DNA from: Minisyncoccota bacterium
GTDB lineage: Bacteria; Patescibacteriota; Minisyncoccia; Phycocordibacterales; UBA9973
Length of the DNA stretch: 60,740 bases
Reading direction: 5' to 3'
Assembly: GCA_041663185.1 (NCBI GenBank)
Contig: JBAZQY010000003.1
Span: forward strand, 1-60,740
Under the pieces are notes generated by a model. It had not been told where the DNA came from. It worked only from the letters and a program-made list of their open reading frames with translations, and did not search any database. The translations under genes and the position numbers were made by a program. Each line of letters begins with the position of its first letter. The stretch's first letter is position 1. This document shows, piece by piece, positions 1 to 60,740 of this stretch.

Positions 1-1213
1 TACCAGGAGTTGTTCCGGTACTGGCTACCGGAGTGACTTCGAATTTCAGAGTGGTTCCGACGTCAGCTTGGACTGTGGTGTAAGTGAGAGATGTGGCTCC
101 GTCGATGGCGACATCGTCCCTGAGCCAACGAAATGTAGAAGTTCCTTCTGGGTCAGAGTCGGCATCGGTGTAGGTGTAGGTACCGGTGAGAGTTTGGCTG
201 ATGTTTGGGGTGCCGGAGATGGTGACGGAGGAGGCTACGGGAGCGACATTGGACACTGAGGTGTAAATATAACCATTACTAACTACCGCTCCCAATTTTG
301 TACCATCAGAAGAAGAGGTAATGCCACGCCAAGCCCTCAAACCAGCTTCGGTCTGTTGTGTCCAATTTACTCCACTGTCAGTGGAAACATATATATAACC
401 ACCATCAACTGTAGCTGCTAATTTTGTACCATCAGATGAGGAAGTAATGGAATACCAATTTCGTGAACCAGCTCCAGTTTGTTCTGTCCAATTTACTCCG
501 CTGTCAGTAGAAGTATAAATGTAACCACCATTAACGATTGCTGCTAATTTCACTCCATCAGAAGAAGATGCGATGCCAAACCAAAAACGTGAACCAGCCC
601 CAGTTTGTTCTGTCCAATTTACTCCGCTATCGGTTGAAGTGTAAATATAACCATTCACAACCGGAGATGCCAACTTAACGCCGTCAGAAGAAGAAGTGAT
701 GCCATGCCAATATCTAGAACCAGATCCAGTCTGTTGTGTCCAGTTTGCTCCACTGTTTGCAGAGGTATAAATATAACCACTACCATCAACTACTCCTGCC
801 AATTTAACACCATCAGAAGAGGAAGTAAGACCATACCACCAACGTGAACCAGCTCCAGTTCGTTCTGTCCAATTTACTCCACTATTAATAGAAGTAAAAA
901 CACTACCTCCATATTCGGCAATTGCTAATTTTACACCATCAGAAGAAGATGCGATGGGCCACCAATCGAACGCACTAAGTGCTGTTTGCGCTGTCCAATT
1001 TACTCCACTATCTACAGATGTATAGACGTATGAACCAGCAACGGTTGCTGCTAATTTTACGCCATCAGACGATGAAGCAATTTCACGCCAAGCTCTTGAA
1101 CCAGAACCGGTTTGTTCTGTCCATCCGGCTGAAACATTTTGGGTAAATGTTAAACAAAATAAACTTAACAATAAAACTAATAATATACTATTGGGGTTAA
1201 AAAATTTTTGCAT
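1..1213 (-). CDS. Secreted/surface protein (3'-partial): signal peptide + seven ~42-aa BNR/Asp-box-like repeats (probable 7-bladed beta-propeller) + Ig-like domain
   Basis: Absent from the ORF track because it runs off the window. Hand translation from ATG at 1213: MQKFFNPNSILLVLLLSLFCLTFTQNVSAGWTEQTGSGSRAWREIASSSDGVKLAA...; the motif SSSDG(V/T)KL...YTSxDSGVNWT recurs 7 times at ~126-129 bp spacing, then TLTGTYTYTDADSDPEGTSTFRWLRD. Open frame to position 2. Confidence 0.85.
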   Translation of the reverse strand, partial: MQKFFNPNSILLVLLLSLFCLTFTQNVSAGWTEQTGSGSRAWREIASSSDGVKLAATVAGSYVYTSVDSGVNWTAQTALSAFDWWPIASSSDGVKLAIAEYGGSVFTSINSGVNWTERTGAGSRWWYGLTSSSDGVKLAGVVDGSGYIYTSANSGANWTQQTGSGSRYWHGITSSSDGVKLASPVVNGYIYTSTDSGVNWTEQTGAGSRFWFGIASSSDGVKLAAIVNGGYIYTSTDSGVNWTEQTGAGSRNWYSITSSSDGTKLAATVDGGYIYVSTDSGVNWTQQTEAGLRAWRGITSSSDGTKLGAVVSNGYIYTSVSNVAPVASSVTISGTPNISQTLTGTYTYTDADSDPEGTSTFRWLRDDVAIDGATSLTYTTVQADVGTTLKFEVTPVASTGTTPG

Positions 1214-1271
1214 AATATTAAAGATTAAAAAATTAATTAAATAAAATAAACCAATATTATGATAACATGAA

Positions 1272-2672
1272 TTAATTTAAAATAATATTAATTTCCTCTG
1301 GATTGTTTGGTATGTATGGACGCCATGGAGGAAAGATTCTGACCATGGCTCCTGCAATTCCTGGGTCTTGTCTAAAGATTGATAAAACATCATCCTTATG
1401 AACCCCCAATAATTTTGCTTTAAGTACTTCTATGTTGGGTTTCCAAATAGCATCAATATTTCCATTTAATAAAAACTGGACCGATGTCGTCTCTTTATTG
1501 ATTACTTGGTCTTTATTTAGAAAATTAAAAGACAGAGCGCTTAAATCTGGAATTGTTATTTCCTTTAATTCTTCTTTTTCTATTTCAGGAAAAGAAACGT
1601 TTAGAATATTTTTAACTAAACTTTCTTCTTTTAATAAAATAGCTGACAATTCACCATTGATTTCAATTGGAGCCTCTGGAGTCTTGAATAAAACATTATC
1701 ATTTATTGTGTAAGAAAAAGTAAAAGCTCCTGGATACAAAATATATCCTGGTGGAACAAGAGCTTTAACTTTTTTAATCATATCTTCTTTGAAAGAAGTT
1801 TGGGCAATAGTATCAACTGTATTTTTATCTAAATCATTCATTACATAAATCAATCCTGAGGCACCACCAATCAGTGGACTTTTTAATTTACCGTAGATTT
1901 TATTATATTTGGTGGTTCCCTTAAAAGCAGTTACGTTAAAATCTGAAGGCGCACCATTGTAAGCTTCTCCGGGAAGAAAAGCACTGATTTTAACAATTAC
2001 CTGGCCAGGAACAATTTTTTTATTAACTAATTTATAACCTGGAATAGTCACCGTATTATCTGTTTTATATGATTTACCTTCATTATCCGCTAGAAAAGTT
2101 CCGGCGGAAATTTTTTGAGTAGTTGTGCTAAATTCGTTATATAACGTCACACTGCCTTGTGCTTTAATCGAAACATCTTGCGTTTCAGTTAAAATTATAT
2201 TTTTATTTTTTGTATCACTAGTTATCATTATTTCAAAATCAACAGTTTTGCTTGTCTGATCTCCAGAAGCGAGAAATTGTTTATTGGTGAAAGGAATCGA
2301 TTGGTGTTTTGAAGTGATAGTGATATTTGCTTTTTGAAAAACATTACCAGCCCAATAAATACCACCCAAAAAGACAATGAGAACAAAAAGAATCAGAGTC
2401 AATCGGCTAATAACACGTTTTTTAATTTTAACTTGCGGAGTATTTTGTAATCTTTTTATTTTAGATTTATCTTTGGATAAATTTCTAAAATATTCTTCTA
2501 TTTTAGATTCTTTAACTACTTCCTTGTTGATTATCTTACTCTCATCTTCTATTGTAGATTGATTAGGATCAATGGAAATTGGTTGACGAGCAACAACTCC
2601 CTCTGTTTTTTTGGGGATTATTGTTTTTTTGTTTTCTTTTCTCTTTATATCTTCTATAATAATCCTAATCAT
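1272..2672 (-). CDS. Single-pass membrane protein with large extracytoplasmic beta-rich domain (resembles CPR proteins commonly labelled baseplate J/gp47-like)
   Basis: 466 aa; Lys/Glu-rich N-terminus, one TM helix (LTLILFVLIVFLGGIYWAG), then G-x-VTLYN / V-x-PG motifs. Family call is from recollection only. Confidence 0.45.
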   Translation of the reverse strand: MIRIIIEDIKRKENKKTIIPKKTEGVVARQPISIDPNQSTIEDESKIINKEVVKESKIEEYFRNLSKDKSKIKRLQNTPQVKIKKRVISRLTLILFVLIVFLGGIYWAGNVFQKANITITSKHQSIPFTNKQFLASGDQTSKTVDFEIMITSDTKNKNIILTETQDVSIKAQGSVTLYNEFSTTTQKISAGTFLADNEGKSYKTDNTVTIPGYKLVNKKIVPGQVIVKISAFLPGEAYNGAPSDFNVTAFKGTTKYNKIYGKLKSPLIGGASGLIYVMNDLDKNTVDTIAQTSFKEDMIKKVKALVPPGYILYPGAFTFSYTINDNVLFKTPEAPIEINGELSAILLKEESLVKNILNVSFPEIEKEELKEITIPDLSALSFNFLNKDQVINKETTSVQFLLNGNIDAIWKPNIEVLKAKLLGVHKDDVLSIFRQDPGIAGAMVRIFPPWRPYIPNNPEEINIILN

Positions 2673-2673
2673 A

Positions 2674-3855
2674 TTACTTAATTTTTTTTCTTGTTAAAGC
2701 AATAGCTTCAATCATCAAAAATGGATCGCAATCTCCATTTTTAATATCGCATTGATTTAAAAATTCTGGCCCATCTAAATTTACTACAATACATTTATGC
2801 CCTGAGACCATTGATTGAATATTTTCTTCGTCTTGTAAAACATTTACAAACCAATTTCTAATATCATTATCCGCTGTTAAAAATATTGTATTGGGTAAAA
2901 TAAGAATTCTCGGTAAAGTACTTAAACATTTACTAAAAGCTTCTCCCCAGGAATTTTCGATTGATTTAAAGAGTGGTTCAACTTTCTGCTTAAAAGCCGA
3001 TGACAAATTGTTCGTACTATAGAGTTTGAATAATTCTTTAGCATCTCGTAACTCAATTTCTAATTTAGTACACATATACTTGAAAAAAGTTTTCTTACCA
3101 AAAGGAAAAGACAGGACTGATTTCAGGACACCCTTAGTGACAATACCAACATCAGTTATTTCTCCACTAATATCAAGAAGTAAATATGAATCTGGAGTTA
3201 CATATTTATCCCTAACTGCAAAATAAGTATCCACAGTAAAAGAAGAGAAACTCACATTTTTATGATGATAAATTTTAGATAATATTTTACGAATTTCATC
3301 TAAACATAATTTAGGAACTAAAGATATAATCATATCCATTTCGAGCAGTTTACATTTTCTCCCAAATGGATCATTGACGGCATAGCCATTGAGTGATACA
3401 GACATAATGTGTTGTTCAATCAATTCGGGGATACTATCTAAACTACCATATTTATTTTTATACATATCTTTAAAACCAGAAATTTCTTTTTGAATTAATT
3501 CATCGGCTAAACGTTTATTAAAAATAAAAGATTTAGTATCTGACATTTTTACAACTCTGGTTTCTGATAAATACCAAGGAGAAGCAAGCACACAAAATAT
3601 CTCATCAGGAACTCCGGCTTTTTGCTGATAAAGATCGTCCGCTGTTTGATAAAGAGCCGAGAGCATATTCTTCATAAATATACTAAAATTGAAATCTTTT
3701 TCTGTCTTAATCTCATGACGAACAGATTTAAGGATAACTGGTATGCTATTTTCACTAGATGGAAGACGCACGACGGCACCACCGATACTTCCTGAGCCAA
3801 TATCAAAAATTGCGACAGTTCGTTCTTTTTTATGTAATCCAAATAAAAATCCCAT
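2674..3855 (-). CDS. Divergent actin-like ATPase fold protein (FtsA/PilM-like)
   Basis: Phosphate-1 motif AIFDIGSGSIGG and phosphate-2-like motif LLLDISGEITDVG; 393 aa; stop lies 1 bp from the start of the downstream membrane protein. Confidence 0.65.
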   Translation of the reverse strand: MGFLFGLHKKERTVAIFDIGSGSIGGAVVRLPSSENSIPVILKSVRHEIKTEKDFNFSIFMKNMLSALYQTADDLYQQKAGVPDEIFCVLASPWYLSETRVVKMSDTKSFIFNKRLADELIQKEISGFKDMYKNKYGSLDSIPELIEQHIMSVSLNGYAVNDPFGRKCKLLEMDMIISLVPKLCLDEIRKILSKIYHHKNVSFSSFTVDTYFAVRDKYVTPDSYLLLDISGEITDVGIVTKGVLKSVLSFPFGKKTFFKYMCTKLEIELRDAKELFKLYSTNNLSSAFKQKVEPLFKSIENSWGEAFSKCLSTLPRILILPNTIFLTADNDIRNWFVNVLQDEENIQSMVSGHKCIVVNLDGPEFLNQCDIKNGDCDPFLMIEAIALTRKKIK

Positions 3856-3909
3856 AGTACATATATTATACTATAGAATTAGTAAAATACTTAACTATTT
3901 GTGGAAAAA

Positions 3910-5724
3910 TTAAACGAAAACCGCTTTAATCCGACGAATACCCGAAGCGACAGCTTCTTCTTTTTGAATTTTAAATACACCCAATTCACTAGTGTTTGAA
4001 ACGTGTGGCCCGCCACAAAATTCTTTTGAAATATAATTACCATTCTCGTCTTCAATAAAATAGACAGAAACAGTTTCTGGGTATTTTGCTCCAAATTCCA
4101 TCTCGGCACCAATCATTTTGGCTTCAGTTAGAGGCATATCTTTATGAATTACTTTCAAATTTCTTTTTATTTTATCATTTACCCAGTCTTCCACTTTTTT
4201 CTTTTCCTCATCTGTAAGTTTATGGTCGCACATAAAATCCATACGTAAACGTTCTTCGGTGATATTACTACCCCTTTGTTTGATATTTCCATCAATAACA
4301 TTTTGTAATCCAGCCAAAAGTAAATGATGCGCGGTGTGAAGTCGAACAGTTTTCTCATTGTGGTCCGCTAGTCCGCCTTTAAATGTCCCCGCACTAGATG
4401 TGCGGGAAAGCTCTTGGTGCTCTTTTAATTTTTGATTAAAATCTTCTAAATCAACAGTTTTACCTTTTTCTTTGGCTAATTCAACAATAAGTTCAATCGG
4501 AAATCCATATGTCGTAAACAAAATAAATGGATCGGCCCCCTTTTCAAATTCGCGAATTCCATGTTCGAGTGTTAGGCGAAACTTACTTTCTTCCACATCA
4601 ATTTCTTTTTGAATAATTTCTTTATTTTTTAAAAGCTCTGGATATGTATTTTTATATTTTTCTATTACTATTTCTGAAAGAGCCAGTAAAGACCCATGTT
4701 TAAGAGAAATAAGATCCGAATGCCTGACTGCTCGACGAAGAACTCGACGTAAGATATATCCACGGCCTGTATTTGATGGTAAAACCCCATCAGCAATTAT
4801 AAAAACCGCCGTGCGGATGTGGTCAGCGACAATTCTAATTTGGCGTCTGGTGTCAACAAAATATTGTTTACCATCATTAATATATTCTTCATCTGATTTG
4901 TCTCCATAAGAAAGTCCTGAAAGTTCCTCTATCTTTTCTATAATCGGTAAAAATAAATCTGTCTCATAAGTACTTCTTTTACCTTGGACCATAGTTGTCA
5001 CCCGCTCTAGCCCTGCTCCAGTATCAATATTTTTTTGTGGAAGTTCTCCAACAATTTCGCCATTGACTTGATTGTAAGTCATAAAAACATCATTCCAAAT
5101 CTCTACAACTTTTTGTTCATCTTCAGCCAGATTGAATTCTTCTGCTGTTAAATCACCAAGCTTGCCAGTGACATCATAGAACATTTCTGTACTTGGGCCA
5201 GCTGGTGAATTGAGCCCAGCACTCCACCAATTTGATTTTGAATTTTTATAATAAATACGATGCTCTGGTATACCAAGTGATTTCCAAATTTCTACTGATT
5301 CCTTATCGGCTTCGAGTTTTTCATTTCCAGAAAAAACAGTCACATATAATCTTGCAACATCCAAGCCCAATCCTTCTTCTTTTCCCGTTAGAAATTCATA
5401 ACTCCACGAAATAGCTTCTTTTTTAAAATAATCACCAAGCGACCAATTCCCCATCATTTCAAAAAAAGTGTTGTGGGTATTGTCTCCGACTTCACTTAAA
5501 TCTATTGTTCTTAAACATTTTTGAAAATTGACTAGTCGGACTCCCTGTGGATGTGGCTCACCTAAAAGATAAGGAACAAATGGTTGCATCCCAGCTGTGT
5601 TAAAAAGTGTGGCATCCATAGCCCCAGCTATCGTTGTGGTCACAAGCGAAGCTGAGGGAACATAGGCATGTCCTCTTTTTTCAAAAAACTTTAAAAATCG
5701 TGATCTAATTTCATCTGACTGCAT
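3910..5724 (-). CDS. alaS: Alanine--tRNA ligase, short form (catalytic + editing domains, no C-Ala)
   Basis: TLFNTAGMQPF, HNTFFEMMGNWSLGDYFK, IDTGAGLER, editing motifs HTAHH and EFCGGPH. Start moved to MQSDEIRSRF (5724). Confidence 0.97.
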   Translation of the reverse strand: MQSDEIRSRFLKFFEKRGHAYVPSASLVTTTIAGAMDATLFNTAGMQPFVPYLLGEPHPQGVRLVNFQKCLRTIDLSEVGDNTHNTFFEMMGNWSLGDYFKKEAISWSYEFLTGKEEGLGLDVARLYVTVFSGNEKLEADKESVEIWKSLGIPEHRIYYKNSKSNWWSAGLNSPAGPSTEMFYDVTGKLGDLTAEEFNLAEDEQKVVEIWNDVFMTYNQVNGEIVGELPQKNIDTGAGLERVTTMVQGKRSTYETDLFLPIIEKIEELSGLSYGDKSDEEYINDGKQYFVDTRRQIRIVADHIRTAVFIIADGVLPSNTGRGYILRRVLRRAVRHSDLISLKHGSLLALSEIVIEKYKNTYPELLKNKEIIQKEIDVEESKFRLTLEHGIREFEKGADPFILFTTYGFPIELIVELAKEKGKTVDLEDFNQKLKEHQELSRTSSAGTFKGGLADHNEKTVRLHTAHHLLLAGLQNVIDGNIKQRGSNITEERLRMDFMCDHKLTDEEKKKVEDWVNDKIKRNLKVIHKDMPLTEAKMIGAEMEFGAKYPETVSVYFIEDENGNYISKEFCGGPHVSNTSELGVFKIQKEEAVASGIRRIKAVFV

Positions 5725-5759
5725 TTTTTTATCATACAACAAAAAGGTGAAATTAAAAA

Positions 5760-5795
5760 GCCCCGCACTAAATTGTTTACAATTTAGTGCGGGGC
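5760..5795 (-). terminator. Intrinsic terminator after the MgtC-family gene
   Basis: Perfect 17-bp arms gccccgcactaaattgt/acaatttagtgcggggc followed by a U-tract on the minus strand. Confidence 0.8.
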
Positions 5796-5812
5796 AATTC
5801 ATCTCAACTTTT

Positions 5813-6295
5813 TTAACTCAAATCTTGTATATCTTTACCTCTAAAATATTTAGTTTTTTTCAATTGTTCTTCAACAAACCACAATACAATAAAAATAAAT
5901 AATGTCAGAATGGTAGCTATAATAGCTATATCAAAAAGTTTAAATCCAGCTGCCATTCCGATTCCAGCTGAAACCCAGAGCCCAGTCGCTGTTGTCAGCC
6001 CCATCAATTTTGTTTCTTTAGCAAAAATAAGTCCAGTACCAATAAAACCAATCCCAACAATAATTTGAGAAGCCATTCTTGTTGGGTCAAAACCCCCGAT
6101 ACCTAAATAACGAACGGAAATCATTTCTGAAATAATAATAAATAATGCCGCCCCCATAGCAACAAGTGCATATGTTCGCATCCCAGCTGTCTTGTGCGCC
6201 CAAACACGTTCAACTCCAATAATCATCCCAAGTAGTAATGCAACCAGTAAACGAATAACGATATCCATTGTTGTTATATTTAAAATATTTTCCAT
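5813..6295 (-). CDS. MgtC/SapB family membrane protein
   Basis: GMIIGVER...KTAGMRTYALV, DPTRMASQIIVGIGFIGTG, GLTTATGLW. Confidence 0.93.
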   Translation of the reverse strand: MENILNITTMDIVIRLLVALLLGMIIGVERVWAHKTAGMRTYALVAMGAALFIIISEMISVRYLGIGGFDPTRMASQIIVGIGFIGTGLIFAKETKLMGLTTATGLWVSAGIGMAAGFKLFDIAIIATILTLFIFIVLWFVEEQLKKTKYFRGKDIQDLS

Positions 6296-6331
6296 AGGTT
6301 TATTGTAACAAATAATTTGATAATAATGAAA

Positions 6332-7306
6332 CTAATTTAAAATTCGTATTCTATTAAAATTTTTTCCAGATAAACCATTAATCGAAATTGGTACTATCTC
6401 AAATTTAGCGTTTTCTAGTTGAGATGGAGAGAAGATATATTCTATAAAATTAGTATCTAATTTTTTCAAAGCTCCTACCCCCACCCAAAATTTAGCAACT
6501 GAAGTTTTTGTGGTTCCTACAGCCATAACTTTGCCATCCTTAACAGGCGTAGGAAATACCAAGATTTTATCTTTTGCTCTATTGTATGGTCTTCTTTTAT
6601 CAACTGCATAATATGATTGGTGAATTAGTTCTACTTTTTCTTTCCATAATGGATCATTATCTTGTCCTGGATTTAATTTAACGTTAAGTTCAACCATCCG
6701 TTTTTCTTTATCCCCTAAACTAGGCAAACCTCCAAACTCTATTTTTTTCTTTTCTATCTTATCGGCTAAATCTTTTTCAAATTCTTCTTTTTCATAGAAA
6801 GACGAAACGGGAGTAAACGTGAATTTAATATTTTTGGGTATATAATTTTCAAGAAATTTAACTAATTCTTCAAAACTACTTTTATATTTTTCTGTGTCTT
6901 TTTTGGGAATATTGTTCATTCTTTCGACAATCATATCGTCAGAAACAAAATCAAAAATGATTCCTGGTGTGTATACTTCAGCAATAGATTTTAGCCATTT
7001 TGTATAATACATCAAAGTAAATAACTCAGCCCAATCAACTTCTGGAGTTTCTTCTAACCTCCATAGTTTATATCCACCAAAAGGAAAAGAGAACTTAATT
7101 GGCAAATTATTTTTAATACTTTCATTGATAACCTGTTTTATGTAACTTTGATATTCAGAGATAACCATGTATTTTCTGAATTTTTTAGACATAATTGTCT
7201 TAAAAATAAAATCCGCTAAATCTTTTTCTGAATTGAAAATATCTACTTTGGGGGAAGTAGACTTTAGTTCGTTTAGTTTTTTTTCTATAAATTCCTGTGC
7301 TGTCAT
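6332..7306 (-). CDS. Hypothetical protein, distantly PvcA/DIT1 (isonitrile synthase)-like
   Basis: Motif spacing PIKFSFP...VDWAELFTL...IAEVYTPG...VSDD matches my recollection of the DIT1_PvcA family. Confidence 0.5.
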   Translation of the reverse strand: MTAQEFIEKKLNELKSTSPKVDIFNSEKDLADFIFKTIMSKKFRKYMVISEYQSYIKQVINESIKNNLPIKFSFPFGGYKLWRLEETPEVDWAELFTLMYYTKWLKSIAEVYTPGIIFDFVSDDMIVERMNNIPKKDTEKYKSSFEELVKFLENYIPKNIKFTFTPVSSFYEKEEFEKDLADKIEKKKIEFGGLPSLGDKEKRMVELNVKLNPGQDNDPLWKEKVELIHQSYYAVDKRRPYNRAKDKILVFPTPVKDGKVMAVGTTKTSVAKFWVGVGALKKLDTNFIEYIFSPSQLENAKFEIVPISINGLSGKNFNRIRILN

Positions 7307-7312
7307 ACAATG

Positions 7313-7383
7313 AGATGTGGGTAGGAATTGAACCTACGATATATCTCTTGCGGAGATATGCCTTACCACTTGGCTACCACATC
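7313..7383 (-). tRNA. tRNA-Cys(GCA)
   Basis: Cloverleaf GATGTGG/CCACATC acceptor stem, U73 discriminator, T-loop TTCAATT, anticodon loop CC-GCA-AG (C at position 33). Confidence 0.9.
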
Positions 7384-7410
7384 AATTTCATCCTACAACA
7401 AAATTATTAT

Positions 7411-8538
7411 TTATTCAACAATTCCGCCCCCTAAACAAACGTCATCATCATAAATAACAATTGACTGACCCTTATCAACCAAAACTTCTTTTTCAAAAAT
7501 AATTTTTGCTTCATTTTGCCCCTTAACTTCAATCCGACAACTTAATAATTCTCCATGATAACGAATCTGGACTTGATACCCGCCTTGACTCGTAGGCGAG
7601 GCAGGTCTTTTTTCATTTTCTGGAACATTTAAAATCCAATTCACATTATTAATTTTTACTTTATTACTACCCCCTAGGTCTTGCCTAGTGGGTTGTCTGG
7701 TTGTAACAGTAATCGTATTTTTTTCTATGTTTTTTGAAATTATATACAAAGGTTCTTCCTTCTCTGATTTTTGGGTTATTGTAAAACCATGTCGTTCACC
7801 AAGCGTAAAAAATACTGCTCCATCGTGGGTTCCAATAATGTCCCCTTTTTCATCTAAAACATCTCCTTTTTCCGACTTAATATAATGTTTCAAAAAATCT
7901 TTCATATCAAGTGGACCCAAGAAACAAACCCCTTGACTGTCTTTTTTCTCGGCAACTGGGATTTTGTATTTGTTGGCAAGTTTACGAACCTCTGTTTTCT
8001 TTAAATGTCCAATAGGAAAAAGAACGTGGACTAAATCATCTTGATTTAGTGTCCAAAGAAAATATGATTGATCTTTTGAAGCATCTACTCCTTTCTTTAA
8101 TTCGTAATTCTTAACCCGCCTTGCGTCGTGGCAGGTTCCTAATTCGTAATTATTTATTGCGTAATGCCCCGTAGCAATAAAATCAGCCCCGTGAGCTTTT
8201 GCAAAATTCCAAAATACTCCGAACTTCACTTCACGATTGCACATTACATCTGGATTTGGAGTGTTGCCCTTTTTATATTCTAGAATCATATAATCCGCCA
8301 CTCCTTTTTTATATTCTTCTTCAGCGTCACATTCTAAAAATGGAATACCGAGATGAGCACATACTCGCATTGCATCACGTCGCTCGTCTTGCCAAGTACA
8401 CTTTATAAAATCTGGCGTCCAAGTACGTATAAAAACCCCAACAACGTCATATCCTTGGTCTTTCAAAAGTGCGACAGAGACAGAGCTATCTACCCCGCCC
8501 GATACACCAACAAATACAGTTTTGTTTATTTTATTCAT
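7411..8538 (-). CDS. mnmA: tRNA 2-thiouridine(34) synthase MnmA
   Basis: GVSGGVDSSV, PNPDVMCNREVKF, ATGHYA, KDQSYFL, KKDSQGVCF, GQSIVIY. Start moved to MNKINK (8538). Confidence 0.97.
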   Translation of the reverse strand: MNKINKTVFVGVSGGVDSSVSVALLKDQGYDVVGVFIRTWTPDFIKCTWQDERRDAMRVCAHLGIPFLECDAEEEYKKGVADYMILEYKKGNTPNPDVMCNREVKFGVFWNFAKAHGADFIATGHYAINNYELGTCHDARRVKNYELKKGVDASKDQSYFLWTLNQDDLVHVLFPIGHLKKTEVRKLANKYKIPVAEKKDSQGVCFLGPLDMKDFLKHYIKSEKGDVLDEKGDIIGTHDGAVFFTLGERHGFTITQKSEKEEPLYIISKNIEKNTITVTTRQPTRQDLGGSNKVKINNVNWILNVPENEKRPASPTSQGGYQVQIRYHGELLSCRIEVKGQNEAKIIFEKEVLVDKGQSIVIYDDDVCLGGGIVE

Positions 8539-8568
8539 AAATTTATTAAAAATAGGTTGTGGAATATT

Positions 8569-8618
8569 AATTTTATGAGTCGTGTCGGAGCCCTTTAGGG
8601 TAAAGCGCGAATAAAATT
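8569..8618. repeat. Hairpin element, core family A (copy 1, degenerate arms)
   Basis: Core cgtgtcggagccctttagggtaaagcg at 8581-8607, one mismatch to the cores at 9633 and 29305. Confidence 0.85.
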
Positions 8619-8647
8619 GATATGCCACAACCTATTTCATTCACTAT

Positions 8648-9595
8648 TTATCTCATACTCTCCCACTTCGCAAATATACCACAAGGAAGTAACCTTTCGC
8701 TATCACTTTCTTCAATAGCTAGCTCACCAATCTCTATCTGCCCTTTATAATCTTTCATCATTTCCTTTAAATTATTCTCGTAAACAATCGGGGAATATCC
8801 GGCCGTATACCCATTAATTAAAACAAAAAGAGGTTTATCGGAAAGTAACCCTCGGCATAATTTCATTAATTCTAAAAAATTCTCTTCGATTTTCCAAAGT
8901 TCATCATGTGGCCCATGCCCAAAAGACGGTGGGTCCATTATTATAGCGTCATATTTTCTTCCCCTTTTCACTTCTCTTTTAAGAAAAGAAATAACGTCAT
9001 CAACAATCCATCTGATTGGGGCATCTTCTAGCCCCGACAATTTTGCATTCTCTTTGGCCCATTCTACTGCAGTTTTGGACCCGTCAACATGACAAACTTC
9101 CGCCCCAGCTTTAGCGCAAGCAAGAGTCGCTCCGCCTGTATAAGCAAATAAATTCAAAACTGATATTTTTTTAGAGGCAGAATTCCTAAACAATTTTTCA
9201 TGGTCTGGCCCCTCGTCCTCCCTCGTCCGAGGACCTGACAAATTGTTTAGGAATTCTGCCTTTTTAATTATTTCCTCCATCCATTTCCAATTAGGAAGTT
9301 GTTCAGGAAAAAGACCAGTATGCTTGAAGGATGATGGTTTAATTGAAAAATTTAAATCGCCATATGAAATATTCCAACTTTTAGGAATACCATTTTTCAC
9401 AATCCATTTCGTCTTGGTACCCTCACGTACAAATTTTAATTCAGCTTTTTCCCATATTAAAGAATCTTTTGATTTCTCCCAAAGAGCTTCGGGATCAGGA
9501 CGTCTTAAAAAATAAGAACCATATCGTTCTAACTTTTCTCCATTACCCGAATCAATTAACTCGTATTCTTTTTGTTTTGCTGTTTTTAAAATCAT
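8648..9595 (-). CDS. Class I SAM-dependent methyltransferase (RlmI/RlmK-like), with an in-frame palindromic insert
   Basis: HTGLFPEQ, VLNLFAYTGGAT, HVDGSK, DAIIMDPPSFG. Confidence 0.9.
   Translation of the reverse strand: MILKTAKQKEYELIDSGNGEKLERYGSYFLRRPDPEALWEKSKDSLIWEKAELKFVREGTKTKWIVKNGIPKSWNISYGDLNFSIKPSSFKHTGLFPEQLPNWKWMEEIIKKAEFLNNLSGPRTREDEGPDHEKLFRNSASKKISVLNLFAYTGGATLACAKAGAEVCHVDGSKTAVEWAKENAKLSGLEDAPIRWIVDDVISFLKREVKRGRKYDAIIMDPPSFGHGPHDELWKIEENFLELMKLCRGLLSDKPLFVLINGYTAGYSPIVYENNLKEMMKDYKGQIEIGELAIEESDSERLLPCGIFAKWESMR
9175..9261. repeat. 87-bp palindromic element inserted in frame in the methyltransferase
   Basis: Perfect 22-bp inverted arms aggcagaattcctaaacaattt / aaattgtttaggaattctgcct; GC-rich loop. 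Confidence 0.9.
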
Positions 9596-9603
9596 ATTTG
9601 CCT

Positions 9604-9687
9604 AGATCTGCATGATCATTAAAATTTTTATCCGTGTCGGAGCCCTTTAGGGTTAAGCGGGAAAAATTTTAATGATTATGCAGATCT
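9604..9687. repeat. Hairpin element, core family A (copy 2)
   Basis: ~26-bp near-perfect arms (agatctgcatgatcattaaaattttt) around core 9633-9659. Confidence 0.9.
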
Positions 9688-9690
9688 TCC

Positions 9691-10608
9691 TTATTTTAAA
9701 TAATTATCTATATTGCGCTTATGTTCTGTATAAGTTGTTGCAAAATGCACTTTACCATTTTTATCATGAAGATAATAGAGGTAAGATGAAGTGTTAGGAT
9801 AAATTGCCGCATTAATTGATTGTAACCCTGGATTATTAAGTGGTTTAGCTGGTAATCCTTTCTCTTGATAAGTTGATTTATCAATATCCACTTGAAGAGG
9901 CATACCAATAGAAATTCTTTTCCATAAAATTCCAGAAATTATTTCAATATCTTCTTTCCCCCCTGCTTCACCTTCCAAAATTGAGGCCATTGTTATAATT
10001 TCATTTAAGCTATACTGACTTGCATTTATCGATGGTAAAAGATTTTTAATTTGATTTTCAAAACTATTTGTCAATTTATCAACAATCTCTCTTCCTGTAT
10101 CTAATGGAAAGAAAAAATAAGTATCCGGGAATAAATATCCCTGTTTAGCTTTTTCATTTGTTAAAAATAAATCTTTTCGAAATCCCGCTAATTTATCCGC
10201 TAGTAAATCTGCTATTTCTTCATTGGTTAAACCTTCACGAATAGTTACTTTGATAGGTTCAATATTGTGATGCCCTCGACTAAGTTGCCAAGCGATAACC
10301 CAAACAGGTGAATTTTTTTTAATCAAATAATCCCCAGTAATTATACCTTTCCCTGATTTAAGTAATTTAATAAAAACCTTTAAAGCAAGATCATGCCTGA
10401 CGGCATTCTTAGTTTCTAATTCTTCGGTAACAGAATTAATTGATTGGCCAGAAGCCACGTGGATAATAATATCTTTATTGGAAAATGGTGCTGACAAAAA
10501 GTAATAAGCAAACAAACCCAAAAAACCAATAATTAAAATCAGGTTAGGAATTAACTTAATAATTTTTCTTGTTGAAGGCAAATTTGTGCCAGTGTTATTC
10601 TCATCCAT
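9691..10608 (-). CDS. mltG: Endolytic transglycosylase MltG
   Basis: N-terminal TM helix, TIREG, GYLFPDTY, MASILEGE, GMPLQVD, LNNPG, YLYYLHD. Confidence 0.92.
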   Translation of the reverse strand: MDENNTGTNLPSTRKIIKLIPNLILIIGFLGLFAYYFLSAPFSNKDIIIHVASGQSINSVTEELETKNAVRHDLALKVFIKLLKSGKGIITGDYLIKKNSPVWVIAWQLSRGHHNIEPIKVTIREGLTNEEIADLLADKLAGFRKDLFLTNEKAKQGYLFPDTYFFFPLDTGREIVDKLTNSFENQIKNLLPSINASQYSLNEIITMASILEGEAGGKEDIEIISGILWKRISIGMPLQVDIDKSTYQEKGLPAKPLNNPGLQSINAAIYPNTSSYLYYLHDKNGKVHFATTYTEHKRNIDNYLK

Positions 10609-10617
10609 AGACGTAAA

Positions 10618-11916
10618 CTATATAGGTAAATTGGAAGGTGGTTTGGCAATCTTTGATTCGATACGCTTGAAACTTGGTGTCTCTGAGACCATACCTGGGA
10701 AATGAAATAGGGTGGCTAATTCTTCATTCGAAAGAACAAAAATTTGCGGTTTACCTGAAGGGAAAAACATATTAAAGACTGCTGGATATTTTACCGCATA
10801 TTGAATAGGTGGATGGAAGAAAGTCCTCATTCGATAAAAATTAAGCATACGTTTTTTGAGTTTAGTTAAAGCCAGTCCGGTTGGGTCAGACCAGGGTGCA
10901 TCGAACTGAGTAGGACTAATACGATTTAATTCATTTGAATATGGTTGAGCAAATTGACGAAACACCAGACGAGAGTTACGCCTGAGATTATTAAATTGAT
11001 CTTCTGAAATTAATTTTTTATCTGATAGTGTCACAAGTCGAATTCCACAATCAAAGTGAATCTGTTGTAAATTTATAACCATCTGTTTGATTATCGGATC
11101 AAGGAAACTTGGAGCACGAACTTCGAGAGAATTCCCTCCACCAAGACCTTGCCCCACTCCGACTTTGGTATATGGTTTAAGAAGGTCTTTGATGTGTTCT
11201 TCAGCAAAAGTATCAAAGTTTACATGTTTACCTGTAGCATGACTGTGATACTTTTTGATACTTTGTCGAATAACAATTTGAATCCACATTTGTTGACCTT
11301 TAGCGAGAGAGCCCATAAATTCAATAGTCGGAGTTAGTGGATCAATTTTATATTCTTCTTTTGTTCCAGATTTTAATTCATCAATTTGTTTATAAGTTCT
11401 AAATGGTTGGACATCGTGCTTTAATTTAGTAAATTCACATCCCCAGACGTTCCAATCTCCATCTTTGGTATATTGAGGAACATTTAGAGTATAATCTTCT
11501 GACTCGACAACTTTGGCTTGTGGATATTGAGCATAGATTTGTGTCTCGACTAAATCTCTAATACGTGATGGTGTTCGAACAAAAAAACGAACTCGTCCAT
11601 CAATCGAAACAATTTCAAGTGAAAACCAAAGCCAAGGGGCACCGATCATGAACTCTTCCCAGAACCCTTTTATACTTTTATGATAAAAAGCGTTCGAGAA
11701 AATAAGTTCCATCGCTGCTGGAGTTTTGATAACTTCACGAGGAACTTGAATTTCAAGTAAAACCCATTTGATACCCATAATAAAACGTTCTTGTCGGTAA
11801 TGATGCCAAAAATGAAAAGCAACATAAGCCAAAGGAATCGGCATCAAATAACCTATTGCCACAATAAGAAACTGGATTAAATTGAAATTATGAGTATTTA
11901 AAAAATCTTGTATCAT
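10618..11916 (-). CDS. Conserved CPR-type membrane-anchored hypothetical protein
   Basis: N-terminal TM, LLEIQVPRE, FSLEIVS, QIYAQYP, EELATLFHFP, C-terminal PPSNLP. Resembles from memory the N-terminal region found with CPR VirD4/TraG-like ATPases. Confidence 0.55.
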   Translation of the reverse strand: MIQDFLNTHNFNLIQFLIVAIGYLMPIPLAYVAFHFWHHYRQERFIMGIKWVLLEIQVPREVIKTPAAMELIFSNAFYHKSIKGFWEEFMIGAPWLWFSLEIVSIDGRVRFFVRTPSRIRDLVETQIYAQYPQAKVVESEDYTLNVPQYTKDGDWNVWGCEFTKLKHDVQPFRTYKQIDELKSGTKEEYKIDPLTPTIEFMGSLAKGQQMWIQIVIRQSIKKYHSHATGKHVNFDTFAEEHIKDLLKPYTKVGVGQGLGGGNSLEVRAPSFLDPIIKQMVINLQQIHFDCGIRLVTLSDKKLISEDQFNNLRRNSRLVFRQFAQPYSNELNRISPTQFDAPWSDPTGLALTKLKKRMLNFYRMRTFFHPPIQYAVKYPAVFNMFFPSGKPQIFVLSNEELATLFHFPGMVSETPSFKRIESKIAKPPSNLPI

Positions 11917-11922
11917 ATAATA

Positions 11923-12012
11923 TTATGATCTAGTGAAAAAGCCAATCAAAATAGCAATAATAATAAAACCTGCTACAATGATAATAATATTTACAATGAA
12001 ACCTTTCTGCAT
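11923..12012 (-). CDS. 29-aa membrane peptide (MQKGFIVNIIIIVAGFIIIAILIGFFTRS)
   Basis: Hand-translated; extended -10 TGATATAAT 8 nt upstream; ends 6 nt before the next gene. Confidence 0.55.
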   Translation of the reverse strand: MQKGFIVNIIIIVAGFIIIAILIGFFTRS

Positions 12013-12067
12013 ACCATTTTATTATATCATATCCAAAAGAAAATCCCGACAACTGTCGGGATTTTCT

Positions 12068-13099
12068 TTAAGCTATAGTGTAAAGACCAGCTTTATTCTT
12101 TTTAAAATATTTAGAGTTTTGAAGATTAACTAAAATTGTGTTCTTTTTTAGATATCTTTCTTTCATTACTTGATCAATGATATCTTCTTTTTTCATTGGA
12201 CCATTTTTCTTCAAAAGTTCTTTGATAACATCTCGGACTACGCCAGTTTTATAACCCCATTCAGACAAAGCATAAATACCTCGGCCAACAAGGACAAATC
12301 TAGGATCTTTAATGAGTTCGTTGTGACAAGTCGCTACATGACATTTCTTGTCGAAAGTATTCGCAACTGCTTTTGCCACTTCTCGAAAATGCATTGGGCT
12401 ACCATGTTTCCTCATCATTAAGAAAGCGTAATCCTTGACTCCGCGAGTTTTGATAGAAGATGATGTTGACTTTCCCCATTCGCCAAGTGGATTCTTATTA
12501 ATCTTCTTTGACATTGAAAGCCAGCGTTTAGCAATTTCTTCATTCTTGTATTCTTCAGATAAATCTTTGACTTCTTCAAGAAATCGAGAAATAAGTTCTG
12601 CTTCAGAAACTAATTCATCGTCAGAAAGATTTTCAAAAAGATTTTTTAATGATTTATGAATTTGTTCAGCGATATCAGCATCAACACTCCAACGAGTCTT
12701 AAAGTGATCATCTTCTTTGTGTTTTATAAAATCATCTCCTAGAGTGAGATATAAATGAATGTGATTCTGGGTTAATTTGTCTTTAGAAAAATGATTGAGT
12801 AATTCTTGTTCTTCAACTACAGCACCAAGAGTGTGCATTAACTTTTTTAATTCTTCGAAAACCTGCTTTTCATTTTTAAAAGTTTCTGATTTACGAATAA
12901 AGCCAAGGGCTGAATTTTCTATTTGGCGAACACGCTCACGAGTGATCCCGTATTTTTGACCAATTGCTTCTAATGTTTTGCGTTGAACATCATCAGTGAT
13001 GCCGAAACGATTAACTATCACTTCATAAGCACGAGGTGATAGACCTGAGAGCATACGCTTGGTAACTTGTTTTGGTTTAAATGAAACTGTGCTTGTCAT
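12068..13099 (-). CDS. Sigma-70 region-4-like HTH + HARE-HTH (RNAP delta-like) DNA-binding protein
   Basis: TLEAIGQKYGITRERVRQIE; PMHFREVA...HNELIKDPRFVLVGRGIYALSEWG. Confidence 0.8.
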   Translation of the reverse strand: MTSTVSFKPKQVTKRMLSGLSPRAYEVIVNRFGITDDVQRKTLEAIGQKYGITRERVRQIENSALGFIRKSETFKNEKQVFEELKKLMHTLGAVVEEQELLNHFSKDKLTQNHIHLYLTLGDDFIKHKEDDHFKTRWSVDADIAEQIHKSLKNLFENLSDDELVSEAELISRFLEEVKDLSEEYKNEEIAKRWLSMSKKINKNPLGEWGKSTSSSIKTRGVKDYAFLMMRKHGSPMHFREVAKAVANTFDKKCHVATCHNELIKDPRFVLVGRGIYALSEWGYKTGVVRDVIKELLKKNGPMKKEDIIDQVMKERYLKKNTILVNLQNSKYFKKNKAGLYTIA

Positions 13100-13141
13100 T
13101 TGAATTAAAAAATTAATCTACTAATTTAACTTACTGGTACC

Positions 13142-13170
13142 ATAATATCATTACTATTAAATAAAGTCAA
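13142..13170 (-). promoter_or_regulatory. Sigma70-type promoter
   Basis: TTGACT-17 bp-TATTAT, with an extended TG. Confidence 0.65.
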
Positions 13171-13191
13171 CTAAATTTACAGCACATAATT

Positions 13192-15015
13192 TTAACCTTG
13201 TAAAATATCGCTTTTTTTCGGTGATTTAGATTTTGACCTATCCATTTCTGTTAATAACTTTTTTCTCAAACGGACACTTTTGGGGGTAATTTCTAGATAT
13301 TCATCGTCAGCCATAACTTCAAGACCGCGTTCAATTGAGAGTTTATAGGGGGGCTTCACATTTATCGCTTCATCAGTACCCGATGAGCGCATGTTTGAAA
13401 GTTGTTTACTTTTTGTTGGATTCACAGCAAGTTCATCCCCCTTTATAACATTCCCAATAACCATACCTTCGTAAACTTCATCTCCATGTTCTACATATAA
13501 AGTTCCACGTTCTTGAAGCGTCCAGAGAGAGAATGCTATAACCTTACCAGTTACTATTGAAGTCATCGAGCCAACATCTCGTTTTTTGATTTCTCCAGCA
13601 TAATTTTTAAATCCGATAAATCGTGAGGCTAAAATTCCTTCACCTTTTGTATCGACAACAAATTGCCCTCGATACCCAAGAAGTCCACGTGTCGGTATCT
13701 CTATCAACATTCGTACAATTCCTTCTTTCTCATGCATACTTGTAATCATCCCTCTGCGAGCAGTTAATTTTTCAATAACTGCACCAGAATATTCATTGCG
13801 AACATCAATAGTTGCTTCTTCGTATGGTTCCAACTTTTCACCATTTTCTTCTTTGATGATTACATGTGGCTGAGAAACTTGCAGTTCATATCCTTCACGT
13901 CGCATATTCTCAAGTAAAACCGCGATGTGCAATTCGCCACGGCCATAAACAAGAAATCCTTCTTGAACTTCTTCGTCGTCAGGAGTATCGAAATTTATTC
14001 TAAGTCCAACATTCATTTCAAGTTCTTTCTCGAGTCTTTCTCGTATTTGACGACTTGTGACATATTTACCTTCGCGCCCACAAAAAGGAGAATCGTTGAC
14101 TAAAAAGTTTAGCGAAATAGTTGGCTCGTCAATATCAATAGATGGTAAAGGTAGAGTATTTGGATTATCACATATTGTCTCACCAATATATACATCTGGA
14201 ATACCCGCAATCAGTGCAATATCTCCAGTATTGAGTTCGGTTACTTCCTTTCTATTAATTCCTTCGAATGTGAACATTTTAGAAATTTTTGCATTTCTCA
14301 TTTTTCCACTTGAATCTTTTACAATAATCTTAGAGCTTGTTTTTATTGATCCCGAATATGCACGAACAATGGCAAGGCGTCCCATAAAATTGTCATAGCC
14401 CAGATTGAAAACTTGAGCACGAAATGGATCATCTTTGTTAATTGATGCTTCTTTAACTTCAGCAAGAATTAAATCAAATAAGGGGGTAAGGTCTTTTGAT
14501 TCATCCTCTAAATGAAGCTTGGCAATTCCTTGTCTACTGATGGCATACAAATATTTAAAATCAATTTGTTCTTGTGTTGCTCCAAGTTCCAAGAAAAGTT
14601 CTAAAATCTCATCGTGAACTCGATCAGGATTTGCTGCGGGCTTATCTATTTTATTTATGACAACAATTGGTTTAAGACCAAGCTCAAGTGACTTTTTTAA
14701 AACGAAACGAGTTTGAGGCATTGGACCTTCCTGAGCATCAACAAGTAATAAAACTGAGTCAATCGCCCGAAGAACTCGCTCCACTTCCGAACCAAAATCC
14801 GCGTGGCCTGGAGTATCGACAATATTTATTTTCGTTCCCTTATAAACAACCGAAGTGTTTTTGGAATATATAGTAATACCCCGCTCAAGTTCAAGAGCGT
14901 TTGAATCCATCGTGACCCCTTCTTCCACCATTCCGCACTGCTTCATCATCTGGTCAGTCAAAGTGGTCTTCCCATGGTCCACGTGTGCTATTATTGCTAT
15001 ATTTCTAATTTCCAT
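13192..15015 (-). CDS. typA: Translational GTPase TypA/BipA
   Basis: AHVDHGKTT, ERGITI, DTPGHADF, NKID, GRGELH, LEITPKSVRLRK. Confidence 0.98.
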   Translation of the reverse strand: MEIRNIAIIAHVDHGKTTLTDQMMKQCGMVEEGVTMDSNALELERGITIYSKNTSVVYKGTKINIVDTPGHADFGSEVERVLRAIDSVLLLVDAQEGPMPQTRFVLKKSLELGLKPIVVINKIDKPAANPDRVHDEILELFLELGATQEQIDFKYLYAISRQGIAKLHLEDESKDLTPLFDLILAEVKEASINKDDPFRAQVFNLGYDNFMGRLAIVRAYSGSIKTSSKIIVKDSSGKMRNAKISKMFTFEGINRKEVTELNTGDIALIAGIPDVYIGETICDNPNTLPLPSIDIDEPTISLNFLVNDSPFCGREGKYVTSRQIRERLEKELEMNVGLRINFDTPDDEEVQEGFLVYGRGELHIAVLLENMRREGYELQVSQPHVIIKEENGEKLEPYEEATIDVRNEYSGAVIEKLTARRGMITSMHEKEGIVRMLIEIPTRGLLGYRGQFVVDTKGEGILASRFIGFKNYAGEIKKRDVGSMTSIVTGKVIAFSLWTLQERGTLYVEHGDEVYEGMVIGNVIKGDELAVNPTKSKQLSNMRSSGTDEAINVKPPYKLSIERGLEVMADDEYLEITPKSVRLRKKLLTEMDRSKSKSPKKSDILQG

Positions 15016-15176
15016 TATATTAATACGTCTGATTAAATAATAAGTTATAATTTAGATAAATCACTTCGCGCCCCGTATAAAACTTTATATGCATTCGATT
15101 TAAAGTTTTTGTACTGGGGTTGCTATACTTGTCCCGTAGCGAGCTTTGCTCTGCTACTGGGATTTCTAATTTCCAT
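15016..15176. repeat. 161-bp hairpin-rich segment with a duplicated typA 5' end
   Basis: 15-bp direct repeat at 15001-15015 and 15162-15176; two hairpins with CCCAGTA...TACGGG termini. Confidence 0.7.
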
Positions 15177-15252
15177 AAAATAAAAACGCCCCGAGGCGAA
15201 AAACTATTTGTATAATATCATATATTTTGTAAATTGTAAAACATACAAATAT

Positions 15253-15283
15253 AAAAGGGAGAGTCAAGATTGAGACCCTCCCT
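15253..15283 (-). terminator. Intrinsic terminator
   Basis: agggag-ggtc...gact-ctccct followed by a U-tract on the minus strand. Confidence 0.6.
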
Positions 15284-15576
15284 TATTTAATGTAAATGTT
15301 TGATATCGTTAATTGGGGAAATCTAAAAAATAATCTTTCAACTGAATATCCCAATCCTATATAAAACAAAATGATATCATCCCGTGTAATTTTCTTATCG
15401 ATAAATTTTCTTTCTATTTGATTTACATCGATAACGCCAATATCAACAAGATGATATAGCAACTCATTAGAAATAAATCGTTGCGTTTTATTCTCATCGA
15501 TTATTGTTTCAAGTTCACGTCCAAGAACCATTACCATAATCTTAGTTCCCGGTTTCAAATTTTTTATCTCTTCCAT
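15283..15576 (-). CDS. Hypothetical protein
   Basis: ORF with own terminator; start moved to MEEIKNL (15576). Confidence 0.6.
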   Translation of the reverse strand: MEEIKNLKPGTKIMVMVLGRELETIIDENKTQRFISNELLYHLVDIGVIDVNQIERKFIDKKITRDDIILFYIGLGYSVERLFFRFPQLTISNIYIK

Positions 15577-15826
15577 AATTAAGATTTTCTTCACCCTACC
15601 ACCATAAATAAAATCTGTCAAACTAAATTTAATAATAAAAAACTGGCTCACCAAAATTGGAAGCCAGCCATTATTCATTCAATATTTTTTGAATCTTCTT
15701 TCTTGGTAGCATTGCGAGCTATCATTATTCCAGATTCAGTGATTTAAAATGGAACTTACTCCTCGTTCAGAACCACCCCTCATCACTTCATTATAGTATA
15801 TCATATTTACTATACTTTGTCAATAC

Positions 15827-16933
15827 CTATAAAAGCTTTACAATATCGTGATAAGTTATGACAACCATCAGAACCATTAACAATCCAAAACCAATCATAT
15901 TCACCACATTTGCAATTTGAGGTTTGATCCTTGAACCCTTAATTTTTTCTATCAATACAAATAAGAGTCGTCCCCCATCAAGAGCCGGGAATGGTAGTAA
16001 ATTTATAACTGCAAGATTTATAGAAATGAGTGCTGTAAATGACAACAAATAAATAAAACCAAATTCCGCTGCATCACCAACAACTCCAACAATTCCGACA
16101 GGACCAGTCAGAGTATTCATATCAGCCTGACCCAAAAGTGCATCGTGAATCAAATTATAAAACCCAACTACAGTTGCCACAAAAACATCGGCCGATAATT
16201 TCAAACCTTCCCAGACCGCCCGATGAATTGGTAATTTGAGAGTACCAATTATATCCATTGAAATACCAATCATCACACTATTACTTTTATTACTTTCTTC
16301 TGGCACAACCATGACTTCCACCTGTTCTCCTTTTCGAATTAACGAAATTGTTACTTCCTCACCACTATGAGCTTTGATGAATGATTGGACGGTTGAAGCA
16401 GAAAAATTAGAAGATAAAAGTTTTGTTGAATCAGTGCTTGTTTCAAGCGATAAAATTTTATCACCAGTTTTAATTCCGCCAACTTCAGCTGGAGAATCAG
16501 GTAATACGCTTGTAATCGTCAAAGCTTGATTATTCACAATTGCTCCTTTGGGAACACTGCCGACAGAAGTTGGGAGCCCTGAAATAAATCCGACAGAAAA
16601 AAGAAGCCAGGCCACTAAAAAATTCATCAAGACACCTGCCAATAAAACTCCGGCTTGGATATACCTTGGTTTGTTTACAAAACTTCTTTTGCTATCTGGA
16701 CCATTGATCGAATCTTCATCTGGATTTTCTCCAAAAATTTTCACATACCCTCCAAACGGCAAAGCATTAAAATTATAAGTTGTCTCTCCAATTTTTTTCC
16801 CAAAAAGTTTCGGCGGAAAACCAAAAGAAAATTCATCGACACGTATACCTGACTTCTTGGCAACAAAAAAATGCCCAAATTCATGGGAGATAACTAGAAC
16901 CAATAAAATTACAAGAAAAATTAATATATTCAT
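15827..16933 (-). CDS. rseP: RIP metalloprotease RseP (M50, PDZ)
   Basis: HEFGH, LPFGGYVKI, PDZ segment, NLLPFPALDGG. Confidence 0.96.
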   Translation of the reverse strand: MNILIFLVILLVLVISHEFGHFFVAKKSGIRVDEFSFGFPPKLFGKKIGETTYNFNALPFGGYVKIFGENPDEDSINGPDSKRSFVNKPRYIQAGVLLAGVLMNFLVAWLLFSVGFISGLPTSVGSVPKGAIVNNQALTITSVLPDSPAEVGGIKTGDKILSLETSTDSTKLLSSNFSASTVQSFIKAHSGEEVTISLIRKGEQVEVMVVPEESNKSNSVMIGISMDIIGTLKLPIHRAVWEGLKLSADVFVATVVGFYNLIHDALLGQADMNTLTGPVGIVGVVGDAAEFGFIYLLSFTALISINLAVINLLPFPALDGGRLLFVLIEKIKGSRIKPQIANVVNMIGFGLLMVLMVVITYHDIVKLL

Positions 16934-16936
16934 TTT

Positions 16937-17470
16937 TTAATTCATTATTTCAGTTTCCTTTTTATTAAAAATAGTTTCAAGGTTTTGATTCCCTTCATCA
17001 ACACATTTCTGGATGTCTTCTTTCCCCCTTTTCTTTTCGTCTTCTGATAAATCATTTAATTTATCTATTTCATTCTGGCGCTCTTTACGAACACTGATTC
17101 GAGCATCTTCGAGCTTTTCTTTTAAAACTTTCACGAGCTTAGTACGATTTTCGGTTGTTAACATTGGGAAAATTACTCTTACTCCGTCACTATCTGAAAC
17201 AACAGAAAGACCAAGATTCGAGGCATTGATTGCATTCTCAATATCTTTAATCTGATTTTTATCCCAAGGAGCAATTCGAAGCGTCTTTGGGTCTTCAATC
17301 GTCACCCCGGCGACATTTTTAATCGGCATCCGACTCCCATAACTTTCAACCGTAATACTATCGAGCACCGCCGGCGTCGCTCGCCCAGTGTGAATCTGAG
17401 AATATTCTTTCCCGAGCCACTCTTCAATTTTCTTCAATTCCATTTTAAAATTTTGTGTATTGTATGCCAT
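16937..17470 (-). CDS. frr: Ribosome recycling factor
   Basis: IHTGRATPAVLD, LRIAPWD, PMLTTENR, ARISVR. Confidence 0.97.
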   Translation of the reverse strand: MAYNTQNFKMELKKIEEWLGKEYSQIHTGRATPAVLDSITVESYGSRMPIKNVAGVTIEDPKTLRIAPWDKNQIKDIENAINASNLGLSVVSDSDGVRVIFPMLTTENRTKLVKVLKEKLEDARISVRKERQNEIDKLNDLSEDEKKRGKEDIQKCVDEGNQNLETIFNKKETEIMN

Positions 17471-17555
17471 ATATATATTCTACTATATAAATGTATTTTT
17501 AAAAAGCGCTGAGATTAAGACAATATTAAAATAAATATAAATAAAACAAAAAATA

Positions 17556-18209
17556 TTATGTCTCGGCTTTAATGGCAGTTACAATAAGACGCTTATCGTG
17601 AGTTCGCAAATCTGGCATCCACTTCCCTGTGCATGTAATAATTTTTAAATATGCTCCATCATTTTGATTAAATACTTCTTCGGCCGATGAATTATAATCA
17701 TAAATAGCAGTAGAAGTAACAACGAAATGAATTTTCTCTCCCAATTCTTTTTCTATATAAATATCATCGCCCTCTTTTATATTTTTTAAATTCCCAAATA
17801 CTGCTTTCAACCCAAGTCCATTCTCTACATGCCCAGCTATTACCGCACTACCAATCTCTCCTGGCGGTGTCCCATATTTATAAAGTCCAACATCAAAAAA
17901 ATTAGTTGGGGTAGACATGTTCCCCTTCTTTGTTATACCAACATTTTGTATTTTGGCATTTATTTTTAGAGCAGGAATAATGAGGCGCTCGGTAAATACC
18001 GGCATATTTTCTGTATCTATCTTCTTTTCTACTTCCATATCTACGCCTACATTCGTGGGGAGAACTCTGTCTATTAATTTTTCCTCAATAAATGGCGGAA
18101 CTGCCATATCGTCTGTCGGTGCATAATATATTTTATTAACCAAAATAATCATCATTATTATAATGAGAGAAAAAATTATTATAAAAATTGTTTTTTTATT
18201 CTTTTTCAT
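17556..18209 (-). CDS. Class F sortase
   Basis: N-terminal TM, IAGHV, FGNL, LKIITC, DKRLIV (His-Cys-Arg triad). Confidence 0.88.
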   Translation of the reverse strand: MKKNKKTIFIIIFSLIIIMMIILVNKIYYAPTDDMAVPPFIEEKLIDRVLPTNVGVDMEVEKKIDTENMPVFTERLIIPALKINAKIQNVGITKKGNMSTPTNFFDVGLYKYGTPPGEIGSAVIAGHVENGLGLKAVFGNLKNIKEGDDIYIEKELGEKIHFVVTSTAIYDYNSSAEEVFNQNDGAYLKIITCTGKWMPDLRTHDKRLIVTAIKAET

Positions 18210-18217
18210 ATAACAAT

Positions 18218-18245
18218 AAAAACGGATACAGATGCACCCGTTTTT
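18218..18245 (-). terminator. Possible terminator between the LPxTG gene and the sortase
   Basis: aaaaacgggtgca-tc-tgtatccgttttt on the minus strand. Confidence 0.45.
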
Positions 18246-18256
18246 ACTTTCTACTA

Positions 18257-18739
18257 TTAAGCCGATTTTGCTTTACGAGTAGCATAAACTACACCCCCAA
18301 TAGCAAGCAATCCGAGTAATGACATAAAAGCTATATTCATCGAACTTATCGGAGCTACTCCTGTTGTGGGTAAATAAGGAGTAATAATAGGTGCATAGTA
18401 AAACTCAGCAAGGAGTTCTCCATTACAAGGATTTCCATTGGTCAAACTATACCCAAACATTGAAGTACATCCTTCAATAGACAATATTGCTTCAGATGTT
18501 CCACTGCAAGCATTTCCATTTGAAGTACTATAACCTATAACACTTGGGCAACCTGCCAATCTTTCTGTAGCATTTGATGTTCCATTACAAGGATCTCCAT
18601 TTGTAATACTGTAACCAATAGCAGAAGAACATCCAGTAGGAAATGTTTGAGCTGCTTGTACTTTTGATGCGGTATAACCTGAAAAAGTTATTACGAATGC
18701 AAATACAAATGCAAATGAAACTATTTTTTTAATAATCAT
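18257..18739 (-). CDS. Secreted LPxTG-anchored protein with three Cys-bracketed repeats
   Basis: Signal peptide; CxSxxGYSxxNGxxC three times; LPTTG + hydrophobic helix + RKAKSA tail. Confidence 0.8.
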   Translation of the reverse strand: MIIKKIVSFAFVFAFVITFSGYTASKVQAAQTFPTGCSSAIGYSITNGDPCNGTSNATERLAGCPSVIGYSTSNGNACSGTSEAILSIEGCTSMFGYSLTNGNPCNGELLAEFYYAPIITPYLPTTGVAPISSMNIAFMSLLGLLAIGGVVYATRKAKSA

Positions 18740-18951
18740 AAATTTTATATAAATTAAGATTCTTTAATAAACAATAAGAGATTAACCTAGCAATACGACC
18801 AATTTACGCAAAATAAGCATAAAAGACTGCAAAAGATATAGTCTCTTACTTATTTATGCCGTTTCAAATAAAAAATTATTACATAAATTTTATTTATCTG
18901 GTTCATTAAATATTCTCCTCTTTAATTAGTTTACAGTAATTAGAACCCATC

Positions 18952-19656
18952 CTATATTATAAGTGCTAGATGTTCTAAAATCATTTTGACCGATGCTCCG
19001 GGGGTACTCAAGTATCCACGAGCTTTTTGTAATTCACTTAAAATAAATTGCGTCTTTTCATTTTTTTTATCTTTTTTAAATTTTTGGTAGAAAACATTTT
19101 CGAGTTCATTTACAAATGTCGTTGCATAAAATCGTAATTGGCCACTATTATCTTCATCTTTGTTTTCTTTTACAATTTGAGCAACTTGATCAATTCTCTC
19201 TTTGGGAGTAGCTGTTAAAAATATAGTGACAGATTTTTGTAAATCTTTACCAGTTAATTGTTCTGTTTTGACAACATGAGTTCTTGATAAAATCGTTCCC
19301 GCTAATCGAGATGCATCTGGAACTACAATAAAAAAATGGGTATTTTCTGTTGGTTCTTCTATTATTTTTAAAAGTGTTTGCTCAGCTTCACGATTTATAA
19401 ATTTGGTCGCGACAATACAAACTTTTTTACCTCCACTAATTCCTCGTCGATTATGCCAATCTTTTATTTCACCATTATCATTCATCGTGAACGATTCATA
19501 AACTTGAAATAAAACATCGGGGCTCTGACTTTTAATTTCGCCGCGCACCTCCAAAAACTTCAACAACTCTACTCCTGTTGTTTCCGGCTCTCCTTCTACT
19601 ACATAACTATGATATAAATTTTGTGGAAATAGTTCTTCAAAAATGTTTTTTGTCAT
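18952..19656 (-). CDS. holB: DNA polymerase III delta' subunit-like protein
   Basis: YHSYVVEG, SPDV, AEQTLLKIIEEP, LAGTILSR. Confidence 0.8.
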   Translation of the reverse strand: MTKNIFEELFPQNLYHSYVVEGEPETTGVELLKFLEVRGEIKSQSPDVLFQVYESFTMNDNGEIKDWHNRRGISGGKKVCIVATKFINREAEQTLLKIIEEPTENTHFFIVVPDASRLAGTILSRTHVVKTEQLTGKDLQKSVTIFLTATPKERIDQVAQIVKENKDEDNSGQLRFYATTFVNELENVFYQKFKKDKKNEKTQFILSELQKARGYLSTPGASVKMILEHLALII

Positions 19657-19663
19657 ATATTCT

Positions 19664-19690
19664 TCTCCGCTAGGACTTTCCTAGCGGAGA
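19664..19690. repeat. REP-like 27-bp palindrome, copy 1
   Basis: tctccgctagga-ctt-tcctagcggaga. Confidence 0.95.
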
Positions 19691-19704
19691 TCTTAATAAA
19701 TAAT

Positions 19705-20289
19705 TTACGAACTTATACCTTTTTTATTTAAATAACTAATAAACTCATTATAACTTTTTACATTCTCTTTTATGACTGCATTATAAATATCGGTGCTAAA
19801 AATCGTCTTCCTATATTCAGGATGAACTGCCATTTGATTTTTGATTATTAAAATACTTTTTCTCTTTTCTTCATTTATATTGTTATTAAGCCATTCAACA
19901 TCGTCCTTGCCACTATGCTGTTTTTCATTATGAATAAACCAAATATCAATCTTCCAAAGTTCTTGATCTTTAAATTGAAATCCTAAATATAAACCATCGG
20001 GATTTTCTGCTCGTATTCTACCTCCAATATTATTATTTAGTTGTATATTCTTTATATTATCAATTTCGAATAAATAGCTCACTGTATCAAATATATTTTG
20101 AAATGATTTGGTTTCATCTACTAGCTCAATATCAATATCCCTCCAAGTCATTAGACTTGTAGCTAAACTACCTGTTATAAATGGTTGGCCATATTTTGAA
20201 ATAAATTGAATGAGTTGTAATTTTTCTAAAACATCACTCCCTTCTTTTTGTAATTTATTCTGTTGTAGAACTAAGTCGTTATAATCCAT
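19705..20289 (-). CDS. Pol-beta-superfamily nucleotidyltransferase-like protein
   Basis: ITGSLATSLMTWRDIDI (GS...DxD) and WKIDIW. Confidence 0.65.
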   Translation of the reverse strand: MDYNDLVLQQNKLQKEGSDVLEKLQLIQFISKYGQPFITGSLATSLMTWRDIDIELVDETKSFQNIFDTVSYLFEIDNIKNIQLNNNIGGRIRAENPDGLYLGFQFKDQELWKIDIWFIHNEKQHSGKDDVEWLNNNINEEKRKSILIIKNQMAVHPEYRKTIFSTDIYNAVIKENVKSYNEFISYLNKKGISS

Positions 20290-20325
20290 ATTTTTATTAT
20301 ATATTAATTTAATCTAAAATCATTT

Positions 20326-20352
20326 TCTCCGCTAGGACTTTCCTAGCGGAGA
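20326..20352. repeat. REP-like 27-bp palindrome, copy 2
   Basis: Identical to copy 1; abuts the RAYT stop codon. Confidence 0.95.
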
Positions 20353-21009
20353 TTAATTTTTAAAAGATAACCATTCAAATATTTCCTTTTTAAAATATTT
20401 TTCCGTGGAAAAATACTGAGGAAAATTATCTATATTTAAAACTTTGTTCTGAACTCTATTTTCTCCTAAATAATCAGCATAACTAGAATATTTATACTCA
20501 TTTAAAAATTTAAGGGCTTGATTTTTATTTTTAATCCCTTCTTCTTTCCATTTTTTATCTATAAGTTTTATTGGATTAAGATGTATGTAAGAATATAAAT
20601 ATTTTAAATATCTATCATGATCTACATGCTCTGCTTTAAACTTACCCTCAAAAAGACTTCCTGTTCTTTCGTATTTTTTATTAAAATACATTACATAAGC
20701 AGTTAAAAGCTTTTTCATAAACTTACTAATTCCTTCATCTTCTTTTTGTATAATTAAAATATGAAAATGGTTAGGCATTAAACAATATGCTCCTATACTA
20801 ACTAAAAGATTTTTTCTTTTTACATTAAAAAGACCCTCATCTTTCTGTAAATTATCAGATTTAAAATTTTCAATTTGATTACAAGCATACATTAAGCCGA
20901 CAAAACGCTTATAATCTTCTTTATCTTTAAAAATAACTTTTTTATCATTTCCACGATTGTAAAGATGAAAATATTCACCTTGAATAAATTTTATTTTTCG
21001 TAGTGCCAT
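20353..21009 (-). mobile_element. REP-associated tyrosine transposase (RAYT, Y1 HUH family)
   Basis: HLYNRG, AYCLMPNHFHIL (HUH), YFNKKYERTGSLFEGKF, catalytic YIHLNP; flanked by inverted REP copies. Start moved to MALRK (21009). Confidence 0.93.
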
Positions 21010-21030
21010 GTTTATATTATATAACAATAT

Positions 21031-21057
21031 TCTCCGCTAGGAAAGTCCTAGCGGAGA
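21031..21057. repeat. REP-like 27-bp palindrome, copy 3 (opposite orientation)
   Basis: tctccgctagga-aag-tcctagcggaga, the reverse complement of copies 1 and 2. Confidence 0.95.
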
Positions 21058-21068
21058 ATTCATAAATG

Positions 21069-21953
21069 CTATTGTACCTCAATTTCAAAAATATCCGAAA
21101 GCTCATCTGAATAATAAAATTCATGGCCCAAATCACCAAAAGTATATTCCGTATTATTTATATTAATCACTGCTCCACCAATTAATGGATTTTCCTTTGG
21201 AACTGAGTAATAAAAACCAAGGTTGTAAAGGGTTGATAATATTCCTGCATTTTTACTTATGTCATAGCCTGACGCTTCCCACTGAGCAATAATTTCTTTC
21301 ATATAAAGACCAACATATAAATAGGAGTAGTAGGGGTCTTTCGCATTGGTTATTCTATTCATTCTTTCCACTTCAATGTTTACCCCATCTTTATAATCAA
21401 CAATATGCTCCATCTCAGGACCTAGATAAAATGGCGAATCTATATCTTTTAAATTATTTTCAATAATACTGACTGTTTTAGGTTTTAATCCGGCTATCCC
21501 AAAAGAAGTATTTGATAGAGAGGCTAAAATTTTTAGTGGTTCAAAATAATTTTTAAAAGATTCCCTTCTATTTCCAAAAAATCGAAACTGCTCACCAATT
21601 ACTCCACTTAATATTAATCTTGGAGAAATTTGTGCGTCCCTACCAGCTTTTTTTATAATTTCTTGATCGCGAGTAAAAACTTCTTTCATAAGATTCCACT
21701 CGTCTGTATTTGCCCAGGGGTATGGAGAGATTTGAGGATTTAGTTTGTTTTGAATGATATCATCGTTATTATTTTTTATCCCCATTTTATTCATATTAAA
21801 ATACGAATTTCTTTCTGAAACAGAACCTTTCACGTTTAGCCAGCCATACTGCATTGCCACATAAACACCACAAAAAATAAAACCAACTAAAGCAAATCCA
21901 AACAGAAGGACGCGAAAGATATTTCGTTTTAATTTTTTAAAATTATTTATCAT
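21069..21953 (-). CDS. Membrane-anchored protein with possible lysozyme/lytic-transglycosylase-like fold
   Basis: N-terminal TM; VIGEQ, SFGIAGLKPKT and TLYNLG echo SLT motifs I-III. Confidence 0.5.
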   Translation of the reverse strand: MINNFKKLKRNIFRVLLFGFALVGFIFCGVYVAMQYGWLNVKGSVSERNSYFNMNKMGIKNNNDDIIQNKLNPQISPYPWANTDEWNLMKEVFTRDQEIIKKAGRDAQISPRLILSGVIGEQFRFFGNRRESFKNYFEPLKILASLSNTSFGIAGLKPKTVSIIENNLKDIDSPFYLGPEMEHIVDYKDGVNIEVERMNRITNAKDPYYSYLYVGLYMKEIIAQWEASGYDISKNAGILSTLYNLGFYYSVPKENPLIGGAVININNTEYTFGDLGHEFYYSDELSDIFEIEVQ

Positions 21954-22966
21954 TATTTTTTACTTAAAATACTTTTTTTATAAGTGTCTAAATGATTTAA
22001 TGCTTCCCCCGTACCCTTGGCAACACAAAGAAGTGGTTCATCGGCGACTCTGGCTTTTACTCCAGTTCGACGATAAATCAAATCGGCTAAATTACGAAGT
22101 AGAGATGATCCACCAGTCATAATAATTCCGTCATCAATAATATCAGCCGCAAGTTCTGGAGGAGTTTGTGATAAAACATCTTTAATTGCAGTAATCATTG
22201 CACGGAGTTCTTTGTCTATGGCTCTGACTATTTCATTTGTTGAAATTTGGGCTGTCCTTGGTAAACCTTGAATATAATCACGGCCTTTAATTGTAATTGT
22301 TAATTCTTCTTCAAGTGGTATTGCCGCGCCAATTTTTATTTTGATTGCTTCAGCAGTTCTATCGCCGATCGCTAAGTTAAAAGTTTTCTTTATGTAGTCG
22401 GTAATTGCCTGGTCGATTTTATCACCTGCACACTTAACGGAAGTCGAGGCCACAATTCCTCCGAGAGCGATCACTGCAATATCAGTCGTCCCACCACCAA
22501 TATCCATAATCATATATCCACGTGAATCTTGAATATGAACACCAGCTCCAATAGCAGCGAGTATTGGCTCTTTAACAACGTAAGCATTTTTTGCTCCAGC
22601 CCGGATTGCCGCTTCTACTACCGCTCGACGTTCAGTTGAGGTAATTCCTGCTGGAACCGAGACCATAACGTCTGGTTTAAATAAATTATATTTACCAAGA
22701 GTTTTACTAATGAAATATCGAAGCATCGCTTCGGTCACACGGTAATCAGCAATCACCCCATCTTTCATCGGCCGATAAACAATTATATTTTCAGGAGTTT
22801 TCCCAATCATTTCTTTAGCTTCAATACCAATGGCCATGATTGTATTATCTTGTTCAGAAACGGCTACTACTGAGGGTTCATTTAAAACAATACCCTTACC
22901 TGGAAGATACACCAAGGTATTAGCTGTGCCTAAATCTATTCCCAATTTTTTAGAAAAAATAGCCAT
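21953..22966 (-). CDS. mreB: Rod shape-determining protein MreB
   Basis: GIDLGTANT, EPSVVA, RPMKDGVIAD, DIGGGTTD, MTGGSSLL. Confidence 0.97.
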   Translation of the reverse strand: MAIFSKKLGIDLGTANTLVYLPGKGIVLNEPSVVAVSEQDNTIMAIGIEAKEMIGKTPENIIVYRPMKDGVIADYRVTEAMLRYFISKTLGKYNLFKPDVMVSVPAGITSTERRAVVEAAIRAGAKNAYVVKEPILAAIGAGVHIQDSRGYMIMDIGGGTTDIAVIALGGIVASTSVKCAGDKIDQAITDYIKKTFNLAIGDRTAEAIKIKIGAAIPLEEELTITIKGRDYIQGLPRTAQISTNEIVRAIDKELRAMITAIKDVLSQTPPELAADIIDDGIIMTGGSSLLRNLADLIYRRTGVKARVADEPLLCVAKGTGEALNHLDTYKKSILSKK

Positions 22967-23071
22967 AAATAAGTGATTACAAATCCACTATAGCATAAAA
23001 TTATAAATTTTTAAATTTATAATTTTATGCTATTAATTCTTGATTTTGTATCTATGTGATACGATATTAGT

Positions 23072-25024
23072 ATGTATATCGCGACAGTTATACCACTTAC
23101 AAAAGGAGCTTACCAGAAAGAATATCTTTCTTATTTTTCTATCAACGACATCCCACTTGGTAGCATTGTCACAATCCCGGTCAGGTCTAAAACACAAGAT
23201 GCTATTGTTATCAATATAGAAGAAGCCAGAGATATAAAATCTGATTTAAAGAATGCTGATTTTCAATTAAAAAAAATAATCAAAGTGAAAGGTGAATCAC
23301 CTTTTTCTAAAAGTTTTTTTATTGCTTGCCAAAAATTAAAAATTTATACTGTAAGTAACATCGGTGCAATTATTAAATCTCTTTTGCCTTCTATTTTTAT
23401 TGAAAATATTAGTAAATTAAAAAAATTTCCCATTCAAGAAGAATTCGAAACTGAAAACATTACACATGAGAAATTAATTTTTCAAGCAATCTTGCCTGAT
23501 CGTTTAGCTTTTTATCGAACTCTTATTCGTGAAGCTTTTGCCAAAAAAGAATCTGTTTTCATTTGTGTCCCTACTCTCTATGATATCGACCATTTTCATA
23601 AAGAATTAGCTCGTGGTATTGAACAATATGTTTTTACTTTTCATTCCGACTTAACAAAAAAAGCCTTAATTGATACATATAATTCATCCCTGCATGAAAT
23701 CCACCCAATCCTCATTATTGGAACGGGAATATTTCTTTCTAACCCTCGACACGATATTAAAACCATTATTCTTGAACATGAAAGTTCGGACGTTTACAAA
23801 CAAATAGGACGACCCTATATAGATATTCGAACTTTCGCCGAAATTTTATCTTCGATTCAAAAAACAAAATTAATTATAGGTGATACACTTTTGCGTCCGG
23901 AGACACTATACAGACATGACACGGGAGAATTCGGAGAAATAGCTTCACCATTATATCGCCTACCACAAACTGAAAATCAAATCTTAGTTGATATGAAAAA
24001 TGAAATCAGTGACACCGGTAAAAAAATTTTCAAAACAATCTCACAAACAACAAAAGAGGCCATAGATAAAACTCTAGCAAACAATAAATCAATTTTTCTA
24101 TTTTCTGTTCGTAAGGGACTTGCTCCGATCACTGTCTGTAGTGATTGTGGAAAAACTCTCTTGTGCCCTGATTGTGCTACTCCGATTGTTCTTTACGGGA
24201 CCAAGCAATTAACTGCCAATAAATCCACCACCCCAAGAATTTTTATGTGTAATAAATGTGGCCGAAAAGAAAAAACGGAAATTCGTTGCCCTCATTGCTC
24301 CAGTTGGAATTTGACTCCTCTTGGAGTTGGGACTGATAAGGTTTATGAAGAAATTATAAATTTATATCCTACAACAAAAGTTATTCAGATAGACAAAGAA
24401 GCCACTCCAACTCAAAAAGAAGCAAAAAATGCTATTGCTTTATTTAACAAAAATCCTGGCATTATTTTAATTGGAACTGAAATGGCTTTTTCTTATATAA
24501 AAGAACAAATCGATAGTAGCGCAATTATTTCCCTTGATGGACTCTTCTCTGTCCCGAGTTTTAATATTACTCAAAAAATTCTACACATTATCGAAAAATT
24601 ACATTTCATCACATTAAATAATCTAATTATTCAAACGCGTATTCCTGAAAACAAAATCTTGCAATATATTTTAAGTGGTAATGTTTTGCCTCTTTGTCGA
24701 GAAGATTTAGCGGAAAGAAAAGATTTCGGCTATCCTCCATTTAAACGGCTTATTAAAATTACCTTTGAAGGCTCAGCCTCTGATACAGAGAAAGCTCGGG
24801 CTTTCATTGAAAATATTTTAGGAAATTATGAACCACAAATATTTTCGGCGTTTGTTAGTCGTGTTAGAGGTCAGTATATTACAAATACTGTTATCAAAGT
24901 TGATCCAAAAATTTGGCCTCTGCCAACTGATGAAAAAAAATTACTAGACAATGATTTGGCTCAAAATCTCGCCAAACTTCCTCCATCATTTTCTATAAAT
25001 GTTGACCCGGAAGATTTGTTATGA
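23072..25024 (+). CDS. priA: Primosomal protein N' (PriA)-like, helicase motifs degenerate
   Basis: N-terminal 3' DNA-binding-like region, two Zn-knuckle pairs (CSDC/CPDC/CNKC/CPHC), GVGTDKV, ERKDFGYPPF; no GxTGSGKT. Confidence 0.85.
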   Translation: MYIATVIPLTKGAYQKEYLSYFSINDIPLGSIVTIPVRSKTQDAIVINIEEARDIKSDLKNADFQLKKIIKVKGESPFSKSFFIACQKLKIYTVSNIGAIIKSLLPSIFIENISKLKKFPIQEEFETENITHEKLIFQAILPDRLAFYRTLIREAFAKKESVFICVPTLYDIDHFHKELARGIEQYVFTFHSDLTKKALIDTYNSSLHEIHPILIIGTGIFLSNPRHDIKTIILEHESSDVYKQIGRPYIDIRTFAEILSSIQKTKLIIGDTLLRPETLYRHDTGEFGEIASPLYRLPQTENQILVDMKNEISDTGKKIFKTISQTTKEAIDKTLANNKSIFLFSVRKGLAPITVCSDCGKTLLCPDCATPIVLYGTKQLTANKSTTPRIFMCNKCGRKEKTEIRCPHCSSWNLTPLGVGTDKVYEEIINLYPTTKVIQIDKEATPTQKEAKNAIALFNKNPGIILIGTEMAFSYIKEQIDSSAIISLDGLFSVPSFNITQKILHIIEKLHFITLNNLIIQTRIPENKILQYILSGNVLPLCREDLAERKDFGYPPFKRLIKITFEGSASDTEKARAFIENILGNYEPQIFSAFVSRVRGQYITNTVIKVDPKIWPLPTDEKKLLDNDLAQNLAKLPPSFSINVDPEDLL

Positions 25025-25030
25025 TAATAT
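25002..25030 (+). promoter_or_regulatory. Promoter for rpsU (near-leaderless)
   Basis: TTGACC-17 bp-TAATAT, 7 nt before the ATG at 25038. Confidence 0.55.
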
Positions 25031-25037
25031 ACTGTTT

Positions 25038-25289
25038 ATGATAACAGTTATAGAAGTTAAGAAAAATGCAAATGAAAGCAATATGAATCTAATTCGTCGA
25101 TTCAGTCGCAAAGTACAAGAATCAGGAATTATTCAAAAAGTTAAAAGTAAGCGTTATAATCAAAGAACCGAGTCTAGAGTAAAAATTAAAGCTGGAACGT
25201 TAAAACGCTTAGCAAATAAAAAAAAGCAAGAAAAACTCTTTAAGCTTGGTAAAGCAACCAAAACTTTTAAAAAGAAAGGACATAGATAA
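25038..25289 (+). CDS. rpsU: 30S ribosomal protein S21
   Basis: IEVKKNANES...LIRRFSRKVQESGII...KRY; start moved to 25038. Confidence 0.85.
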   Translation: MITVIEVKKNANESNMNLIRRFSRKVQESGIIQKVKSKRYNQRTESRVKIKAGTLKRLANKKKQEKLFKLGKATKTFKKKGHR

Positions 25290-25682
25290 TTGCTTATGCT
25301 AAATACGGGTTATTGCACTATTACAAATAGAACAAAAGGGCATCTTCCACGATGCCCTTTTGAAACTATTAAAAATAAAATTTTGGGTAAAAATTATGAA
25401 TTAGGAATAATTTTTTTACCTGCCTCAAAACAAAAACAAATCAACTTAACTTACCGCGGGAAAAATGAAACGACAAATATTCTCTCTTTTCCTTTCTCAA
25501 AAACCTCTGGTGAAATTACTTTCGATTTATTGAGAGTTAAAAAAGATTCTAGTTTATTTGAGATGAGTTATCCAGAATTCTTAAAATATCTACTTATCCA
25601 CGGGTGCTTGCATTTGAAAGGTTTCGAACATAGTAGTACAATGGAGGAACAAGAAAGGAAGTATCTTAAAATGTTTTCATAG
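25290..25682 (+). CDS. ybeY: rRNA maturation RNase YbeY
   Basis: NLTYRGKNETTNILSFP, HGCLHLKGFEH. Confidence 0.92.
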   Translation: MLMLNTGYCTITNRTKGHLPRCPFETIKNKILGKNYELGIIFLPASKQKQINLTYRGKNETTNILSFPFSKTSGEITFDLLRVKKDSSLFEMSYPEFLKYLLIHGCLHLKGFEHSSTMEEQERKYLKMFS

Positions 25683-25706
25683 CCACCTTCTTTCTTCCCC
25701 CAACTC

Positions 25707-26882
25707 ATGTTAAAAAATAATTACACTTGCGGTATTGATATTGGTACACATTCTACAAAAGTCGTAGTGATGGGTTTTGATAAAGGTAAAAAAGATCCGA
25801 TGGTCCTTGCCACTGGTATCGCTGAAACAAAAGGTATGCGTTTTGGTTATATCAAAAACGTAGATGAAGTTGCCTTAAGTATCAAAAAAGCCGTTAAACA
25901 AACCGAAAATATTCTTGGGATAAAGATTCGTCAAGCTTATATTTCTGTCGGAGGAATTAGCCTTAGCTCAACGGTCTCTTCCGGTTCAGTCATCATTTCA
26001 AAAGCTGATCAAGAAATTACAAATCTGGATGTTACTAAAGCAATCGCCAACAGCGAAGAAAATCTTGATATTGTCAACAAAAAAATTATTCACAGCATCC
26101 CACTTGGTTTTAAATTAGATGGCAAAGATATCTACGTACGACCCGAAGGATTACGTGGTATCAAGCTAGAAGTTAAAACTCTTTTTATAACTTGTTTAAA
26201 GCAAAATATTGATGATCTAATAACAGCACTCGCTTTAGCTAAAATAGATATTGAAGAAATTATCGCTTCACCGCTTGTTACCGGAAATACTCTTTTAGGT
26301 AATAAACAAAAAATAGCAGGTTGTGTTCTTGTTGATATTGGAGCCGAAACTGTTGCTACTATTGTTTTTGAAAATAACTTACCTATTTCTGTTCAAGTTT
26401 TCCCTATTGGCAGTATGGATATTACAAAAGATATCGCCTTGGGTCTGAAAATTTCTCTCGAAGAAGCCGAAAGTATTAAGCTCGGGAGTGTTATTGGTGG
26501 AGATTATTCAAAGAAAAAAATTGATGAAATCATTGAAGCCCGTTTGGGAGATATATTTGAACTTGTCGGCAATCATTTGAAGCGTTTGAAGCGTAATGAA
26601 CTTTTGCCAGCAGGTATTGTGATTACAGGGGGAGGTTCTCTAATAAATAATATTACTGATATCGCGCGAGGGCAACTTAAACTTCCCGCACGAACAGAAC
26701 CAACCGATTCAACTTTTAAAAATAAATTTAAACTTCGAGATGCTTCTTGGTACACAGCACTCGGACTCGCATTATCGACTAGTGATGATTATGCTATTAA
26801 TCAATCTGATAGTTCCATCGGTGGAAATATAAAAGAAGTAAAAAGTTTCTTTAAATCTATCTTGTCTCAGCTCTTACCATAG
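25707..26882 (+). CDS. ftsA: Cell division protein FtsA
   Basis: GIDIGTHSTK, DIGAETV, ITKDIA, VITGGGS; directly upstream of ftsZ. Confidence 0.95.
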   Translation: MLKNNYTCGIDIGTHSTKVVVMGFDKGKKDPMVLATGIAETKGMRFGYIKNVDEVALSIKKAVKQTENILGIKIRQAYISVGGISLSSTVSSGSVIISKADQEITNLDVTKAIANSEENLDIVNKKIIHSIPLGFKLDGKDIYVRPEGLRGIKLEVKTLFITCLKQNIDDLITALALAKIDIEEIIASPLVTGNTLLGNKQKIAGCVLVDIGAETVATIVFENNLPISVQVFPIGSMDITKDIALGLKISLEEAESIKLGSVIGGDYSKKKIDEIIEARLGDIFELVGNHLKRLKRNELLPAGIVITGGGSLINNITDIARGQLKLPARTEPTDSTFKNKFKLRDASWYTALGLALSTSDDYAINQSDSSIGGNIKEVKSFFKSILSQLLP

Positions 26883-26995
26883 TTCTATAAGGAAATGGAA
26901 AGCATTTTTGTCAAATCTTCCCTTTTTTTTAACTTCTGGTATGATATACATACGAAAATTTATTATTAATAAAGGGCTCAAACCTTATAAATTAT

Positions 26996-28177
26996 ATGCC
27001 TAAAATAAACCCGGAGATCGAATCATTTGCAAGAATTAAAGTTATTGGTATTGGTGGTTCTGGAAAGAATGCACTCAACCATATGATTAATTCGAAAGTT
27101 CGAGGAGTTGAATTCATTGTAATGAATACCGACACTCAGGACTTACACAATTCATTAGCAGAAAAAAAAGTCCATCTAGGAAAAAATCTAACTCACGGAT
27201 TGGGAGCTGGAATGAATCCAGAAGTTGGTCGTCGCGCTGCTGAAGAAACAAAAGCCGAAATACAAGATGTCATCAAAGGAGCTGATATGGTCTTCATTGC
27301 TTGCGGTATGGGTGGAGGAACAGGAACAGGAGCCGCTCCGATTGTTGCTCAAGCGGCAAAAGAACAAGGGATACTTACTGTCGCCGTTGTTACTAAACCA
27401 TTTTCTTTTGAAGGAAATCAAAGAATGAAAATCGCAGACTTGGGTTTAGCTGATCTTGAAAAAGAAGTTGATGCAATCCTTGTTATTCCAAACGATAGAT
27501 TAATTGTTATCTCTGGTAAAGAAGTAGGATTCCGACAGGCTTTTGCAATGTGTGATGAAGTTTTGAAACAAGCCGTTGAAGGAATCTCTGAACTAATTAC
27601 AACTCCGGGAATGATTAACGTCGACTTTGCTGATATTAAAGCTGTGATGTTTGATGCTGGAAGTGCCTTGATGGGTATCGGTATTGCTGCTGGTGAAGGA
27701 CGTGCAGAAAAAGCAGCTCTTCAAGCTATCAATTCCCCACTTCTCGACCTTTCTATCTCAGGCGCAAAAGGAGTATTATTTGCAATTTCAGGTGGTGAAG
27801 ATTTAACAATTCATGAAATTCAAGAAGCGGCAAAAGTCATAACTGAATCCATCGACAAAGATGCTAAAGTTATTTTTGGAACAATTCGTGATGATAAACT
27901 CAAAAAAGGAGAAATGAAAGTTACGGTTATCGCCACAGGATTCCCTACCGATATGCCAAAGCGTTCTCTTTTCCAAATTGGCCAAAAAGCAAACGAACAA
28001 ACTGTTGCCAATTCTACTAAAGAAGAAATATTGCAGGCTGTCGTCAAAGATACCAAAAATGGTTCTTCTGATTACATGAAAAAAACTGAGAAAGAAAAAG
28101 TTGAAGATGATTTATTTATTGACGATACTGATGATTGGAGCACCGTTCCAGCATTTCTAAGACGAAATAAAAAATAG
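26996..28177 (+). CDS. ftsZ: Cell division protein FtsZ
   Basis: [20 protein letters not shown]-terminal VPAFLRR. Confidence 0.99.
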
Positions 28178-28187
28178 CAGAAAAAAG

Positions 28188-28280
28188 CAGGCTATATATA
28201 AAATTTTTTGAGTAGGTGTGGGCGCGCGCCGAGGCGAAGCCGAGGTAGGGATAAGCGAGAAAAATTTTATATATAGCCTG
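28188..28280. repeat. Hairpin element, family A-related (expanded core)
   Basis: Perfect 21-bp arms caggctatatataaaattttt; 51-nt core shares GTGTnGGnGC...TAGGGnTAAGCG with family A. Confidence 0.85.
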
Positions 28281-28343
28281 TTTTTCTATTATTATTAAGA
28301 ATTTTTTATATTATTATGACCTATTTTATGTTAGAATATCTAT

Positions 28344-29270
28344 ATGTACGATTTAATAATATTAGGGGGAGGACCAGCAGGAGCTGCAAGTGCCGTCTAC
28401 TCTGCCCGCAAGCAATTAAAAACAGCAATTATAACGAGCGAGTTTGGGGGACAATCGGTTGTTTCAGAAACAATTTATAATTGGATAGGAACACCAGAGA
28501 TTTCTGGAGCTAATTTAGCAGAAAATTTAAAAAAGCATACTCTCTATTACAAGGGGCCATTTTTGGATATTATTGAGGGTGAAAAAATAGTGGAAATTAC
28601 TAAAAATGATAATGGATTTTCTACAAAATCTGAATCAGGAAAAATATATGAGAGTAAAGCAATTTTGATTACGACAGGTAGTGGTCGTCGTAAATTAGAA
28701 GCCACCAATGCAGATACTTTTGAGCACAAAGGTATCACCTACTGTGCTTCGTGTGATGGACCAATGTTTGCCGATCAAGATGTGCTAGTGATTGGTGGAG
28801 GCAATGCCGCTTTTGAAACATCTATGCAATTAGTTGCTTATTGTAAAAGTGTAACTCTGATACACAGGAGTGAAGAATTTAGAGCCGATCAGATAACCGT
28901 AAAAAAAATTTTAGAAAATCCTAAATTCAAGACGATTACTAATGCTGAAATATTAAGAGTTGACGGCGAACAATTTGTTAGTTCACTTACATATAAAGAT
29001 AAAATTTCAGGCGGAGAAAAAACAATTCCTGCAACTGGGATATTTGTCGAAATTGGACAAACGCCTAATACAGATTTTGTAAAAAATATAGTTGAATTAG
29101 ATAAAATTGGAAAAATTGTCGTTGATCCAATGACCCAAATGTCATCAGTCCCCGGAATCTGGGCCGCTGGTGACTGTACAAACGGTAGATACCACCAAAA
29201 CAACATCGCCGCCGGCGACGCCGTCAAAGCTCTCGAAGACGCCTATATTTGGATACATAAAAATAAATAG
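28344..29270 (+). CDS. trxB: Thioredoxin reductase-like FAD/NAD(P)-dependent oxidoreductase
   Basis: GGGPAG, CASCDG, GGGNAA, GIWAAGD. Confidence 0.88.
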   Translation: MYDLIILGGGPAGAASAVYSARKQLKTAIITSEFGGQSVVSETIYNWIGTPEISGANLAENLKKHTLYYKGPFLDIIEGEKIVEITKNDNGFSTKSESGKIYESKAILITTGSGRRKLEATNADTFEHKGITYCASCDGPMFADQDVLVIGGGNAAFETSMQLVAYCKSVTLIHRSEEFRADQITVKKILENPKFKTITNAEILRVDGEQFVSSLTYKDKISGGEKTIPATGIFVEIGQTPNTDFVKNIVELDKIGKIVVDPMTQMSSVPGIWAAGDCTNGRYHQNNIAAGDAVKALEDAYIWIHKNK

Positions 29271-29287
29271 CGGTTGCCAAAAAATAA

Positions 29288-29347
29288 ACACTAAAATTAT
29301 TTTTCGTGTCGGAGCCCTTTAGGGTTAAGCGAAAATAATTTTAGTGT
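29288..29347. repeat. Hairpin element, core family A (copy 3)
   Basis: Arms acactaaaattatttt around core 29305-29331, which is identical to 9633-9659. Confidence 0.9.
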
Positions 29348-29377
29348 ATATTTTTTAGCTAAAATTATTCTTATTTT

Positions 29378-30139
29378 TTACAAATTTTGATTAGCGAGTA
29401 TTCCTTCTAGAATTTCTAGTTCTGCTTTAGAGTTTGGTTGGAAAATTTCCATCATATTTACAAGTGGCACTCCTTCCACTTTTTCTTCATCTCGGAAAGC
29501 CATTTTAATCAAATCCGGCAGATAATACTCCCCAGCCGCATTGTTATTTTTTATTTTATCAATATTCTCCCAGAGCCAATTTGCATCAAAAGCGTAGATA
29601 GCAGGATTTATTTCTTTTATTTTTCTTTCTTCTTCATTTGCATCTTTATATTCAATAACCTCAACAACTTCTCCTTTTTCATTACGGACAATTCTCCCTA
29701 AAAAATAGGCTCCAGCACGCCAATCTTTAAAATCTGGTAAAATAACAGTTCCCATAGTTATAACCGCTCCACTGTTTTTATGAGCTTCAATAATACTTTC
29801 AATTGTATCTCTTGAAATTAAAGGTTGATCGTTCGACAGAACAAGGACTGTTTTATGGTCAGGGTGAGTTGAACTCTTAGCAGACATAACGGCATGGCCG
29901 GTTCCTAATTGTTCTTCTTGATGAGCATAATTATAATCTTTACCAATGACTTCAAAAATTCTTTCTTTTTTGTGTCCAACAACAATCACTGGATCAATTG
30001 ATAGATTTAAATGAGAAATTGTATCTAAAATATGTTGCAAGAATGGCTTCCCCTGAAGCATAGCAAGAGCCTTAGGATCATCAGACTCCATTCTCTTTCC
30101 CTTCCCTGCTGCTAAAATTATTATTTGTGTATTTTGCAT
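29378..30139 (-). CDS. GlmU-like N-acetylglucosamine-1-phosphate uridyltransferase domain (no acetyltransferase domain)
   Basis: [38 protein letters not shown]; 253 aa. Confidence 0.85.
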
Positions 30140-30159
30140 AAATTTCTAAATGTGATAGA

Positions 30160-30287
30160 GGATTCGGCTATTACATAGCCAGGTACTTTTCCACCTCACT
30201 TCGCTCGTAAGGAAAAATCTTTCGAATCCCTTACACAAGCAAAGCAGTTTGCTTGCTATCGCGAATAAAATTACTGTCGTAATTTTG
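30160..30287 (-). repeat. Structured module downstream of tRNA-Val
   Basis: Several hairpins, two of which recur with compensatory changes downstream of tRNA-Glu. Confidence 0.65.
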
Positions 30288-30360
30288 TGCGCGATAAGGG
30301 ATTCGAACCCCTGGCCTACCCCACGTCAAGGGGTCGCTCTACCAACTGAGCTAACCGCGC
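30288..30360 (-). tRNA. tRNA-Val(GAC)
   Basis: GCGCGGT/ATCGCGC acceptor stem, anticodon loop TT-GAC-GT, T-loop TTCGAAT. Confidence 0.95.
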
Positions 30361-30376
30361 GTATCTAATTTGGTTG

Positions 30377-30463
30377 CGGAGGGTACAGGATTTGAACCTG
30401 TGATCCTCTTTCGAAGATTCCGCTTTTCGAAAGCGGTGCATTCAACCTCTCTGCCAACCCTCC
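30377..30463 (-). tRNA. tRNA-Ser(CGA)
   Basis: GGAGGGT/ACCCTCC acceptor stem, G73, loop TT-CGA-AA, long variable arm. Confidence 0.95.
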
Positions 30464-30508
30464 GCGCCAAGTATACAAAAATAAGGACCAAAAATCAATT
30501 TAACAAAC

Positions 30509-32017
30509 CTAATCAAACAGACAGATTCCCGTCATTTCAGATGGTTTTGGAATTTCAAACAATTTTAAAATAGTAGGAGCAACATCCGCCAAAGTCCCTT
30601 CATGTAGAGGTTTTGTTATTTCTGTAATGATAAATGGAACTAGACTTGTCGTATGTGATGTATGTCTTAATCCAGTTTCTGGGTCAATATTTATTTCCGC
30701 ATTTCCGTGATCAGCAGTTATACATGCTATTCCATTATTAAACTTAAGAGCTTCTAATATTCTACCTATTTGCTTGTCTGTTTCTTCTATTGCAGTAATT
30801 ATTGCTGGAACATTAGAAGTATGCCCAACCATATCTGGATTCGCAAAATTCACAAAAATAAAATCGGTTCCTTTTTCTATCTGTTTAATTGCTTCATCTG
30901 CAACCCCTTCCGCTGACATTCTGGGAGCAAGGTCGTATGTTAGGACACCCTTGGGACTTTGAATAAGTATTTGATCTTCTTTCTCATATGGAGTTTCTTC
31001 CCCGCAATTAAGAAAATATGTTGCATGTGCAAATTTTTCGGTTTCAGCAATGTGAGCTTGGGACATACCATTTTCACTGATTACCTTTCCTAAAGTTATT
31101 TCAAATTTCAATGGAGGAAAAACGACATGACTTTGAAACTCTTTTCCGTAATTCGTCATTGTTGCCAAAAAGATATTATCAGCTTTTGATCTCTCAATAA
31201 TTTTTTGTGTTAACATTCTCATTCGATCAGCCCGAAAATTAAACAAGAAGAATCCATTATTCTTACTCAGTGTATAAGTGCCACCATTTTTATTTAGACA
31301 AACAAATGGCTCTAAGTATTCATCTGATTTAACCTCATCTTTATATAAATCCTCAAGAAAATTAGAGGCCCTTGTATCACAAATCCTCCCCTTACCCTCA
31401 AACATTACTTCTTCTGTTTTAGCTAGACGTTCCCAGCGCTTATCTCTATCCATCGAATATAATCTTCCGGAAACTGACGCAATTTCACCAACACCTAACT
31501 TATTAATAAAATCTTCTAATTCTTTAATATATTTTGCTCCGTCTTGAGGTGGAGTATCTCGCCCGTCAGTAATAACATGAATGGCTATTTTCTTAATATT
31601 ATTTTCTTTTGCTACTTCTAAAAAAGAAAATAAGTGCGATATGTGACTATGAATACCTCCTGGAGAAACAAGCCCTCCAACATGCAAAACTGAATCATAT
31701 TTTTTAACATGATTAAATAAATTTTGAAGAATGAGATTATTCTTAAATTCTCCACTAGAAATAGATTTATTTATTCTGATTAAATCTTGATCTAAAACTC
31801 TTCCTGCCCCAATTGTCATATGCCCCACCTCACTATTACCCATTTGTCCCTCGGGTAGTCCTACCGCTTCCCCAGAAGCCTTAAGAGTAGTATGAGAATA
31901 CTTATCCCAAAGATTATCAAAAACAGGTTTATTGGCTTGCGCAATTGCATTGTCTTTAGTTTCTTCTCTATATCCCCAACCATCAAGAACAATCAAGGCA
32001 ATTTGTTTTTTCTCCAT
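30509..32017 (-). CDS. gpmI: 2,3-bisphosphoglycerate-independent phosphoglycerate mutase
   Basis: LIVLDGWG, GQMGNSEVGH, DGRDT, NFRADR, NPDMVGHT, TADHGN. Confidence 0.98.
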   Translation of the reverse strand: MEKKQIALIVLDGWGYREETKDNAIAQANKPVFDNLWDKYSHTTLKASGEAVGLPEGQMGNSEVGHMTIGAGRVLDQDLIRINKSISSGEFKNNLILQNLFNHVKKYDSVLHVGGLVSPGGIHSHISHLFSFLEVAKENNIKKIAIHVITDGRDTPPQDGAKYIKELEDFINKLGVGEIASVSGRLYSMDRDKRWERLAKTEEVMFEGKGRICDTRASNFLEDLYKDEVKSDEYLEPFVCLNKNGGTYTLSKNNGFFLFNFRADRMRMLTQKIIERSKADNIFLATMTNYGKEFQSHVVFPPLKFEITLGKVISENGMSQAHIAETEKFAHATYFLNCGEETPYEKEDQILIQSPKGVLTYDLAPRMSAEGVADEAIKQIEKGTDFIFVNFANPDMVGHTSNVPAIITAIEETDKQIGRILEALKFNNGIACITADHGNAEINIDPETGLRHTSHTTSLVPFIITEITKPLHEGTLADVAPTILKLFEIPKPSEMTGICLFD

Positions 32018-32120
32018 ATTTTAATTATATCATATCATTTGAAAGAAAAATTGTTTGACAAAATATGATTTTGGTACTAAAGTGAAGAAAACGTAAGTCA
32101 AATCTTTAAAAATAAAAGCC

Positions 32121-32744
32121 ATGAAAAAAATTCTTTGGACAATGATTATCTTAGCGATATTGTCCTTTACTGCGCTTTGCTTGGGTATTTGTAATGTTAT
32201 TGGGCAAACAAGTATTGTGCCTGATCTCTTTAATTCCAATGTTCATCTCCAATTCACAAGGGCTGAACAAGATTCTATCCTTAAATCAAGAACGTACCTC
32301 ATAAAAAACCTGCTTCCAAAAGACCCTAGTAGAAAACTTTGGTGCCAGGATAGCGGATTCCATAACGGGAATGAATATAAGATATCGTTTAAATTCGGGA
32401 AAAAGGATACTTCTATAAATTTTTTCTATTTTTATTTGGTGCAAAACGATCTTCACACGGCCATACGTTATTGGCCGAAGAAAAATGCAACGGTAATTCT
32501 CATTTTTACCTTCAAGGAACCCTGTGAGTATTGTGTGGGCTTTGATGAAATGAGATTTGGTGAATTTAAAGAAGCCTACACTGAAGCTGATTATTTTGAT
32601 TTCTCGCGACGGGAAAAGCCAAAATATGTCTGGCTCAGAATCCCGGAGATAAGCACAATCCAGCCATCGGTCCTCAATGATTTTATAGAAATAACTGACA
32701 ACATTATTGAGGGTGGAAATGATGTATATGTAATTAAAGAATGA
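32121..32744 (+). CDS. Hypothetical secreted protein
   Basis: 207-aa ORF with a signal-peptide-like N-terminus. Confidence 0.6.
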   Translation: MKKILWTMIILAILSFTALCLGICNVIGQTSIVPDLFNSNVHLQFTRAEQDSILKSRTYLIKNLLPKDPSRKLWCQDSGFHNGNEYKISFKFGKKDTSINFFYFYLVQNDLHTAIRYWPKKNATVILIFTFKEPCEYCVGFDEMRFGEFKEAYTEADYFDFSRREKPKYVWLRIPEISTIQPSVLNDFIEITDNIIEGGNDVYVIKE

Positions 32745-32763
32745 ACCTTAAAAAATTAATGCG

Positions 32764-33282
32764 ATGACACAGCAAGCCAAAATTATGTCAAATTATCCAG
32801 TAGCAAGTAGAGTAATCGTATTTGCTTCAGCTGGAGTTGTTTATGAGGGGGTTGTTTCCTATCATTTACCAGCATCGCGTGTTCGTCCACACGTTTTGGT
32901 TATTGAAAATGGAAATCAGAACTTGCTGACTTTCATTTTCTTTACAAGATTAGATGGAACAAAAGGCTGGGTCTTGGTACCCAACGAGTCTACTTCTGGG
33001 CAATCAATTGCACAGACAGACCCGATTTACTCAATCAAAAAAGTTGAGTTACCTGCCGGTAAAAAAAGGTTTTCTTTCGTTGAATGTACTTGCCCTGAAC
33101 TTGAAAACAAAAAACATGGGCATATATTTGACCACATTGAGGGTAAAAATGCTACACCTCACATTTATAACCCCAAAGACGCAAGGAATTATTTTAAATT
33201 CCTTAAAAGCCTTGGTCGTATCTTCTGTGAAGATAAAGACAGTATAAAATGTGTTCTGTTAGAAGTCAGAAATTATTTCTGA
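32764..33282 (+). CDS. Hypothetical protein
   Basis: 172-aa ORF followed by a terminator. Confidence 0.6.
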   Translation: MTQQAKIMSNYPVASRVIVFASAGVVYEGVVSYHLPASRVRPHVLVIENGNQNLLTFIFFTRLDGTKGWVLVPNESTSGQSIAQTDPIYSIKKVELPAGKKRFSFVECTCPELENKKHGHIFDHIEGKNATPHIYNPKDARNYFKFLKSLGRIFCEDKDSIKCVLLEVRNYF

Positions 33283-33300
33283 TCTTCTGTAAGATATAAT

Positions 33301-33330
33301 AAAGGGTCTCACATCGTGGGCCCCTTTTTT
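33301..33330 (+). terminator. Intrinsic terminator
   Basis: aaagggtctcac-atc-gtgggccc followed by a U-tract. Confidence 0.65.
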
Positions 33331-33445
33331 GTTTATAGTATTGATTGGCTGGGCAAGACTTAGTCATTTTCTATTGAGGACTGTCTTTACTAGCCCATCT
33401 TGCAAAAATAGTAAATTGGGGGTAATGTGTAGAAAAAAGAATAAG

Positions 33446-33886
33446 ATGAAAGAAATTACTAATTTTATTTTTCCGTTTAATCCTCGGGTGTTTAAAGTGG
33501 GAGATCGAGTAAAAATATATTTTAAAGATAAATGGTGGAAAGGAATAATTGATCATTTTACTCCAGCAAGAGAAGAGATGTTTAAAGTTTGGTTCAATTC
33601 ATTTTTAAAAAAAGATCCTAAAATAGAAATAGTTGGAGAAGGAATTTCTTGTGGATTAAAATCAGTTATTTATAATGATTACCATAATGCCCGAATGCAC
33701 ATAAAAACGGATGAAAAAGTAGATGACGAAGATGGTGCACTTTTTGATGGTTATGGAATAAGATCAAGTTGGGGAGGGAAAGATATACTTTTTGAAGATG
33801 AACTTGAGTATATTCCAAAACCAGAATTTATTTTCTTAGATGAAACATCTGAAGAAAATTATGAAGGAGATGATTTACCTTTTTAG
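33446..33886 (+). CDS. Hypothetical protein (SH3/Tudor-like N-terminal signature FKVGDRV...WWKGII)
   Basis: Start moved to MKEITNF; acidic C-terminus; followed by a terminator. Confidence 0.55.
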   Translation: MKEITNFIFPFNPRVFKVGDRVKIYFKDKWWKGIIDHFTPAREEMFKVWFNSFLKKDPKIEIVGEGISCGLKSVIYNDYHNARMHIKTDEKVDDEDGALFDGYGIRSSWGGKDILFEDELEYIPKPEFIFLDETSEENYEGDDLPF

Positions 33887-33887
33887 A

Positions 33888-33920
33888 AGCCACTAGAATT
33901 TATTCTGGTGGTCTTTTTTT
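33888..33920 (+). terminator. Intrinsic terminator
   Basis: agccactagaat-tt-attctggtggt followed by a U-tract. Confidence 0.65.
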
Positions 33921-33992
33921 CTATAGCCATAAGAAATTCAAATTGGCATCAGATTGTGGAGAATATATTTGAATTTAAAAATTAATATATAC

Positions 33993-34076
33993 TTAGCAAG
34001 GACAGTCCTTGCTAATTTCTTGCTAATTTTAGGACAGTCCTTGCTAATTTGTTGCTAATTTGACTGTCCTTGCGAA
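33993..34076. repeat. REP-like palindrome plus 32-bp tandem repeat cluster
   Basis: ttagcaaggac-a-gtccttgctaa, then units starting at 33999 and 34031, then a half copy. Confidence 0.85.
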
Positions 34077-34658
34077 TCTTAATTTTATCCAATCTTGCTC
34101 CTGTTGTTTTTTGTTTCGAGTTTTTTGAGCAAGACCAGATGTGTGATAAACTGGAAATATATTTATAGAACAATCTTTAATGGGCGTCCCAATATTATTT
34201 TTAAGTTTATATTTTCTAAGAGTTTTAGATTCAGGATATGTTTTCTTAATTGAATATAATGCACTGTTACCTAATGGAACTATTAATTCCGGATTTGCTA
34301 ATTTTATTTGTTTTTTTAATATAGATAAATTGTTTTTTTGAGCCAATTCTTTTTGAAGTGGAGCATAATTCCTACGTTTTCCTGTTGGTACCCATATAAT
34401 TGCATTAGTTATAAATATATATTTTCGGAAATTTATCCCGAATGTTTTTATGAATAAGTGTTTAAAAAGTTTTGCTGAAGGATCACAATTTTCAAAAGAA
34501 ACAATTTCAGCTTTTGGTCCTGGACGTTCATTTATAAATAAAATTTTTATTCTATTTTTTCCTGGTATACCATTTTTAAGATCATTACTAGGTATAATGA
34601 CCTTTTTATTCCTGTTACATTTTTCACATTGTTTTCTATACTTTTCAAAAAAATTCAT
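34044..34658 (-). CDS. Uracil-DNA glycosylase superfamily protein
   Basis: CEKC, ILFINERPG, FITNAI, IVPLG, VYHTS. Confidence 0.8.
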   Translation of the reverse strand: MNFFEKYRKQCEKCNRNKKVIIPSNDLKNGIPGKNRIKILFINERPGPKAEIVSFENCDPSAKLFKHLFIKTFGINFRKYIFITNAIIWVPTGKRRNYAPLQKELAQKNNLSILKKQIKLANPELIVPLGNSALYSIKKTYPESKTLRKYKLKNNIGTPIKDCSINIFPVYHTSGLAQKTRNKKQQEQDWIKLRFARTVKLATN

Positions 34659-34676
34659 ATTTTTTCAATAATTTAC

Positions 34677-35044
34677 ATGCTTCGCATTCATAATCTATGT
34701 GAGCCACAAGTTACTAAATATACCAGGACCGCGAGTACGCTTATCGGTCATTACATGACCAGTATACCTTTTCAAAATATTTTTACAAGATAAAAATATT
34801 TAATGAAAAGCTTTTCGCTTCCCGGACATGAGCAAAGCAGTTTGCTCACTTAGGGTAATTGGAGTGCTTCGCACACTAGACTGTTGTGGTCACAAGTTAC
34901 TAAATATTTTGCTCCAAGTATTCTCAAAATATGTAAGTACTCGCGACCCCAGCTCGGCAATTTTTCTGCTGAAAAATTATGCCTGCGTCTTCACAAAAGC
35001 GAAAAAGACTGGAGCAGTCCAGTCTTTTTGCATTCGCGCTTTTG
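34677..35044 (-). repeat. Highly structured region downstream of tRNA-Glu
   Basis: At least 7 hairpins, a 17-bp direct repeat (34705 and 34891) and the module shared with the tRNA-Val downstream region. Confidence 0.65.
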
Positions 35045-35116
35045 TGACCCTACCGGGAATCGAACCCGGATTACCGGCTTGAAAAGCCGATGTCCTAACC
35101 GTTAGACGATAGGGCC
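35045..35116 (-). tRNA. tRNA-Glu(TTC)
   Basis: GGCCCTA/TAGGGTC acceptor stem, loop TT-TTC-AA, T-loop TTCGATT. Confidence 0.95.
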
Positions 35117-35273
35117 AGATTAATTAATAATTATCAATTACGAATTAGGAATTGGAAATACAATTAATCTTAATTCTTAATTAATTCCCGAAGTATAGCA
35201 TTTTTGTCGTAAAAATCAAATTAATTATTCCAATAAGCCCTTAAATATAGGCCATTTTGCCTATATATTTTAC

Positions 35274-35303
35274 TTGACAAATGCATACTATATGTGATAT
35301 AAT
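35274..35303 (+). promoter_or_regulatory. Consensus sigma70 promoter
   Basis: TTGACA-18 bp-TATAAT with an extended TG. Confidence 0.75.
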
Positions 35304-35467
35304 ACAAGAAAATTCGAACTCTTTGACATATGGTTATTAATGAAATTGATTTGTTTATTTTGAAAGCGATCAATCCCCTACTTCTTTCCGTTGGCTTTTA
35401 AAATAAACAAATCAATTCATAAAAAATAATAACTTAAAAAACAAAATAGGCCTGGAGGGCCTCGAAA

Positions 35468-36700
35468 ATGAACTATAAAGAATATTGGTTAAAACCATTA
35501 TGGATGAGTATGATAGTAATTTTTGTTGTGTGGATAGTAATTCTTTTACTACCACTCAAACCTACTATCACTCTTTGGTTTTCTATTTCTCTGGGAATAG
35601 TATTTGTAATACCAGGATCATTATTAATACAGTCATTATTTACTATTCCTAGTGATCCACAGCATTTTGGAATGATCACAGAATTCGATAAAATGGACTG
35701 GATAAAACCTGGAGAGATTGTGTTTGTTGGTCCGGGGTTACATTCATTGTTACTTAGAGGATTGTTTAGAAAAGTTGTCCTAGTAGATATTTCACAAAGA
35801 CAACCAGAATTCACCCCTCAAGATGTACTTACCCCTGATAATGTAAATGAAGAAATTCCTATTTCAGTGGGTTATATTCCTGACAAATATAATTACATTA
35901 CCTTCATCAACTTAAAAAAAGACCCTGGCGTTCTTATTTCAATGAAAGAAATTATTGAATCTGAAGTCCGTAAGTGGTCAAGACATCCAACAGAGGGCCC
36001 ACAAAGCTGGGAGGAAATTATCAAATCATCCTTGAAGGCAATTAATTTTTTAATTAAATCTCTTGGACAATACCTGTCGGAAAACTCGGACGATATTGTC
36101 CCTGGATATGATTATCTAAAAACGATTGAATCTTCAATTCCAACCGAAATCCTAATAGATTGGTATGATGGAAATAATCCTTCTAATTCAATTGTCCGTA
36201 AAGAATACGGTGATGGAGAAGAAGATTTTGAAAAACCATTTATCCAAGCTACTAGGTGGCAAAAACTTGAGCAAATGATCCCAGGATCACTGCAAAATAA
36301 TTGTACCGAGGCGAATCTGAAACAACAAATCAAAGAGAGAAAACAACTCTTGATTAAACTACGCGACGGTAAGGCTATGCTCCCGACGATTTCATTGGGG
36401 ATTGTTCTATGCCGGCTAAGTATCACCCAGATAAAACCTTTCGGACCAATTTATGAAGCTTCTGTCGCCCTTCAAAAAGAACAGAAAGAGAGGATATCCG
36501 AGGTTTATGAAATAACAACAGAGCTTGAAAAGGCAAAAATTCTCAGAGATGAATTAGCTAAGAGTGGAGTAACTGTGACTATACAAGAAGCTCTTCAAAA
36601 AATGATGAGCTGGAAGATTGAAAGAGAAGCGAACAAATTAGTTTCTGTATCCGCTTTAGCAAAAATTATTACTGATTCAACGAAAGGAGGCCCCAAATGA
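35468..36700 (+). CDS. Membrane protein, divergent SPFH/band-7-like
   Basis: Two N-terminal TM helices, VDISQR...PQDVLTPDNV segment, C-terminal coiled-coil-like stretch. Confidence 0.55.
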   Translation: MNYKEYWLKPLWMSMIVIFVVWIVILLLPLKPTITLWFSISLGIVFVIPGSLLIQSLFTIPSDPQHFGMITEFDKMDWIKPGEIVFVGPGLHSLLLRGLFRKVVLVDISQRQPEFTPQDVLTPDNVNEEIPISVGYIPDKYNYITFINLKKDPGVLISMKEIIESEVRKWSRHPTEGPQSWEEIIKSSLKAINFLIKSLGQYLSENSDDIVPGYDYLKTIESSIPTEILIDWYDGNNPSNSIVRKEYGDGEEDFEKPFIQATRWQKLEQMIPGSLQNNCTEANLKQQIKERKQLLIKLRDGKAMLPTISLGIVLCRLSITQIKPFGPIYEASVALQKEQKERISEVYEITTELEKAKILRDELAKSGVTVTIQEALQKMMSWKIEREANKLVSVSALAKIITDSTKGGPK

Positions 36701-37107
36701 CACCAACCTGGATAAAATGGTTATGGATTGGATTAATCTTAATAATTGTTATTCCTCTATTAATATGGGGGATAAGAAGTATTAATGATAATAATAATCC
36801 TAAAAAATCCGGCGATTCTGGGAAAAACAATCGTGGTACTGGATATGTACAGATTGAAGACCCGGCACCTCATGACACTACCTATTTCTTGGAAAAAGGA
36901 AAAGTGTTTCTTGTGGATGTTCCGTCAGATTACACTTCTTCCTGCTCAAGTGGTGGTAAAAAATACTACAAACGACCACAAAATGGAAAATGGGAAGTTC
37001 GTGGAGATGGTGGAAACCATCGTGATCGTTACACTTCATTTTTTGAGCTCAAATTCTACGAAGAAGAAATCATCGTAACGGTAGAGTTCAATAAAATAGT
37101 TAAATAA
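36697..37107 (+). CDS. Single-pass membrane hypothetical protein
   Basis: ATGA overlap with the upstream gene; N-terminal TM. Confidence 0.65.
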   Translation: MTPTWIKWLWIGLILIIVIPLLIWGIRSINDNNNPKKSGDSGKNNRGTGYVQIEDPAPHDTTYFLEKGKVFLVDVPSDYTSSCSSGGKKYYKRPQNGKWEVRGDGGNHRDRYTSFFELKFYEEEIIVTVEFNKIVK

Positions 37108-37116
37108 CACAACCGC

Positions 37117-37148
37117 AAAGGCGCGCCCTGATGGGACGCGCCTTTTTT
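37117..37148 (+). terminator. Intrinsic terminator (convergent genes)
   Basis: aaaggcgcgccc-tgat-gggacgcgcc followed by a U-tract. Confidence 0.75.
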
Positions 37149-37164
37149 CATTTCAATTTTTATG

Positions 37165-37488
37165 TTATTGCAGATTACCAATAGTATAATTTCCGTTATC
37201 TTGTATTTGAATTCTATCTTCACCAATGGTGTTTAAAATAATATTCATAATTCCAAAAACGGCAACCATGATAAACATTCCAACTACTCCCCAGAGCATA
37301 TGTGATTTACTTGATTTACGAACTTCTTCATTATCTGGAGATAATAAATATTTTATTAATCCATAAACGAAAATCACAACCGCTAGAGCAAATATCAATA
37401 TAATGATAGGGTTGATAACTACCCTATTGATACTCATCATTAGAGTCGCCACACTGGCTTCAGCTACTGGTATAATCGAAAACATCAT
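37165..37488 (-). CDS. TrbC/VirB2-like pilin-family protein 5
   Basis: VINPII...FVYGLIKYL...E...K..MLWGVVGMFIM. Confidence 0.75.
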   Translation of the reverse strand: MMFSIIPVAEASVATLMMSINRVVINPIIILIFALAVVIFVYGLIKYLLSPDNEEVRKSSKSHMLWGVVGMFIMVAVFGIMNIILNTIGEDRIQIQDNGNYTIGNLQ

Positions 37489-37493
37489 AATAA

Positions 37494-37877
37494 TTATTGT
37501 GGACAGTTAATACCGGCTGCAGGATTATCAATACAAGGAATTGCATTTGGATCTAATTGTTCAGGCCCAACTCCGAATGTATTTGTAATAAGAGCAATGA
37601 TTCCCCAGAAAGCCACGATAACAAACAAACCAATGAGACCAGTAATTATTTTACCTCGAGCTTTCTTTTTGGCCTCTTCGTCTTGTGATACAGTGTATTG
37701 AATAACTCCCCAAATAAAGTAAACAACAGCTAGGGTGATTAATATAGGAATAACAAACTGCAATAGATTTGCTAGGGTTGCAAGAATACCAAATGCATTT
37801 GGTCCATCAACATCAGCAAACACAAACATTGGAGACATTGCTCCTAGAACAGCACTGATTGAAACAATTTTTTTCAT
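37494..37877 (-). CDS. TrbC/VirB2-like pilin-family protein 4
   Basis: Signal peptide, VIPILITLAVVYFIWGVIQY...AKKKARGKIITGLIGLFVI. Confidence 0.8.
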   Translation of the reverse strand: MKKIVSISAVLGAMSPMFVFADVDGPNAFGILATLANLLQFVIPILITLAVVYFIWGVIQYTVSQDEEAKKKARGKIITGLIGLFVIVAFWGIIALITNTFGVGPEQLDPNAIPCIDNPAAGINCPQ

Positions 37878-37999
37878 AAATATTTCTTATAATCTTACTA
37901 ATAATCTTTATAATATTGTCTTCTCAACCGACCAGAGTGGAAAAGACGCTGAACTTTATACCCCTTATTGTAACAACAAACAATAAAACTAGCAATATA

Positions 38000-38410
38000 T
38001 TATTGCCCTGGAAGCTGTGGAACAGTATTTGAAAGCTGGAAAGTCCCCGTCAGAATACCCACCAATCCCCAGATTGATAACATGACAAACAAAGCAATTA
38101 ATCCTCCGATTATAAAAGCTTTCCCTTTTTTACGCTTTTCTTCATTCTCGGGATTCAAGTAAAATTGAATTACTCCCCAGATAAAGGCAACTGTCGCCAA
38201 AGCAAACAAAAAAGGAACAATAACTTTATACAAAAAACAACTAGCCCAATTCACAATACCTGTGACATCTTTCATGGAGTTATCAGAACAAACTTGATTG
38301 ACAGAGACCACAGGGTCACCATTCGCATCTAGTGTCGTAACAGCTCCAACAGAGGAAAACATAAACATACCAACTAAAATCAATGTACCAATTAAAATAT
38401 TTTTCTTCAT
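38000..38410 (-). CDS. TrbC/VirB2-like pilin-family protein 3
   Basis: IVPFLFALATVAFIWGVIQF...KGKAFIIGGLIALFVM. Confidence 0.8.
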   Translation of the reverse strand: MKKNILIGTLILVGMFMFSSVGAVTTLDANGDPVVSVNQVCSDNSMKDVTGIVNWASCFLYKVIVPFLFALATVAFIWGVIQFYLNPENEEKRKKGKAFIIGGLIALFVMLSIWGLVGILTGTFQLSNTVPQLPGQ

Positions 38411-38526
38411 CCCGTTAGAGATAGGAAGTCCTAGACTTCCGTATCTGATTAATTATAATAAAATCTAAACTTCATAATCATTTGAAACTATCCCTTAGAT
38501 TATAACATACACATCTCTAACGGGAT
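38409..38526. repeat. 118-bp segment bounded by perfect 14-bp inverted repeats (MITE-like)
   Basis: atcccgttagagat / atctctaacgggat; internal hairpin ggaagtc-cta-gacttcc. Confidence 0.7.
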
Positions 38527-38540
38527 TCATAATCCAATAA

Positions 38541-39029
38541 CTATGTTGTACTCTTAATTTCTTCGACCGTTTTACCAATTGCTTGCGCTATGACAAATGC
38601 TCCAAGTAACAGTGCTGCTCCTATCAAAGTATAAAGAAGGGCTTTCTTGGCTTTAGTAATTTTTTCTGAATTACCCTGAGCAGTCACGAATAGAAAACCC
38701 GTATAGATAATCGCTAGAGCCACAATCGGAATACCGACGATGAGAACTATTTCAACTAGAGCTTGTATGAAAGAAGGGATATCTGTAATGTTTGGTCCAA
38801 GAGGATTATTTATTTTGGTGTCTATAGTTAGACCAGTTTCATTACTTGAAACATCTGATTCTTCATTTGAACTTATATCACTACCTTCAGGACAAGGTGG
38901 TTCATTAAGTCCCCCACAAGCATTTACAAAGATAACTGGAGTAGTTAACATGATTACAAACATTATTACAAAACTAAACTTTAAAATATTCGATAAAATA
39001 CTGTATTTTTTTGTCTTGAAAATTTTCAT
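38541..39029 (-). CDS. TrbC/VirB2-like pilin-family protein 2
   Basis: INNPLG...IIYTGFLFVTAQGNSEKITKAKKALLYTLIGAALL. Confidence 0.82.
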   Translation of the reverse strand: MKIFKTKKYSILSNILKFSFVIMFVIMLTTPVIFVNACGGLNEPPCPEGSDISSNEESDVSSNETGLTIDTKINNPLGPNITDIPSFIQALVEIVLIVGIPIVALAIIYTGFLFVTAQGNSEKITKAKKALLYTLIGAALLLGAFVIAQAIGKTVEEIKSTT

Positions 39030-39058
39030 ATTTTCTTTTATGTTAAATGATAATTAAT

Positions 39059-39526
39059 TTATAAAAAGTTAAACGCTCCATGGAATCCAAGGCTTGCAAG
39101 TATCGATTTAACTATCAGCCACGCAGCCAGTGCGATAATATAACCAATAAAGGCATTCTTGAGGATTGTCTTGGCCTTTTTAACATTTTCCGAACTCCCC
39201 TGATCACTTAGATACAACCAGCCAACATAAACTAGAATAAGAGCAAAGAGAGGCGTCGCTAAGGTAACAACCAAAAAGTTAATAACTGTATTAATCAATT
39301 TAAGAACCATGTTAAAATCGCACGGATTTGCGTATTCATATCTTTCTGGAGACCCTGGAGTAGTCACTACTACACCATCTACCACTTCTGTTTTTGGTTT
39401 TACTTCTGGAATAGTGTAAACTTTTCCCGTATTACAATCAGGCACTAATCCGGCACCTAGAACTAGGAAAGTCGGAGTAAAAATTATCATAAATGCTAAG
39501 ATGAATGGTACGATTTTTCTAGACAT
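39059..39526 (-). CDS. TrbC/VirB2-like pilin-family protein 1
   Basis: GLVPDC...PCDF...VYVGWLYLSDQGSSENVKKAKTILKNAFIG. Confidence 0.8.
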   Translation of the reverse strand: MSRKIVPFILAFMIIFTPTFLVLGAGLVPDCNTGKVYTIPEVKPKTEVVDGVVVTTPGSPERYEYANPCDFNMVLKLINTVINFLVVTLATPLFALILVYVGWLYLSDQGSSENVKKAKTILKNAFIGYIIALAAWLIVKSILASLGFHGAFNFL

Positions 39527-39531
39527 AATAT

Positions 39532-40836
39532 TTATTTAACTAGAAGCTCAAGTTGGCCTTCCGCTTTATTTATAGCTTCATAAACCGACAAATTATTTGA
39601 TAATATATTCTCTACCAAATCTCTAAAAACTGCATCTGTCTTTACTCGATCAGGGTCAAGCCATGATCTGGCGACAACCGCTCCATTAAAAAATGTATAC
39701 AAATATGGATTAGTTGGTCTAGTGGAAAGTAAAGCTCGTGAAGCTGGTGGTAGAGAAGCTCCCATACTTAGAACATTCGCTACTTCTCCTTGGCTTAGTA
39801 ACCCAGCGACCGCAAAAGCTGAGGTTGTATTCGTCGAACGTTTATTAATGGCGATAGCATAGATATCCCCTCCGGTGCGCTTAGTTTGAGTATTTTTAAT
39901 TTGGGGAATTGCTGTCACATCAAAACTCAAATTAGGGTTTATGGATTCAATAGTGAATAGTTCGCTGGCTTTACCTAAGTAGAAAGCCAGTTTCCCTCCA
40001 GTGAACATGTCACGTGAGTCAGGCAGTGAGCGATTCCAAGAATAAGCGGTCTTTGTTGGATTTGAAAATTCAATGAAGAATTGTAATACCGCGACTAGTG
40101 GTGAAATAGAGAGGTTAGATGGGTTACTGTTTAACCTAGCAACATATTTGGAATCTGCCCCTCTTTCAACTATATTGTTACCATTTTGTAGAAGTAGGGT
40201 TGCAAGAATATCTTTACTATTGTTGACATTACCATACTGACCAAGAGCAATCATACTTTGTGAAATTGTCCCGATATTATCTCTTTTAGTTAAAGAAGAA
40301 TTCAAAGTTAATAATTCATCCCAAGAGCTAGGTGGAGATACCATTCCCTCATTTGCAAGTATGTCTTTGTTGTAGTATAGAACCATCGGATCAACAAGCA
40401 CAGGAAAACCAAGAAATCCATCCGCTTCTAAATAAATATCCGCTCCATCAACGAACGCATCGCGGAATGTCTTTTCTGGATAGCTAGCATAAGGAATCTT
40501 ATAAATAAAATTAATATTCTTCTTGAGCATATCAGGGGTCACAATGAAAAGATCGGGGCCAGCGCCATTTGCAAATGCTTCGATTAAATCTTGCTGATAA
40601 GTGGATACTTCTTTTTTTACATAACTTATATTTAAATCTCGATTGTCAGCTTTCATTTTACTAATAGCATCCGACAAAAAAGAACTAGGAAAAACTCCCC
40701 AGATTACAACTTTCCCTGCTGGTTTCCCATCACCACCATTTAAACCACCTATTTTTATAATTCCAGAAAATATTAAAACCGCAAAAACAAAAAATGCTAG
40801 AAAGATGGCGACAAAAATTGTTTGGAAATTACTCAT
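39532..40836 (-). CDS. Extracellular solute-binding protein (family 1, ABC-type fold)
   Basis: N-terminal TM, VVIWG, GPDLF, PVLVDPMVLYYNKD, PPSSWDEL, FTGGKLAFY. Confidence 0.85.
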   Translation of the reverse strand: MSNFQTIFVAIFLAFFVFAVLIFSGIIKIGGLNGGDGKPAGKVVIWGVFPSSFLSDAISKMKADNRDLNISYVKKEVSTYQQDLIEAFANGAGPDLFIVTPDMLKKNINFIYKIPYASYPEKTFRDAFVDGADIYLEADGFLGFPVLVDPMVLYYNKDILANEGMVSPPSSWDELLTLNSSLTKRDNIGTISQSMIALGQYGNVNNSKDILATLLLQNGNNIVERGADSKYVARLNSNPSNLSISPLVAVLQFFIEFSNPTKTAYSWNRSLPDSRDMFTGGKLAFYLGKASELFTIESINPNLSFDVTAIPQIKNTQTKRTGGDIYAIAINKRSTNTTSAFAVAGLLSQGEVANVLSMGASLPPASRALLSTRPTNPYLYTFFNGAVVARSWLDPDRVKTDAVFRDLVENILSNNLSVYEAINKAEGQLELLVK

Positions 40837-41356
40837 GTGTAAAAATTATACCATAATGATGAGCACTTGTGGAAATTTTCTCTACAAATTTAAACCCGCG
40901 TTTTTCAAATAAATCACGAGCTGCTCCCTCGGGTATGACACTCTCTGTGGCGGGCCCCATACCACCAAAAGATTCACTCCAATCTATTAAAAGCACCCTG
41001 CCGCCTTTTTTAAGGATGCGCAGAGCCTCATCTATTATTCCTAGCTTGTCTTCTGCCTGGAATAAAACATTCGAAATGATAACGGCGTCCATAGAATGAT
41101 CTACTATTTTGGTTCCCCCACGACGTTCTATATCTCCCCAGATACAATCTATATTTGATATTCCCCAATTTTTAATATCAGCTTCAAGTTTCTTAACTAA
41201 ATTTTTTTGTACTTCCACCGCAAAGACCTTACCAGTATATCCGACGCGAACACTTGCTGCTTTGGAATAAAAACCCGTTCCGGCTCCAAAATCAGCGACT
41301 CGCATTCCTTCTTTTAAACCTAAATGTAAAATATTTTGCTCTGGATTAGTAAACAT
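40829..41356 (-). CDS. Class I SAM-dependent methyltransferase
   Basis: VADFGAGTG, AVEVQ, LKKGGRVLLIDW. Confidence 0.88.
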   Translation of the reverse strand: MFTNPEQNILHLGLKEGMRVADFGAGTGFYSKAASVRVGYTGKVFAVEVQKNLVKKLEADIKNWGISNIDCIWGDIERRGGTKIVDHSMDAVIISNVLFQAEDKLGIIDEALRILKKGGRVLLIDWSESFGGMGPATESVIPEGAARDLFEKRGFKFVEKISTSAHHYGIIFTHE

Positions 41357-41403
41357 ATATATGTTTATATTATACCATAATTAAAACAAGAAATGACAAC
41401 AAA

Positions 41404-43857
41404 CTATAAACAAGTAATTGAGGCGATGCTGTCTCCTGGTCTGAGCTTCATAACTGTCACTCCTTGAGTCTGGCGTCCTGATGTCGGAATCGATTTTAAC
41501 TCAACTCGAATGACTTGACCTTTTTGTGAGACAGCGATAATTTCATTTTCTTCACCGACTATTTTCCCAACAATTAATTTACCAGTTTTGGGAGTAACTT
41601 TAGCAGTTTTTATTCCTGAACCTCCTCTTTTTTGAGTTTTATATTCTTTAATATTTGTCTTTTTGCCAAGACCATTCGCACTTAAAGTTAATATTGAAAG
41701 ATTGGTTTCTCCTTTTGATATTTTATCAACTCCAATAACAAAATCTCCCTTGCCAAGCTTAATTGCTCTGACTCCGCCAGCATTTCGGCCCATGACCCTC
41801 GCATCTGATTCTTTAAACCTGATTGATTGACCGAGGGTTGTAGCCAGCATGATATCGTCTCCTTTTGAGACATCAAGCACAGCCTGAAGTTCATCTCCTT
41901 TATCGAGTTTAATCGCAATCAAACCACTACGTCTAACATCTTTGAAACTTTCGGCTCCAACTTTTTTGGCCACACCCATTTTAGTAACAAGCATCAAACT
42001 TTCAATTGTCTTTTTCGTCTCTTTATCAATTGGTAAAATCGAAGTAACTTTTTCTTCTCCATCTAAAGAAATAAAATTCATTATTGACTTACCTTTTGTC
42101 GCCCGACGTCCTTCTGGGATATCATACATTTTGATCTGGTAAGCCTTACCCAAATTCGTGAAGAATAACAAATCAGAGTGAGTATTGGCTGTCACTAACA
42201 TTGTGACAAAGTCTTCTTCCTTTGGCTCAATATCTATTACTCCAACTCCACCGCGTTTCTGAGTTCGATACTCACTTGGATCAGTTCGTTTAACGTATCC
42301 CCCTTTCGTGAAAACAAGGACAGATTCTTTCTCTGGGATTAAATCTTCTTCGTTAATGGCTTTAACGCCACCTTTAATAATTCGAGTTCGCCTAATATCA
42401 GAATATTTTTCTTTAATATCTTTTAGTTCGCTAGAAATAACCCCCATCATTTTCTTTGGACTAGCCAATAATGATTCTAATTCTTTGATTAGTTCTTGTT
42501 TTTCCTTTAATTCAAGTTCAACATTTTTACGTTCCAATCCGGCAAGCTTTTGAAGCTTCATTTCAAGAATTGCTGTCGCCTGTATATCTGAAAATTTAAA
42601 TTCTTTCATTAAGTTTACCTTAGCCGTCATTGTATCTTTGGAGGCTCGAATAACCGCAATGACTCTATCTATATGATCAAGAGCTTTTTTCAAGCCCAAG
42701 AGGATATGCTCTCTTTCTTTGGCTTTCCGCAGGTCATATTCTGTACGACGACGGACAACAACTACTCGATGAGAAATAAATTCCCCAAGCAAACTTTTTA
42801 ATGAGAGAGTTTGTGGAACTCCATCAACTAATGCCACGATATTAAAATTAAAAGATTGTTCAAGTTGAGTATGTTTATAAATATAATTTAAAACTTTTTG
42901 TGGAATAACTCCGTTCTTTAAATCGATAACAACGCGAATGTCTTTAGTTGACTCATCTCGAAGACCTTTTATTCCTTCAAGTTTTTTTTCTTGAATAAGC
43001 GCAGCAATTGATTCGATTAGAGCTGACTTGTTTACGCGATAAGGAATTGAAGTAATTATGATTTGAAAAGTTTCACTTTTTTGCTCAACGATTTCTGCTT
43101 CCCCACGAGTTACTACCCCTCCACGCCCCGTCGAGTAAGCATGCAGTAAATCTGCTTGCCCGTAAACAATTCCTCCAACAGGAAAATCAGGACCTTTTAT
43201 AAATTCCATTAGGTCTTCGGTTGTAGCATCTTTATTATCAATCAAGTGAATCGTCGCATCTATCACTTCAGATAAATTGTGAGGTGGAATATTTGTCGCC
43301 ATTCCAACTGCAATACCAAGCGTTCCATTTAAAAGCAAACTCGGCACTGCCGTTGGTAAAACAATTGGCTCTTTCCTTGTTTGATCATAGTTGGGTCTGA
43401 AATCAACAGTTTCTTTTTCTAAATCTAAAAGTAGAAGTGAAGCAATTTTTGACATTTTGGCTTCGGTATAACGCATCGCTGCTGCTCCGTCTCCATCAAT
43501 GGAGCCAAAGTTACCTTGTCCATGAATAAGTGGATACCTATAAGAGAAATCCTGGGCCATCCCAACCATTGAGTCATATACAGCCACATCGCCATGAGGA
43601 TGATATCTTCCCAAAACATCTCCGACTACCGCCGCACTTTTACGAAAACGAGCCGATGAAGTTAGCCCCATTTCATACATCGCAAATAATATCCGACGAT
43701 GAACTGGTTTTAATCCATCTCGCACATCAGGAAGTGCTCGATCAGTAATAACCGACATCGCATAATCGATGAACGATTCTTTCATCTCTGTGCTTATATC
43801 AACCGAGACAACATTAATGTGATTATTTGTGATTTCCTCTTCTTCTTTTTTAACCAT
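41404..43857 (-). CDS. gyrA: DNA gyrase subunit A
   Basis: [30 protein letters not shown], GyrA-box QKRGGVG, beta-pinwheel repeats. Confidence 0.99.
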
Positions 43858-43860
43858 AAA

Positions 43861-44187
43861 TTATTGATTTTCTACTGGAATTAAATCTACTTGTTTTTCT
43901 ATTTTTAATTCTTCTTCCATTTTTTGTTCATCCTCTTTGGTTTTAGTAGAAAGATTCCCAACACTTGCTGTGACATTACTATATGTATTGGTAAGAGTTT
44001 GACCAAAAAGAGCAAACGGCTTTATATCTTCTTCAACTTGGGCAGAGGTATTATTATTAAATTTATAACCCAAACTACTTATCCAAATTAGAAACACAAA
44101 CACCATACAAACCGCTAGTGTTCCAGCAAATATTTGTTTGCGAGTATTCTCTGATTTTGATTGTAACTTTTTTATATATGTACGCAT
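43861..44187 (-). CDS. Single-pass membrane hypothetical protein
   Basis: 108 aa, one TM, in operon with gyrA. Confidence 0.7.
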   Translation of the reverse strand: MRTYIKKLQSKSENTRKQIFAGTLAVCMVFVFLIWISSLGYKFNNNTSAQVEEDIKPFALFGQTLTNTYSNVTASVGNLSTKTKEDEQKMEEELKIEKQVDLIPVENQ

Positions 44188-44202
44188 AAATAAATTAAAA
44201 AA

Positions 44203-44829
44203 TTATGATGATAATACGACGATTTCACCTTCACGGCCTATTAACTCTTTGGCCTTTATTGTTAGCTTATCAATTGGAACTACCTTCTCTTGCCCACCTT
44301 CTTTCAAGAAAATTTTAAGTGTTTTCTCGTCATAATCCATTGGAATAATTATTTTTGGTTCAAGTGTTACTGCAAGTTTATAAGCTTCAATCGGACTAAG
44401 CAAATCATTATTACCAATTGGGACAAATAATATATCTGGAGACTCTATCTGCCCACGAATACTAGAATTTAATTTATCGTCAGACACCGCTCCCAAAAAA
44501 CACAAAGAAATATTTTCAATTGTTAATGAATAAATTGTATTAATATATTTTTTACCGCCGAGTTCTGTCTCGGTCATTATTCCTTTAATAAAAATATCTT
44601 TAATTTCATAATCTCCGGGCCCTTTAACTTCAAAAGGAACATTCTCTCCGTGAGCTACCATTTCAAGTCCATTATAATCAGGATGATTAACTGTTGAGAG
44701 AGCAATATCGGAGCCAAAACGAGAAGCCAATTTAGAAAATTGAGAGTCTTTACTGATGGGATTAAAAGCTAGGACTAAATTGCCTTGTCCGATTTTAAAG
44801 AATTGTTTTCCTAAATATGTGATAATCAT
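44203..44829 (-). CDS. MBL-fold protein with degenerate metal-binding motif
   Basis: IITYLG, GPGDYEIKDIFI, DILFVPIG, LEPKIIIPM; STVNHPDYN in place of HxHxDH. Confidence 0.75.
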   Translation of the reverse strand: MIITYLGKQFFKIGQGNLVLAFNPISKDSQFSKLASRFGSDIALSTVNHPDYNGLEMVAHGENVPFEVKGPGDYEIKDIFIKGIMTETELGGKKYINTIYSLTIENISLCFLGAVSDDKLNSSIRGQIESPDILFVPIGNNDLLSPIEAYKLAVTLEPKIIIPMDYDEKTLKIFLKEGGQEKVVPIDKLTIKAKELIGREGEIVVLSS

Positions 44830-44873
44830 GAGTATATTATAGCAAATTTTATGAAAATTTGAAAGTGTTTCCA

Positions 44874-44910
44874 GCTCAAAAAACCCACTATTCTAGTGGG
44901 TTTTTTGAGC
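44874..44910. terminator. Bidirectional intrinsic terminator
   Basis: Perfect 17-bp arms gctcaaaaaacccacta/tagtgggttttttgagc. Confidence 0.85.
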
Positions 44911-44915
44911 TCTTA

Positions 44916-47696
44916 TTAAACTTCAAACTTTTTATTAATATATCCTTTCTTTACCTCAATGGATCCAGAGGTATGGACCAGAGAATAACTCTCATCAGCA
45001 TTTTTATTTTCAATTTTAATATAGTAAGTTCCATTAGGAATCAAACAATAATATTTTCCGGTTTTGTCGGCAACTTTATGGGTAATTTCATTCTGACTCC
45101 CCGAAAAGAAAACCCGCAACACTGCAAACGACAATGGATTCGCTGAAATCTTTTCTTTAATACTTCCATATGTTCTTGGCTTTAATATTGTATTTTTCAA
45201 TATATACATTAATCCATAAAGAGCCAGAATTACAATATTATAAGTAATTGGTGAAGTAATAACCGCAATAATTGTTACAATAAAACCTGAATAAAAAATT
45301 ATATTTGAAATTCTTGATAACCAAAGCTGTTTTTTGGAAAAGAAATTCATCAACTTTTTTTCTTTTTTCTCAAATTCATTCCAATCAAACTTGATCGGAT
45401 CCATTGGAATGTTTTTAGTAATCACTTCGTCTTTTCTAACTTCAATAACATCATTAAAATACAAATTCTGATAAAGTTCATCTTCTGTCTGTCCTTTTAA
45501 TTTATTTGATGGAAATTTATAATTTGTCTTACTAGCAATCATTTTGTATTTACCGGGTGGAACAAGAAAACCGTAACGCCCATCGAGATCTGTAATAGAA
45601 GTTGCTATTTCTTTACCATCTAAATTCTGTAACACAATATATGCTGGATCTAATGGTTGTTTGGTCACAGAGTCATAAACTGTCCCCCAAGGATTTTGAA
45701 GTTTTTTCATTCCGAAAAAGGCTAAAAGCATACTCCAAAGTCGCATTGGGATAAAATATATTTCTTTAAATGAAATTGGATTAACAAAAAGAATTTTTGA
45801 AAAACTAGAAAAAGCTCCTATCAATAAAGCCGTAAAAGCAAAGGCCATTACTATAAAATTATTACGGGGTTCTGGAACAACTTCTACAGGAGCAATAACA
45901 CAATAACCATTCTGGTTTAATTCCATTCCTTCAGGAATTATTTCTTGGATATCATTTATATTTGGACAAACATCAATCGGTGGATTAATCACCACAATAT
46001 TTACACAATCACCTTGATCATTTAATTCCATTCCATCGGGAATTGTTTCTTGAAGATCATCTATATTTTTACAAAGATCAACTGGCACGGTGGTTAAAAT
46101 TATTTTGACACAATTACCATTATTATCTATTTTCATTCCATTTGGAATTATTGTTTGCTCTCCATTTATATTTGGACAAACATCAATCGGTGGATTAATC
46201 ACCACAATATTTACACAATCACCTTGATCATTTAATTCCATTCCATCGGGGATAGCAATTTGCGCTCCATTTATATTTCTACATAAATCCGGATCAGTTC
46301 TTATAACTGTTATAATATTCCCTGTATTAGATGGGCATCTATCTGTAGTTAATGTTTGGTCTGCCCCATAACCAGTACCAGCACTATTAGTTGCATAGGC
46401 ACGGTAGTGATATGTTGTATCACAAGTTAATTCAGAAATTCCAGTATTAAAAGATTCAGCTCCAAAAGAACCAGTTGCTGTAGTGGTTGTACCATAACTA
46501 TCGGTTAAGCCATATTGGAAACCGACAGTTGTTGCATTTTCCCCACCAGTACTTGAAATTGTTCCATTTAGAGTGGCAGTGGTTCTTTCAATTGATGTCG
46601 CCGAAAGAGTAGTTACTGATGGAACAGTAATTGGACTGGCTATTAAAAATGTTTGATCGGCTCCATAACTTGTAGCCGTGCTATTTGTCGCATAAGCTCG
46701 ATAATGATACGTCGTGTCTAGAGACAAAGAAGAAAGATCCGACGAATATGATTCAACACCTAAAGTTCCTACTGGTATTGTGCCTCCAGTATAAGTAATG
46801 TCTGTTCCATATTGAAAACCAGCAACAGGATTTTCTCCTCCAGTGTCAAGAATATTACCATTTAATCTAATGACTGCATCTCCTGGGGCGGCCATCGCTA
46901 CTTGAATAATATTCATAAATGTTTTTCTTATGGGTCCTTGTGCTATCGGTGCTACTATCAACACAGCTGGATCAGTTTCTACGACAGGTGGATTACAAGA
47001 TAAGGTATCAAAAGATACATTTCCACCATCAGCTCCACCATAAGCATGATAAGTATAAGTAGTACTACAACTTAGATTATTCATCGTTAGAGAAAATGCT
47101 CCAACTCCATACGGTTGGCCGTCAGTTTCTGTAGAAGTATATGATAAGATTCCCCCATTTGGATTAGTCCCAGAAATTACAAATCCTCTTTGGGAAATAG
47201 GAGCTCCAACAGAGTCAATTGATCCATTTAAAGTTGCTGAGTTTAAACCAATTCCTGTTGCAGCGTTGGTTGTCACAACAGTTGGAGACGGACAAGCTGT
47301 TGTAGTAAACGTCATATCTTCTCCATACCCAAAAAGTCCGGCCTCATTTTTAGCATAAGCTCGATAATGATACAGAGTTCCACAAGTTCCCAGAAGCCCA
47401 CCTATACTTTCTGAGTATACTCCAGTTGGTAAACCAAAAGGATCATCGCCAATAAAAATTAAATCACTAATTTCATAGGCTATAGTTTCTCCGTATTCAA
47501 AATATCTTAGAACAATAGGACTATCGCCACTATTTGTAATATTCCCAGTTAAGGTAACTGAATCATTTGTAATATCTGAAGACCCAACAGTAATAACCGT
47601 CGGAGGAGTAGCTGCTGAAATTAATGTAAAAACCAAGAAGACAGATATTCCTGTAAAAAAACACAAAAAGATAGTCAGTTTTTTCTTATTTGACAT
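44916..47696 (-). CDS. Large surface/membrane protein: FN3-like repeats, DxCxNI Cys-repeats, carboxypeptidase-regulatory-like domain
   Basis: Four ATLNG...YHYRAYA...GYG repeats; five D(L/V)CxNIxxxQxxIPxGM...GxCV repeats; TM helices; GTVYDSVTKQPL...TDLDGRYGF. Confidence 0.75.
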   Translation of the reverse strand: MSNKKKLTIFLCFFTGISVFLVFTLISAATPPTVITVGSSDITNDSVTLTGNITNSGDSPIVLRYFEYGETIAYEISDLIFIGDDPFGLPTGVYSESIGGLLGTCGTLYHYRAYAKNEAGLFGYGEDMTFTTTACPSPTVVTTNAATGIGLNSATLNGSIDSVGAPISQRGFVISGTNPNGGILSYTSTETDGQPYGVGAFSLTMNNLSCSTTYTYHAYGGADGGNVSFDTLSCNPPVVETDPAVLIVAPIAQGPIRKTFMNIIQVAMAAPGDAVIRLNGNILDTGGENPVAGFQYGTDITYTGGTIPVGTLGVESYSSDLSSLSLDTTYHYRAYATNSTATSYGADQTFLIASPITVPSVTTLSATSIERTTATLNGTISSTGGENATTVGFQYGLTDSYGTTTTATGSFGAESFNTGISELTCDTTYHYRAYATNSAGTGYGADQTLTTDRCPSNTGNIITVIRTDPDLCRNINGAQIAIPDGMELNDQGDCVNIVVINPPIDVCPNINGEQTIIPNGMKIDNNGNCVKIILTTVPVDLCKNIDDLQETIPDGMELNDQGDCVNIVVINPPIDVCPNINDIQEIIPEGMELNQNGYCVIAPVEVVPEPRNNFIVMAFAFTALLIGAFSSFSKILFVNPISFKEIYFIPMRLWSMLLAFFGMKKLQNPWGTVYDSVTKQPLDPAYIVLQNLDGKEIATSITDLDGRYGFLVPPGKYKMIASKTNYKFPSNKLKGQTEDELYQNLYFNDVIEVRKDEVITKNIPMDPIKFDWNEFEKKEKKLMNFFSKKQLWLSRISNIIFYSGFIVTIIAVITSPITYNIVILALYGLMYILKNTILKPRTYGSIKEKISANPLSFAVLRVFFSGSQNEITHKVADKTGKYYCLIPNGTYYIKIENKNADESYSLVHTSGSIEVKKGYINKKFEV

Positions 47697-47778
47697 GAGA
47701 TTAATTCAGATTAATAAATGTTAAGCCTTGTAATATACAATATATCACATCTCACATAAAAATAATACCTGAGATGAT

Positions 47779-47807
47779 TTGCATTATTTTGGAAAATATA
47801 GTACAAT
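47779..47807 (+). promoter_or_regulatory. Promoter of the S1 gene
   Basis: TTGCAT-17 bp-TACAAT, about 100 nt upstream of the ATG. Confidence 0.55.
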
Positions 47808-47914
47808 CGACCTATTATAAGTTCAGTTTGAAGGTTAATCCTTTTTGTGTTTAGTTTTGTAAACAAAAAGATCTTCAACTGCGCCGCAAGATGCGGTTTT
47901 TTTAGTACAAAATT

Positions 47915-49042
47915 ATGAAAAAAGAAGATAAAGATATTGTTGATAATATAGCCGAATTTGCAAAAATAGAACTTTCGAGTATCGGCAAAATGTTAGATAA
48001 AGCTGAGCTTCCTCCTCAAGTCGAAGCTTTGGTTGAAGGTCCTGTAATTTCAATTCAAAAATCATCTGTCTATATTGATCTGACTCCGTTTGGAACAGGG
48101 ATTATTTATGGTAGAGAATTTATAAATGCGAAAGATATTATCAAAAAGATAAATATTGGTGACGTTGTTAAAGCCAAGGTTGTCGAAATTGATAATGAAG
48201 AAGGTTACATTGAATTATCTTTGAAAGAAGCCAAGCAAGCTCTCATTTGGAGTGAGGCCGAGAAAGCTATCAAATCAAAAGTACCTCTTGAATTAACTGT
48301 TAAAGAAGCAAATAAGGGCGGATTGATATTGGAATGGCAAGGAATTGTTGGATTTCTTCCAGCTTCTCAATTAAAGAGTGAACACTATCCAAGAGTTGAA
48401 GATTCCGATAAAGATAAAATATTAAAAGCTCTCAAGTTACTCATCGGCAAACGCATCAATGTTGTGATGATTTCTGCTCTACCTAAAGAAGGAAAATTAA
48501 TTTTCTCTGAAAAAGATAATAATCCCGAGGAAAGACAAGAAATTGTCGGCAAGTATGCTGTCGGGGATGAGCTTGAATGTACTGTTGCTGGAATTGTGGA
48601 CTTCGGTATTTTCTTAAAATTAGAAGAAGGTCTCGAGGGGTTAGTCCATATCTCAGAAATTGATTGGGGCTTAGTAGAAGACCCAAGGTCAATGTTTAAA
48701 GTTGGAGATAAAATTAAAGCTAAAATAATTGAAATTAAGGATGGAAAAATTTCACTTTCTGTTAAAGCTCTTAAAGAAAATCCATGGAATGAATTTAGTG
48801 AGACACTCAAGAAGGGGGACATCATTTCAGGAGTAGTTATCAAATACAACAAACACGGAGCTCTTGTTTCTATCAAACAAGGAGTCGCAGGATTAGTTCA
48901 CAATTCAGGATTTGGCTCGGAAGAAAAATTAAAGAAAACATTGGAATTAGGTAAGACATATAATTTCCAAATAACATTATTTGAGGCCAAAGAACAAAAG
49001 ATGACTCTCGTTTACTTAGATGATAATAAAAAACCAGAATAA
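47915..49042 (+). CDS. rpsA: 30S ribosomal protein S1-like (four S1 domains)
   Basis: Repeated S1 motifs (LSLK, ANKGGL, GFLPASQ, FGIFL...GLVHISEIDW, ISLSVKAL). Confidence 0.88.
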   Translation: MKKEDKDIVDNIAEFAKIELSSIGKMLDKAELPPQVEALVEGPVISIQKSSVYIDLTPFGTGIIYGREFINAKDIIKKINIGDVVKAKVVEIDNEEGYIELSLKEAKQALIWSEAEKAIKSKVPLELTVKEANKGGLILEWQGIVGFLPASQLKSEHYPRVEDSDKDKILKALKLLIGKRINVVMISALPKEGKLIFSEKDNNPEERQEIVGKYAVGDELECTVAGIVDFGIFLKLEEGLEGLVHISEIDWGLVEDPRSMFKVGDKIKAKIIEIKDGKISLSVKALKENPWNEFSETLKKGDIISGVVIKYNKHGALVSIKQGVAGLVHNSGFGSEEKLKKTLELGKTYNFQITLFEAKEQKMTLVYLDDNKKPE

Positions 49043-49043
49043 T

Positions 49044-49079
49044 AATTAAAAAACTCCCCAAATGGGGAGTTTTTTAATT
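49044..49079. terminator. Bidirectional terminator between rpsA and pth
   Basis: aattaaaaaactcccca-aa-tggggagttttttaatt. Confidence 0.9.
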
Positions 49080-49084
49080 TGCTT

Positions 49085-49666
49085 TTAATTATACAAACTC
49101 ATAGCCTTTTCTTTGCTTTCAGTAACTATGATTTCTAGGGCTTCGGCAACTTTTTTAGAAACTTTTTTTAATTCTTTTAATTCAGCTTCTTTATATTGGC
49201 CTAGTAAGAATTTTAGTATCGCTTGCTCCCCTTTTGGTTTCTTAATTTTACCCGATGGTGTTACGGGTGATATGCCTATACGGATACGGACAAACTCACG
49301 TGATTTAATTTTTTTAATTATTGACTCGAGTCCATTATGCCCTCCAGAAGAACGATTAAAAGAAATTTTAAAGCTACCGATTGGTAAATCTATATCATCA
49401 TATATGACAATAACATTTTGTGACTTTATTTTATGTTTTGTTTGAGCAAAAGAAACTGCCACCCCAGAATTATTCATAAATGTTTGCGGTTTAAAATATT
49501 CAACTTCTTTTTTACCGATAGTATCTTTATAATAACACGCTTTTGTTCCAGAAGATTGTTTCCATTCAACTTTTCCTAAAATATTATCAAGCACAATAAA
49601 TCCTGTATTATGCCGACTTGTTTTATATTCTTCTCCTGGATTTCCTAATCCTACAATTAATATCAT
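49085..49666 (-). CDS. pth: Peptidyl-tRNA hydrolase
   Basis: IVGLGNPG, RHNTGF, PQTFMNNSG, YDDIDL, GGHNGL, RIRIGI; start moved to 49666. Confidence 0.97.
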   Translation of the reverse strand: MILIVGLGNPGEEYKTSRHNTGFIVLDNILGKVEWKQSSGTKACYYKDTIGKKEVEYFKPQTFMNNSGVAVSFAQTKHKIKSQNVIVIYDDIDLPIGSFKISFNRSSGGHNGLESIIKKIKSREFVRIRIGISPVTPSGKIKKPKGEQAILKFLLGQYKEAELKELKKVSKKVAEALEIIVTESKEKAMSLYN

Positions 49667-49687
49667 AAATCTATAATAACACAAGAA

Positions 49688-49806
49688 GGGTTAAGTCTGA
49701 AATAGTCTTATCAGAGGGGCTTGTGAGCGCGACGGCGCGAACACTGATAAAATTTCTAGTAAGAAATTTTAGTACCCGATGAGAAGAGCTATTTCAGATT
49801 TAACCC
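49688..49806 (-). repeat. Hairpin element, family B (copy 1)
   Basis: Arms gggttaagtctgaaatag / ctatttcagatttaaccc; core homologous in reverse complement to 57292-57415. Confidence 0.9.
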
Positions 49807-49905
49807 AAAATATTTTTTGAGCAAGATTTGTTTCGGAATTATTCTATATAGAACACACTAAGCTCTATTCTGTCAATACTATTTGTGTGATAAAATAAAG
49901 TTTAT

Positions 49906-50508
49906 ATGGAAAATAATAACAATCAAGGAAATATTAACAATTCAGAAAAACTAACGTCGAAGAAGTGGTTTCAGAATATTTGGGATTTAATTAAATACGC
50001 TATCATCGCTCTTATTATCGTCATCCCTATTAGAACTTTTATTGTTCAGCCATTTGTAGTTAGTGGTGATTCAATGGTCCCAACTTTCCACGATGGTGAA
50101 TATCTTATTGTTGATGAATTATCATACCTAATTGGTAATCCAGAACGAGGCGAAGTTATAATTTTCCGTTATCCTAATGACACAAAAAGATTTTTTATTA
50201 AAAGAATCATCGGTCTTCCAAATGAGGAAATAAAAATACAAGGTGATCAAATCACAGTTATTAATAAAGAAAATCCGAAAGGATTTCAATTAACAGAACC
50301 ATATATTAGTGAGAAGTTTGATACAACCATTTCTCTCAAAACTGGAGATAATGAATACTTTGTACTCGGAGATAATCGAAATAGAAGTTCTGATTCTCGT
50401 GTATGGGGAGTATTACCTGGTAAATTAATAATTGGCAGAGCTTATCTACGACTCCTCCCATTTAAGGAAGCTTCATATTTGCCCGGATATTATCAAGAAA
50501 ATAAATAA
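49906..50508 (+). CDS. lepB: Signal peptidase I
   Basis: VSGDSMVPT, FIKRIIGLP, GDNRNRSSDSR. Confidence 0.97.
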   Translation: MENNNNQGNINNSEKLTSKKWFQNIWDLIKYAIIALIIVIPIRTFIVQPFVVSGDSMVPTFHDGEYLIVDELSYLIGNPERGEVIIFRYPNDTKRFFIKRIIGLPNEEIKIQGDQITVINKENPKGFQLTEPYISEKFDTTISLKTGDNEYFVLGDNRNRSSDSRVWGVLPGKLIIGRAYLRLLPFKEASYLPGYYQENK

Positions 50509-50513
50509 TAAAT

Positions 50514-51806
50514 ATGGAAAAGAAAAAAACAAATAAAAATCCCCTGTCTTCAGTGAAAGGAATGCGAGACATTATAGATAGCCAGTACTATCAATATCAG
50601 GGATTTTTTGAAAAAGCTCAAGAGGTTGCAGTCTATTATGGGTTTAAACCGATTGAAACTCCAATGGTGGAATACGAAGATGTTTTCACTTCTTCAATTG
50701 GAATAGGAACTGATATTATCGATAAAGAAATGTATACCTTAAAAACAAAAGGTGGAGATCATTTAGCTCTTCGCCCTGAACACACAGCTGGTTTAATGCG
50801 CAGTTATATTGAACATGGGATGCAAGCTCTTCCTCAGCCAGTGATGTTTTATAGTTACGGTCCATCATTCCGTCACGACAATCCCCAGAAAGGACGTTAC
50901 CGACAATTTTATCAATTCGATATGGATGTTATCGGTAGTGAAAAAAGTATCTTAGACGCACTAGTCATTAAAACTGCTTGGACAATTCTAAAAGAAGCTG
51001 GTGCAGAAAATCTTTCAGTTGATATCAATTCAATTGGAGATAAAGAATGTCGAGCTTCATATATTAGAGAATTGGTTGCTTTTTACAAAAAAAATATCAA
51101 TGTCTTACCAGGAATAGATAGAGAAAGATTAAAAACAAATCCTCTTCGAATCCTTGATTCAAAAGAAGAAAAAACTATTGAATTAAATCAAAGTGCACCT
51201 GAAGCTCTTTCACATCTTTGTCCTTCGTGTAAAAAACATTTCAAAGAGGTTTTAGAATACTTGGAACAAATGGAAATACCTTATAATCTAAATAAATGTT
51301 TAGTTCGTGGTTTGTCTTATTACACCAGGACGGTTATTGAAATAATTCAAGAAGATAAAGAGACTGGCAAAAATATTACAATTGCCGGTGGTGGACGTTA
51401 TGATTATTTAGGAAAACAGCTTGGTAGCAAAAAAGATGTCCCAGCTATTGGAATTTCTATTGGAGTTGATCGGGTTGTTGAATCACCTTGGTTTGCAAAG
51501 TTATCTCCACGCATCATTAAAAAACCAAAAATCTATTTCATCCAACTTGGTTTTGACGCTAAATTAAAATCATTAAATGTAATCGAGATATTACGAAAAG
51601 GAAAAGTGCCTATTGCTCAATCAATCTCTAAAGATAATCTAGGTGCTCAACTTGCTATTGCTGAGAAGCTTGGTATGGAATACGCAATTATTTTTGGACA
51701 AAAAGAAGCCCTCGAAAATTCGGCTATTGTTCGTGATATGAGTAATCGTTCTCAAGAAACAATTAAACTTCCAAAGTTGTTAGAATATATAAAAAATCTA
51801 AAATAA
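50514..51806 (+). CDS. hisS: Histidine--tRNA ligase
   Basis: KGMRD, LRPEHTA, FRHDNPQKGRYRQFYQ, VRGLSYYT, GGGRYD. Confidence 0.98.
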   Translation: MEKKKTNKNPLSSVKGMRDIIDSQYYQYQGFFEKAQEVAVYYGFKPIETPMVEYEDVFTSSIGIGTDIIDKEMYTLKTKGGDHLALRPEHTAGLMRSYIEHGMQALPQPVMFYSYGPSFRHDNPQKGRYRQFYQFDMDVIGSEKSILDALVIKTAWTILKEAGAENLSVDINSIGDKECRASYIRELVAFYKKNINVLPGIDRERLKTNPLRILDSKEEKTIELNQSAPEALSHLCPSCKKHFKEVLEYLEQMEIPYNLNKCLVRGLSYYTRTVIEIIQEDKETGKNITIAGGGRYDYLGKQLGSKKDVPAIGISIGVDRVVESPWFAKLSPRIIKKPKIYFIQLGFDAKLKSLNVIEILRKGKVPIAQSISKDNLGAQLAIAEKLGMEYAIIFGQKEALENSAIVRDMSNRSQETIKLPKLLEYIKNLK

Positions 51807-51813
51807 AAATAAT

Positions 51814-52350
51814 ATGGTAGTTATCGTTCAAAATGGGGATAAGACCTTACGTAAAATCTCAAAAGAGGTTCCTATTCTAGATATCAAAAAACCAAAAATA
51901 CAACAAATCATTAAAGACATGAGCGATGCTCTGGATTCGCAATATGACGGAGTAGCTATTGCCGCTCCACAGATTGGAGTTTCGTTGCGAATCTTTGTTG
52001 TTTCTGGAAAAATATTTGATGAAAATTTTGTCAGAGGTGAAAAACCTAATGGAAAAAATAGTTATGATAAAAAACAGTGGCCTAATTTAGTTTTCATAAA
52101 TCCAGTTTTTAAAAAAATTTCAAAAGATAGAAAATTAATGACTGAGGGTTGTCTTTCTGTTAGGCCATTATATGGAAAAGTTCGCCGTGCGACCAGAGCA
52201 ACTATCGAAGCATATGATGAACATGGGAAGAAATTTGTTCAAGAAGGAGCTGGATTACTTGCTCATATTTTTCAACATGAGACAGATCACCTAGATGGCA
52301 TACTTTTTATCGATAAAGCAAAAAATCTTCAAGAAGTTTTTAATGAATAA
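51814..52350 (+). CDS. def: Peptide deformylase
   Basis: GVAIAAPQIG, EGCLS, QHETDHLDG. Confidence 0.98.
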   Translation: MVVIVQNGDKTLRKISKEVPILDIKKPKIQQIIKDMSDALDSQYDGVAIAAPQIGVSLRIFVVSGKIFDENFVRGEKPNGKNSYDKKQWPNLVFINPVFKKISKDRKLMTEGCLSVRPLYGKVRRATRATIEAYDEHGKKFVQEGAGLLAHIFQHETDHLDGILFIDKAKNLQEVFNE

Positions 52351-53227
52351 AATGAATGAAAAATTAAAATTTATTTTCTTTGGAACACCCCAAATAGCTA
52401 GCCAAACACTTGATATTCTAACTAGTTGTGGATATATACCTTCAATAATAGTAACTTCACCAGATAAACCCGCTGGGCGTGGTTTACATTTAACTCCTAG
52501 CCCAGTTTCCATTTGGGCCGAAAAACACAATATTCCTTGTTTGAAACCCGAAAAAATAACCCCTGAGTTTATAGAAAAATTAAAATCACCACCAGTCGGA
52601 CTGGTGGCCAGCCACCAGTCCGACTGGTGGCTGGATCTTTTTGTGGTTGTCGCTTACGGGAAAATCTTGCCTGAATCACTTATTAAAACTCCTAAATTAG
52701 GCACAATTAATATTCATTATTCTCTATTACCTAGATGGAGGGGCGCTTCTCCGCTTGAGGCAACATTATTAAATGGAGATACTGTAACCGGAGTAAGTAT
52801 TCAACAAATGGCTTTCAAATTAGATAGTGGACCAATTCTCGCCAAAGAAGAAATTCCGATTGAATTAAACGAAACCAAGGAAGAACTAAAAAACAAATTA
52901 ATAAAATTGGGAGGAGATTTACTTTGTAAAATAATTCCAGAAATTCTTGAAAATAAAATTACTCCAGAGGATCAAGATGAAACAAAAGTAACTTATTGCA
53001 TAAAAATAAAGAAAGAAGATGGCCAGATAGACCCGAGTGGTGATCCTATCCTAAACTGGAATAAATACCGAGCATTTTATGGTTGGCCGGGTATTTTTTT
53101 CTTCAAAAACGAAAAGCGAATTAAAATTACTAAAGCTAAATATGAAAATGATTCATTCATTATCGAAAGAGTGATCCCTGAAGGAAAGAAAGAGATTAAT
53201 TATAGTGAATTATTAAAACAAAATTAA
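52343..53227 (+). CDS. fmt: Methionyl-tRNA formyltransferase, with an in-frame palindromic insert
   Basis: FFGTP, DKPAGRG, VVAYG, NIHYSLLPRWRGASP, LDSGPI. Confidence 0.96.
   Translation: MNKMNEKLKFIFFGTPQIASQTLDILTSCGYIPSIIVTSPDKPAGRGLHLTPSPVSIWAEKHNIPCLKPEKITPEFIEKLKSPPVGLVASHQSDWWLDLFVVVAYGKILPESLIKTPKLGTINIHYSLLPRWRGASPLEATLLNGDTVTGVSIQQMAFKLDSGPILAKEEIPIELNETKEELKNKLIKLGGDLLCKIIPEILENKITPEDQDETKVTYCIKIKKEDGQIDPSGDPILNWNKYRAFYGWPGIFFFKNEKRIKITKAKYENDSFIIERVIPEGKKEINYSELLKQN
52589..52634. repeat. Inverted REP-like doublet inside fmt
   Basis: ccaccagtc-g-gactggtgg followed by ccagccaccagtc-c-gactggtggctgg. Confidence 0.9.
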
Positions 53228-53613
53228 TATTTTGAAGTGAATGGATTTCTGTCTGAAATTCCTTTTAACATTTTCTTTACACTCTTTGCTCCCCTTTTAA
53301 AGAGAGTTTGTTTGCGATCTTTATTACTTGCTATCTGGCGTACTATTTCTTTTTTTGCATCATCGATTGCTATATATAAATCTTCTTTTTCGGTGACCGT
53401 GTAAAATTTAGCCCCTCCGATTTCTATATTAAATTCAGCTCTAAAAACATCGCCTTGTTTATGATGATTTGTTGTTTTCCCAACTTCAATATAAGCAATC
53501 ACTTTTTCTCCACTTTTTACAAATTTCTCAATTCCCGATAAACGTTTATTCACGTAATCACTAATTGCTCTTGTTAACTCCATATTCGTGGCTTTTATAT
53601 TTGTGTTTATCAT
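53224..53613 (-). CDS. hpf: Ribosome hibernation factor HPF/RaiA
   Basis: NIKATNMELT, FRAEFNI, EDLYIAID. Confidence 0.9.
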   Translation of the reverse strand: MINTNIKATNMELTRAISDYVNKRLSGIEKFVKSGEKVIAYIEVGKTTNHHKQGDVFRAEFNIEIGGAKFYTVTEKEDLYIAIDDAKKEIVRQIASNKDRKQTLFKRGAKSVKKMLKGISDRNPFTSKY

Positions 53614-53646
53614 GGTTTATTTTAAGCTAAATTAATAATACTTCCA

Positions 53647-53883
53647 TTATACCAAATTTTCGGGTAAATTAATCGACAAAATTTTGCTTGGACTCTGGTG
53701 ACCATTTATTATTCTAACCTGTTTGACAGAAACACCCAATAACAAGGCCATAATCTCGCAAACCCTTTTATTAGCCATATTTCTTTCAGCTTTTTCTTTA
53801 ACTGAAATAATATAGCTATCTTTGCTTTTCTTTTTTATTTCTTCTTTTTTTGCTCCAGCTTGAACTTTAACTTTGATATACAT
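53647..53883 (-). CDS. DUF167/YggU family protein
   Basis: IKVKVQAGAK, VKEKAERNMAN, IINGHQSPSK. Confidence 0.88.
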   Translation of the reverse strand: MYIKVKVQAGAKKEEIKKKSKDSYIISVKEKAERNMANKRVCEIMALLLGVSVKQVRIINGHQSPSKILSINLPENLV

Positions 53884-53927
53884 AATTATATCTAGATTAT
53901 AACAAAATAATGGTTTATACTATAACC

Positions 53928-54797
53928 ATGGGTAAGATAACAAAGTTTGCAAAAATTTCACTTTCAATATTATATATCGTTGTAATTTTTTTATTAATAT
54001 TTAAAAATGAAAAAATTACACTTTTTTATGATCTTCCCAAATGGCTTATTCCCAGCATATTTTTTATCAGTATTATTTATATTTGTTATAAATATATAAT
54101 TTATATTATTAAAGAGAATAAAACTGAGACAGAAATGATCTCTATCATCAATCACACTTTCCGTACTCCATTGACTGGTATTATTTGGCACACCAAGGAG
54201 TTAGAAAAAAATCTTCCACAAAACGAAAAGCTTTTATATCTGCAAAACATTAATAATTCCGCCAATAAGGTTCTAAATATCCTCGATATTTTAATTGGGA
54301 TAAAAGACATCAAAGATACTTCGAGTTATTTCTTTGAGGCTGTTTCGATTAGAGAAATTATCGAGAAATCAATAAAAAAATATCGAGAAAATATAAACAA
54401 AAAAAATATTACTTTCCAATTTTCTCTTTCTAAAGAAATTCCCTTACTAACTGTTGATCTAAAAAAGATTTCTTTCGTTATTGATACAATTATAGAAAAC
54501 GCAATTTCTTATACAAAAAAAGACGGCAAGATTTTAGTCGATTGCATATCGACTCCTTCTAAACTTACACTTTATATAAGTGATACTGGTATAGGATTAG
54601 GAATGATCGACAAGATGAGAATATTTTCTAAATTTTATCGAAATCATCAAGCCAAGCTTATGAATACTGATGGTATGGGATTGAAATTATATCTAGGAAG
54701 ACAAATCATCAAAAGACATCATGGTAAAATATATGCTAAATCAAATGGCCTCAACGAAGGAACAACCCTCTTTGTTGAATTACCTTTTCAAAAATAA
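53928..54797 (+). CDS. Membrane-bound sensor histidine kinase
   Basis: Two TM helices, H-box NHTFRTPLT, N-box ENAISYT, DTGIG, GMGL; start moved to 53928 (TATACT 6 nt upstream). Confidence 0.9.
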   Translation: MGKITKFAKISLSILYIVVIFLLIFKNEKITLFYDLPKWLIPSIFFISIIYICYKYIIYIIKENKTETEMISIINHTFRTPLTGIIWHTKELEKNLPQNEKLLYLQNINNSANKVLNILDILIGIKDIKDTSSYFFEAVSIREIIEKSIKKYRENINKKNITFQFSLSKEIPLLTVDLKKISFVIDTIIENAISYTKKDGKILVDCISTPSKLTLYISDTGIGLGMIDKMRIFSKFYRNHQAKLMNTDGMGLKLYLGRQIIKRHHGKIYAKSNGLNEGTTLFVELPFQK

Positions 54798-54798
54798 A

Positions 54799-55203
54799 TT
54801 ATTTATTTAAATTTTTGAGAATTTCTTTAATTTCTTTTATGTCCTTTTCTAGGGCCACAATCGCTGTTCTTTCTTTGTGAATTTCTTCTCGTTCTTTATG
54901 AATTTCTTCTTCGGTTTTTTCGTCAATTCTTTTTTCTTTATTTAATCCAGAAATAATGATATTTTCTCCAATAAAAAATGAGACAAATAATCCAGTCAGC
55001 ACAGTAATAGCTAACCCAAAAATCAATGAGCCCCAACTAGATACTCCCCAATCATCGGAAATATGCCAAATCCCTCTCCAAATAGAAACAATTCCAACAC
55101 TTCCAATAAAAGCATAGACAATCGGATGGTGAACTAATTTAATTCTGGCTTTGTCTTCTATACTATCTAAAACTTTATGAATTGCATTAAGTATTTTTCT
55201 CAT
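54799..55203 (-). CDS. Hypothetical membrane protein
   Basis: Two TM helices plus C-terminal coiled coil. Confidence 0.7.
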   Translation of the reverse strand: MRKILNAIHKVLDSIEDKARIKLVHHPIVYAFIGSVGIVSIWRGIWHISDDWGVSSWGSLIFGLAITVLTGLFVSFFIGENIIISGLNKEKRIDEKTEEEIHKEREEIHKERTAIVALEKDIKEIKEILKNLNK

Positions 55204-55218
55204 ACAACCTTAAGTATA

Positions 55219-56724
55219 TCATTTCAAAATTATAATTCCAATTATTCCTACAATAAAAAGACACGTTAGGCAAGGAATTATTACTCCTTTCAATATTTTT
55301 CTCTCAGCATTTTTTTCACCAATCACCGCCTCGGCTGTTAAAATGTCAGCCAAGGCAATCATATTTCCAATTCCTGCTCCAACAACCAAAAGAGCTAAAA
55401 TAATACTTTGATTAAATCCAACACTCAACGCCGTTGTGTTAAACAAAGTTCCAAACATTACATTCGAAGCGGTAACACTACCAGTGAGTAATGCCCCAAA
55501 GGCTCCAGCAAAAGGAGCAAAAAATGGTAGGAAAGTCGACTCAATAGCCTTAGCAATAATATTAATAGCTGATGGTAATCCTGATAAATTATTTCCTGAA
55601 TTTTTCATAATTTCAACCATCGCCAACATAGAAGCAATAACAAAAAATGGGATAATAGCGCCTCGAAAAGCTGATTTGATTGACCGAAAAACAATTTCTT
55701 TTTTACTTTGCCAAAAACCAACTACAACCAGTGTTACAAATATAAAAATAATTCCTGGATTAAATAAATTAAATGTATGTTTAAATCCAATCCCGATAGG
55801 AAAACCAATTTTCCCAATAAGAATTTTCCCAAAAATCAAACAGGCGACTAATATAATATAAGGGAGAAAAGATTTAAACGCTGACATCGTTTTAACATCT
55901 TCTTGATTTTCAGTAATCATCAATTTATTTTTGGGAACAAAAATACCAAGTTTTATAGACAATATAATAACAATCATTCCCGCGAGAGATCCCAAAATAG
56001 AAGGAAATTCTTGACCAAATAACTTTAAAAATAGTAAGGAAAAACCAACAAAAAGGACTCCCGACCAAATGGCAAATGGCAAAGCTTCAATAAATTCTTT
56101 CTTTCTATTCGGCCTACCAGCAGTTATAATCCAAAGCATAAATACTGGGACAATCATTCCAACAATATTAAATAGTGCTGCGTATTGTGGGACAGAAGAA
56201 ACATTCAAGGTTGAAAAACCAACCTTAATTGGTGTTCCAGCCGCACCAAAAATTCCAGGGATACTATTCCCGAGTAATCCGACAACCAAAGCTCGGATAG
56301 GTGGCAAACCAAGACCAATCAAAAGTGGAACTGCGATAGCGGCTGGTGTTCCAAAACCAGCTGTTCCCTCTAAAAAACATTCAAAAAACCAGGCAATTAG
56401 AATAACTTGAATTCTGTAATCTTTAGAAATTCCGGATAAATAATGAGAAATATTTTTTATTATTTTTAAATCTTTTAATATTTCAAGAAAAAATATCGCT
56501 CCAAAAATAATAAGCAAAATATCGACAGCCACAAAAACACCTTTGCCAAAAGATGCATACAAAAAAGTCCCTATGATTTGCCAATAAAAAATCGCCAGGA
56601 GAGTGTAAAGAAAAAGTGTTAAAAGTGAAGCTTTTAGTAAGGTAGTTTTCCTAACAAATAGCAAAAAAAGAAAAACCAGAAATGGTAAGATCGACAACAA
56701 AATTGGCAGATTCTCAATATTCAT
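55219..56724 (-). CDS. lctP: L-lactate permease
   Basis: FLEGTAGFGTP, FGAAGTPI, LTGSVTASNVMF, GAGIGNMI. Confidence 0.88.
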   Translation of the reverse strand: MNIENLPILLSILPFLVFLFLLFVRKTTLLKASLLTLFLYTLLAIFYWQIIGTFLYASFGKGVFVAVDILLIIFGAIFFLEILKDLKIIKNISHYLSGISKDYRIQVILIAWFFECFLEGTAGFGTPAAIAVPLLIGLGLPPIRALVVGLLGNSIPGIFGAAGTPIKVGFSTLNVSSVPQYAALFNIVGMIVPVFMLWIITAGRPNRKKEFIEALPFAIWSGVLFVGFSLLFLKLFGQEFPSILGSLAGMIVIILSIKLGIFVPKNKLMITENQEDVKTMSAFKSFLPYIILVACLIFGKILIGKIGFPIGIGFKHTFNLFNPGIIFIFVTLVVVGFWQSKKEIVFRSIKSAFRGAIIPFFVIASMLAMVEIMKNSGNNLSGLPSAINIIAKAIESTFLPFFAPFAGAFGALLTGSVTASNVMFGTLFNTTALSVGFNQSIILALLVVGAGIGNMIALADILTAEAVIGEKNAERKILKGVIIPCLTCLFIVGIIGIIILK

Positions 56725-56728
56725 TATT

Positions 56729-57271
56729 TTAATGATTTTTCAGCCAGGTAATCATCTTTTTAAATGTCCCGGGCCCAGCTTCCCCATCGACAGTTAAACC
56801 TTCTGCTTTTTGGAAATTTTTGACTGCCGTCGCAGTACTTACTCCATAATCGTTATCTATTTTATTTGAAGTATTATTATAAATATTTAAAAACTTCTGA
56901 ACCGTTCCCACATTTGGACCCTGTGATTTATTCTTCAAATACACATTGGCACTTACCATTTTCTCGAGAGCGCTGATCAGATCTTGATTTTTGGAAACTG
57001 TTGTATTTGTCGAAGTCGGAACCAGAGGAGTATTTGTTTTAGTTTCGGTAACTGTTTCTTCTGGCTGCGTTTCAGTTTCAAGAAGAGCTACTTGCCTTTT
57101 TAGAGAGGCTAACTCTTTTTCAAGATCTTTGTTCTTTTCAACTAATTCTTTTTGTTTCTGATTATCGACATGAGAACTTCCTGATTCTATAGTTGAAAAA
57201 GCCCAGTATCCAGCTAAAGCAAACAATACAATAACAATAATTAAAGATAAAATATATTTAAAATTTTCCAT
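56729..57271 (-). CDS. Membrane-anchored peptidoglycan-binding domain protein
   Basis: N-terminal TM, coiled coil, PGBD (VGTVQKFL...DNDYG..TATAVKNFQ...VDGEAGPGT). Confidence 0.85.
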   Translation of the reverse strand: MENFKYILSLIIVIVLFALAGYWAFSTIESGSSHVDNQKQKELVEKNKDLEKELASLKRQVALLETETQPEETVTETKTNTPLVPTSTNTTVSKNQDLISALEKMVSANVYLKNKSQGPNVGTVQKFLNIYNNTSNKIDNDYGVSTATAVKNFQKAEGLTVDGEAGPGTFKKMITWLKNH

Positions 57272-57291
57272 ATTGTAATTATATCACAAGA

Positions 57292-57415
57292 AAATAAAAA
57301 ATTCTAAATAGCTCTTCACGTAAGGTACAGTAAATTTCTTGGTAGAAATTTACTCAGTTTTCCCGCCGTCGCGGTCAAAAGCCCCTCTGATAAGACTATT
57401 TAGAATTTTTTATTT
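57292..57415 (+). repeat. Hairpin element, family B (copy 2)
   Basis: Perfect 20-bp arms aaataaaaaattctaaatag; core shared with 49688-49806. Confidence 0.9.
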
Positions 57416-57423
57416 AATAAAAT

Positions 57424-58683
57424 TTAATTTACAAATGTCAAAGCTACACCCACTTGGTTAGCTCGACCAGTTCGGCCGATACGGTGGACATAGTCCTCGT
57501 ATGTCGCAGGTACATCAAAATTAATAACATGCGAAACGTTTGGTATATCAAGACCACGAGCTGCGACGTCTGTCGCGACAAGAATTTGACTGTGGTTTTC
57601 TTTAAAGGCCTTAAGAGCATTTTGTCTTTTTGATTGATTTTTATCGCCATGAATTGACTCAGCCTTGAAGCCCTTTTGAATTAAAGTCTGACAAAGTTTC
57701 TCAACTCCATGTTTGGTGCGACCAAAAATAAGAACCTTGGAAAATTCTTTTTTTATTAGTAAACATTCTAGTGATTCGATTTTATCTTCTCCGGGGCGCA
57801 CTCGAATAATGTCTTGCTCAACATTACGAGCTGTCTCCCCTGTTTTGACTGAAATTTTTTCCGGATTGTTTAAAAATTCTTTTATTAATTTATCGATTTC
57901 AGTCGTAATAGTCGCTGAAAATAATAGTGTCTGACGATTTGGAGCCATTCCCGACATAATAAATCTCATATCATTTACAAAACCCATATCGAGCATTCGA
58001 TCAGCCTCATCAAGAACGATGGTTTTAAACTCATTCAAGCGTATAACCTTACGATCAACTAAGTCGCGAAGGCGTCCTGGTGTCCCAATCACAAAATTAT
58101 GATTGCGTCGTAAACTAGAAATTTGATTTGAGATACCCATACCGCCAACGCAACAAACAGAAAAAATTCTAAGTGCCCCCCTGAAGTCTTGCAACTCTTG
58201 ATTGATCTGCATTGCTAACTCTCTAGTTGGAACAATGACTAAAACTTTTTCATTTAGATTATTCAAAATTTTATCAAGAAGTGGAAGCAAGAAGGCCGCG
58301 GTTTTCCCGGTACCAGTGTTGGCAATACCAACAACATCACGCCCTAGAAGTATATGAGGAATTACAATATCTTGAATAGGTGTCGGATTAACATAACCCT
58401 TTTTTGAAATATTTTCTTTAATGACATTATTAATTTTAAATTCACTAAACTGATGTATCGGAATATATGGAGCTGATTCAATAATCGGATCAGCCTTACA
58501 AATAAAACGAGAATGGTGAATGGATTGACCTCCACCATAACGAGACGCACTAGCAAATCGCCCTCGAGAATTTCCTCTACGAGAATTATTTTTTTGACCA
58601 CTAAAACGAGATCCGCCTAGACTCTTGTGTGTTGAGACTGATCGACCAAAGCTAGAGCTTCGGTTATTATTTTTTTTATACAT
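57424..58683 (-). CDS. DEAD-box RNA helicase
   Basis: Q motif PTPIQ, ANTGTGKT, PTRELA, LDEAD, SAT, HRIGRTGR; RS/G-rich N-terminus. Confidence 0.97.
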   Translation of the reverse strand: MYKKNNNRSSSFGRSVSTHKSLGGSRFSGQKNNSRRGNSRGRFASASRYGGGQSIHHSRFICKADPIIESAPYIPIHQFSEFKINNVIKENISKKGYVNPTPIQDIVIPHILLGRDVVGIANTGTGKTAAFLLPLLDKILNNLNEKVLVIVPTRELAMQINQELQDFRGALRIFSVCCVGGMGISNQISSLRRNHNFVIGTPGRLRDLVDRKVIRLNEFKTIVLDEADRMLDMGFVNDMRFIMSGMAPNRQTLLFSATITTEIDKLIKEFLNNPEKISVKTGETARNVEQDIIRVRPGEDKIESLECLLIKKEFSKVLIFGRTKHGVEKLCQTLIQKGFKAESIHGDKNQSKRQNALKAFKENHSQILVATDVAARGLDIPNVSHVINFDVPATYEDYVHRIGRTGRANQVGVALTFVN

Positions 58684-58836
58684 AAAAATTTCTAGTCTAT
58701 ATATTAAAGTAAGACGGACTAGACACCTCTCCTAGTTTCCGAATAATGCTATCACTTAGGATAAGGCGTTATATATAAGCGCTAAAAGCGCGAGAAAACC
58801 AATGAGAATACAACTTACAATTTGATTATATAATTA

Positions 58837-59406
58837 TTAAGTATGTTTGTCAATGATTTGGGCAGTTTTTGTCGATTTATGATATTTTTTAAATAGAATA
58901 CTCCCCCAGACAATAAGTAGTGTTGAATAATTTATAATCATAAACCAAGTATTACTCCAAGCCACTCCAAAAGGAAAACGATATTCAGAAATTGGGAAAA
59001 GAAATGGTGTTGGGAAAAATGCTAAGGCATGAGATGGAATATCAATTAGAATATGAAGTGCCCAACCCAAAAGGACCCAAGGGGGCTTTTTGATTAAAAA
59101 CCATATAACAAGAAAGACAATAATAAAAACTATTAATGAGTGACTATATTGATAAAGGGTATGGGATAGAGTAAAACCATCAGCAATCTGATGACGAGTA
59201 GAAAAAGAACCGAATTGCTGTTGTCCTGATATAACTTTATAAAATGAAAATACAAATGGAAGAGTGAAAGCAAATAAATCAGGAAAAATCCCCCAAAAAG
59301 CCGTCCAGAGAGTACTCATTTGGAATGGTTGACCTTTCTTTTTGGCGATAGCATTCACCTTTATAACACCTGCGGTTGTCCACAGAGTATGAGCTAAAAT
59401 TTCCAT
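58837..59406 (-). CDS. Membrane-bound metal-dependent hydrolase-like protein (YdjM-like)
   Basis: HTLW, GIFPDL, SHSL, LHILIDIPSH. Confidence 0.75.
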   Translation of the reverse strand: MEILAHTLWTTAGVIKVNAIAKKKGQPFQMSTLWTAFWGIFPDLFAFTLPFVFSFYKVISGQQQFGSFSTRHQIADGFTLSHTLYQYSHSLIVFIIVFLVIWFLIKKPPWVLLGWALHILIDIPSHALAFFPTPFLFPISEYRFPFGVAWSNTWFMIINYSTLLIVWGSILFKKYHKSTKTAQIIDKHT

Positions 59407-59427
59407 AAAAATGAATTCTTAAAATAA

Positions 59428-59553
59428 TTATTTAGATTTTTTCTTACTTGCTTTTTTCTCAAGCATAACTTTTTTGATTGCAAGTCTTTTCTTTGTTTTC
59501 TTGGAATGCTTTGACTTTAAATGCGGATGAAGTGATGTTGCTCTTTTGGCCAT
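59428..59553 (-). CDS. 41-aa highly basic small protein
   Basis: Hand-translated MAKRATSLHPHLKSKHSKKTKKRLAIKKVMLEKKASKKKSK; TATAAT upstream; fills the intergenic gap. Confidence 0.6.
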   Translation of the reverse strand: MAKRATSLHPHLKSKHSKKTKKRLAIKKVMLEKKASKKKSK

Positions 59554-59616
59554 ATAAATATTTCTATTAACTAATAATATGATTGCATTATACGCGAAAT
59601 TACAAAATAAACCAAC

Positions 59617-59651
59617 AAAAAAGGTTCTCGGAGCAATTGCCTGAGAACCTT
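59617..59651 (-). terminator. Intrinsic terminator
   Basis: aaggttctc...gagaacctt arms with a U-tract on the minus strand. Confidence 0.7.
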
Positions 59652-59673
59652 GTAATATCGTACACCTGAAATA

Positions 59674-60015
59674 TTATGTGTTTATTTCGGTGAAATTAAA
59701 TACCCTAACCGTATATTTTCGGCTAAGGGTATCAAAAAGAATTTCTTTATTAATATTAAAATGGAAAAAAAGTTCATCTTTATCCATTTCAATATTAACA
59801 TTGAAAAGATTAATCAAATACCTTTTTAAAAAAATAAAAAAGAAAAACACTTCCACTTCTACCTCCCCTGCGGAAAATACGATTATATCGTATGTTTTGT
59901 TGTGCTGGTTGAATATTTCCAGTTTTTTCTTTTGATTCTCCCTTCTATCAATTAGAAGGATGCTGAAATCTTTCTTGACTTCATTTTGCTGTACCATATT
60001 TGTCTTATTTTTCAT
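59674..60015 (-). CDS. Hypothetical protein
   Basis: Start moved to MKNKTN (60015) to limit overlap with the upstream lipoprotein; followed by a terminator. Confidence 0.55.
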   Translation of the reverse strand: MKNKTNMVQQNEVKKDFSILLIDRRENQKKKLEIFNQHNKTYDIIVFSAGEVEVEVFFFFIFLKRYLINLFNVNIEMDKDELFFHFNINKEILFDTLSRKYTVRVFNFTEINT

Positions 60016-60508
60016 AAGCAAAAAAGATGTCATCGCCCCATTTTCCTGGATATTCAAACTTTTCGTATAAACGTATGATTGTGCCATGGTTTAGTTCTAC
60101 TACCGGAAGTTGATGGTATATCTGCTGGTTTGAATCAGTAACTGTAACCAAACGGTCTAGTTTGTTTGGACCCAACACATAGCATTCATCTGGCAGATAT
60201 TTCTGCACAGAGTCTTGTTCCACAATTGTCTGGAGTGAAGATTCGGTAACAAAGTAGCCATTGTTATTAGATACATGCGCATTGATTCCTTCATTAGTCA
60301 TCCCCTTGGCTTTTACAACAATCACACTCACCTTTTCTCCATCAAGAATAACCTCAAACTCTTGGCTAGTTGGCTCTACCGAAATCTCCATAACCGGAGG
60401 AGTGGAAGTGGAAGCAGGGTTTTTATCACCCTGGTTTGCATTGCTATCACAACCAGCAACACAAAACACTAGTGCTATTACAAGCACCAAAAAACTAAAT
60501 TTTTTCAT
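60005..60508 (-). CDS. Putative lipoprotein
   Basis: MKKFSFLVLVIALVFCVAG-C lipobox, followed by a Ser/Thr/Pro linker. Confidence 0.7.
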   Translation of the reverse strand: MKKFSFLVLVIALVFCVAGCDSNANQGDKNPASTSTPPVMEISVEPTSQEFEVILDGEKVSVIVVKAKGMTNEGINAHVSNNNGYFVTESSLQTIVEQDSVQKYLPDECYVLGPNKLDRLVTVTDSNQQIYHQLPVVELNHGTIIRLYEKFEYPGKWGDDIFFAYEK

Positions 60509-60593
60509 CTTTTTTTATTTATTTAGGTTAGACAATATATTTCAAAGAATAATATTTTATTGTCTAGATAATACCATAGCTATATTATTATGT

Positions 60594-60740
60594 CTAGATG
60601 TCAATTTCTTCCCCCATCTCCCCTCGAGTTAAAGGCCCCACAACCCCATCAGGAACTAAATTATTAGCCAATTGAAATCTAATCACAGCTTGTTTAGTTT
60701 TCGGACCAAAGATACCATCAGGATTGCCTGAATTGTAACC
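60594..60740 (-). CDS. C-terminal fragment of a peptidoglycan-binding domain protein (5'-partial)
   Basis: GYNSGNPDGIFGPKTKQAVIRFQLANNLVPDGVVGPLTR. Confidence 0.8.
   Translation of the reverse strand, partial: GYNSGNPDGIFGPKTKQAVIRFQLANNLVPDGVVGPLTRGEMGEEIDI

What the first reader, a model, noticed from the sequence alone, without database searches (positions are those of the whole stretch)
49688..57415. Second conserved-core/variable-arm element (family B), both copies parked just upstream of extended -10 promoters
Seen: the reverse complement of 49688-49806 aligns over ~95 nt with 57292-57415 (aaatagctctt...ggtac..aaatttctt..tagaaattt..tcagt.ttc.cgccgtcgcg.tca.aagcccctctgataagactattt), but the outer arms are unrelated (gggttaagtctg vs aaataaaaaattct). 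Both contain an internal aaatttct/agaaattt hairpin, giving a multibranch fold. Both start 1-2 nt from the CTTGTG of a TGnTAT(A/T)AT promoter (pth; PG-binding gene), occupying the -35 region, but in opposite orientations relative to those promoters. Inference: same architecture as family A, with possible target preference for promoter-upstream DNA and a possible insulating or regulatory effect.
Basis: partly seen in the sequence, partly recalled or inferred. Interest (0 to 1): 0.75.

Follow-up and report, generated by a model that had tools for sequence, protein, structure and literature searches.

The report
T-shaped palindromic repeat family in Paceibacteria
The two stretches are copies of a previously uncatalogued ~95-base hairpin repeat, closed by a different stem in each copy, that is scattered between genes of ultra-small Paceibacteria; it behaves like a small mobile palindromic repeat (ERIC/MITE type), and sits next to promoters only because the gaps between genes are tiny.

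Summary
Window 49688-49806 (consensus on the - strand) and 57292-57415 (+) share a 96-nt core, about 84% identical, closed by unrelated self-complementary arms.

I found 21 more copies, all in Paceibacteria/Nomurabacteria (CPR) contigs. Together they define a three-way junction: a long stem P1 plus two small hairpins. 95.6% of cells are paired, 14 pairs show compensatory changes, and 0 of 500 shuffles reach this.

No Rfam family matches, and nothing matches in phage or viral collections.

The element is gained and lost:
- The pth-lepB site is empty in three relatives.
- A sister element, "B2", is present in one relative and absent from the window.

It can also persist at orthologous sites, where it accumulates compensated substitutions and, in one case, a flipped core. 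Paralogous copies can share arms, so the arms are the weakly constrained outer part of the element, not target DNA.

Across copies the distance to the next ATG runs from about 0 to 519 nt. Copies abut stop codons as often as promoters. The CTTGTG adjacency holds only for the two window copies and one orthologue. Promoter targeting is therefore not supported.

Best reading: a new ERIC/bcr1/MITE-like palindromic repeat family. Its host-level role (transcript-boundary hairpin) is inferred, not shown.

The parts
49688..49806 (-). Family-B copy 1, whole element (arms plus core). The consensus orientation AAATAGCTCTT..AAGACTATTT reads on the - strand. It lies between the divergent genes pth (49085-49666, -) and lepB (49906-50508, +).
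   Evidence: (CM 106.9 bits)
49795..49806 (-). Copy 1, 5' outer arm (GGGTTAAATCTG on the - strand). It pairs with 49688-49699.
49688..49699 (-). Copy 1, 3' outer arm (CAGACTTAACCC on the - strand). It gives one A.C on this strand, which is G.U on the + strand.
49700..49794 (-). Copy 1 conserved core: P1 halves 49775-49794 / 49700-49719, hairpin 1 at 49748-49771, hairpin 2 at 49727-49738.
57292..57415 (+). Family-B copy 2, whole element. The consensus orientation is on the + strand, antisense to both flanking genes: DEAD helicase (57424-58683, -) and PG-binding protein (56729-57271, -).
   Evidence: (CM 95.7 bits)
57292..57305 (+). Copy 2, 5' outer arm AAATAAAAAATTCT. It pairs 14/14 with 57402-57415.
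   Evidence: (I13)
57402..57415 (+). Copy 2, 3' outer arm AGAATTTTTTATTT. It ends 8 nt from the helicase stop codon.
57306..57401 (+). Copy 2 conserved core: P1 halves 57306-57325 / 57382-57401, hairpin 1 at 57329-57354, hairpin 2 at 57363-57374.
49664..49685 (-). Neighbour, not part of the element: the leaderless-type pth promoter and start, CTTGTG-TTATTAT-AGATTT-ATG.
57269..57290 (-). Neighbour, not part of the element: the leaderless-type promoter and start of the PG-binding gene, CTTGTG-ATATAAT-TACAAT-ATG.

Best explanation
Family B is an interspersed palindromic repeat of the ERIC/bcr1/MITE kind, specific to Paceibacteria/Nomurabacteria (Patescibacteria). Each copy is a non-coding DNA module of about 120 bp. 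Either strand of it folds into a T-shaped three-way junction. This has a long stem (a conserved 20-bp inner P1 plus a 3-17-bp outer extension private to each lineage, the 'arms') that carries two small hairpins and three short conserved single-stranded joints (GGGUAC / UCAG / AAG).

Shown here:
- It is multi-copy and intergenic.
- It is inserted or lost as a unit that includes its arms.
- It can stay at one orthologous site for long periods, where its stems change by compensated substitutions and its core can flip between its own inverted repeats.
- Larger variants carry further hairpin modules nested in its loops.

Inferred:
- The arms differ because they only have to pair, so they diverge freely between old lineages, while the core is held by a sequence-specific partner.
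- When transcribed as part of a neighbouring message, the element forms a very stable stem-loop at the boundary between two transcription units. It could then act as a 3'-end barrier or stabiliser, or as a weak terminator or insulator, as described for ERIC and similar repeats.
- Its closeness to extended -10 promoters is a by-product of very short spacers in front of leaderless genes, not targeting.
For: Family and fold:
- 23 copies come from 19 CPR loci; every real hit of the genome and metagenome scans is Paceibacteria/Nomurabacteria-like.
- On the consensus structure 95.6% of cells are paired, 14 of 34 pairs change on both sides, and 0/500 shuffles reach this; slid controls give 37-54% paired.
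- RNAalifold finds the same three helices on its own.

Gain and loss:
- The pth-lepB spacer is 100-124 nt with no element in L056, L059 and L060/L062, which have 78-83% Pth identity. It is 239 nt with the element in the window.
- Sister element B2, with its own arms, is present in L036 and absent from the window at the same place.
- Assemblies break inside copy 2.

Arms belong to the element:
- They are absent from empty sites.
- L039a and L039b, L013, L026/L038 and L022b sit at unrelated loci yet share arm sequence.

Long residence with constraint:
- L028 and L037 are orthologous sites (flanking protein 78% identical). They have the same arms, an inverted core, and 9 differences, 8 of which fall in four compensated pairs.
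- Window copy 2 and L036 differ by three compensated pairs.

Mobile-repeat habit of the sister families:
- Family C is an in-frame 25-residue insert in a methyltransferase linker. In orthologues that linker holds different inserts or none.
- The modules in the DGR spacer of L010 are absent from related DGRs.

Orientation and comparators:
- Both orientations relative to genes occur, about 10 to 5 independent sites.
- The comparison with ERIC, bcr1 and RPE follows the review PMC3184786.
Against: - No target-site duplication is evident at window copy 1. Only one weak candidate exists (ATTAAA around B2 in L036, AT-rich sequence).
- No transposase or autonomous element with matching ends was found in the 510 kb held. 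The RAYT-like gene in the window is flanked by a different hairpin.
- The unpaired core bases are invariant between orthologous copies whose flanking genes are far more diverged. That points to a host-level, sequence-specific function and fits a dedicated RNA or protein-binding site at least as well as a selfish repeat.
- Non-Watson-Crick pairs are strand-biased (A.C 29 versus G.U 9 on the consensus strand), as expected if the opposite strand is a functional RNA.
- Copy 1 lies between divergent genes, where a transcript-end role makes little sense.
- No U-tract terminator signature is found at either copy.
- Nothing here shows transcription.
Confidence: 0.55

Rival explanations
1. It is a dedicated structured RNA motif (a cis-acting or small RNA) read mainly from the strand opposite to the consensus orientation (AAAUAGUCUUAUCAGAGGGGCUU...). 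The conserved joints of the three-way junction bind a conserved protein or form a catalytic or tertiary core. The arms are simply a clamp. Dispersal is secondary.
For: - Covariation is strong.
- Unpaired bases are invariant across genera and between orthologous copies.
- The reverse strand folds more stably in 20 of 23 copies and carries twice as many G.U pairs.
- On the consensus strand A.C outnumbers G.U by 29 to 9.
- Variants with extra domains exist, as in many RNA families.
- Families A and B occupy the same orthologous spacer in different genomes, as functionally equivalent RNA classes sometimes do.
Against: - Both orientations relative to the flanking genes occur, roughly 10:5. The core is flipped between orthologous sites without loss of conservation.
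- Very few wobble pairs are present (2.8% of cells), and long stems are perfect, which is more typical of DNA palindromes.
- No Rfam family, ribozyme classes included, matches on either strand, even at E up to 10.
- A sister family sits in frame inside a protein-coding gene.
- The strand bias could be mutational.
Confidence: 0.22
2. The arms are pre-existing intrinsic-terminator hairpins of the host genes. Only the core is mobile, inserting into or being exchanged at the apex of such hairpins, so the element is a decorated terminator.
For: - The window has many plain long perfect hairpins with 2-4-nt loops flanked by A and T runs between genes (5741, 12022, 44873, 49044).
- Several copies have A-run/T-run arms (L013, L043, window copy 2).
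- Further modules are nested in the loops of hairpins 1 and 2 in the long variants. One is 97% identical between two MAGs whose scaffolds differ more.
- At the copy-1 site the window and L057 share arm-like flanks but have different cores.
- The core is flipped within constant arms in L028/L037.
Against: - Empty orthologous sites show no hairpin corresponding to the arms of copy 1.
- The B2 insertion in L036 and the in-frame family-C insertion both bring their arms with them.
- Paralogous copies share arms.
- Many arms lack any T-run, and copy 1 lies between divergent genes.
- The terminator scan calls neither copy.
Confidence: 0.1
3. One reading: the element targets DNA just upstream of extended -10 promoters and acts as a promoter insulator or regulator.
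For: - Both window copies and L036 end 1-2 nt from CTTGTG.
- Seven of 23 copies end within 25 nt of a start codon.
- The arm of copy 1 supplies a -35-like TTCAGA 17 nt upstream of the pth -10.
Against: - Distances to the next ATG range from about 0 to 519 nt, and copies are equally close to upstream stop codons.
- Some copies lie between convergent genes or in a DGR spacer.
- Promoter-like matches in the region are at shuffle level, 41 versus 39.4.
- Extended -10 promoters do not need a -35.
- L036 is an orthologue of copy 2, not an independent case.
Confidence: 0.06
4. It is an RNA component of, or is retro-mobilised by, diversity-generating retroelements (DGRs). A long variant lies between the template repeat and the reverse transcriptase gene in L010.
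For: L010 carries avd, TR, a GC hairpin, the long family-B variant and then the RT.
Against: - DGRs with RTs 89% and 75% identical (L064, L066-L068), and L065 and L069, have no such element between TR and RT. The covariance model finds none there.
- No RT lies near any other copy.
- The second long variant (L037) is not next to an RT.
Confidence: 0.03

Closest known systems
ERIC (enterobacterial repetitive intergenic consensus, ~127 bp) and bcr1 of the Bacillus cereus group (~155 bp)
   Same: Imperfect palindromes of 100-160 bp between genes, found in either orientation. They are conserved across genera and present or absent at orthologous sites. Variants carry internal insertions. For bcr1, compensatory changes keep a cruciform-like RNA fold. 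They are reported to be co-transcribed and to affect mRNA stability (review PMC3184786; the detail on internal insertions in ERIC is from my own knowledge of Wilson and Sharp 2006, which I did not read here).
   Different: There is no sequence similarity and the phylum is different. Family B has a defined T-shaped three-way junction with two small hairpins whose loops are conserved. Its outer stems are lineage-private. No TA or 5-bp direct repeats are evident at its ends. Transcription is untested.
MITEs such as Correia/CREE, RUP and Nezha
   Same: Small, non-coding and multi-copy, with terminal inverted repeats, insertion polymorphism, a hairpin RNA when transcribed, and effects on neighbouring genes.
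   Different: No convincing target-site duplication and no parent IS or transposase with matching ends were found. Conservation at orthologous sites is far above neutral. Copy number appears low (2 per 60 kb; 4 per 333-kb contig).
REP/BIME elements with RAYT (REP-associated tyrosine transposase)
   Same: Extragenic palindromes. A RAYT-like HUH gene flanked by its own REP-like hairpins is present in this very window (20353-21027).
   Different: REPs are 20-40-nt simple hairpins that flank their RAYT. Family B is about 120 nt and branched. It is unrelated in sequence to the hairpins flanking the RAYT-like gene, and it is not adjacent to that gene.
Rickettsia palindromic elements (RPE)
   Same: Palindromic repeats that can be tolerated in frame inside protein-coding genes. 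Sister family C does this in the window's RlmI-like methyltransferase.
   Different: No family-B copy was seen inside a gene. There is no sequence relation and the host lineage differs.
T-shaped inverted terminal repeats of parvoviruses (AAV ITR), as a structural analogy only
   Same: A long stem carrying two small internal palindromes, about 125 nt, with 'flip' and 'flop' orientations of the interior relative to the flanks (L028 versus L037).
   Different: Family B is internal to a bacterial chromosome and not at a DNA end. There is no Rep protein, no terminal resolution site and no replication role in evidence. The flip is more simply explained by recombination between the element's own inverted repeats.

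Membership tests
MITE (miniature inverted-repeat transposable element) | Small non-coding unit with terminal inverted repeats | tested here: met
   119-124 bp. The inner P1 of 20 bp plus the arms form the inverted termini.
MITE (miniature inverted-repeat transposable element) | Several dispersed copies per genome | tested here: met
   2 copies in the 60.7-kb window. 4 copies on contig JAPLXS010000006.1. 2 each in L022 and L039.
MITE (miniature inverted-repeat transposable element) | Presence/absence at orthologous sites | tested here: met
   The pth-lepB site is empty in L056, L059 and L060/L062. B2 is present in L036 and absent from the window.
MITE (miniature inverted-repeat transposable element) | Target-site duplication flanking the insert | tested here: inconclusive
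   None is evident at window copy 1, which inserts in a T run. ATTAAA brackets B2 in L036, but the sequence is AT-rich.
MITE (miniature inverted-repeat transposable element) | Parent IS or transposase with the same ends | tested here: inconclusive
   None was found in the 510 kb held. Whole genomes could not be scanned.
REP / RAYT system | 20-40-nt simple imperfect palindrome | tested here: not met
   The core is a 95-nt three-way junction.
REP / RAYT system | Copies flank a RAYT gene and match its cognate hairpin | tested here: not met
   The RAYT-like genes (window 20353-21027; L062 8029-8748) are flanked by unrelated GC hairpins.
ERIC/bcr1-type transcribed palindromic repeats (works-like comparison) | 100-160-bp intergenic imperfect palindrome in either orientation, with compensated stems | tested here: met
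ERIC/bcr1-type transcribed palindromic repeats (works-like comparison) | Co-transcription with neighbouring genes and an effect on mRNA fate | not testable with these tools
   No transcript data were available.
Intrinsic (rho-independent) terminator | GC-rich stem followed directly by a U run, at the 3' end of a gene | tested here: not met
   The scan calls neither copy. Copy 1 lies between divergent genes. Many arms lack T runs.
Any Rfam 15 family, including self-cleaving ribozymes (hammerhead, twister, twister-sister, pistol, hatchet) | Match to the family covariance model | tested here: not met
   There was no relevant match at gathering scores or at E up to 10, on both strands, for degenerate, consensus and long copies.
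DGR non-coding RNA (TR-spacer) | Conserved position between TR and RT in related DGRs | tested here: not met
   It is absent from L064, L065, L066-L068 and L069.

The most novel reading that the evidence does not exclude
Families A, B, B2, C and the nested modules together may form an undescribed system in Patescibacteria. In it, modular hairpin cassettes are moved as folded single strands into intergenic DNA, hairpin loops and protein linkers, perhaps by the RAYT-like HUH enzymes of these genomes. They are then kept by the host because the T-shaped core is read by a conserved factor, as RNA or as extruded DNA. That would make it a structured, sequence-specific punctuation mark between leaderless transcription units rather than junk.
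Probability: 0.2. Interest if true: 0.7.

Novelty: new member of a known kind. Interest (0 to 1): 0.45.

Why it matters
Patescibacteria (CPR) genomes are usually described as streamlined and poor in repeats. In this case a 60-kb stretch carries about ten structured palindromic elements of several families:
- Family B is conserved across genera and has clear covariation.
- Another family is tolerated inside an enzyme.
- Others are nested in each other's loops.

Four consequences follow:
- These elements break assemblies, so MAG contiguity and gene calls in this large, uncultured group are affected.
- They offer markers for strain typing.
- They provide a tractable case for an old question about ERIC-like repeats: are they selfish DNA or host-useful RNA/DNA structures?
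- They warn against reading promoter adjacency as targeting in genomes with leaderless genes and 100-200-nt spacers.

Tried and rejected
1. Known RNA families. Rfam at gathering scores on the window and four loci, and at E up to 10 on copy 1, a consensus copy, the long variant and the family A/C region, gave only tRNAs and generic hairpin (miRNA-precursor) noise. Inspection by eye for hammerhead, twister or pistol cores found no consistent match.
2. Phage origin. There was no hit in 50,697 phage records and none in viral contigs with two core patterns.
3. Arms as spacer-like guides. Arms have no second match in the 510 kb held. Two long arms have no exact match in viral contigs. This test is weak because it needs exact matches.
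4. DGR link. Rejected, because related DGRs lack the element.
5. Arms as copies of the local target. Rejected for copy 1, because the empty sites lack them.
6. Terminator role. No U-tract signature.
7. Strand assignment by wobble pairs. The result is suggestive (29 versus 9) but not decisive, because strand-biased mutation gives the same pattern.
8. Strain-level polymorphism. Contigs encoding identical Pth or PG-binding proteins are either the same sequence or break inside the element.
9. Literature. Four full-text searches found no description of such repeats in CPR bacteria.

Full report
**What is there.** Window 49688-49806 and 57292-57415 are two copies of one element in opposite orientations.
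- The shared core is 96 alignment columns long with 15 differences, about 84% identity.
- A 23-mer from it occurs nowhere else in the window, and 0 are expected by chance.
- Each copy is closed by its own self-complementary arms, 12 and 14 bp, which are unrelated between copies.
- Both strands of both copies fold 7.7-9.6 standard deviations better than shuffles.
- The flanking genes are pth and lepB, which diverge around copy 1. A DEAD-box helicase and a PG-binding protein are co-directional around copy 2.

**The family.** One exact-pattern scan each of the genome and metagenome collections returned 50 loci.
- The real hits, recognised because the whole 95 nt aligns, all come from Candidatus Nomurabacteria/Paceibacteria-type contigs. 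The rest are chance 16-17-mers in unrelated taxa.
- With secondary copies found by BLAST, this gives 23 copies (alignment A4).
- Most copies read CTCTTCTCAGAGGG at the 5' side, which pairs with CCCTCTGATAAGAG at the 3' side.
- The element is therefore a long stem (P1, 20 bp conserved plus the private arms) bearing two small hairpins. Hairpin 1 is AAUUUCU-UGGU-AGAAAUU. Hairpin 2 is GCGC-CGUC-GCGC, with a 3-bp outer helix.
- Three conserved joints, GGGUAC, UCAG and AAG, link the helices.
- On this structure 95.6% of cells are paired. 14 of 34 pairs change on both sides. No shuffle of 500 reaches the observed values, and partners slid by 1-3 columns give 37-54% paired.
- RNAalifold predicts the same helices independently.
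- The two window copies are degenerate in the inner P1 (CATCGGG, CGTAAGG).
- No Rfam family matches any version on either strand. Nothing similar was found in phage records or viral contigs.

**Where copies sit.** All 23 copies are intergenic.
- The distance from the outer arm to the next start codon runs from about 0 to 519 nt, with seven copies within 25 nt.
- The distance to the preceding stop codon is as often minimal: 5-8 nt in five copies.
- One copy lies between convergent genes, and copy 1 lies between divergent ones.
- Genes in these genomes typically carry TGnTAnnAT, 6 nt, then ATG. This is a leaderless-type arrangement, seen upstream of about ten genes next to elements. Any intergenic insert therefore abuts such a promoter.
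- CTTGTG next to the arm occurs only in the two window copies and in L036, the orthologue of copy 2.
- The consensus promoter scan of the region is at shuffle level, 41 versus 39.4. The terminator scan calls neither copy.
- Promoter targeting is therefore not supported.

**Dynamics.**
1. *Gain and loss at the copy-1 site.* The pth-lepB spacer is 239 nt in the window. It is 100-124 nt with no element in three relatives (L056, L059, L060/L062; Pth 78-83% identical). A fourth relative, L057, has a strongly diverged B-like element with recognisably similar arms. The arms of copy 1 are not present at the empty sites, so they arrived with the element.
2. *Gain and loss of B2.* A covariance model of the family (R1) also detects a sister family, B2. 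It has the same ends and the same hairpin loops but a different inner stem. L036 carries a B2 with its own 11-bp arms between the helicase stop and the orthologue of copy 2. The window lacks it.
3. *Long residence.*
   - L028 and L037 are orthologous spacers (rsmA-uvrD; flanking protein 78% identical).
   - They have the same flanks and arms, but the core is inverted.
   - The two cores differ at 9 positions. Eight of these form four compensated pairs, and no unpaired base differs.
   - Window copy 2 and L036 differ by three compensated pairs.
4. *Shared arms.* Copies at unrelated loci (L039a, L039b, L013, L026/L038, L022b) share arm sequence, for example a right arm CATTTCCTCCCT. Arms are thus heritable parts of the element that diverge between old lineages. 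They are not target DNA.
5. *Turnover between families.* L013 has a family-B copy in the spacer where the window has a family-A hairpin.

**Sister families and modules.** These support the mobile-repeat reading.
- Family C (window 9162-9274) lies inside an intact RlmI-like methyltransferase ORF as a 25-residue in-frame insert. It sits exactly where the solved homologue 2igt has none.
- Orthologues carry the same insert, other inserts or none in that linker.
- The same C core is intergenic, with other arms, in L046.
- Long family-B variants (L010, L037) carry a 27-nt module after GGGUAC and a 95-nt module in place of hairpin 2. The 95-nt module is 97% identical between two MAGs whose B scaffolds differ much more.
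- The L010 variant lies in the TR-RT spacer of a diversity-generating retroelement. DGRs with RTs 70-89% identical lack it, so it is a passenger there and not a DGR component.

**Which strand, RNA or DNA.**
- The strand opposite to the consensus orientation folds more stably in 20 of 23 copies.
- A.C mismatches on the consensus strand, which are G.U on the other strand, outnumber G.U by 15:7 in the core and 14:2 in the arms.
- This fits an RNA read from the reverse strand. In about two thirds of independent sites that strand is also the sense strand of the flanking genes.
- However, the bias can be produced by strand-biased mutation.
- Wobble pairs are rare overall (2.8% of cells).
- Orientation relative to genes is not fixed, roughly 10:5.
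- The flipped core in L037 remains fully conserved.
- I therefore cannot decide between a DNA-level and an RNA-level constraint.
- Some sequence-specific constraint clearly acts on resident copies. The unpaired bases do not change, while neighbouring genes are only 76-83% identical.

**Interpretation.**
- The best-supported reading (confidence 0.55) is a new family of ERIC/bcr1/MITE-like palindromic repeats in Paceibacteria. The review PMC3184786 describes the same combination for those repeats. They are 100-160-bp intergenic palindromes, found in both orientations, with insertion polymorphism. Some keep their fold by compensatory changes, some are co-transcribed and affect mRNA stability, and some families insert in frame.
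- What the element does for the cell is inferred only. The likeliest role is a very stable stem-loop at the boundary of adjacent transcription units.
- Rivals:
  - a dedicated structured RNA on the reverse strand (0.22);
  - a mobile core inserted in resident terminator hairpins (0.10);
  - a DGR-linked RNA (0.03).
- Membership of the MITE class is not established, because no target-site duplication and no parent transposase were found.
- Membership of REP/RAYT is excluded for family B, although a RAYT-like gene with its own REP-like hairpins lies in the same window.

**Verdict.** This is a new member of a known kind and is of moderate interest. It is uncatalogued, lies in a little-studied phylum and is clearly under constraint, but its mechanism of spread and its cellular role remain open.

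Noticed in passing
window 20353-21027 (-), with hairpins at 19663-19690, 20325-20352 and 21030-21058: A RAYT-like HUH/Y1 transposase gene (motif PNHFHIL). It is 42% identical to L062:8029-8748, which weakly matches NF047646 REP-associated tyrosine transposase (33 bits, below the cut-off of 80). It is bracketed by REP-like hairpins TTCTCCGCTAGGACTTTCCTAGCGGAGA; the upstream one has its loop inverted. The L062 homologue is bracketed by a different hairpin (CCAGATAGCGGCAAGGCCGCTATCTGG).
   Followed up: partly
window 8550-8637, 9604-9687, 29259-29376; long-core variant 28183-28285: Family A has the core CGTGTCGGAGCCCTTTAGGGTTAAGCG at the apex of private stems that range from about 20 bp (29259-29376) to 26-27 bp and are nearly perfect. 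At the sites orthologous to 28183-28285 and 29259-29376, L013 carries a family-B copy and a long-core A copy with different arms. There was no Rfam match beyond generic hairpins.
   Followed up: partly
window 9162-9274, inside the ORF 8648-9595 (-): Family C hairpin (22-bp arms, GC-rich centre) is translated in frame as a 25-residue insert in the linker of an RlmI-like SAM methyltransferase. Orthologues have the same insert, unrelated inserts or none. The same core is intergenic in L046:172-248, and a similar one lies in the DGR spacer of L010.
   Followed up: yes
window 49664-49685, 57269-57290 and 28340-28362, plus many related loci: Genes appear leaderless: an extended -10 (TGnTAnnAT), about 6 nt, then ATG, with no Shine-Dalgarno spacing. 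This was seen for pth, the PG-binding gene and about ten genes next to elements in related contigs.
   Followed up: partly
L010 5817-7984 (-), and the related L064-L069: A complete diversity-generating retroelement: bAvd, an AAC-rich template repeat, and an RT with the LGNLTSQ motif. Related loci have Lcl_C (C-type lectin fold) target genes. In L010 the TR-RT spacer has been invaded by two hairpin modules.
   Followed up: yes
L010 4668-4750 and 5787-5869: An 83-nt direct repeat (94% identical) brackets a Bro-N domain gene (4841-5677, -) inserted at the 3' end of the RT gene. It looks like a separate small insertion event.
   Followed up: no
L043:2259-2353, L036:508-602, L028:1064-1158, L027:1193-1287: All four copies of sister family B2 lie 38-57 nt from a family-B copy, in every relative orientation. 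This could be real pairing or ascertainment, because the loci were fetched around B copies.
   Followed up: partly
window 35344-35417: Another hairpin with private 24-bp arms (96% complementary) and a 26-nt centre. It may be a further family.
   Followed up: no
window 281-1087 and 45898-46289: Tandem direct repeats of 126-nt and 105-nt periods, 68-82% identical. They are probably repeated protein modules.
   Followed up: no
L037 5690-5790 and L027 about 5270-5360: 'Family D' hairpin. Its core, GTCCTCGGATTTCCTCGCCGAATTCTTTGGGAAGCTCGGCCAGAC, sits in 21-bp private arms. It is present in L037 but absent from the orthologous spacer of L028.
   Followed up: partly

What the first reader, a model, noticed from the sequence alone, without database searches (positions are those of the whole stretch)
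52589..52634. Head-to-head REP doublet (REPIN-like) translated inside fmt
Seen: two adjacent perfect palindromes with the same core (CCACCAGTC-n-GACTGGTGG) in opposite orientation (central G vs C). They encode PPVGLVASHQSDWWL between EKLKS and DLFVVVAYG, where Fmt normally has a short loop (established from family knowledge). The reading frame of an essential gene is preserved.
Basis: partly seen in the sequence, partly recalled or inferred. Interest (0 to 1): 0.62.

Follow-up and report, generated by a model that had tools for sequence, protein, structure and literature searches.

The report
Transposase-linked hairpin pair translated inside fmt
Two back-to-back copies of a small DNA hairpin that belongs to a transposase-like gene elsewhere in this tiny (CPR/Paceibacteria) genome sit in frame inside the methionyl-tRNA formyltransferase gene, adding 15 residues to a surface loop that relatives have also had hit by hairpin inserts.

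Summary
Window 52589-52607 and 52612-52630 are perfect 19-nt palindromes that differ only in the central base (G or C). They lie in frame in fmt and encode PPVGLVASHQSDWWL.

The REP/REPIN reading is supported. The genome (763 kb, 34% GC) has only three other copies. Two flank a RAYT-like HUH/Y1 transposase gene on another contig, and one lies in frame inside it. That protein's best structural match is E. coli TnpA-REP (4ER8).

- Family spread: the hairpin family occurs in 29 of 93 genomes of the genus, in four compensatory stem variants. It was absent from the 24 other families of the order sampled.
- Insert status: 48 of 59 Fmt orthologues have a short loop, so the doublet is an insert.
- Structure: the AlphaFold model puts it in a coil between a helix and a strand, and the catalytic residues are kept.
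- Recurrence: the same loop holds other palindromes in at least five independent lineages. Family copies also lie in frame in rnhB, mnmA, alaS, argS and pheT of relatives.
- Assembly: an independent assembly reproduces the doublet.

I read it as a tolerated selfish passenger. It is a low-copy, often intragenic CPR variant of the REP/RAYT kind. Intragenic REP dimers are already published for other phyla.

The parts
52352..53227 (+). fmt (methionyl-tRNA formyltransferase). Alternative start codons lie at 52343 and 52295. It is the only fmt in the genome.
   Evidence: TIGR00460 scores 222.8 bits against a cutoff of 201.5. Pfam finds Formyl_trans_N and Formyl_trans_C. The AF2 model has pLDDT 93.6 and TM 0.86 to 2FMT. 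The second genome match is only the reverse strand of the hairpin.
52589..52607 (+). REP unit 1: CCACCAGTCGGACTGGTGG, a perfect 19-nt palindrome with central G, translated as PPVGLV(A).
   Evidence: It is identical to the copy upstream of the RAYT-like gene at G000 C2:5202-5220.
52608..52611 (+). CCAG spacer. It is the loop of the long doublet hairpin and also the 5' foot of unit 2.
52612..52630 (+). REP unit 2: CCACCAGTCCGACTGGTGG, with central C, the exact reverse complement of unit 1, translated as (S)HQSDWW. The extended 27-nt unit CCAGCCACCAGTCCGACTGGTGGCTGG spans 52608-52634.
   Evidence: The 27-mer is identical to the copy downstream of the RAYT-like gene (C2:5961-5987). The in-frame copy inside the gene (C2:5521-5547) matches it at 26 of 27 positions, reading CTAG... 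in place of CCAG. The same frame gives the same peptide, SHQSDWWL, inside that gene.
52589..52633 (+). The translated insert: 45 nt, 15 codons (PPVGLVASHQSDWWL), residues 80-94 of the 291-aa Fmt. It lies in the coil between helix 71-78 and strand 96-100.
   Evidence: residues 81-90 have mean pLDDT 68, against 93.6 overall. The sequence has no stop codon in any of the six frames.
52608..52644 (+). A terminator-like pattern inside fmt: the 12-bp hairpin of unit 2 followed by ATCTTTTTGT. A mirror pattern lies on the - strand (52631-52588 followed by GATTTTAATT).
   Evidence: This is a pattern match only, not evidence of function.
51814..52350 (+). def (peptide deformylase), directly upstream of fmt. 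The def-fmt pair is intact.
   Evidence: One search gives the ORF. One search gives Pfam PF01327 on the identical gene in locus L132.

Best explanation
The 45-nt block is a REPIN-like inverted doublet of a short palindromic element, here called R1. Its core is CCACNNGTC-S-GACNNGTGG. R1 is the cognate hairpin of one of six RAYT-like HUH/Y1 tyrosine 'transposase' genes of this Paceibacteria (CPR) genome.

Inferred mechanism, by analogy with E. coli TnpA-REP and IS200/IS605 TnpA: the enzyme recognises the hairpin on single-stranded DNA, cuts and rejoins at its foot, and so moves or copies single units or inverted pairs.

One such pair landed in the loop between helix alpha3 and strand beta4 of the Rossmann-type N-domain of Fmt. 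It survived for three reasons:
- it is 15 whole codons long;
- it has no stop codon in any frame;
- the loop is a permissive surface connection on the face away from the active-site crevice.

It is now simply translated as PPVGLVASHQSDWWL. Fmt most likely stays active, and the insert is a tolerated passenger, not an adaptation.

Shown: the sequence, its family and its link to the RAYT-like gene; that it is an insert; that the predicted loop is disordered; that the catalytic residues are kept; and that the same loop is hit repeatedly in relatives.

Inferred: enzyme-mediated mobility, neutrality, and retained Fmt activity.
For: **Genome census**
- R1 has 5 copies in the genome: the fmt pair plus three at C2:5202, 5525 and 5965. 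Those three flank, and lie in frame inside, a 233-aa ORF.

**The ORF is RAYT-like**
- NCBIfam REP_Tyr_transpos E 9e-13 and Pfam Y1_Tnp E 3e-4.
- NHFH and YIHLNP motifs are invariant.
- The AF2 model's best PDB match is 4ER8, TnpA-REP bound to a REP hairpin, at E 3e-7, followed by the ISDra2 and IS608 transposases.

**Gene and hairpin go together**
- All six paralogs in G000 have a private hairpin.
- Of 74 loci of the family from GTDB species, 58 have an upstream hairpin, 40 an internal one and 50 a downstream one. In 45 loci at least two hairpins share an identical inner arm.

**R1 behaves as a family**
- It is in 29 of 93 genus genomes and in none of 24 other families of the order.
- It has four variants, CA/TG, AA/TT, AT/AT and AG/CT, each changed on both arms.

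**The fmt block is an insert**
- 48 of 59 orthologues have the short loop, and G000 has 11 residues more than 1FMT.

**Fmt looks intact**
- N120, H122 and D158 are invariant. The model has pLDDT 93.6, and the insert is a coil with pLDDT about 68.

**Doublets are a natural form**
-.

**In-frame R1 copies occur in other housekeeping genes of relatives**
- rnhB in three genomes, mnmA in two, plus alaS, argS and pheT.

**Independent assembly**
-.
Against: - No transposition or cleavage activity is shown for any CPR RAYT-like protein.
- The protein scores below the curated cutoffs: 48.3 bits against 80, and 21.2 against 23.
- The family has very low copy number. The fmt pair is the only dispersed occurrence in this genome, so 'mobile' rests on comparison between species.
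- Some relatives carry R1 copies without an R1-type RAYT: G010 with 14 copies, and also G087, G075 and G111.
- The net length gain is +12 aa, not +15, so a few codons were replaced or the ancestral loop differed.
- The nearest relatives, G024 and G070, also have non-REP inserts at this spot. The event may therefore be old, or a replacement, and not a fresh insertion.
- Recurrence at one loop in many lineages is more than simple random insertion plus tolerance readily explains.
- Fmt activity with the insert is untested.
Confidence: 0.7

Rival explanations
1. Replacement, not fresh insertion. The ancestor of G000, G024 and G070 already carried an insert, perhaps an older R1 copy, in this loop. 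In G000 the resident sequence was overwritten or refreshed by the current cognate hairpin. This could happen by RAYT-mediated hairpin-for-hairpin exchange or by gene conversion from the copies at the RAYT gene.
For: - A concatenated Fmt+Def+HPF tree groups G000 with G024, G070 and G007 (SH-aLRT 89). G024 and G070 both have inserts at the same position.
- G070's insert has exactly G000's length.
- G024, G030 and G070 share ...GCCACGTGGATC..., which aligns to G000's GCCAGCCAC-CAGTCC.
- The G000 copies are letter-perfect and identical to the RAYT-linked copies.
- The net gain is +12 aa, not +15.
- The outer stems of R1 copies are copy-specific yet complementary.
- Earlier notes of this scan raised the same idea. 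They are leads only.
Against: - G007, in the same small group, has the short loop.
- G030, which shares LPRGS with G024, lies elsewhere in the tree (97 SH-aLRT with G082, which has the short loop).
- The similarity between the relic and R1 is only about 8-12 nt.
- No mechanism of this kind is documented for Y1 enzymes.
- G010 and G087 carry R1 in fmt without an R1-type RAYT.
Confidence: 0.17
2. The hairpin pair is functional where it sits. It could act as an RNA or DNA structure, for example a translation-sensitive attenuator or terminator within def-fmt, or a binding site that lets the RAYT-like protein influence the operon. Alternatively the 15-residue peptide could add a useful surface to Fmt.
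For: - A terminator-like pattern lies on both strands at the doublet.
- The RNA fold of the region is -53 kcal/mol, z -8.5.
- Palindromes occupy the same loop in at least five independent lineages.
- Published REPs can act as terminators or mRNA stabilisers (PMC3733652).
Against: - 48 of 59 orthologues do without any insert.
- The inserts at this loop belong to unrelated palindrome families, sit in different reading frames, and have decayed in some lineages.
- The peptide is a low-confidence coil.
- The pattern scan is not evidence of termination, and translating ribosomes would melt the hairpin.
Confidence: 0.07
3. Assembly or amplification artefact: a chimeric inverted duplication that is not present in the organism's DNA.
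For: - Palindromes and inverted duplications are classic products of assembly and MDA errors.
- Raw reads could not be inspected.
Against: - The identical doublet and protein appear in an independent Logan assembly (SRR18595301) and in records from NCBI, JGI and ENA.
- The length is a multiple of three in an otherwise intact gene.
- The same doublet form occurs in other genomes.
- The units are identical to the copies at the RAYT gene on another contig.
Confidence: 0.02

Closest known systems
REP / RAYT (TnpA-REP) systems, 'REPtrons', of Proteobacteria (E. coli YafM/RayT, PDB 4ER8) and REPIN doublets of Pseudomonas
   Same: - A Y1/HUH tyrosine enzyme gene is bracketed by its own short palindromes in inverted orientation.
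- Further copies lie elsewhere in the genome, some as inverted doublets able to form one long hairpin.
- Hairpin sequence co-varies with the gene.
- The best structural match of the protein is 4ER8.
   Different: - The protein is about 233 aa with a long C-terminal helical part, and scores below the curated RayT cutoff (48 bits against 80).
- No 5' GT[AG]G foot: GTGG lies in the 3' arm.
- The units are perfect 19-27-nt palindromes.
- Copy number is 2-20 per genome, not hundreds.
- There are six paralogs, each with a private hairpin, in a 763-kb genome.
- A quarter to a third of the dispersed copies examined lie in frame inside housekeeping genes.
TnpA-REP subclass 2.4 (RAYT group 4) of Quentin et al. 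2018 (PMC6006769)
   Same: [quoted passage not shown] This is the arrangement at G000 C2:5525-5543 and in 40 of 74 related loci. The HuH motif NH[IFV]H fits.
   Different: - The published subclass has a median length of 194 aa, a WQ motif and YIxNNP.
- Here the protein is 233 aa with FE at the W position and YIHLNP. By motif this resembles their subclass 2.1 (238 aa, NH[YF]H / FQ / Y[IV]HLNP), for which no REPs were found.
- The classification was not tested by phylogeny here.
- The paper has no match for 'Parcubacteria' or 'Candidatus'.
Intragenic GTAG/CGTC REPs (Di Nocera et al. 2013, PMC3733652) and Rickettsia palindromic elements (RPEs)
   Same: Palindromic repeats are inserted in frame in functional housekeeping genes. 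[quoted passage not shown] Genes for tRNA synthetases and nucleic-acid enzymes are among the hosts. The elements are presumed to sit in tolerant loops.
   Different: - A different lineage (CPR) and an unrelated sequence.
- The units are much shorter than RPEs. From my own knowledge, not checked here, RPEs are about 100-150 bp.
- Here the cognate transposase-like gene is identifiable in the same genome.
- The same loops (fmt, rnhB, mnmA) are hit repeatedly in different species.
IS200/IS605 transposases (IS608 and ISDra2 TnpA) and their hairpin ends
   Same: The same fold class (Foldseek ranks 2-13). The gene lies between subterminal hairpins. The presumed substrate is ssDNA.
   Different: - Copies of the gene within a genome are not near-identical.
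- The hairpins, not the gene, are what is dispersed.
- The gene carries a hairpin in frame inside itself.

Membership tests
Methionyl-tRNA formyltransferase (Fmt, TIGR00460) | Scores above the curated equivalog cutoff and has the two-domain Fmt fold | tested here: met
   222.8 bits against 201.5. TM 0.86 to 2FMT, 1FMT and 4IQF.
Methionyl-tRNA formyltransferase (Fmt, TIGR00460) | Catalytic Asn/His/Asp of the formyltransferase site (E. coli N108, H110, D146; the numbering is from my own knowledge) | tested here: met
   N120, H122 and D158 are invariant in 56 genus sequences. They align to INVHGS...LDTGD of 1FMT.
REP/RAYT system (REPtron) | Y1 HUH enzyme with HuH and catalytic Tyr motifs and the TnpA-REP fold | tested here: met
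   NHFH and (S)YIHLNP are invariant. The Foldseek top hit is 4ER8 at E 3e-7, TMt 0.64. The model is of moderate confidence (pLDDT 79.9).
REP/RAYT system (REPtron) | Meets the curated sequence threshold for RayT (NF047646) or Y1_Tnp (PF01797) | tested here: not met
   48.3 bits against 80, and 21.2 against 23. A profile against PDB sequences finds 4ER8 only at E 0.44. It is a distant relative, not an equivalog.
REP/RAYT system (REPtron) | The gene is flanked by its cognate palindromes in inverted orientation | tested here: met
   C2:5202 (central G) lies upstream and C2:5965 (central C) downstream. The layout is general in the family.
REP/RAYT system (REPtron) | Many dispersed, mostly extragenic copies (REP = repetitive extragenic palindrome) | tested here: not met
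   G000 has 5 copies, and the only dispersed ones are intragenic. Relatives have 1-20 copies. About 11 of 20 further sampled sites are intergenic.
REP/RAYT system (REPtron) | Conserved 5' GT[AG]G tetranucleotide at the foot of the hairpin | tested here: not met
   The unit reads 5' CCAC...GTGG 3' on both strands, so GTGG is part of the 3' arm. The flanks are copy-specific.
REP/RAYT system (REPtron) | The enzyme binds, cleaves and rejoins its REP on ssDNA | not testable with these tools
   This needs purified protein and oligonucleotides.
REPIN (REP doublet forming hairpin) | Two REPs in inverted orientation, a short spacer, and one long hairpin | tested here: met
   Unit 2 is the reverse complement of unit 1, with a 4-nt spacer. 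The fold has a 19-bp stem at -25.6 kcal/mol, z -8. In G020 and G077 only the long pairing is perfect.
REPIN (REP doublet forming hairpin) | The doublet is the predominant, replicating unit of the family | tested here: inconclusive
   G000 has one doublet. Doublets exist in G013, G017, G020 and G077, but singlets are the majority of the listed sites.
In-frame palindromic elements of the RPE type | In-frame insertion in an intact gene, at a surface position that leaves the fold intact | tested here: met
   This rests on a predicted structure only.
In-frame palindromic elements of the RPE type | Sequence relationship to, or size of, the Rickettsia RPE families | not tested
   No RPE sequence was compared. 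The unit length of 19-27 nt is far below the roughly 100-150 bp I recall for RPEs.

The most novel reading that the evidence does not exclude
The Fmt alpha3-beta4 loop, and matching loops of RNase HII and MnmA, may be recurrent landing pads. In this reading Paceibacteria RAYT-like enzymes do not insert at random. They exchange or rewrite hairpins at sites that already hold one: a hairpin-for-hairpin cassette exchange inside coding DNA. This would keep copies letter-perfect, let outer stems stay complementary while differing between loci, and make gains nearly length-neutral.
Probability: 0.15. Interest if true: 0.75.

Novelty: new variant of a known kind. Interest (0 to 1): 0.5.

Why it matters
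REP/RAYT systems are known mainly from Proteobacteria, as abundant extragenic repeats. Here the same kind of system appears in ultra-small CPR genomes, which have almost no intergenic space.

In this setting the hairpins are few. Each is tied to its own paralogous enzyme gene. They persist largely by hiding in frame in surface loops of essential translation genes.

The fmt doublet is a clean, testable example:
- The 15-residue insert can be removed or transplanted to ask what an essential enzyme tolerates.
- The cognate enzyme and its 19-nt substrate are both defined, so binding and cleavage can be assayed.

Repeated hits on the same loop in different species raise a question that comparison of close relatives could settle: does targeting or selection set where such elements survive?

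For annotation, it warns that GC-rich 'odd loops' in CPR housekeeping proteins can be selfish DNA and not lineage-specific adaptations.

Tried and rejected
- **Read-level check.** I used an exact-protein look-up in other assemblies instead.
- **Sequence searches of the RAYT-like protein against PDB.** The single sequence found nothing relevant. The 14-sequence profile found 4ER8 only at E 0.44. The fold comparison was needed.
- **Literature.** Searches joining RAYT, REPIN or TnpAREP with CPR, Patescibacteria or Parcubacteria gave no relevant paper. PMC8266576 does not treat in-frame REPs.
- **Dating the insertion from close relatives.** This failed. The best Fmt identity among 93 genus genomes is 71%.
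- **Single-gene Fmt tree.** It left G000 unresolved. The three-protein tree gave only SH-aLRT 89.
- **Rejected readings.**
  - Intron, intein or programmed frameshift: the block is 45 nt, in frame, with no splice or intein motifs.
  - tRNA-derived sequence: the block is a pure palindrome.
  - A native long Fmt loop: 48 of 59 orthologues are short.
- **Correction.** The '1 TAA' flag on the window's own RAYT paralog was an alignment overrun. The gene is intact.
Full report
**1. The observation**

Window 52589-52634 reads CCACCAGTCGGACTGGTGG-CCAG-CCACCAGTCCGACTGGTGG-CTGG.
- Both 19-mers are perfect palindromes around one unpaired base, G in the first and C in the second. The second is therefore the exact reverse complement of the first.
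- None of 100 dinucleotide-preserving shuffles of the window gives a match, even with three mismatches allowed.
- The block lies in a 291-294-aa ORF (52352 or 52343 to 53227, + strand) and is read as PPVGLVASHQSDWWL between ...PEFIEKLKS and DLFVVVAYG.
- The ORF is Fmt. TIGR00460 scores 222.8 bits against a curated cutoff of 201.5. Pfam finds Formyl_trans_N and Formyl_trans_C.
- def lies directly upstream. The ORF is the only fmt in the genome: the second 'match' is the reverse strand of the hairpin itself.

**2. Is it an insert?**

- I aligned 59 Fmt orthologues from species of the same genus. In 48 of them the segment between the helix ...EFIxxL and the strand (I/V)VVAYG has the short form. 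G000 is 12 residues longer than the mode.
- Against E. coli Fmt (1FMT/2FMT) the excess is 11 residues at the same place.
- An AlphaFold2 model built on 56 genus sequences has mean pLDDT 93.6. It shows helix 71-78, coil 79-95 and strand 96-100. The insert (residues 80-94) falls in the only internal low-confidence block, where residues 81-90 have mean pLDDT 68.
- The model superposes on solved Fmt structures with TM 0.86.
- The formyltransferase Asn, His and Asp are invariant.
- A helix-to-strand connection in a Rossmann-type fold lies at the N-terminal edge of the sheet, opposite the face where substrates bind. That the insert is harmless is an inference from this topology. It has not been measured.

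**3. What the palindrome belongs to**

- The assembly (762,832 bp, 5 contigs, 34% GC) holds only three further copies, all on contig C2, at 5202, 5525 and 5965.
- They bracket a 233-aa ORF (C2:5253-5954), and the middle copy lies in frame inside it. There it is read in the same frame as in fmt...MPNHFHIYITPSHQSDWWLEIGKG....
- The ORF matches NCBIfam REP_Tyr_transpos at E 9e-13, but at 48 bits it is below the cutoff of 80. It matches Pfam Y1_Tnp at E 3e-4.
- Its HuH (NHFH) and Tyr (YIHLNP) motifs are invariant among relatives.
- Its AlphaFold model (pLDDT 79.9) has as best PDB match 4ER8, the E. coli REP-associated tyrosine transposase bound to a REP hairpin (E 3e-7). The ISDra2 and IS608 transposases follow.
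- The upstream flank has the G-centred form and the downstream flank the C-centred form. This is the same order as the two units in fmt. The fmt doublet therefore looks like the two ends of the RAYT unit with the gene removed.
- As single-stranded DNA the pair folds best as one 19-bp hairpin with a CCAG loop (-25.6 kcal/mol, z -8). This is close in energy to two separate hairpins of -8.3 and -14.1 kcal/mol.

**4. Is the link between gene and hairpin general?**

- G000 has six paralogs of this protein, 44-56% identical to each other. One lies in this window at 20353-21009 on the - strand and is intact.
- Each paralog has a different private hairpin upstream, and most also have one downstream or inside the gene. 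Each hairpin family has only 2-5 copies in the genome.
- In 30 loci from the genus the three positions carry the same hairpin within a locus but different hairpins between loci. The positions are about -50 to -20, nucleotides 270-297 in frame, and at or just after the stop codon.
- In 74 loci from GTDB species with full flanks, 58 have the upstream hairpin, 40 the internal one and 50 the downstream one. In 45 loci at least two hairpins share an identical 8-nt inner arm.
- The record titles are Candidatus Nomurabacteria, Paceibacterota, Parcubacteria and Zambryskibacteria.

**5. The R1 family in relatives**

- The pattern CCACNNGTCSGACNNGTGG occurs in 29 of 93 genomes of the genus. It occurs in none of 24 other families of the order.
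- Copy number ranges from 1 to 20 per genome.
- There are four stem variants (CA/TG, AA/TT, AT/AT, AG/CT), each changed on both arms so that pairing is kept.
- Doublets spaced 22-27 nt occur in G013, G017, G020 and G077. In G020 and G077 each unit is an imperfect palindrome, but unit 2 is the exact reverse complement of unit 1, so only the long hairpin is perfect.
- Three bases outside the core also pair, but they differ from copy to copy: ttc/gaa, cag/ctg, tag/cta, ttg/caa, tct/aga.
- Several genomes hold R1 copies without an R1-type RAYT. These are G010 with 14 copies, and also G087, G075 and G111. Copies therefore outlive the gene, or the gene is missing from those assemblies.

**6. In-frame copies elsewhere, and recurrence**

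- NCBIfam confirms that R1 copies lie in frame in several genes of relatives:
  - rnhB of G010, G069 and G012, at the same loop in three different readings (STSRTGGE, PPVGLVGK, LPQVRLVAK);
  - mnmA of G004 and G021;
  - alaS, argS and pheT of G010.
- About 11 of 20 further sampled sites are intergenic.
- All three reading frames occur. The 46-mer has no stop codon in any of the six frames. That is true of 0.45% of genomic 46-mers and of 12% of random 46-mers at 65% GC.
- The Fmt loop itself is hit repeatedly:
  - G087 has one R1 unit (AA/TT) in the same frame, read as PSHKSDLW.
  - G010 has one R1 unit (AT/AT) in another frame, read as SPHVGHVE.
  - G065 has an unrelated palindrome with a 22-bp stem.
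  - G012 has a 20-nt palindrome, CCTGCCTACCGGCAGGCAGG.
  - G024, G030 and G070 share LPR[GE]S, encoded by ...GCCACGTGGATC....
- On trees built without the loop columns, the insert-bearing rows are scattered, and well-supported sisters lack inserts. Examples are G065 with G021, G012 with G032, and G087 nested among short-loop rows.
- A three-protein tree needs at least five changes among 48 rows.
- That tree also groups G000 with G024, G070 and the short-loop G007 (SH-aLRT 89). The G000 event may therefore go back to an older occupied site. This is the main rival below.

**7. Mechanism**

Best reading (about 0.7). The block is a selfish REPIN-like pair. It was moved or copied by the cognate Y1 enzyme acting on hairpins in single-stranded DNA, and it was retained because it is in frame, stop-free and in a permissive loop. 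The enzymology is inferred from TnpA-REP and IS608 (PDB 4ER8; PMC8266576; PMC6006769). It is not shown here.

Rivals:
- **Replacement or refreshing of an older insert (0.17).** Support comes from the occupied site in the nearest relatives, the equal length in G070, and the +12 aa, not +15, net gain.
- **A functional RNA or DNA hairpin, or a functional peptide (0.07).** Both strands score as terminator-like at the doublet. Against this, 48 of 59 orthologues lack any insert, and the inserts at this loop are heterogeneous.
- **An assembly artefact (0.02).** An independent Logan assembly of SRR18595301 carries the identical doublet and protein.

**8. Comparison with what is known**

- Intragenic REPs are published. 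[quoted passage not shown] Hosts include tRNA-synthetase and repair genes, and the Rickettsia RPEs are the classic case (PMC3733652).
- The CPR proteins share that trait. By motif and length (NHFH, FE, YIHLNP, 233 aa) they look more like subclass 2.1, for which no REPs were found. I did not test this by phylogeny.
- I found no paper that joins RAYT or REPIN with CPR lineages.
- Several defining features of classical REPs are not met: high copy number, extragenic position, a 5' GTAG foot, and the curated HMM cutoff. I therefore file this as a variant of the REP/RAYT kind, not as a plain member.

**9. Earlier notes of this scan**

Earlier notes describe the same three-hairpin RAYT layout and in-frame hairpins in other Paceibacteria genomes, and other hairpin families in this genome. 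I treated them as leads.
- The layout and the co-variation were re-tested here.
- The 'overwriting' idea remains untested. It is carried as a rival and as the novel case.

**10. Verdict**

The finding is a clear example of a low-copy, frequently intragenic CPR variant of the REP/RAYT system. The new points are the lineage, the direct tie of an intragenic doublet to its cognate enzyme gene, and the repeated use of the same Fmt loop. Interest is moderate (0.5).

Noticed in passing
window 20353-21009 (-), hairpins at 19667-19687, 20329-20349 and 21034-21054: An intact RAYT-like paralog lies in this window. It is flanked by its own hairpin, TCTCCGCTAGGA-nnn-TCCTAGCGGAGA, and has no internal copy. 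A third copy lies 640 nt away, and a fourth lies inside a 245-aa ORF at G000 C2:209633-209653.
   Followed up: partly
G000 C4:9399-10085, C4:41211-41855, C5:28947-29579, C1:178407-179087: Four more RAYT-like paralogs, each with a private hairpin (for example CCCAAAGG-n5-CCTTTGGG, and TATAGGAAGTC-C-GACTTCCTATA). One CCCAAAGG copy sits inside a 924-aa ORF at C5:16254-16274.
   Followed up: partly
L084 (G065 fmt), L044 (G012 fmt), L023/L028/L082 (G024, G030, G070 fmt): The same Fmt loop carries unrelated palindromes in G065 (22-bp stem, CCAGAGGCCTTGCCTATGGCTA...) and in G012. G024, G030 and G070 share the segment ..GCCACGTGGATC.. (LPR[GE]S), which may be a decayed R1 copy. In G070 the insert is flanked by a TCTGCC direct repeat.
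   Followed up: partly
L010 (G012), L125 (G010), L131 (G069): rnhB: R1 units sit at the same loop of RNase HII in three species, in different frames or orientations. mnmA is likewise hit in G004 and G021. This is more coincidence than random insertion would readily give.
   Followed up: partly
60 R1 copies in fetched loci: The three bases outside the 19-nt core differ from copy to copy yet remain complementary (ttc/gaa, cag/ctg, tag/cta, ttg/caa, tct/aga). How locus-specific paired flanks arise is unexplained.
   Followed up: no
G020 C1:679085-679125; G077 C4:92384-92425 (L127, L129): In these doublets each unit is an imperfect palindrome (AT against TT), but unit 2 is the exact reverse complement of unit 1, so only the long hairpin is perfect. 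They lie just before or at the 5' end of pilC-like and rpoC ORFs.
   Followed up: partly
G010, G087, G075, G111: These genomes hold R1 copies (14 in G010) but no R1-type RAYT homologue. G075 and G111 have no homologue of the family at all at E 1e-5.
   Followed up: no
window 52588-52644, both strands: The doublet followed by ATCTTTTTGT (+ strand) or GATTTTAATT (- strand) scores as an intrinsic-terminator-like site inside fmt. This is a pattern match only.
   Followed up: no
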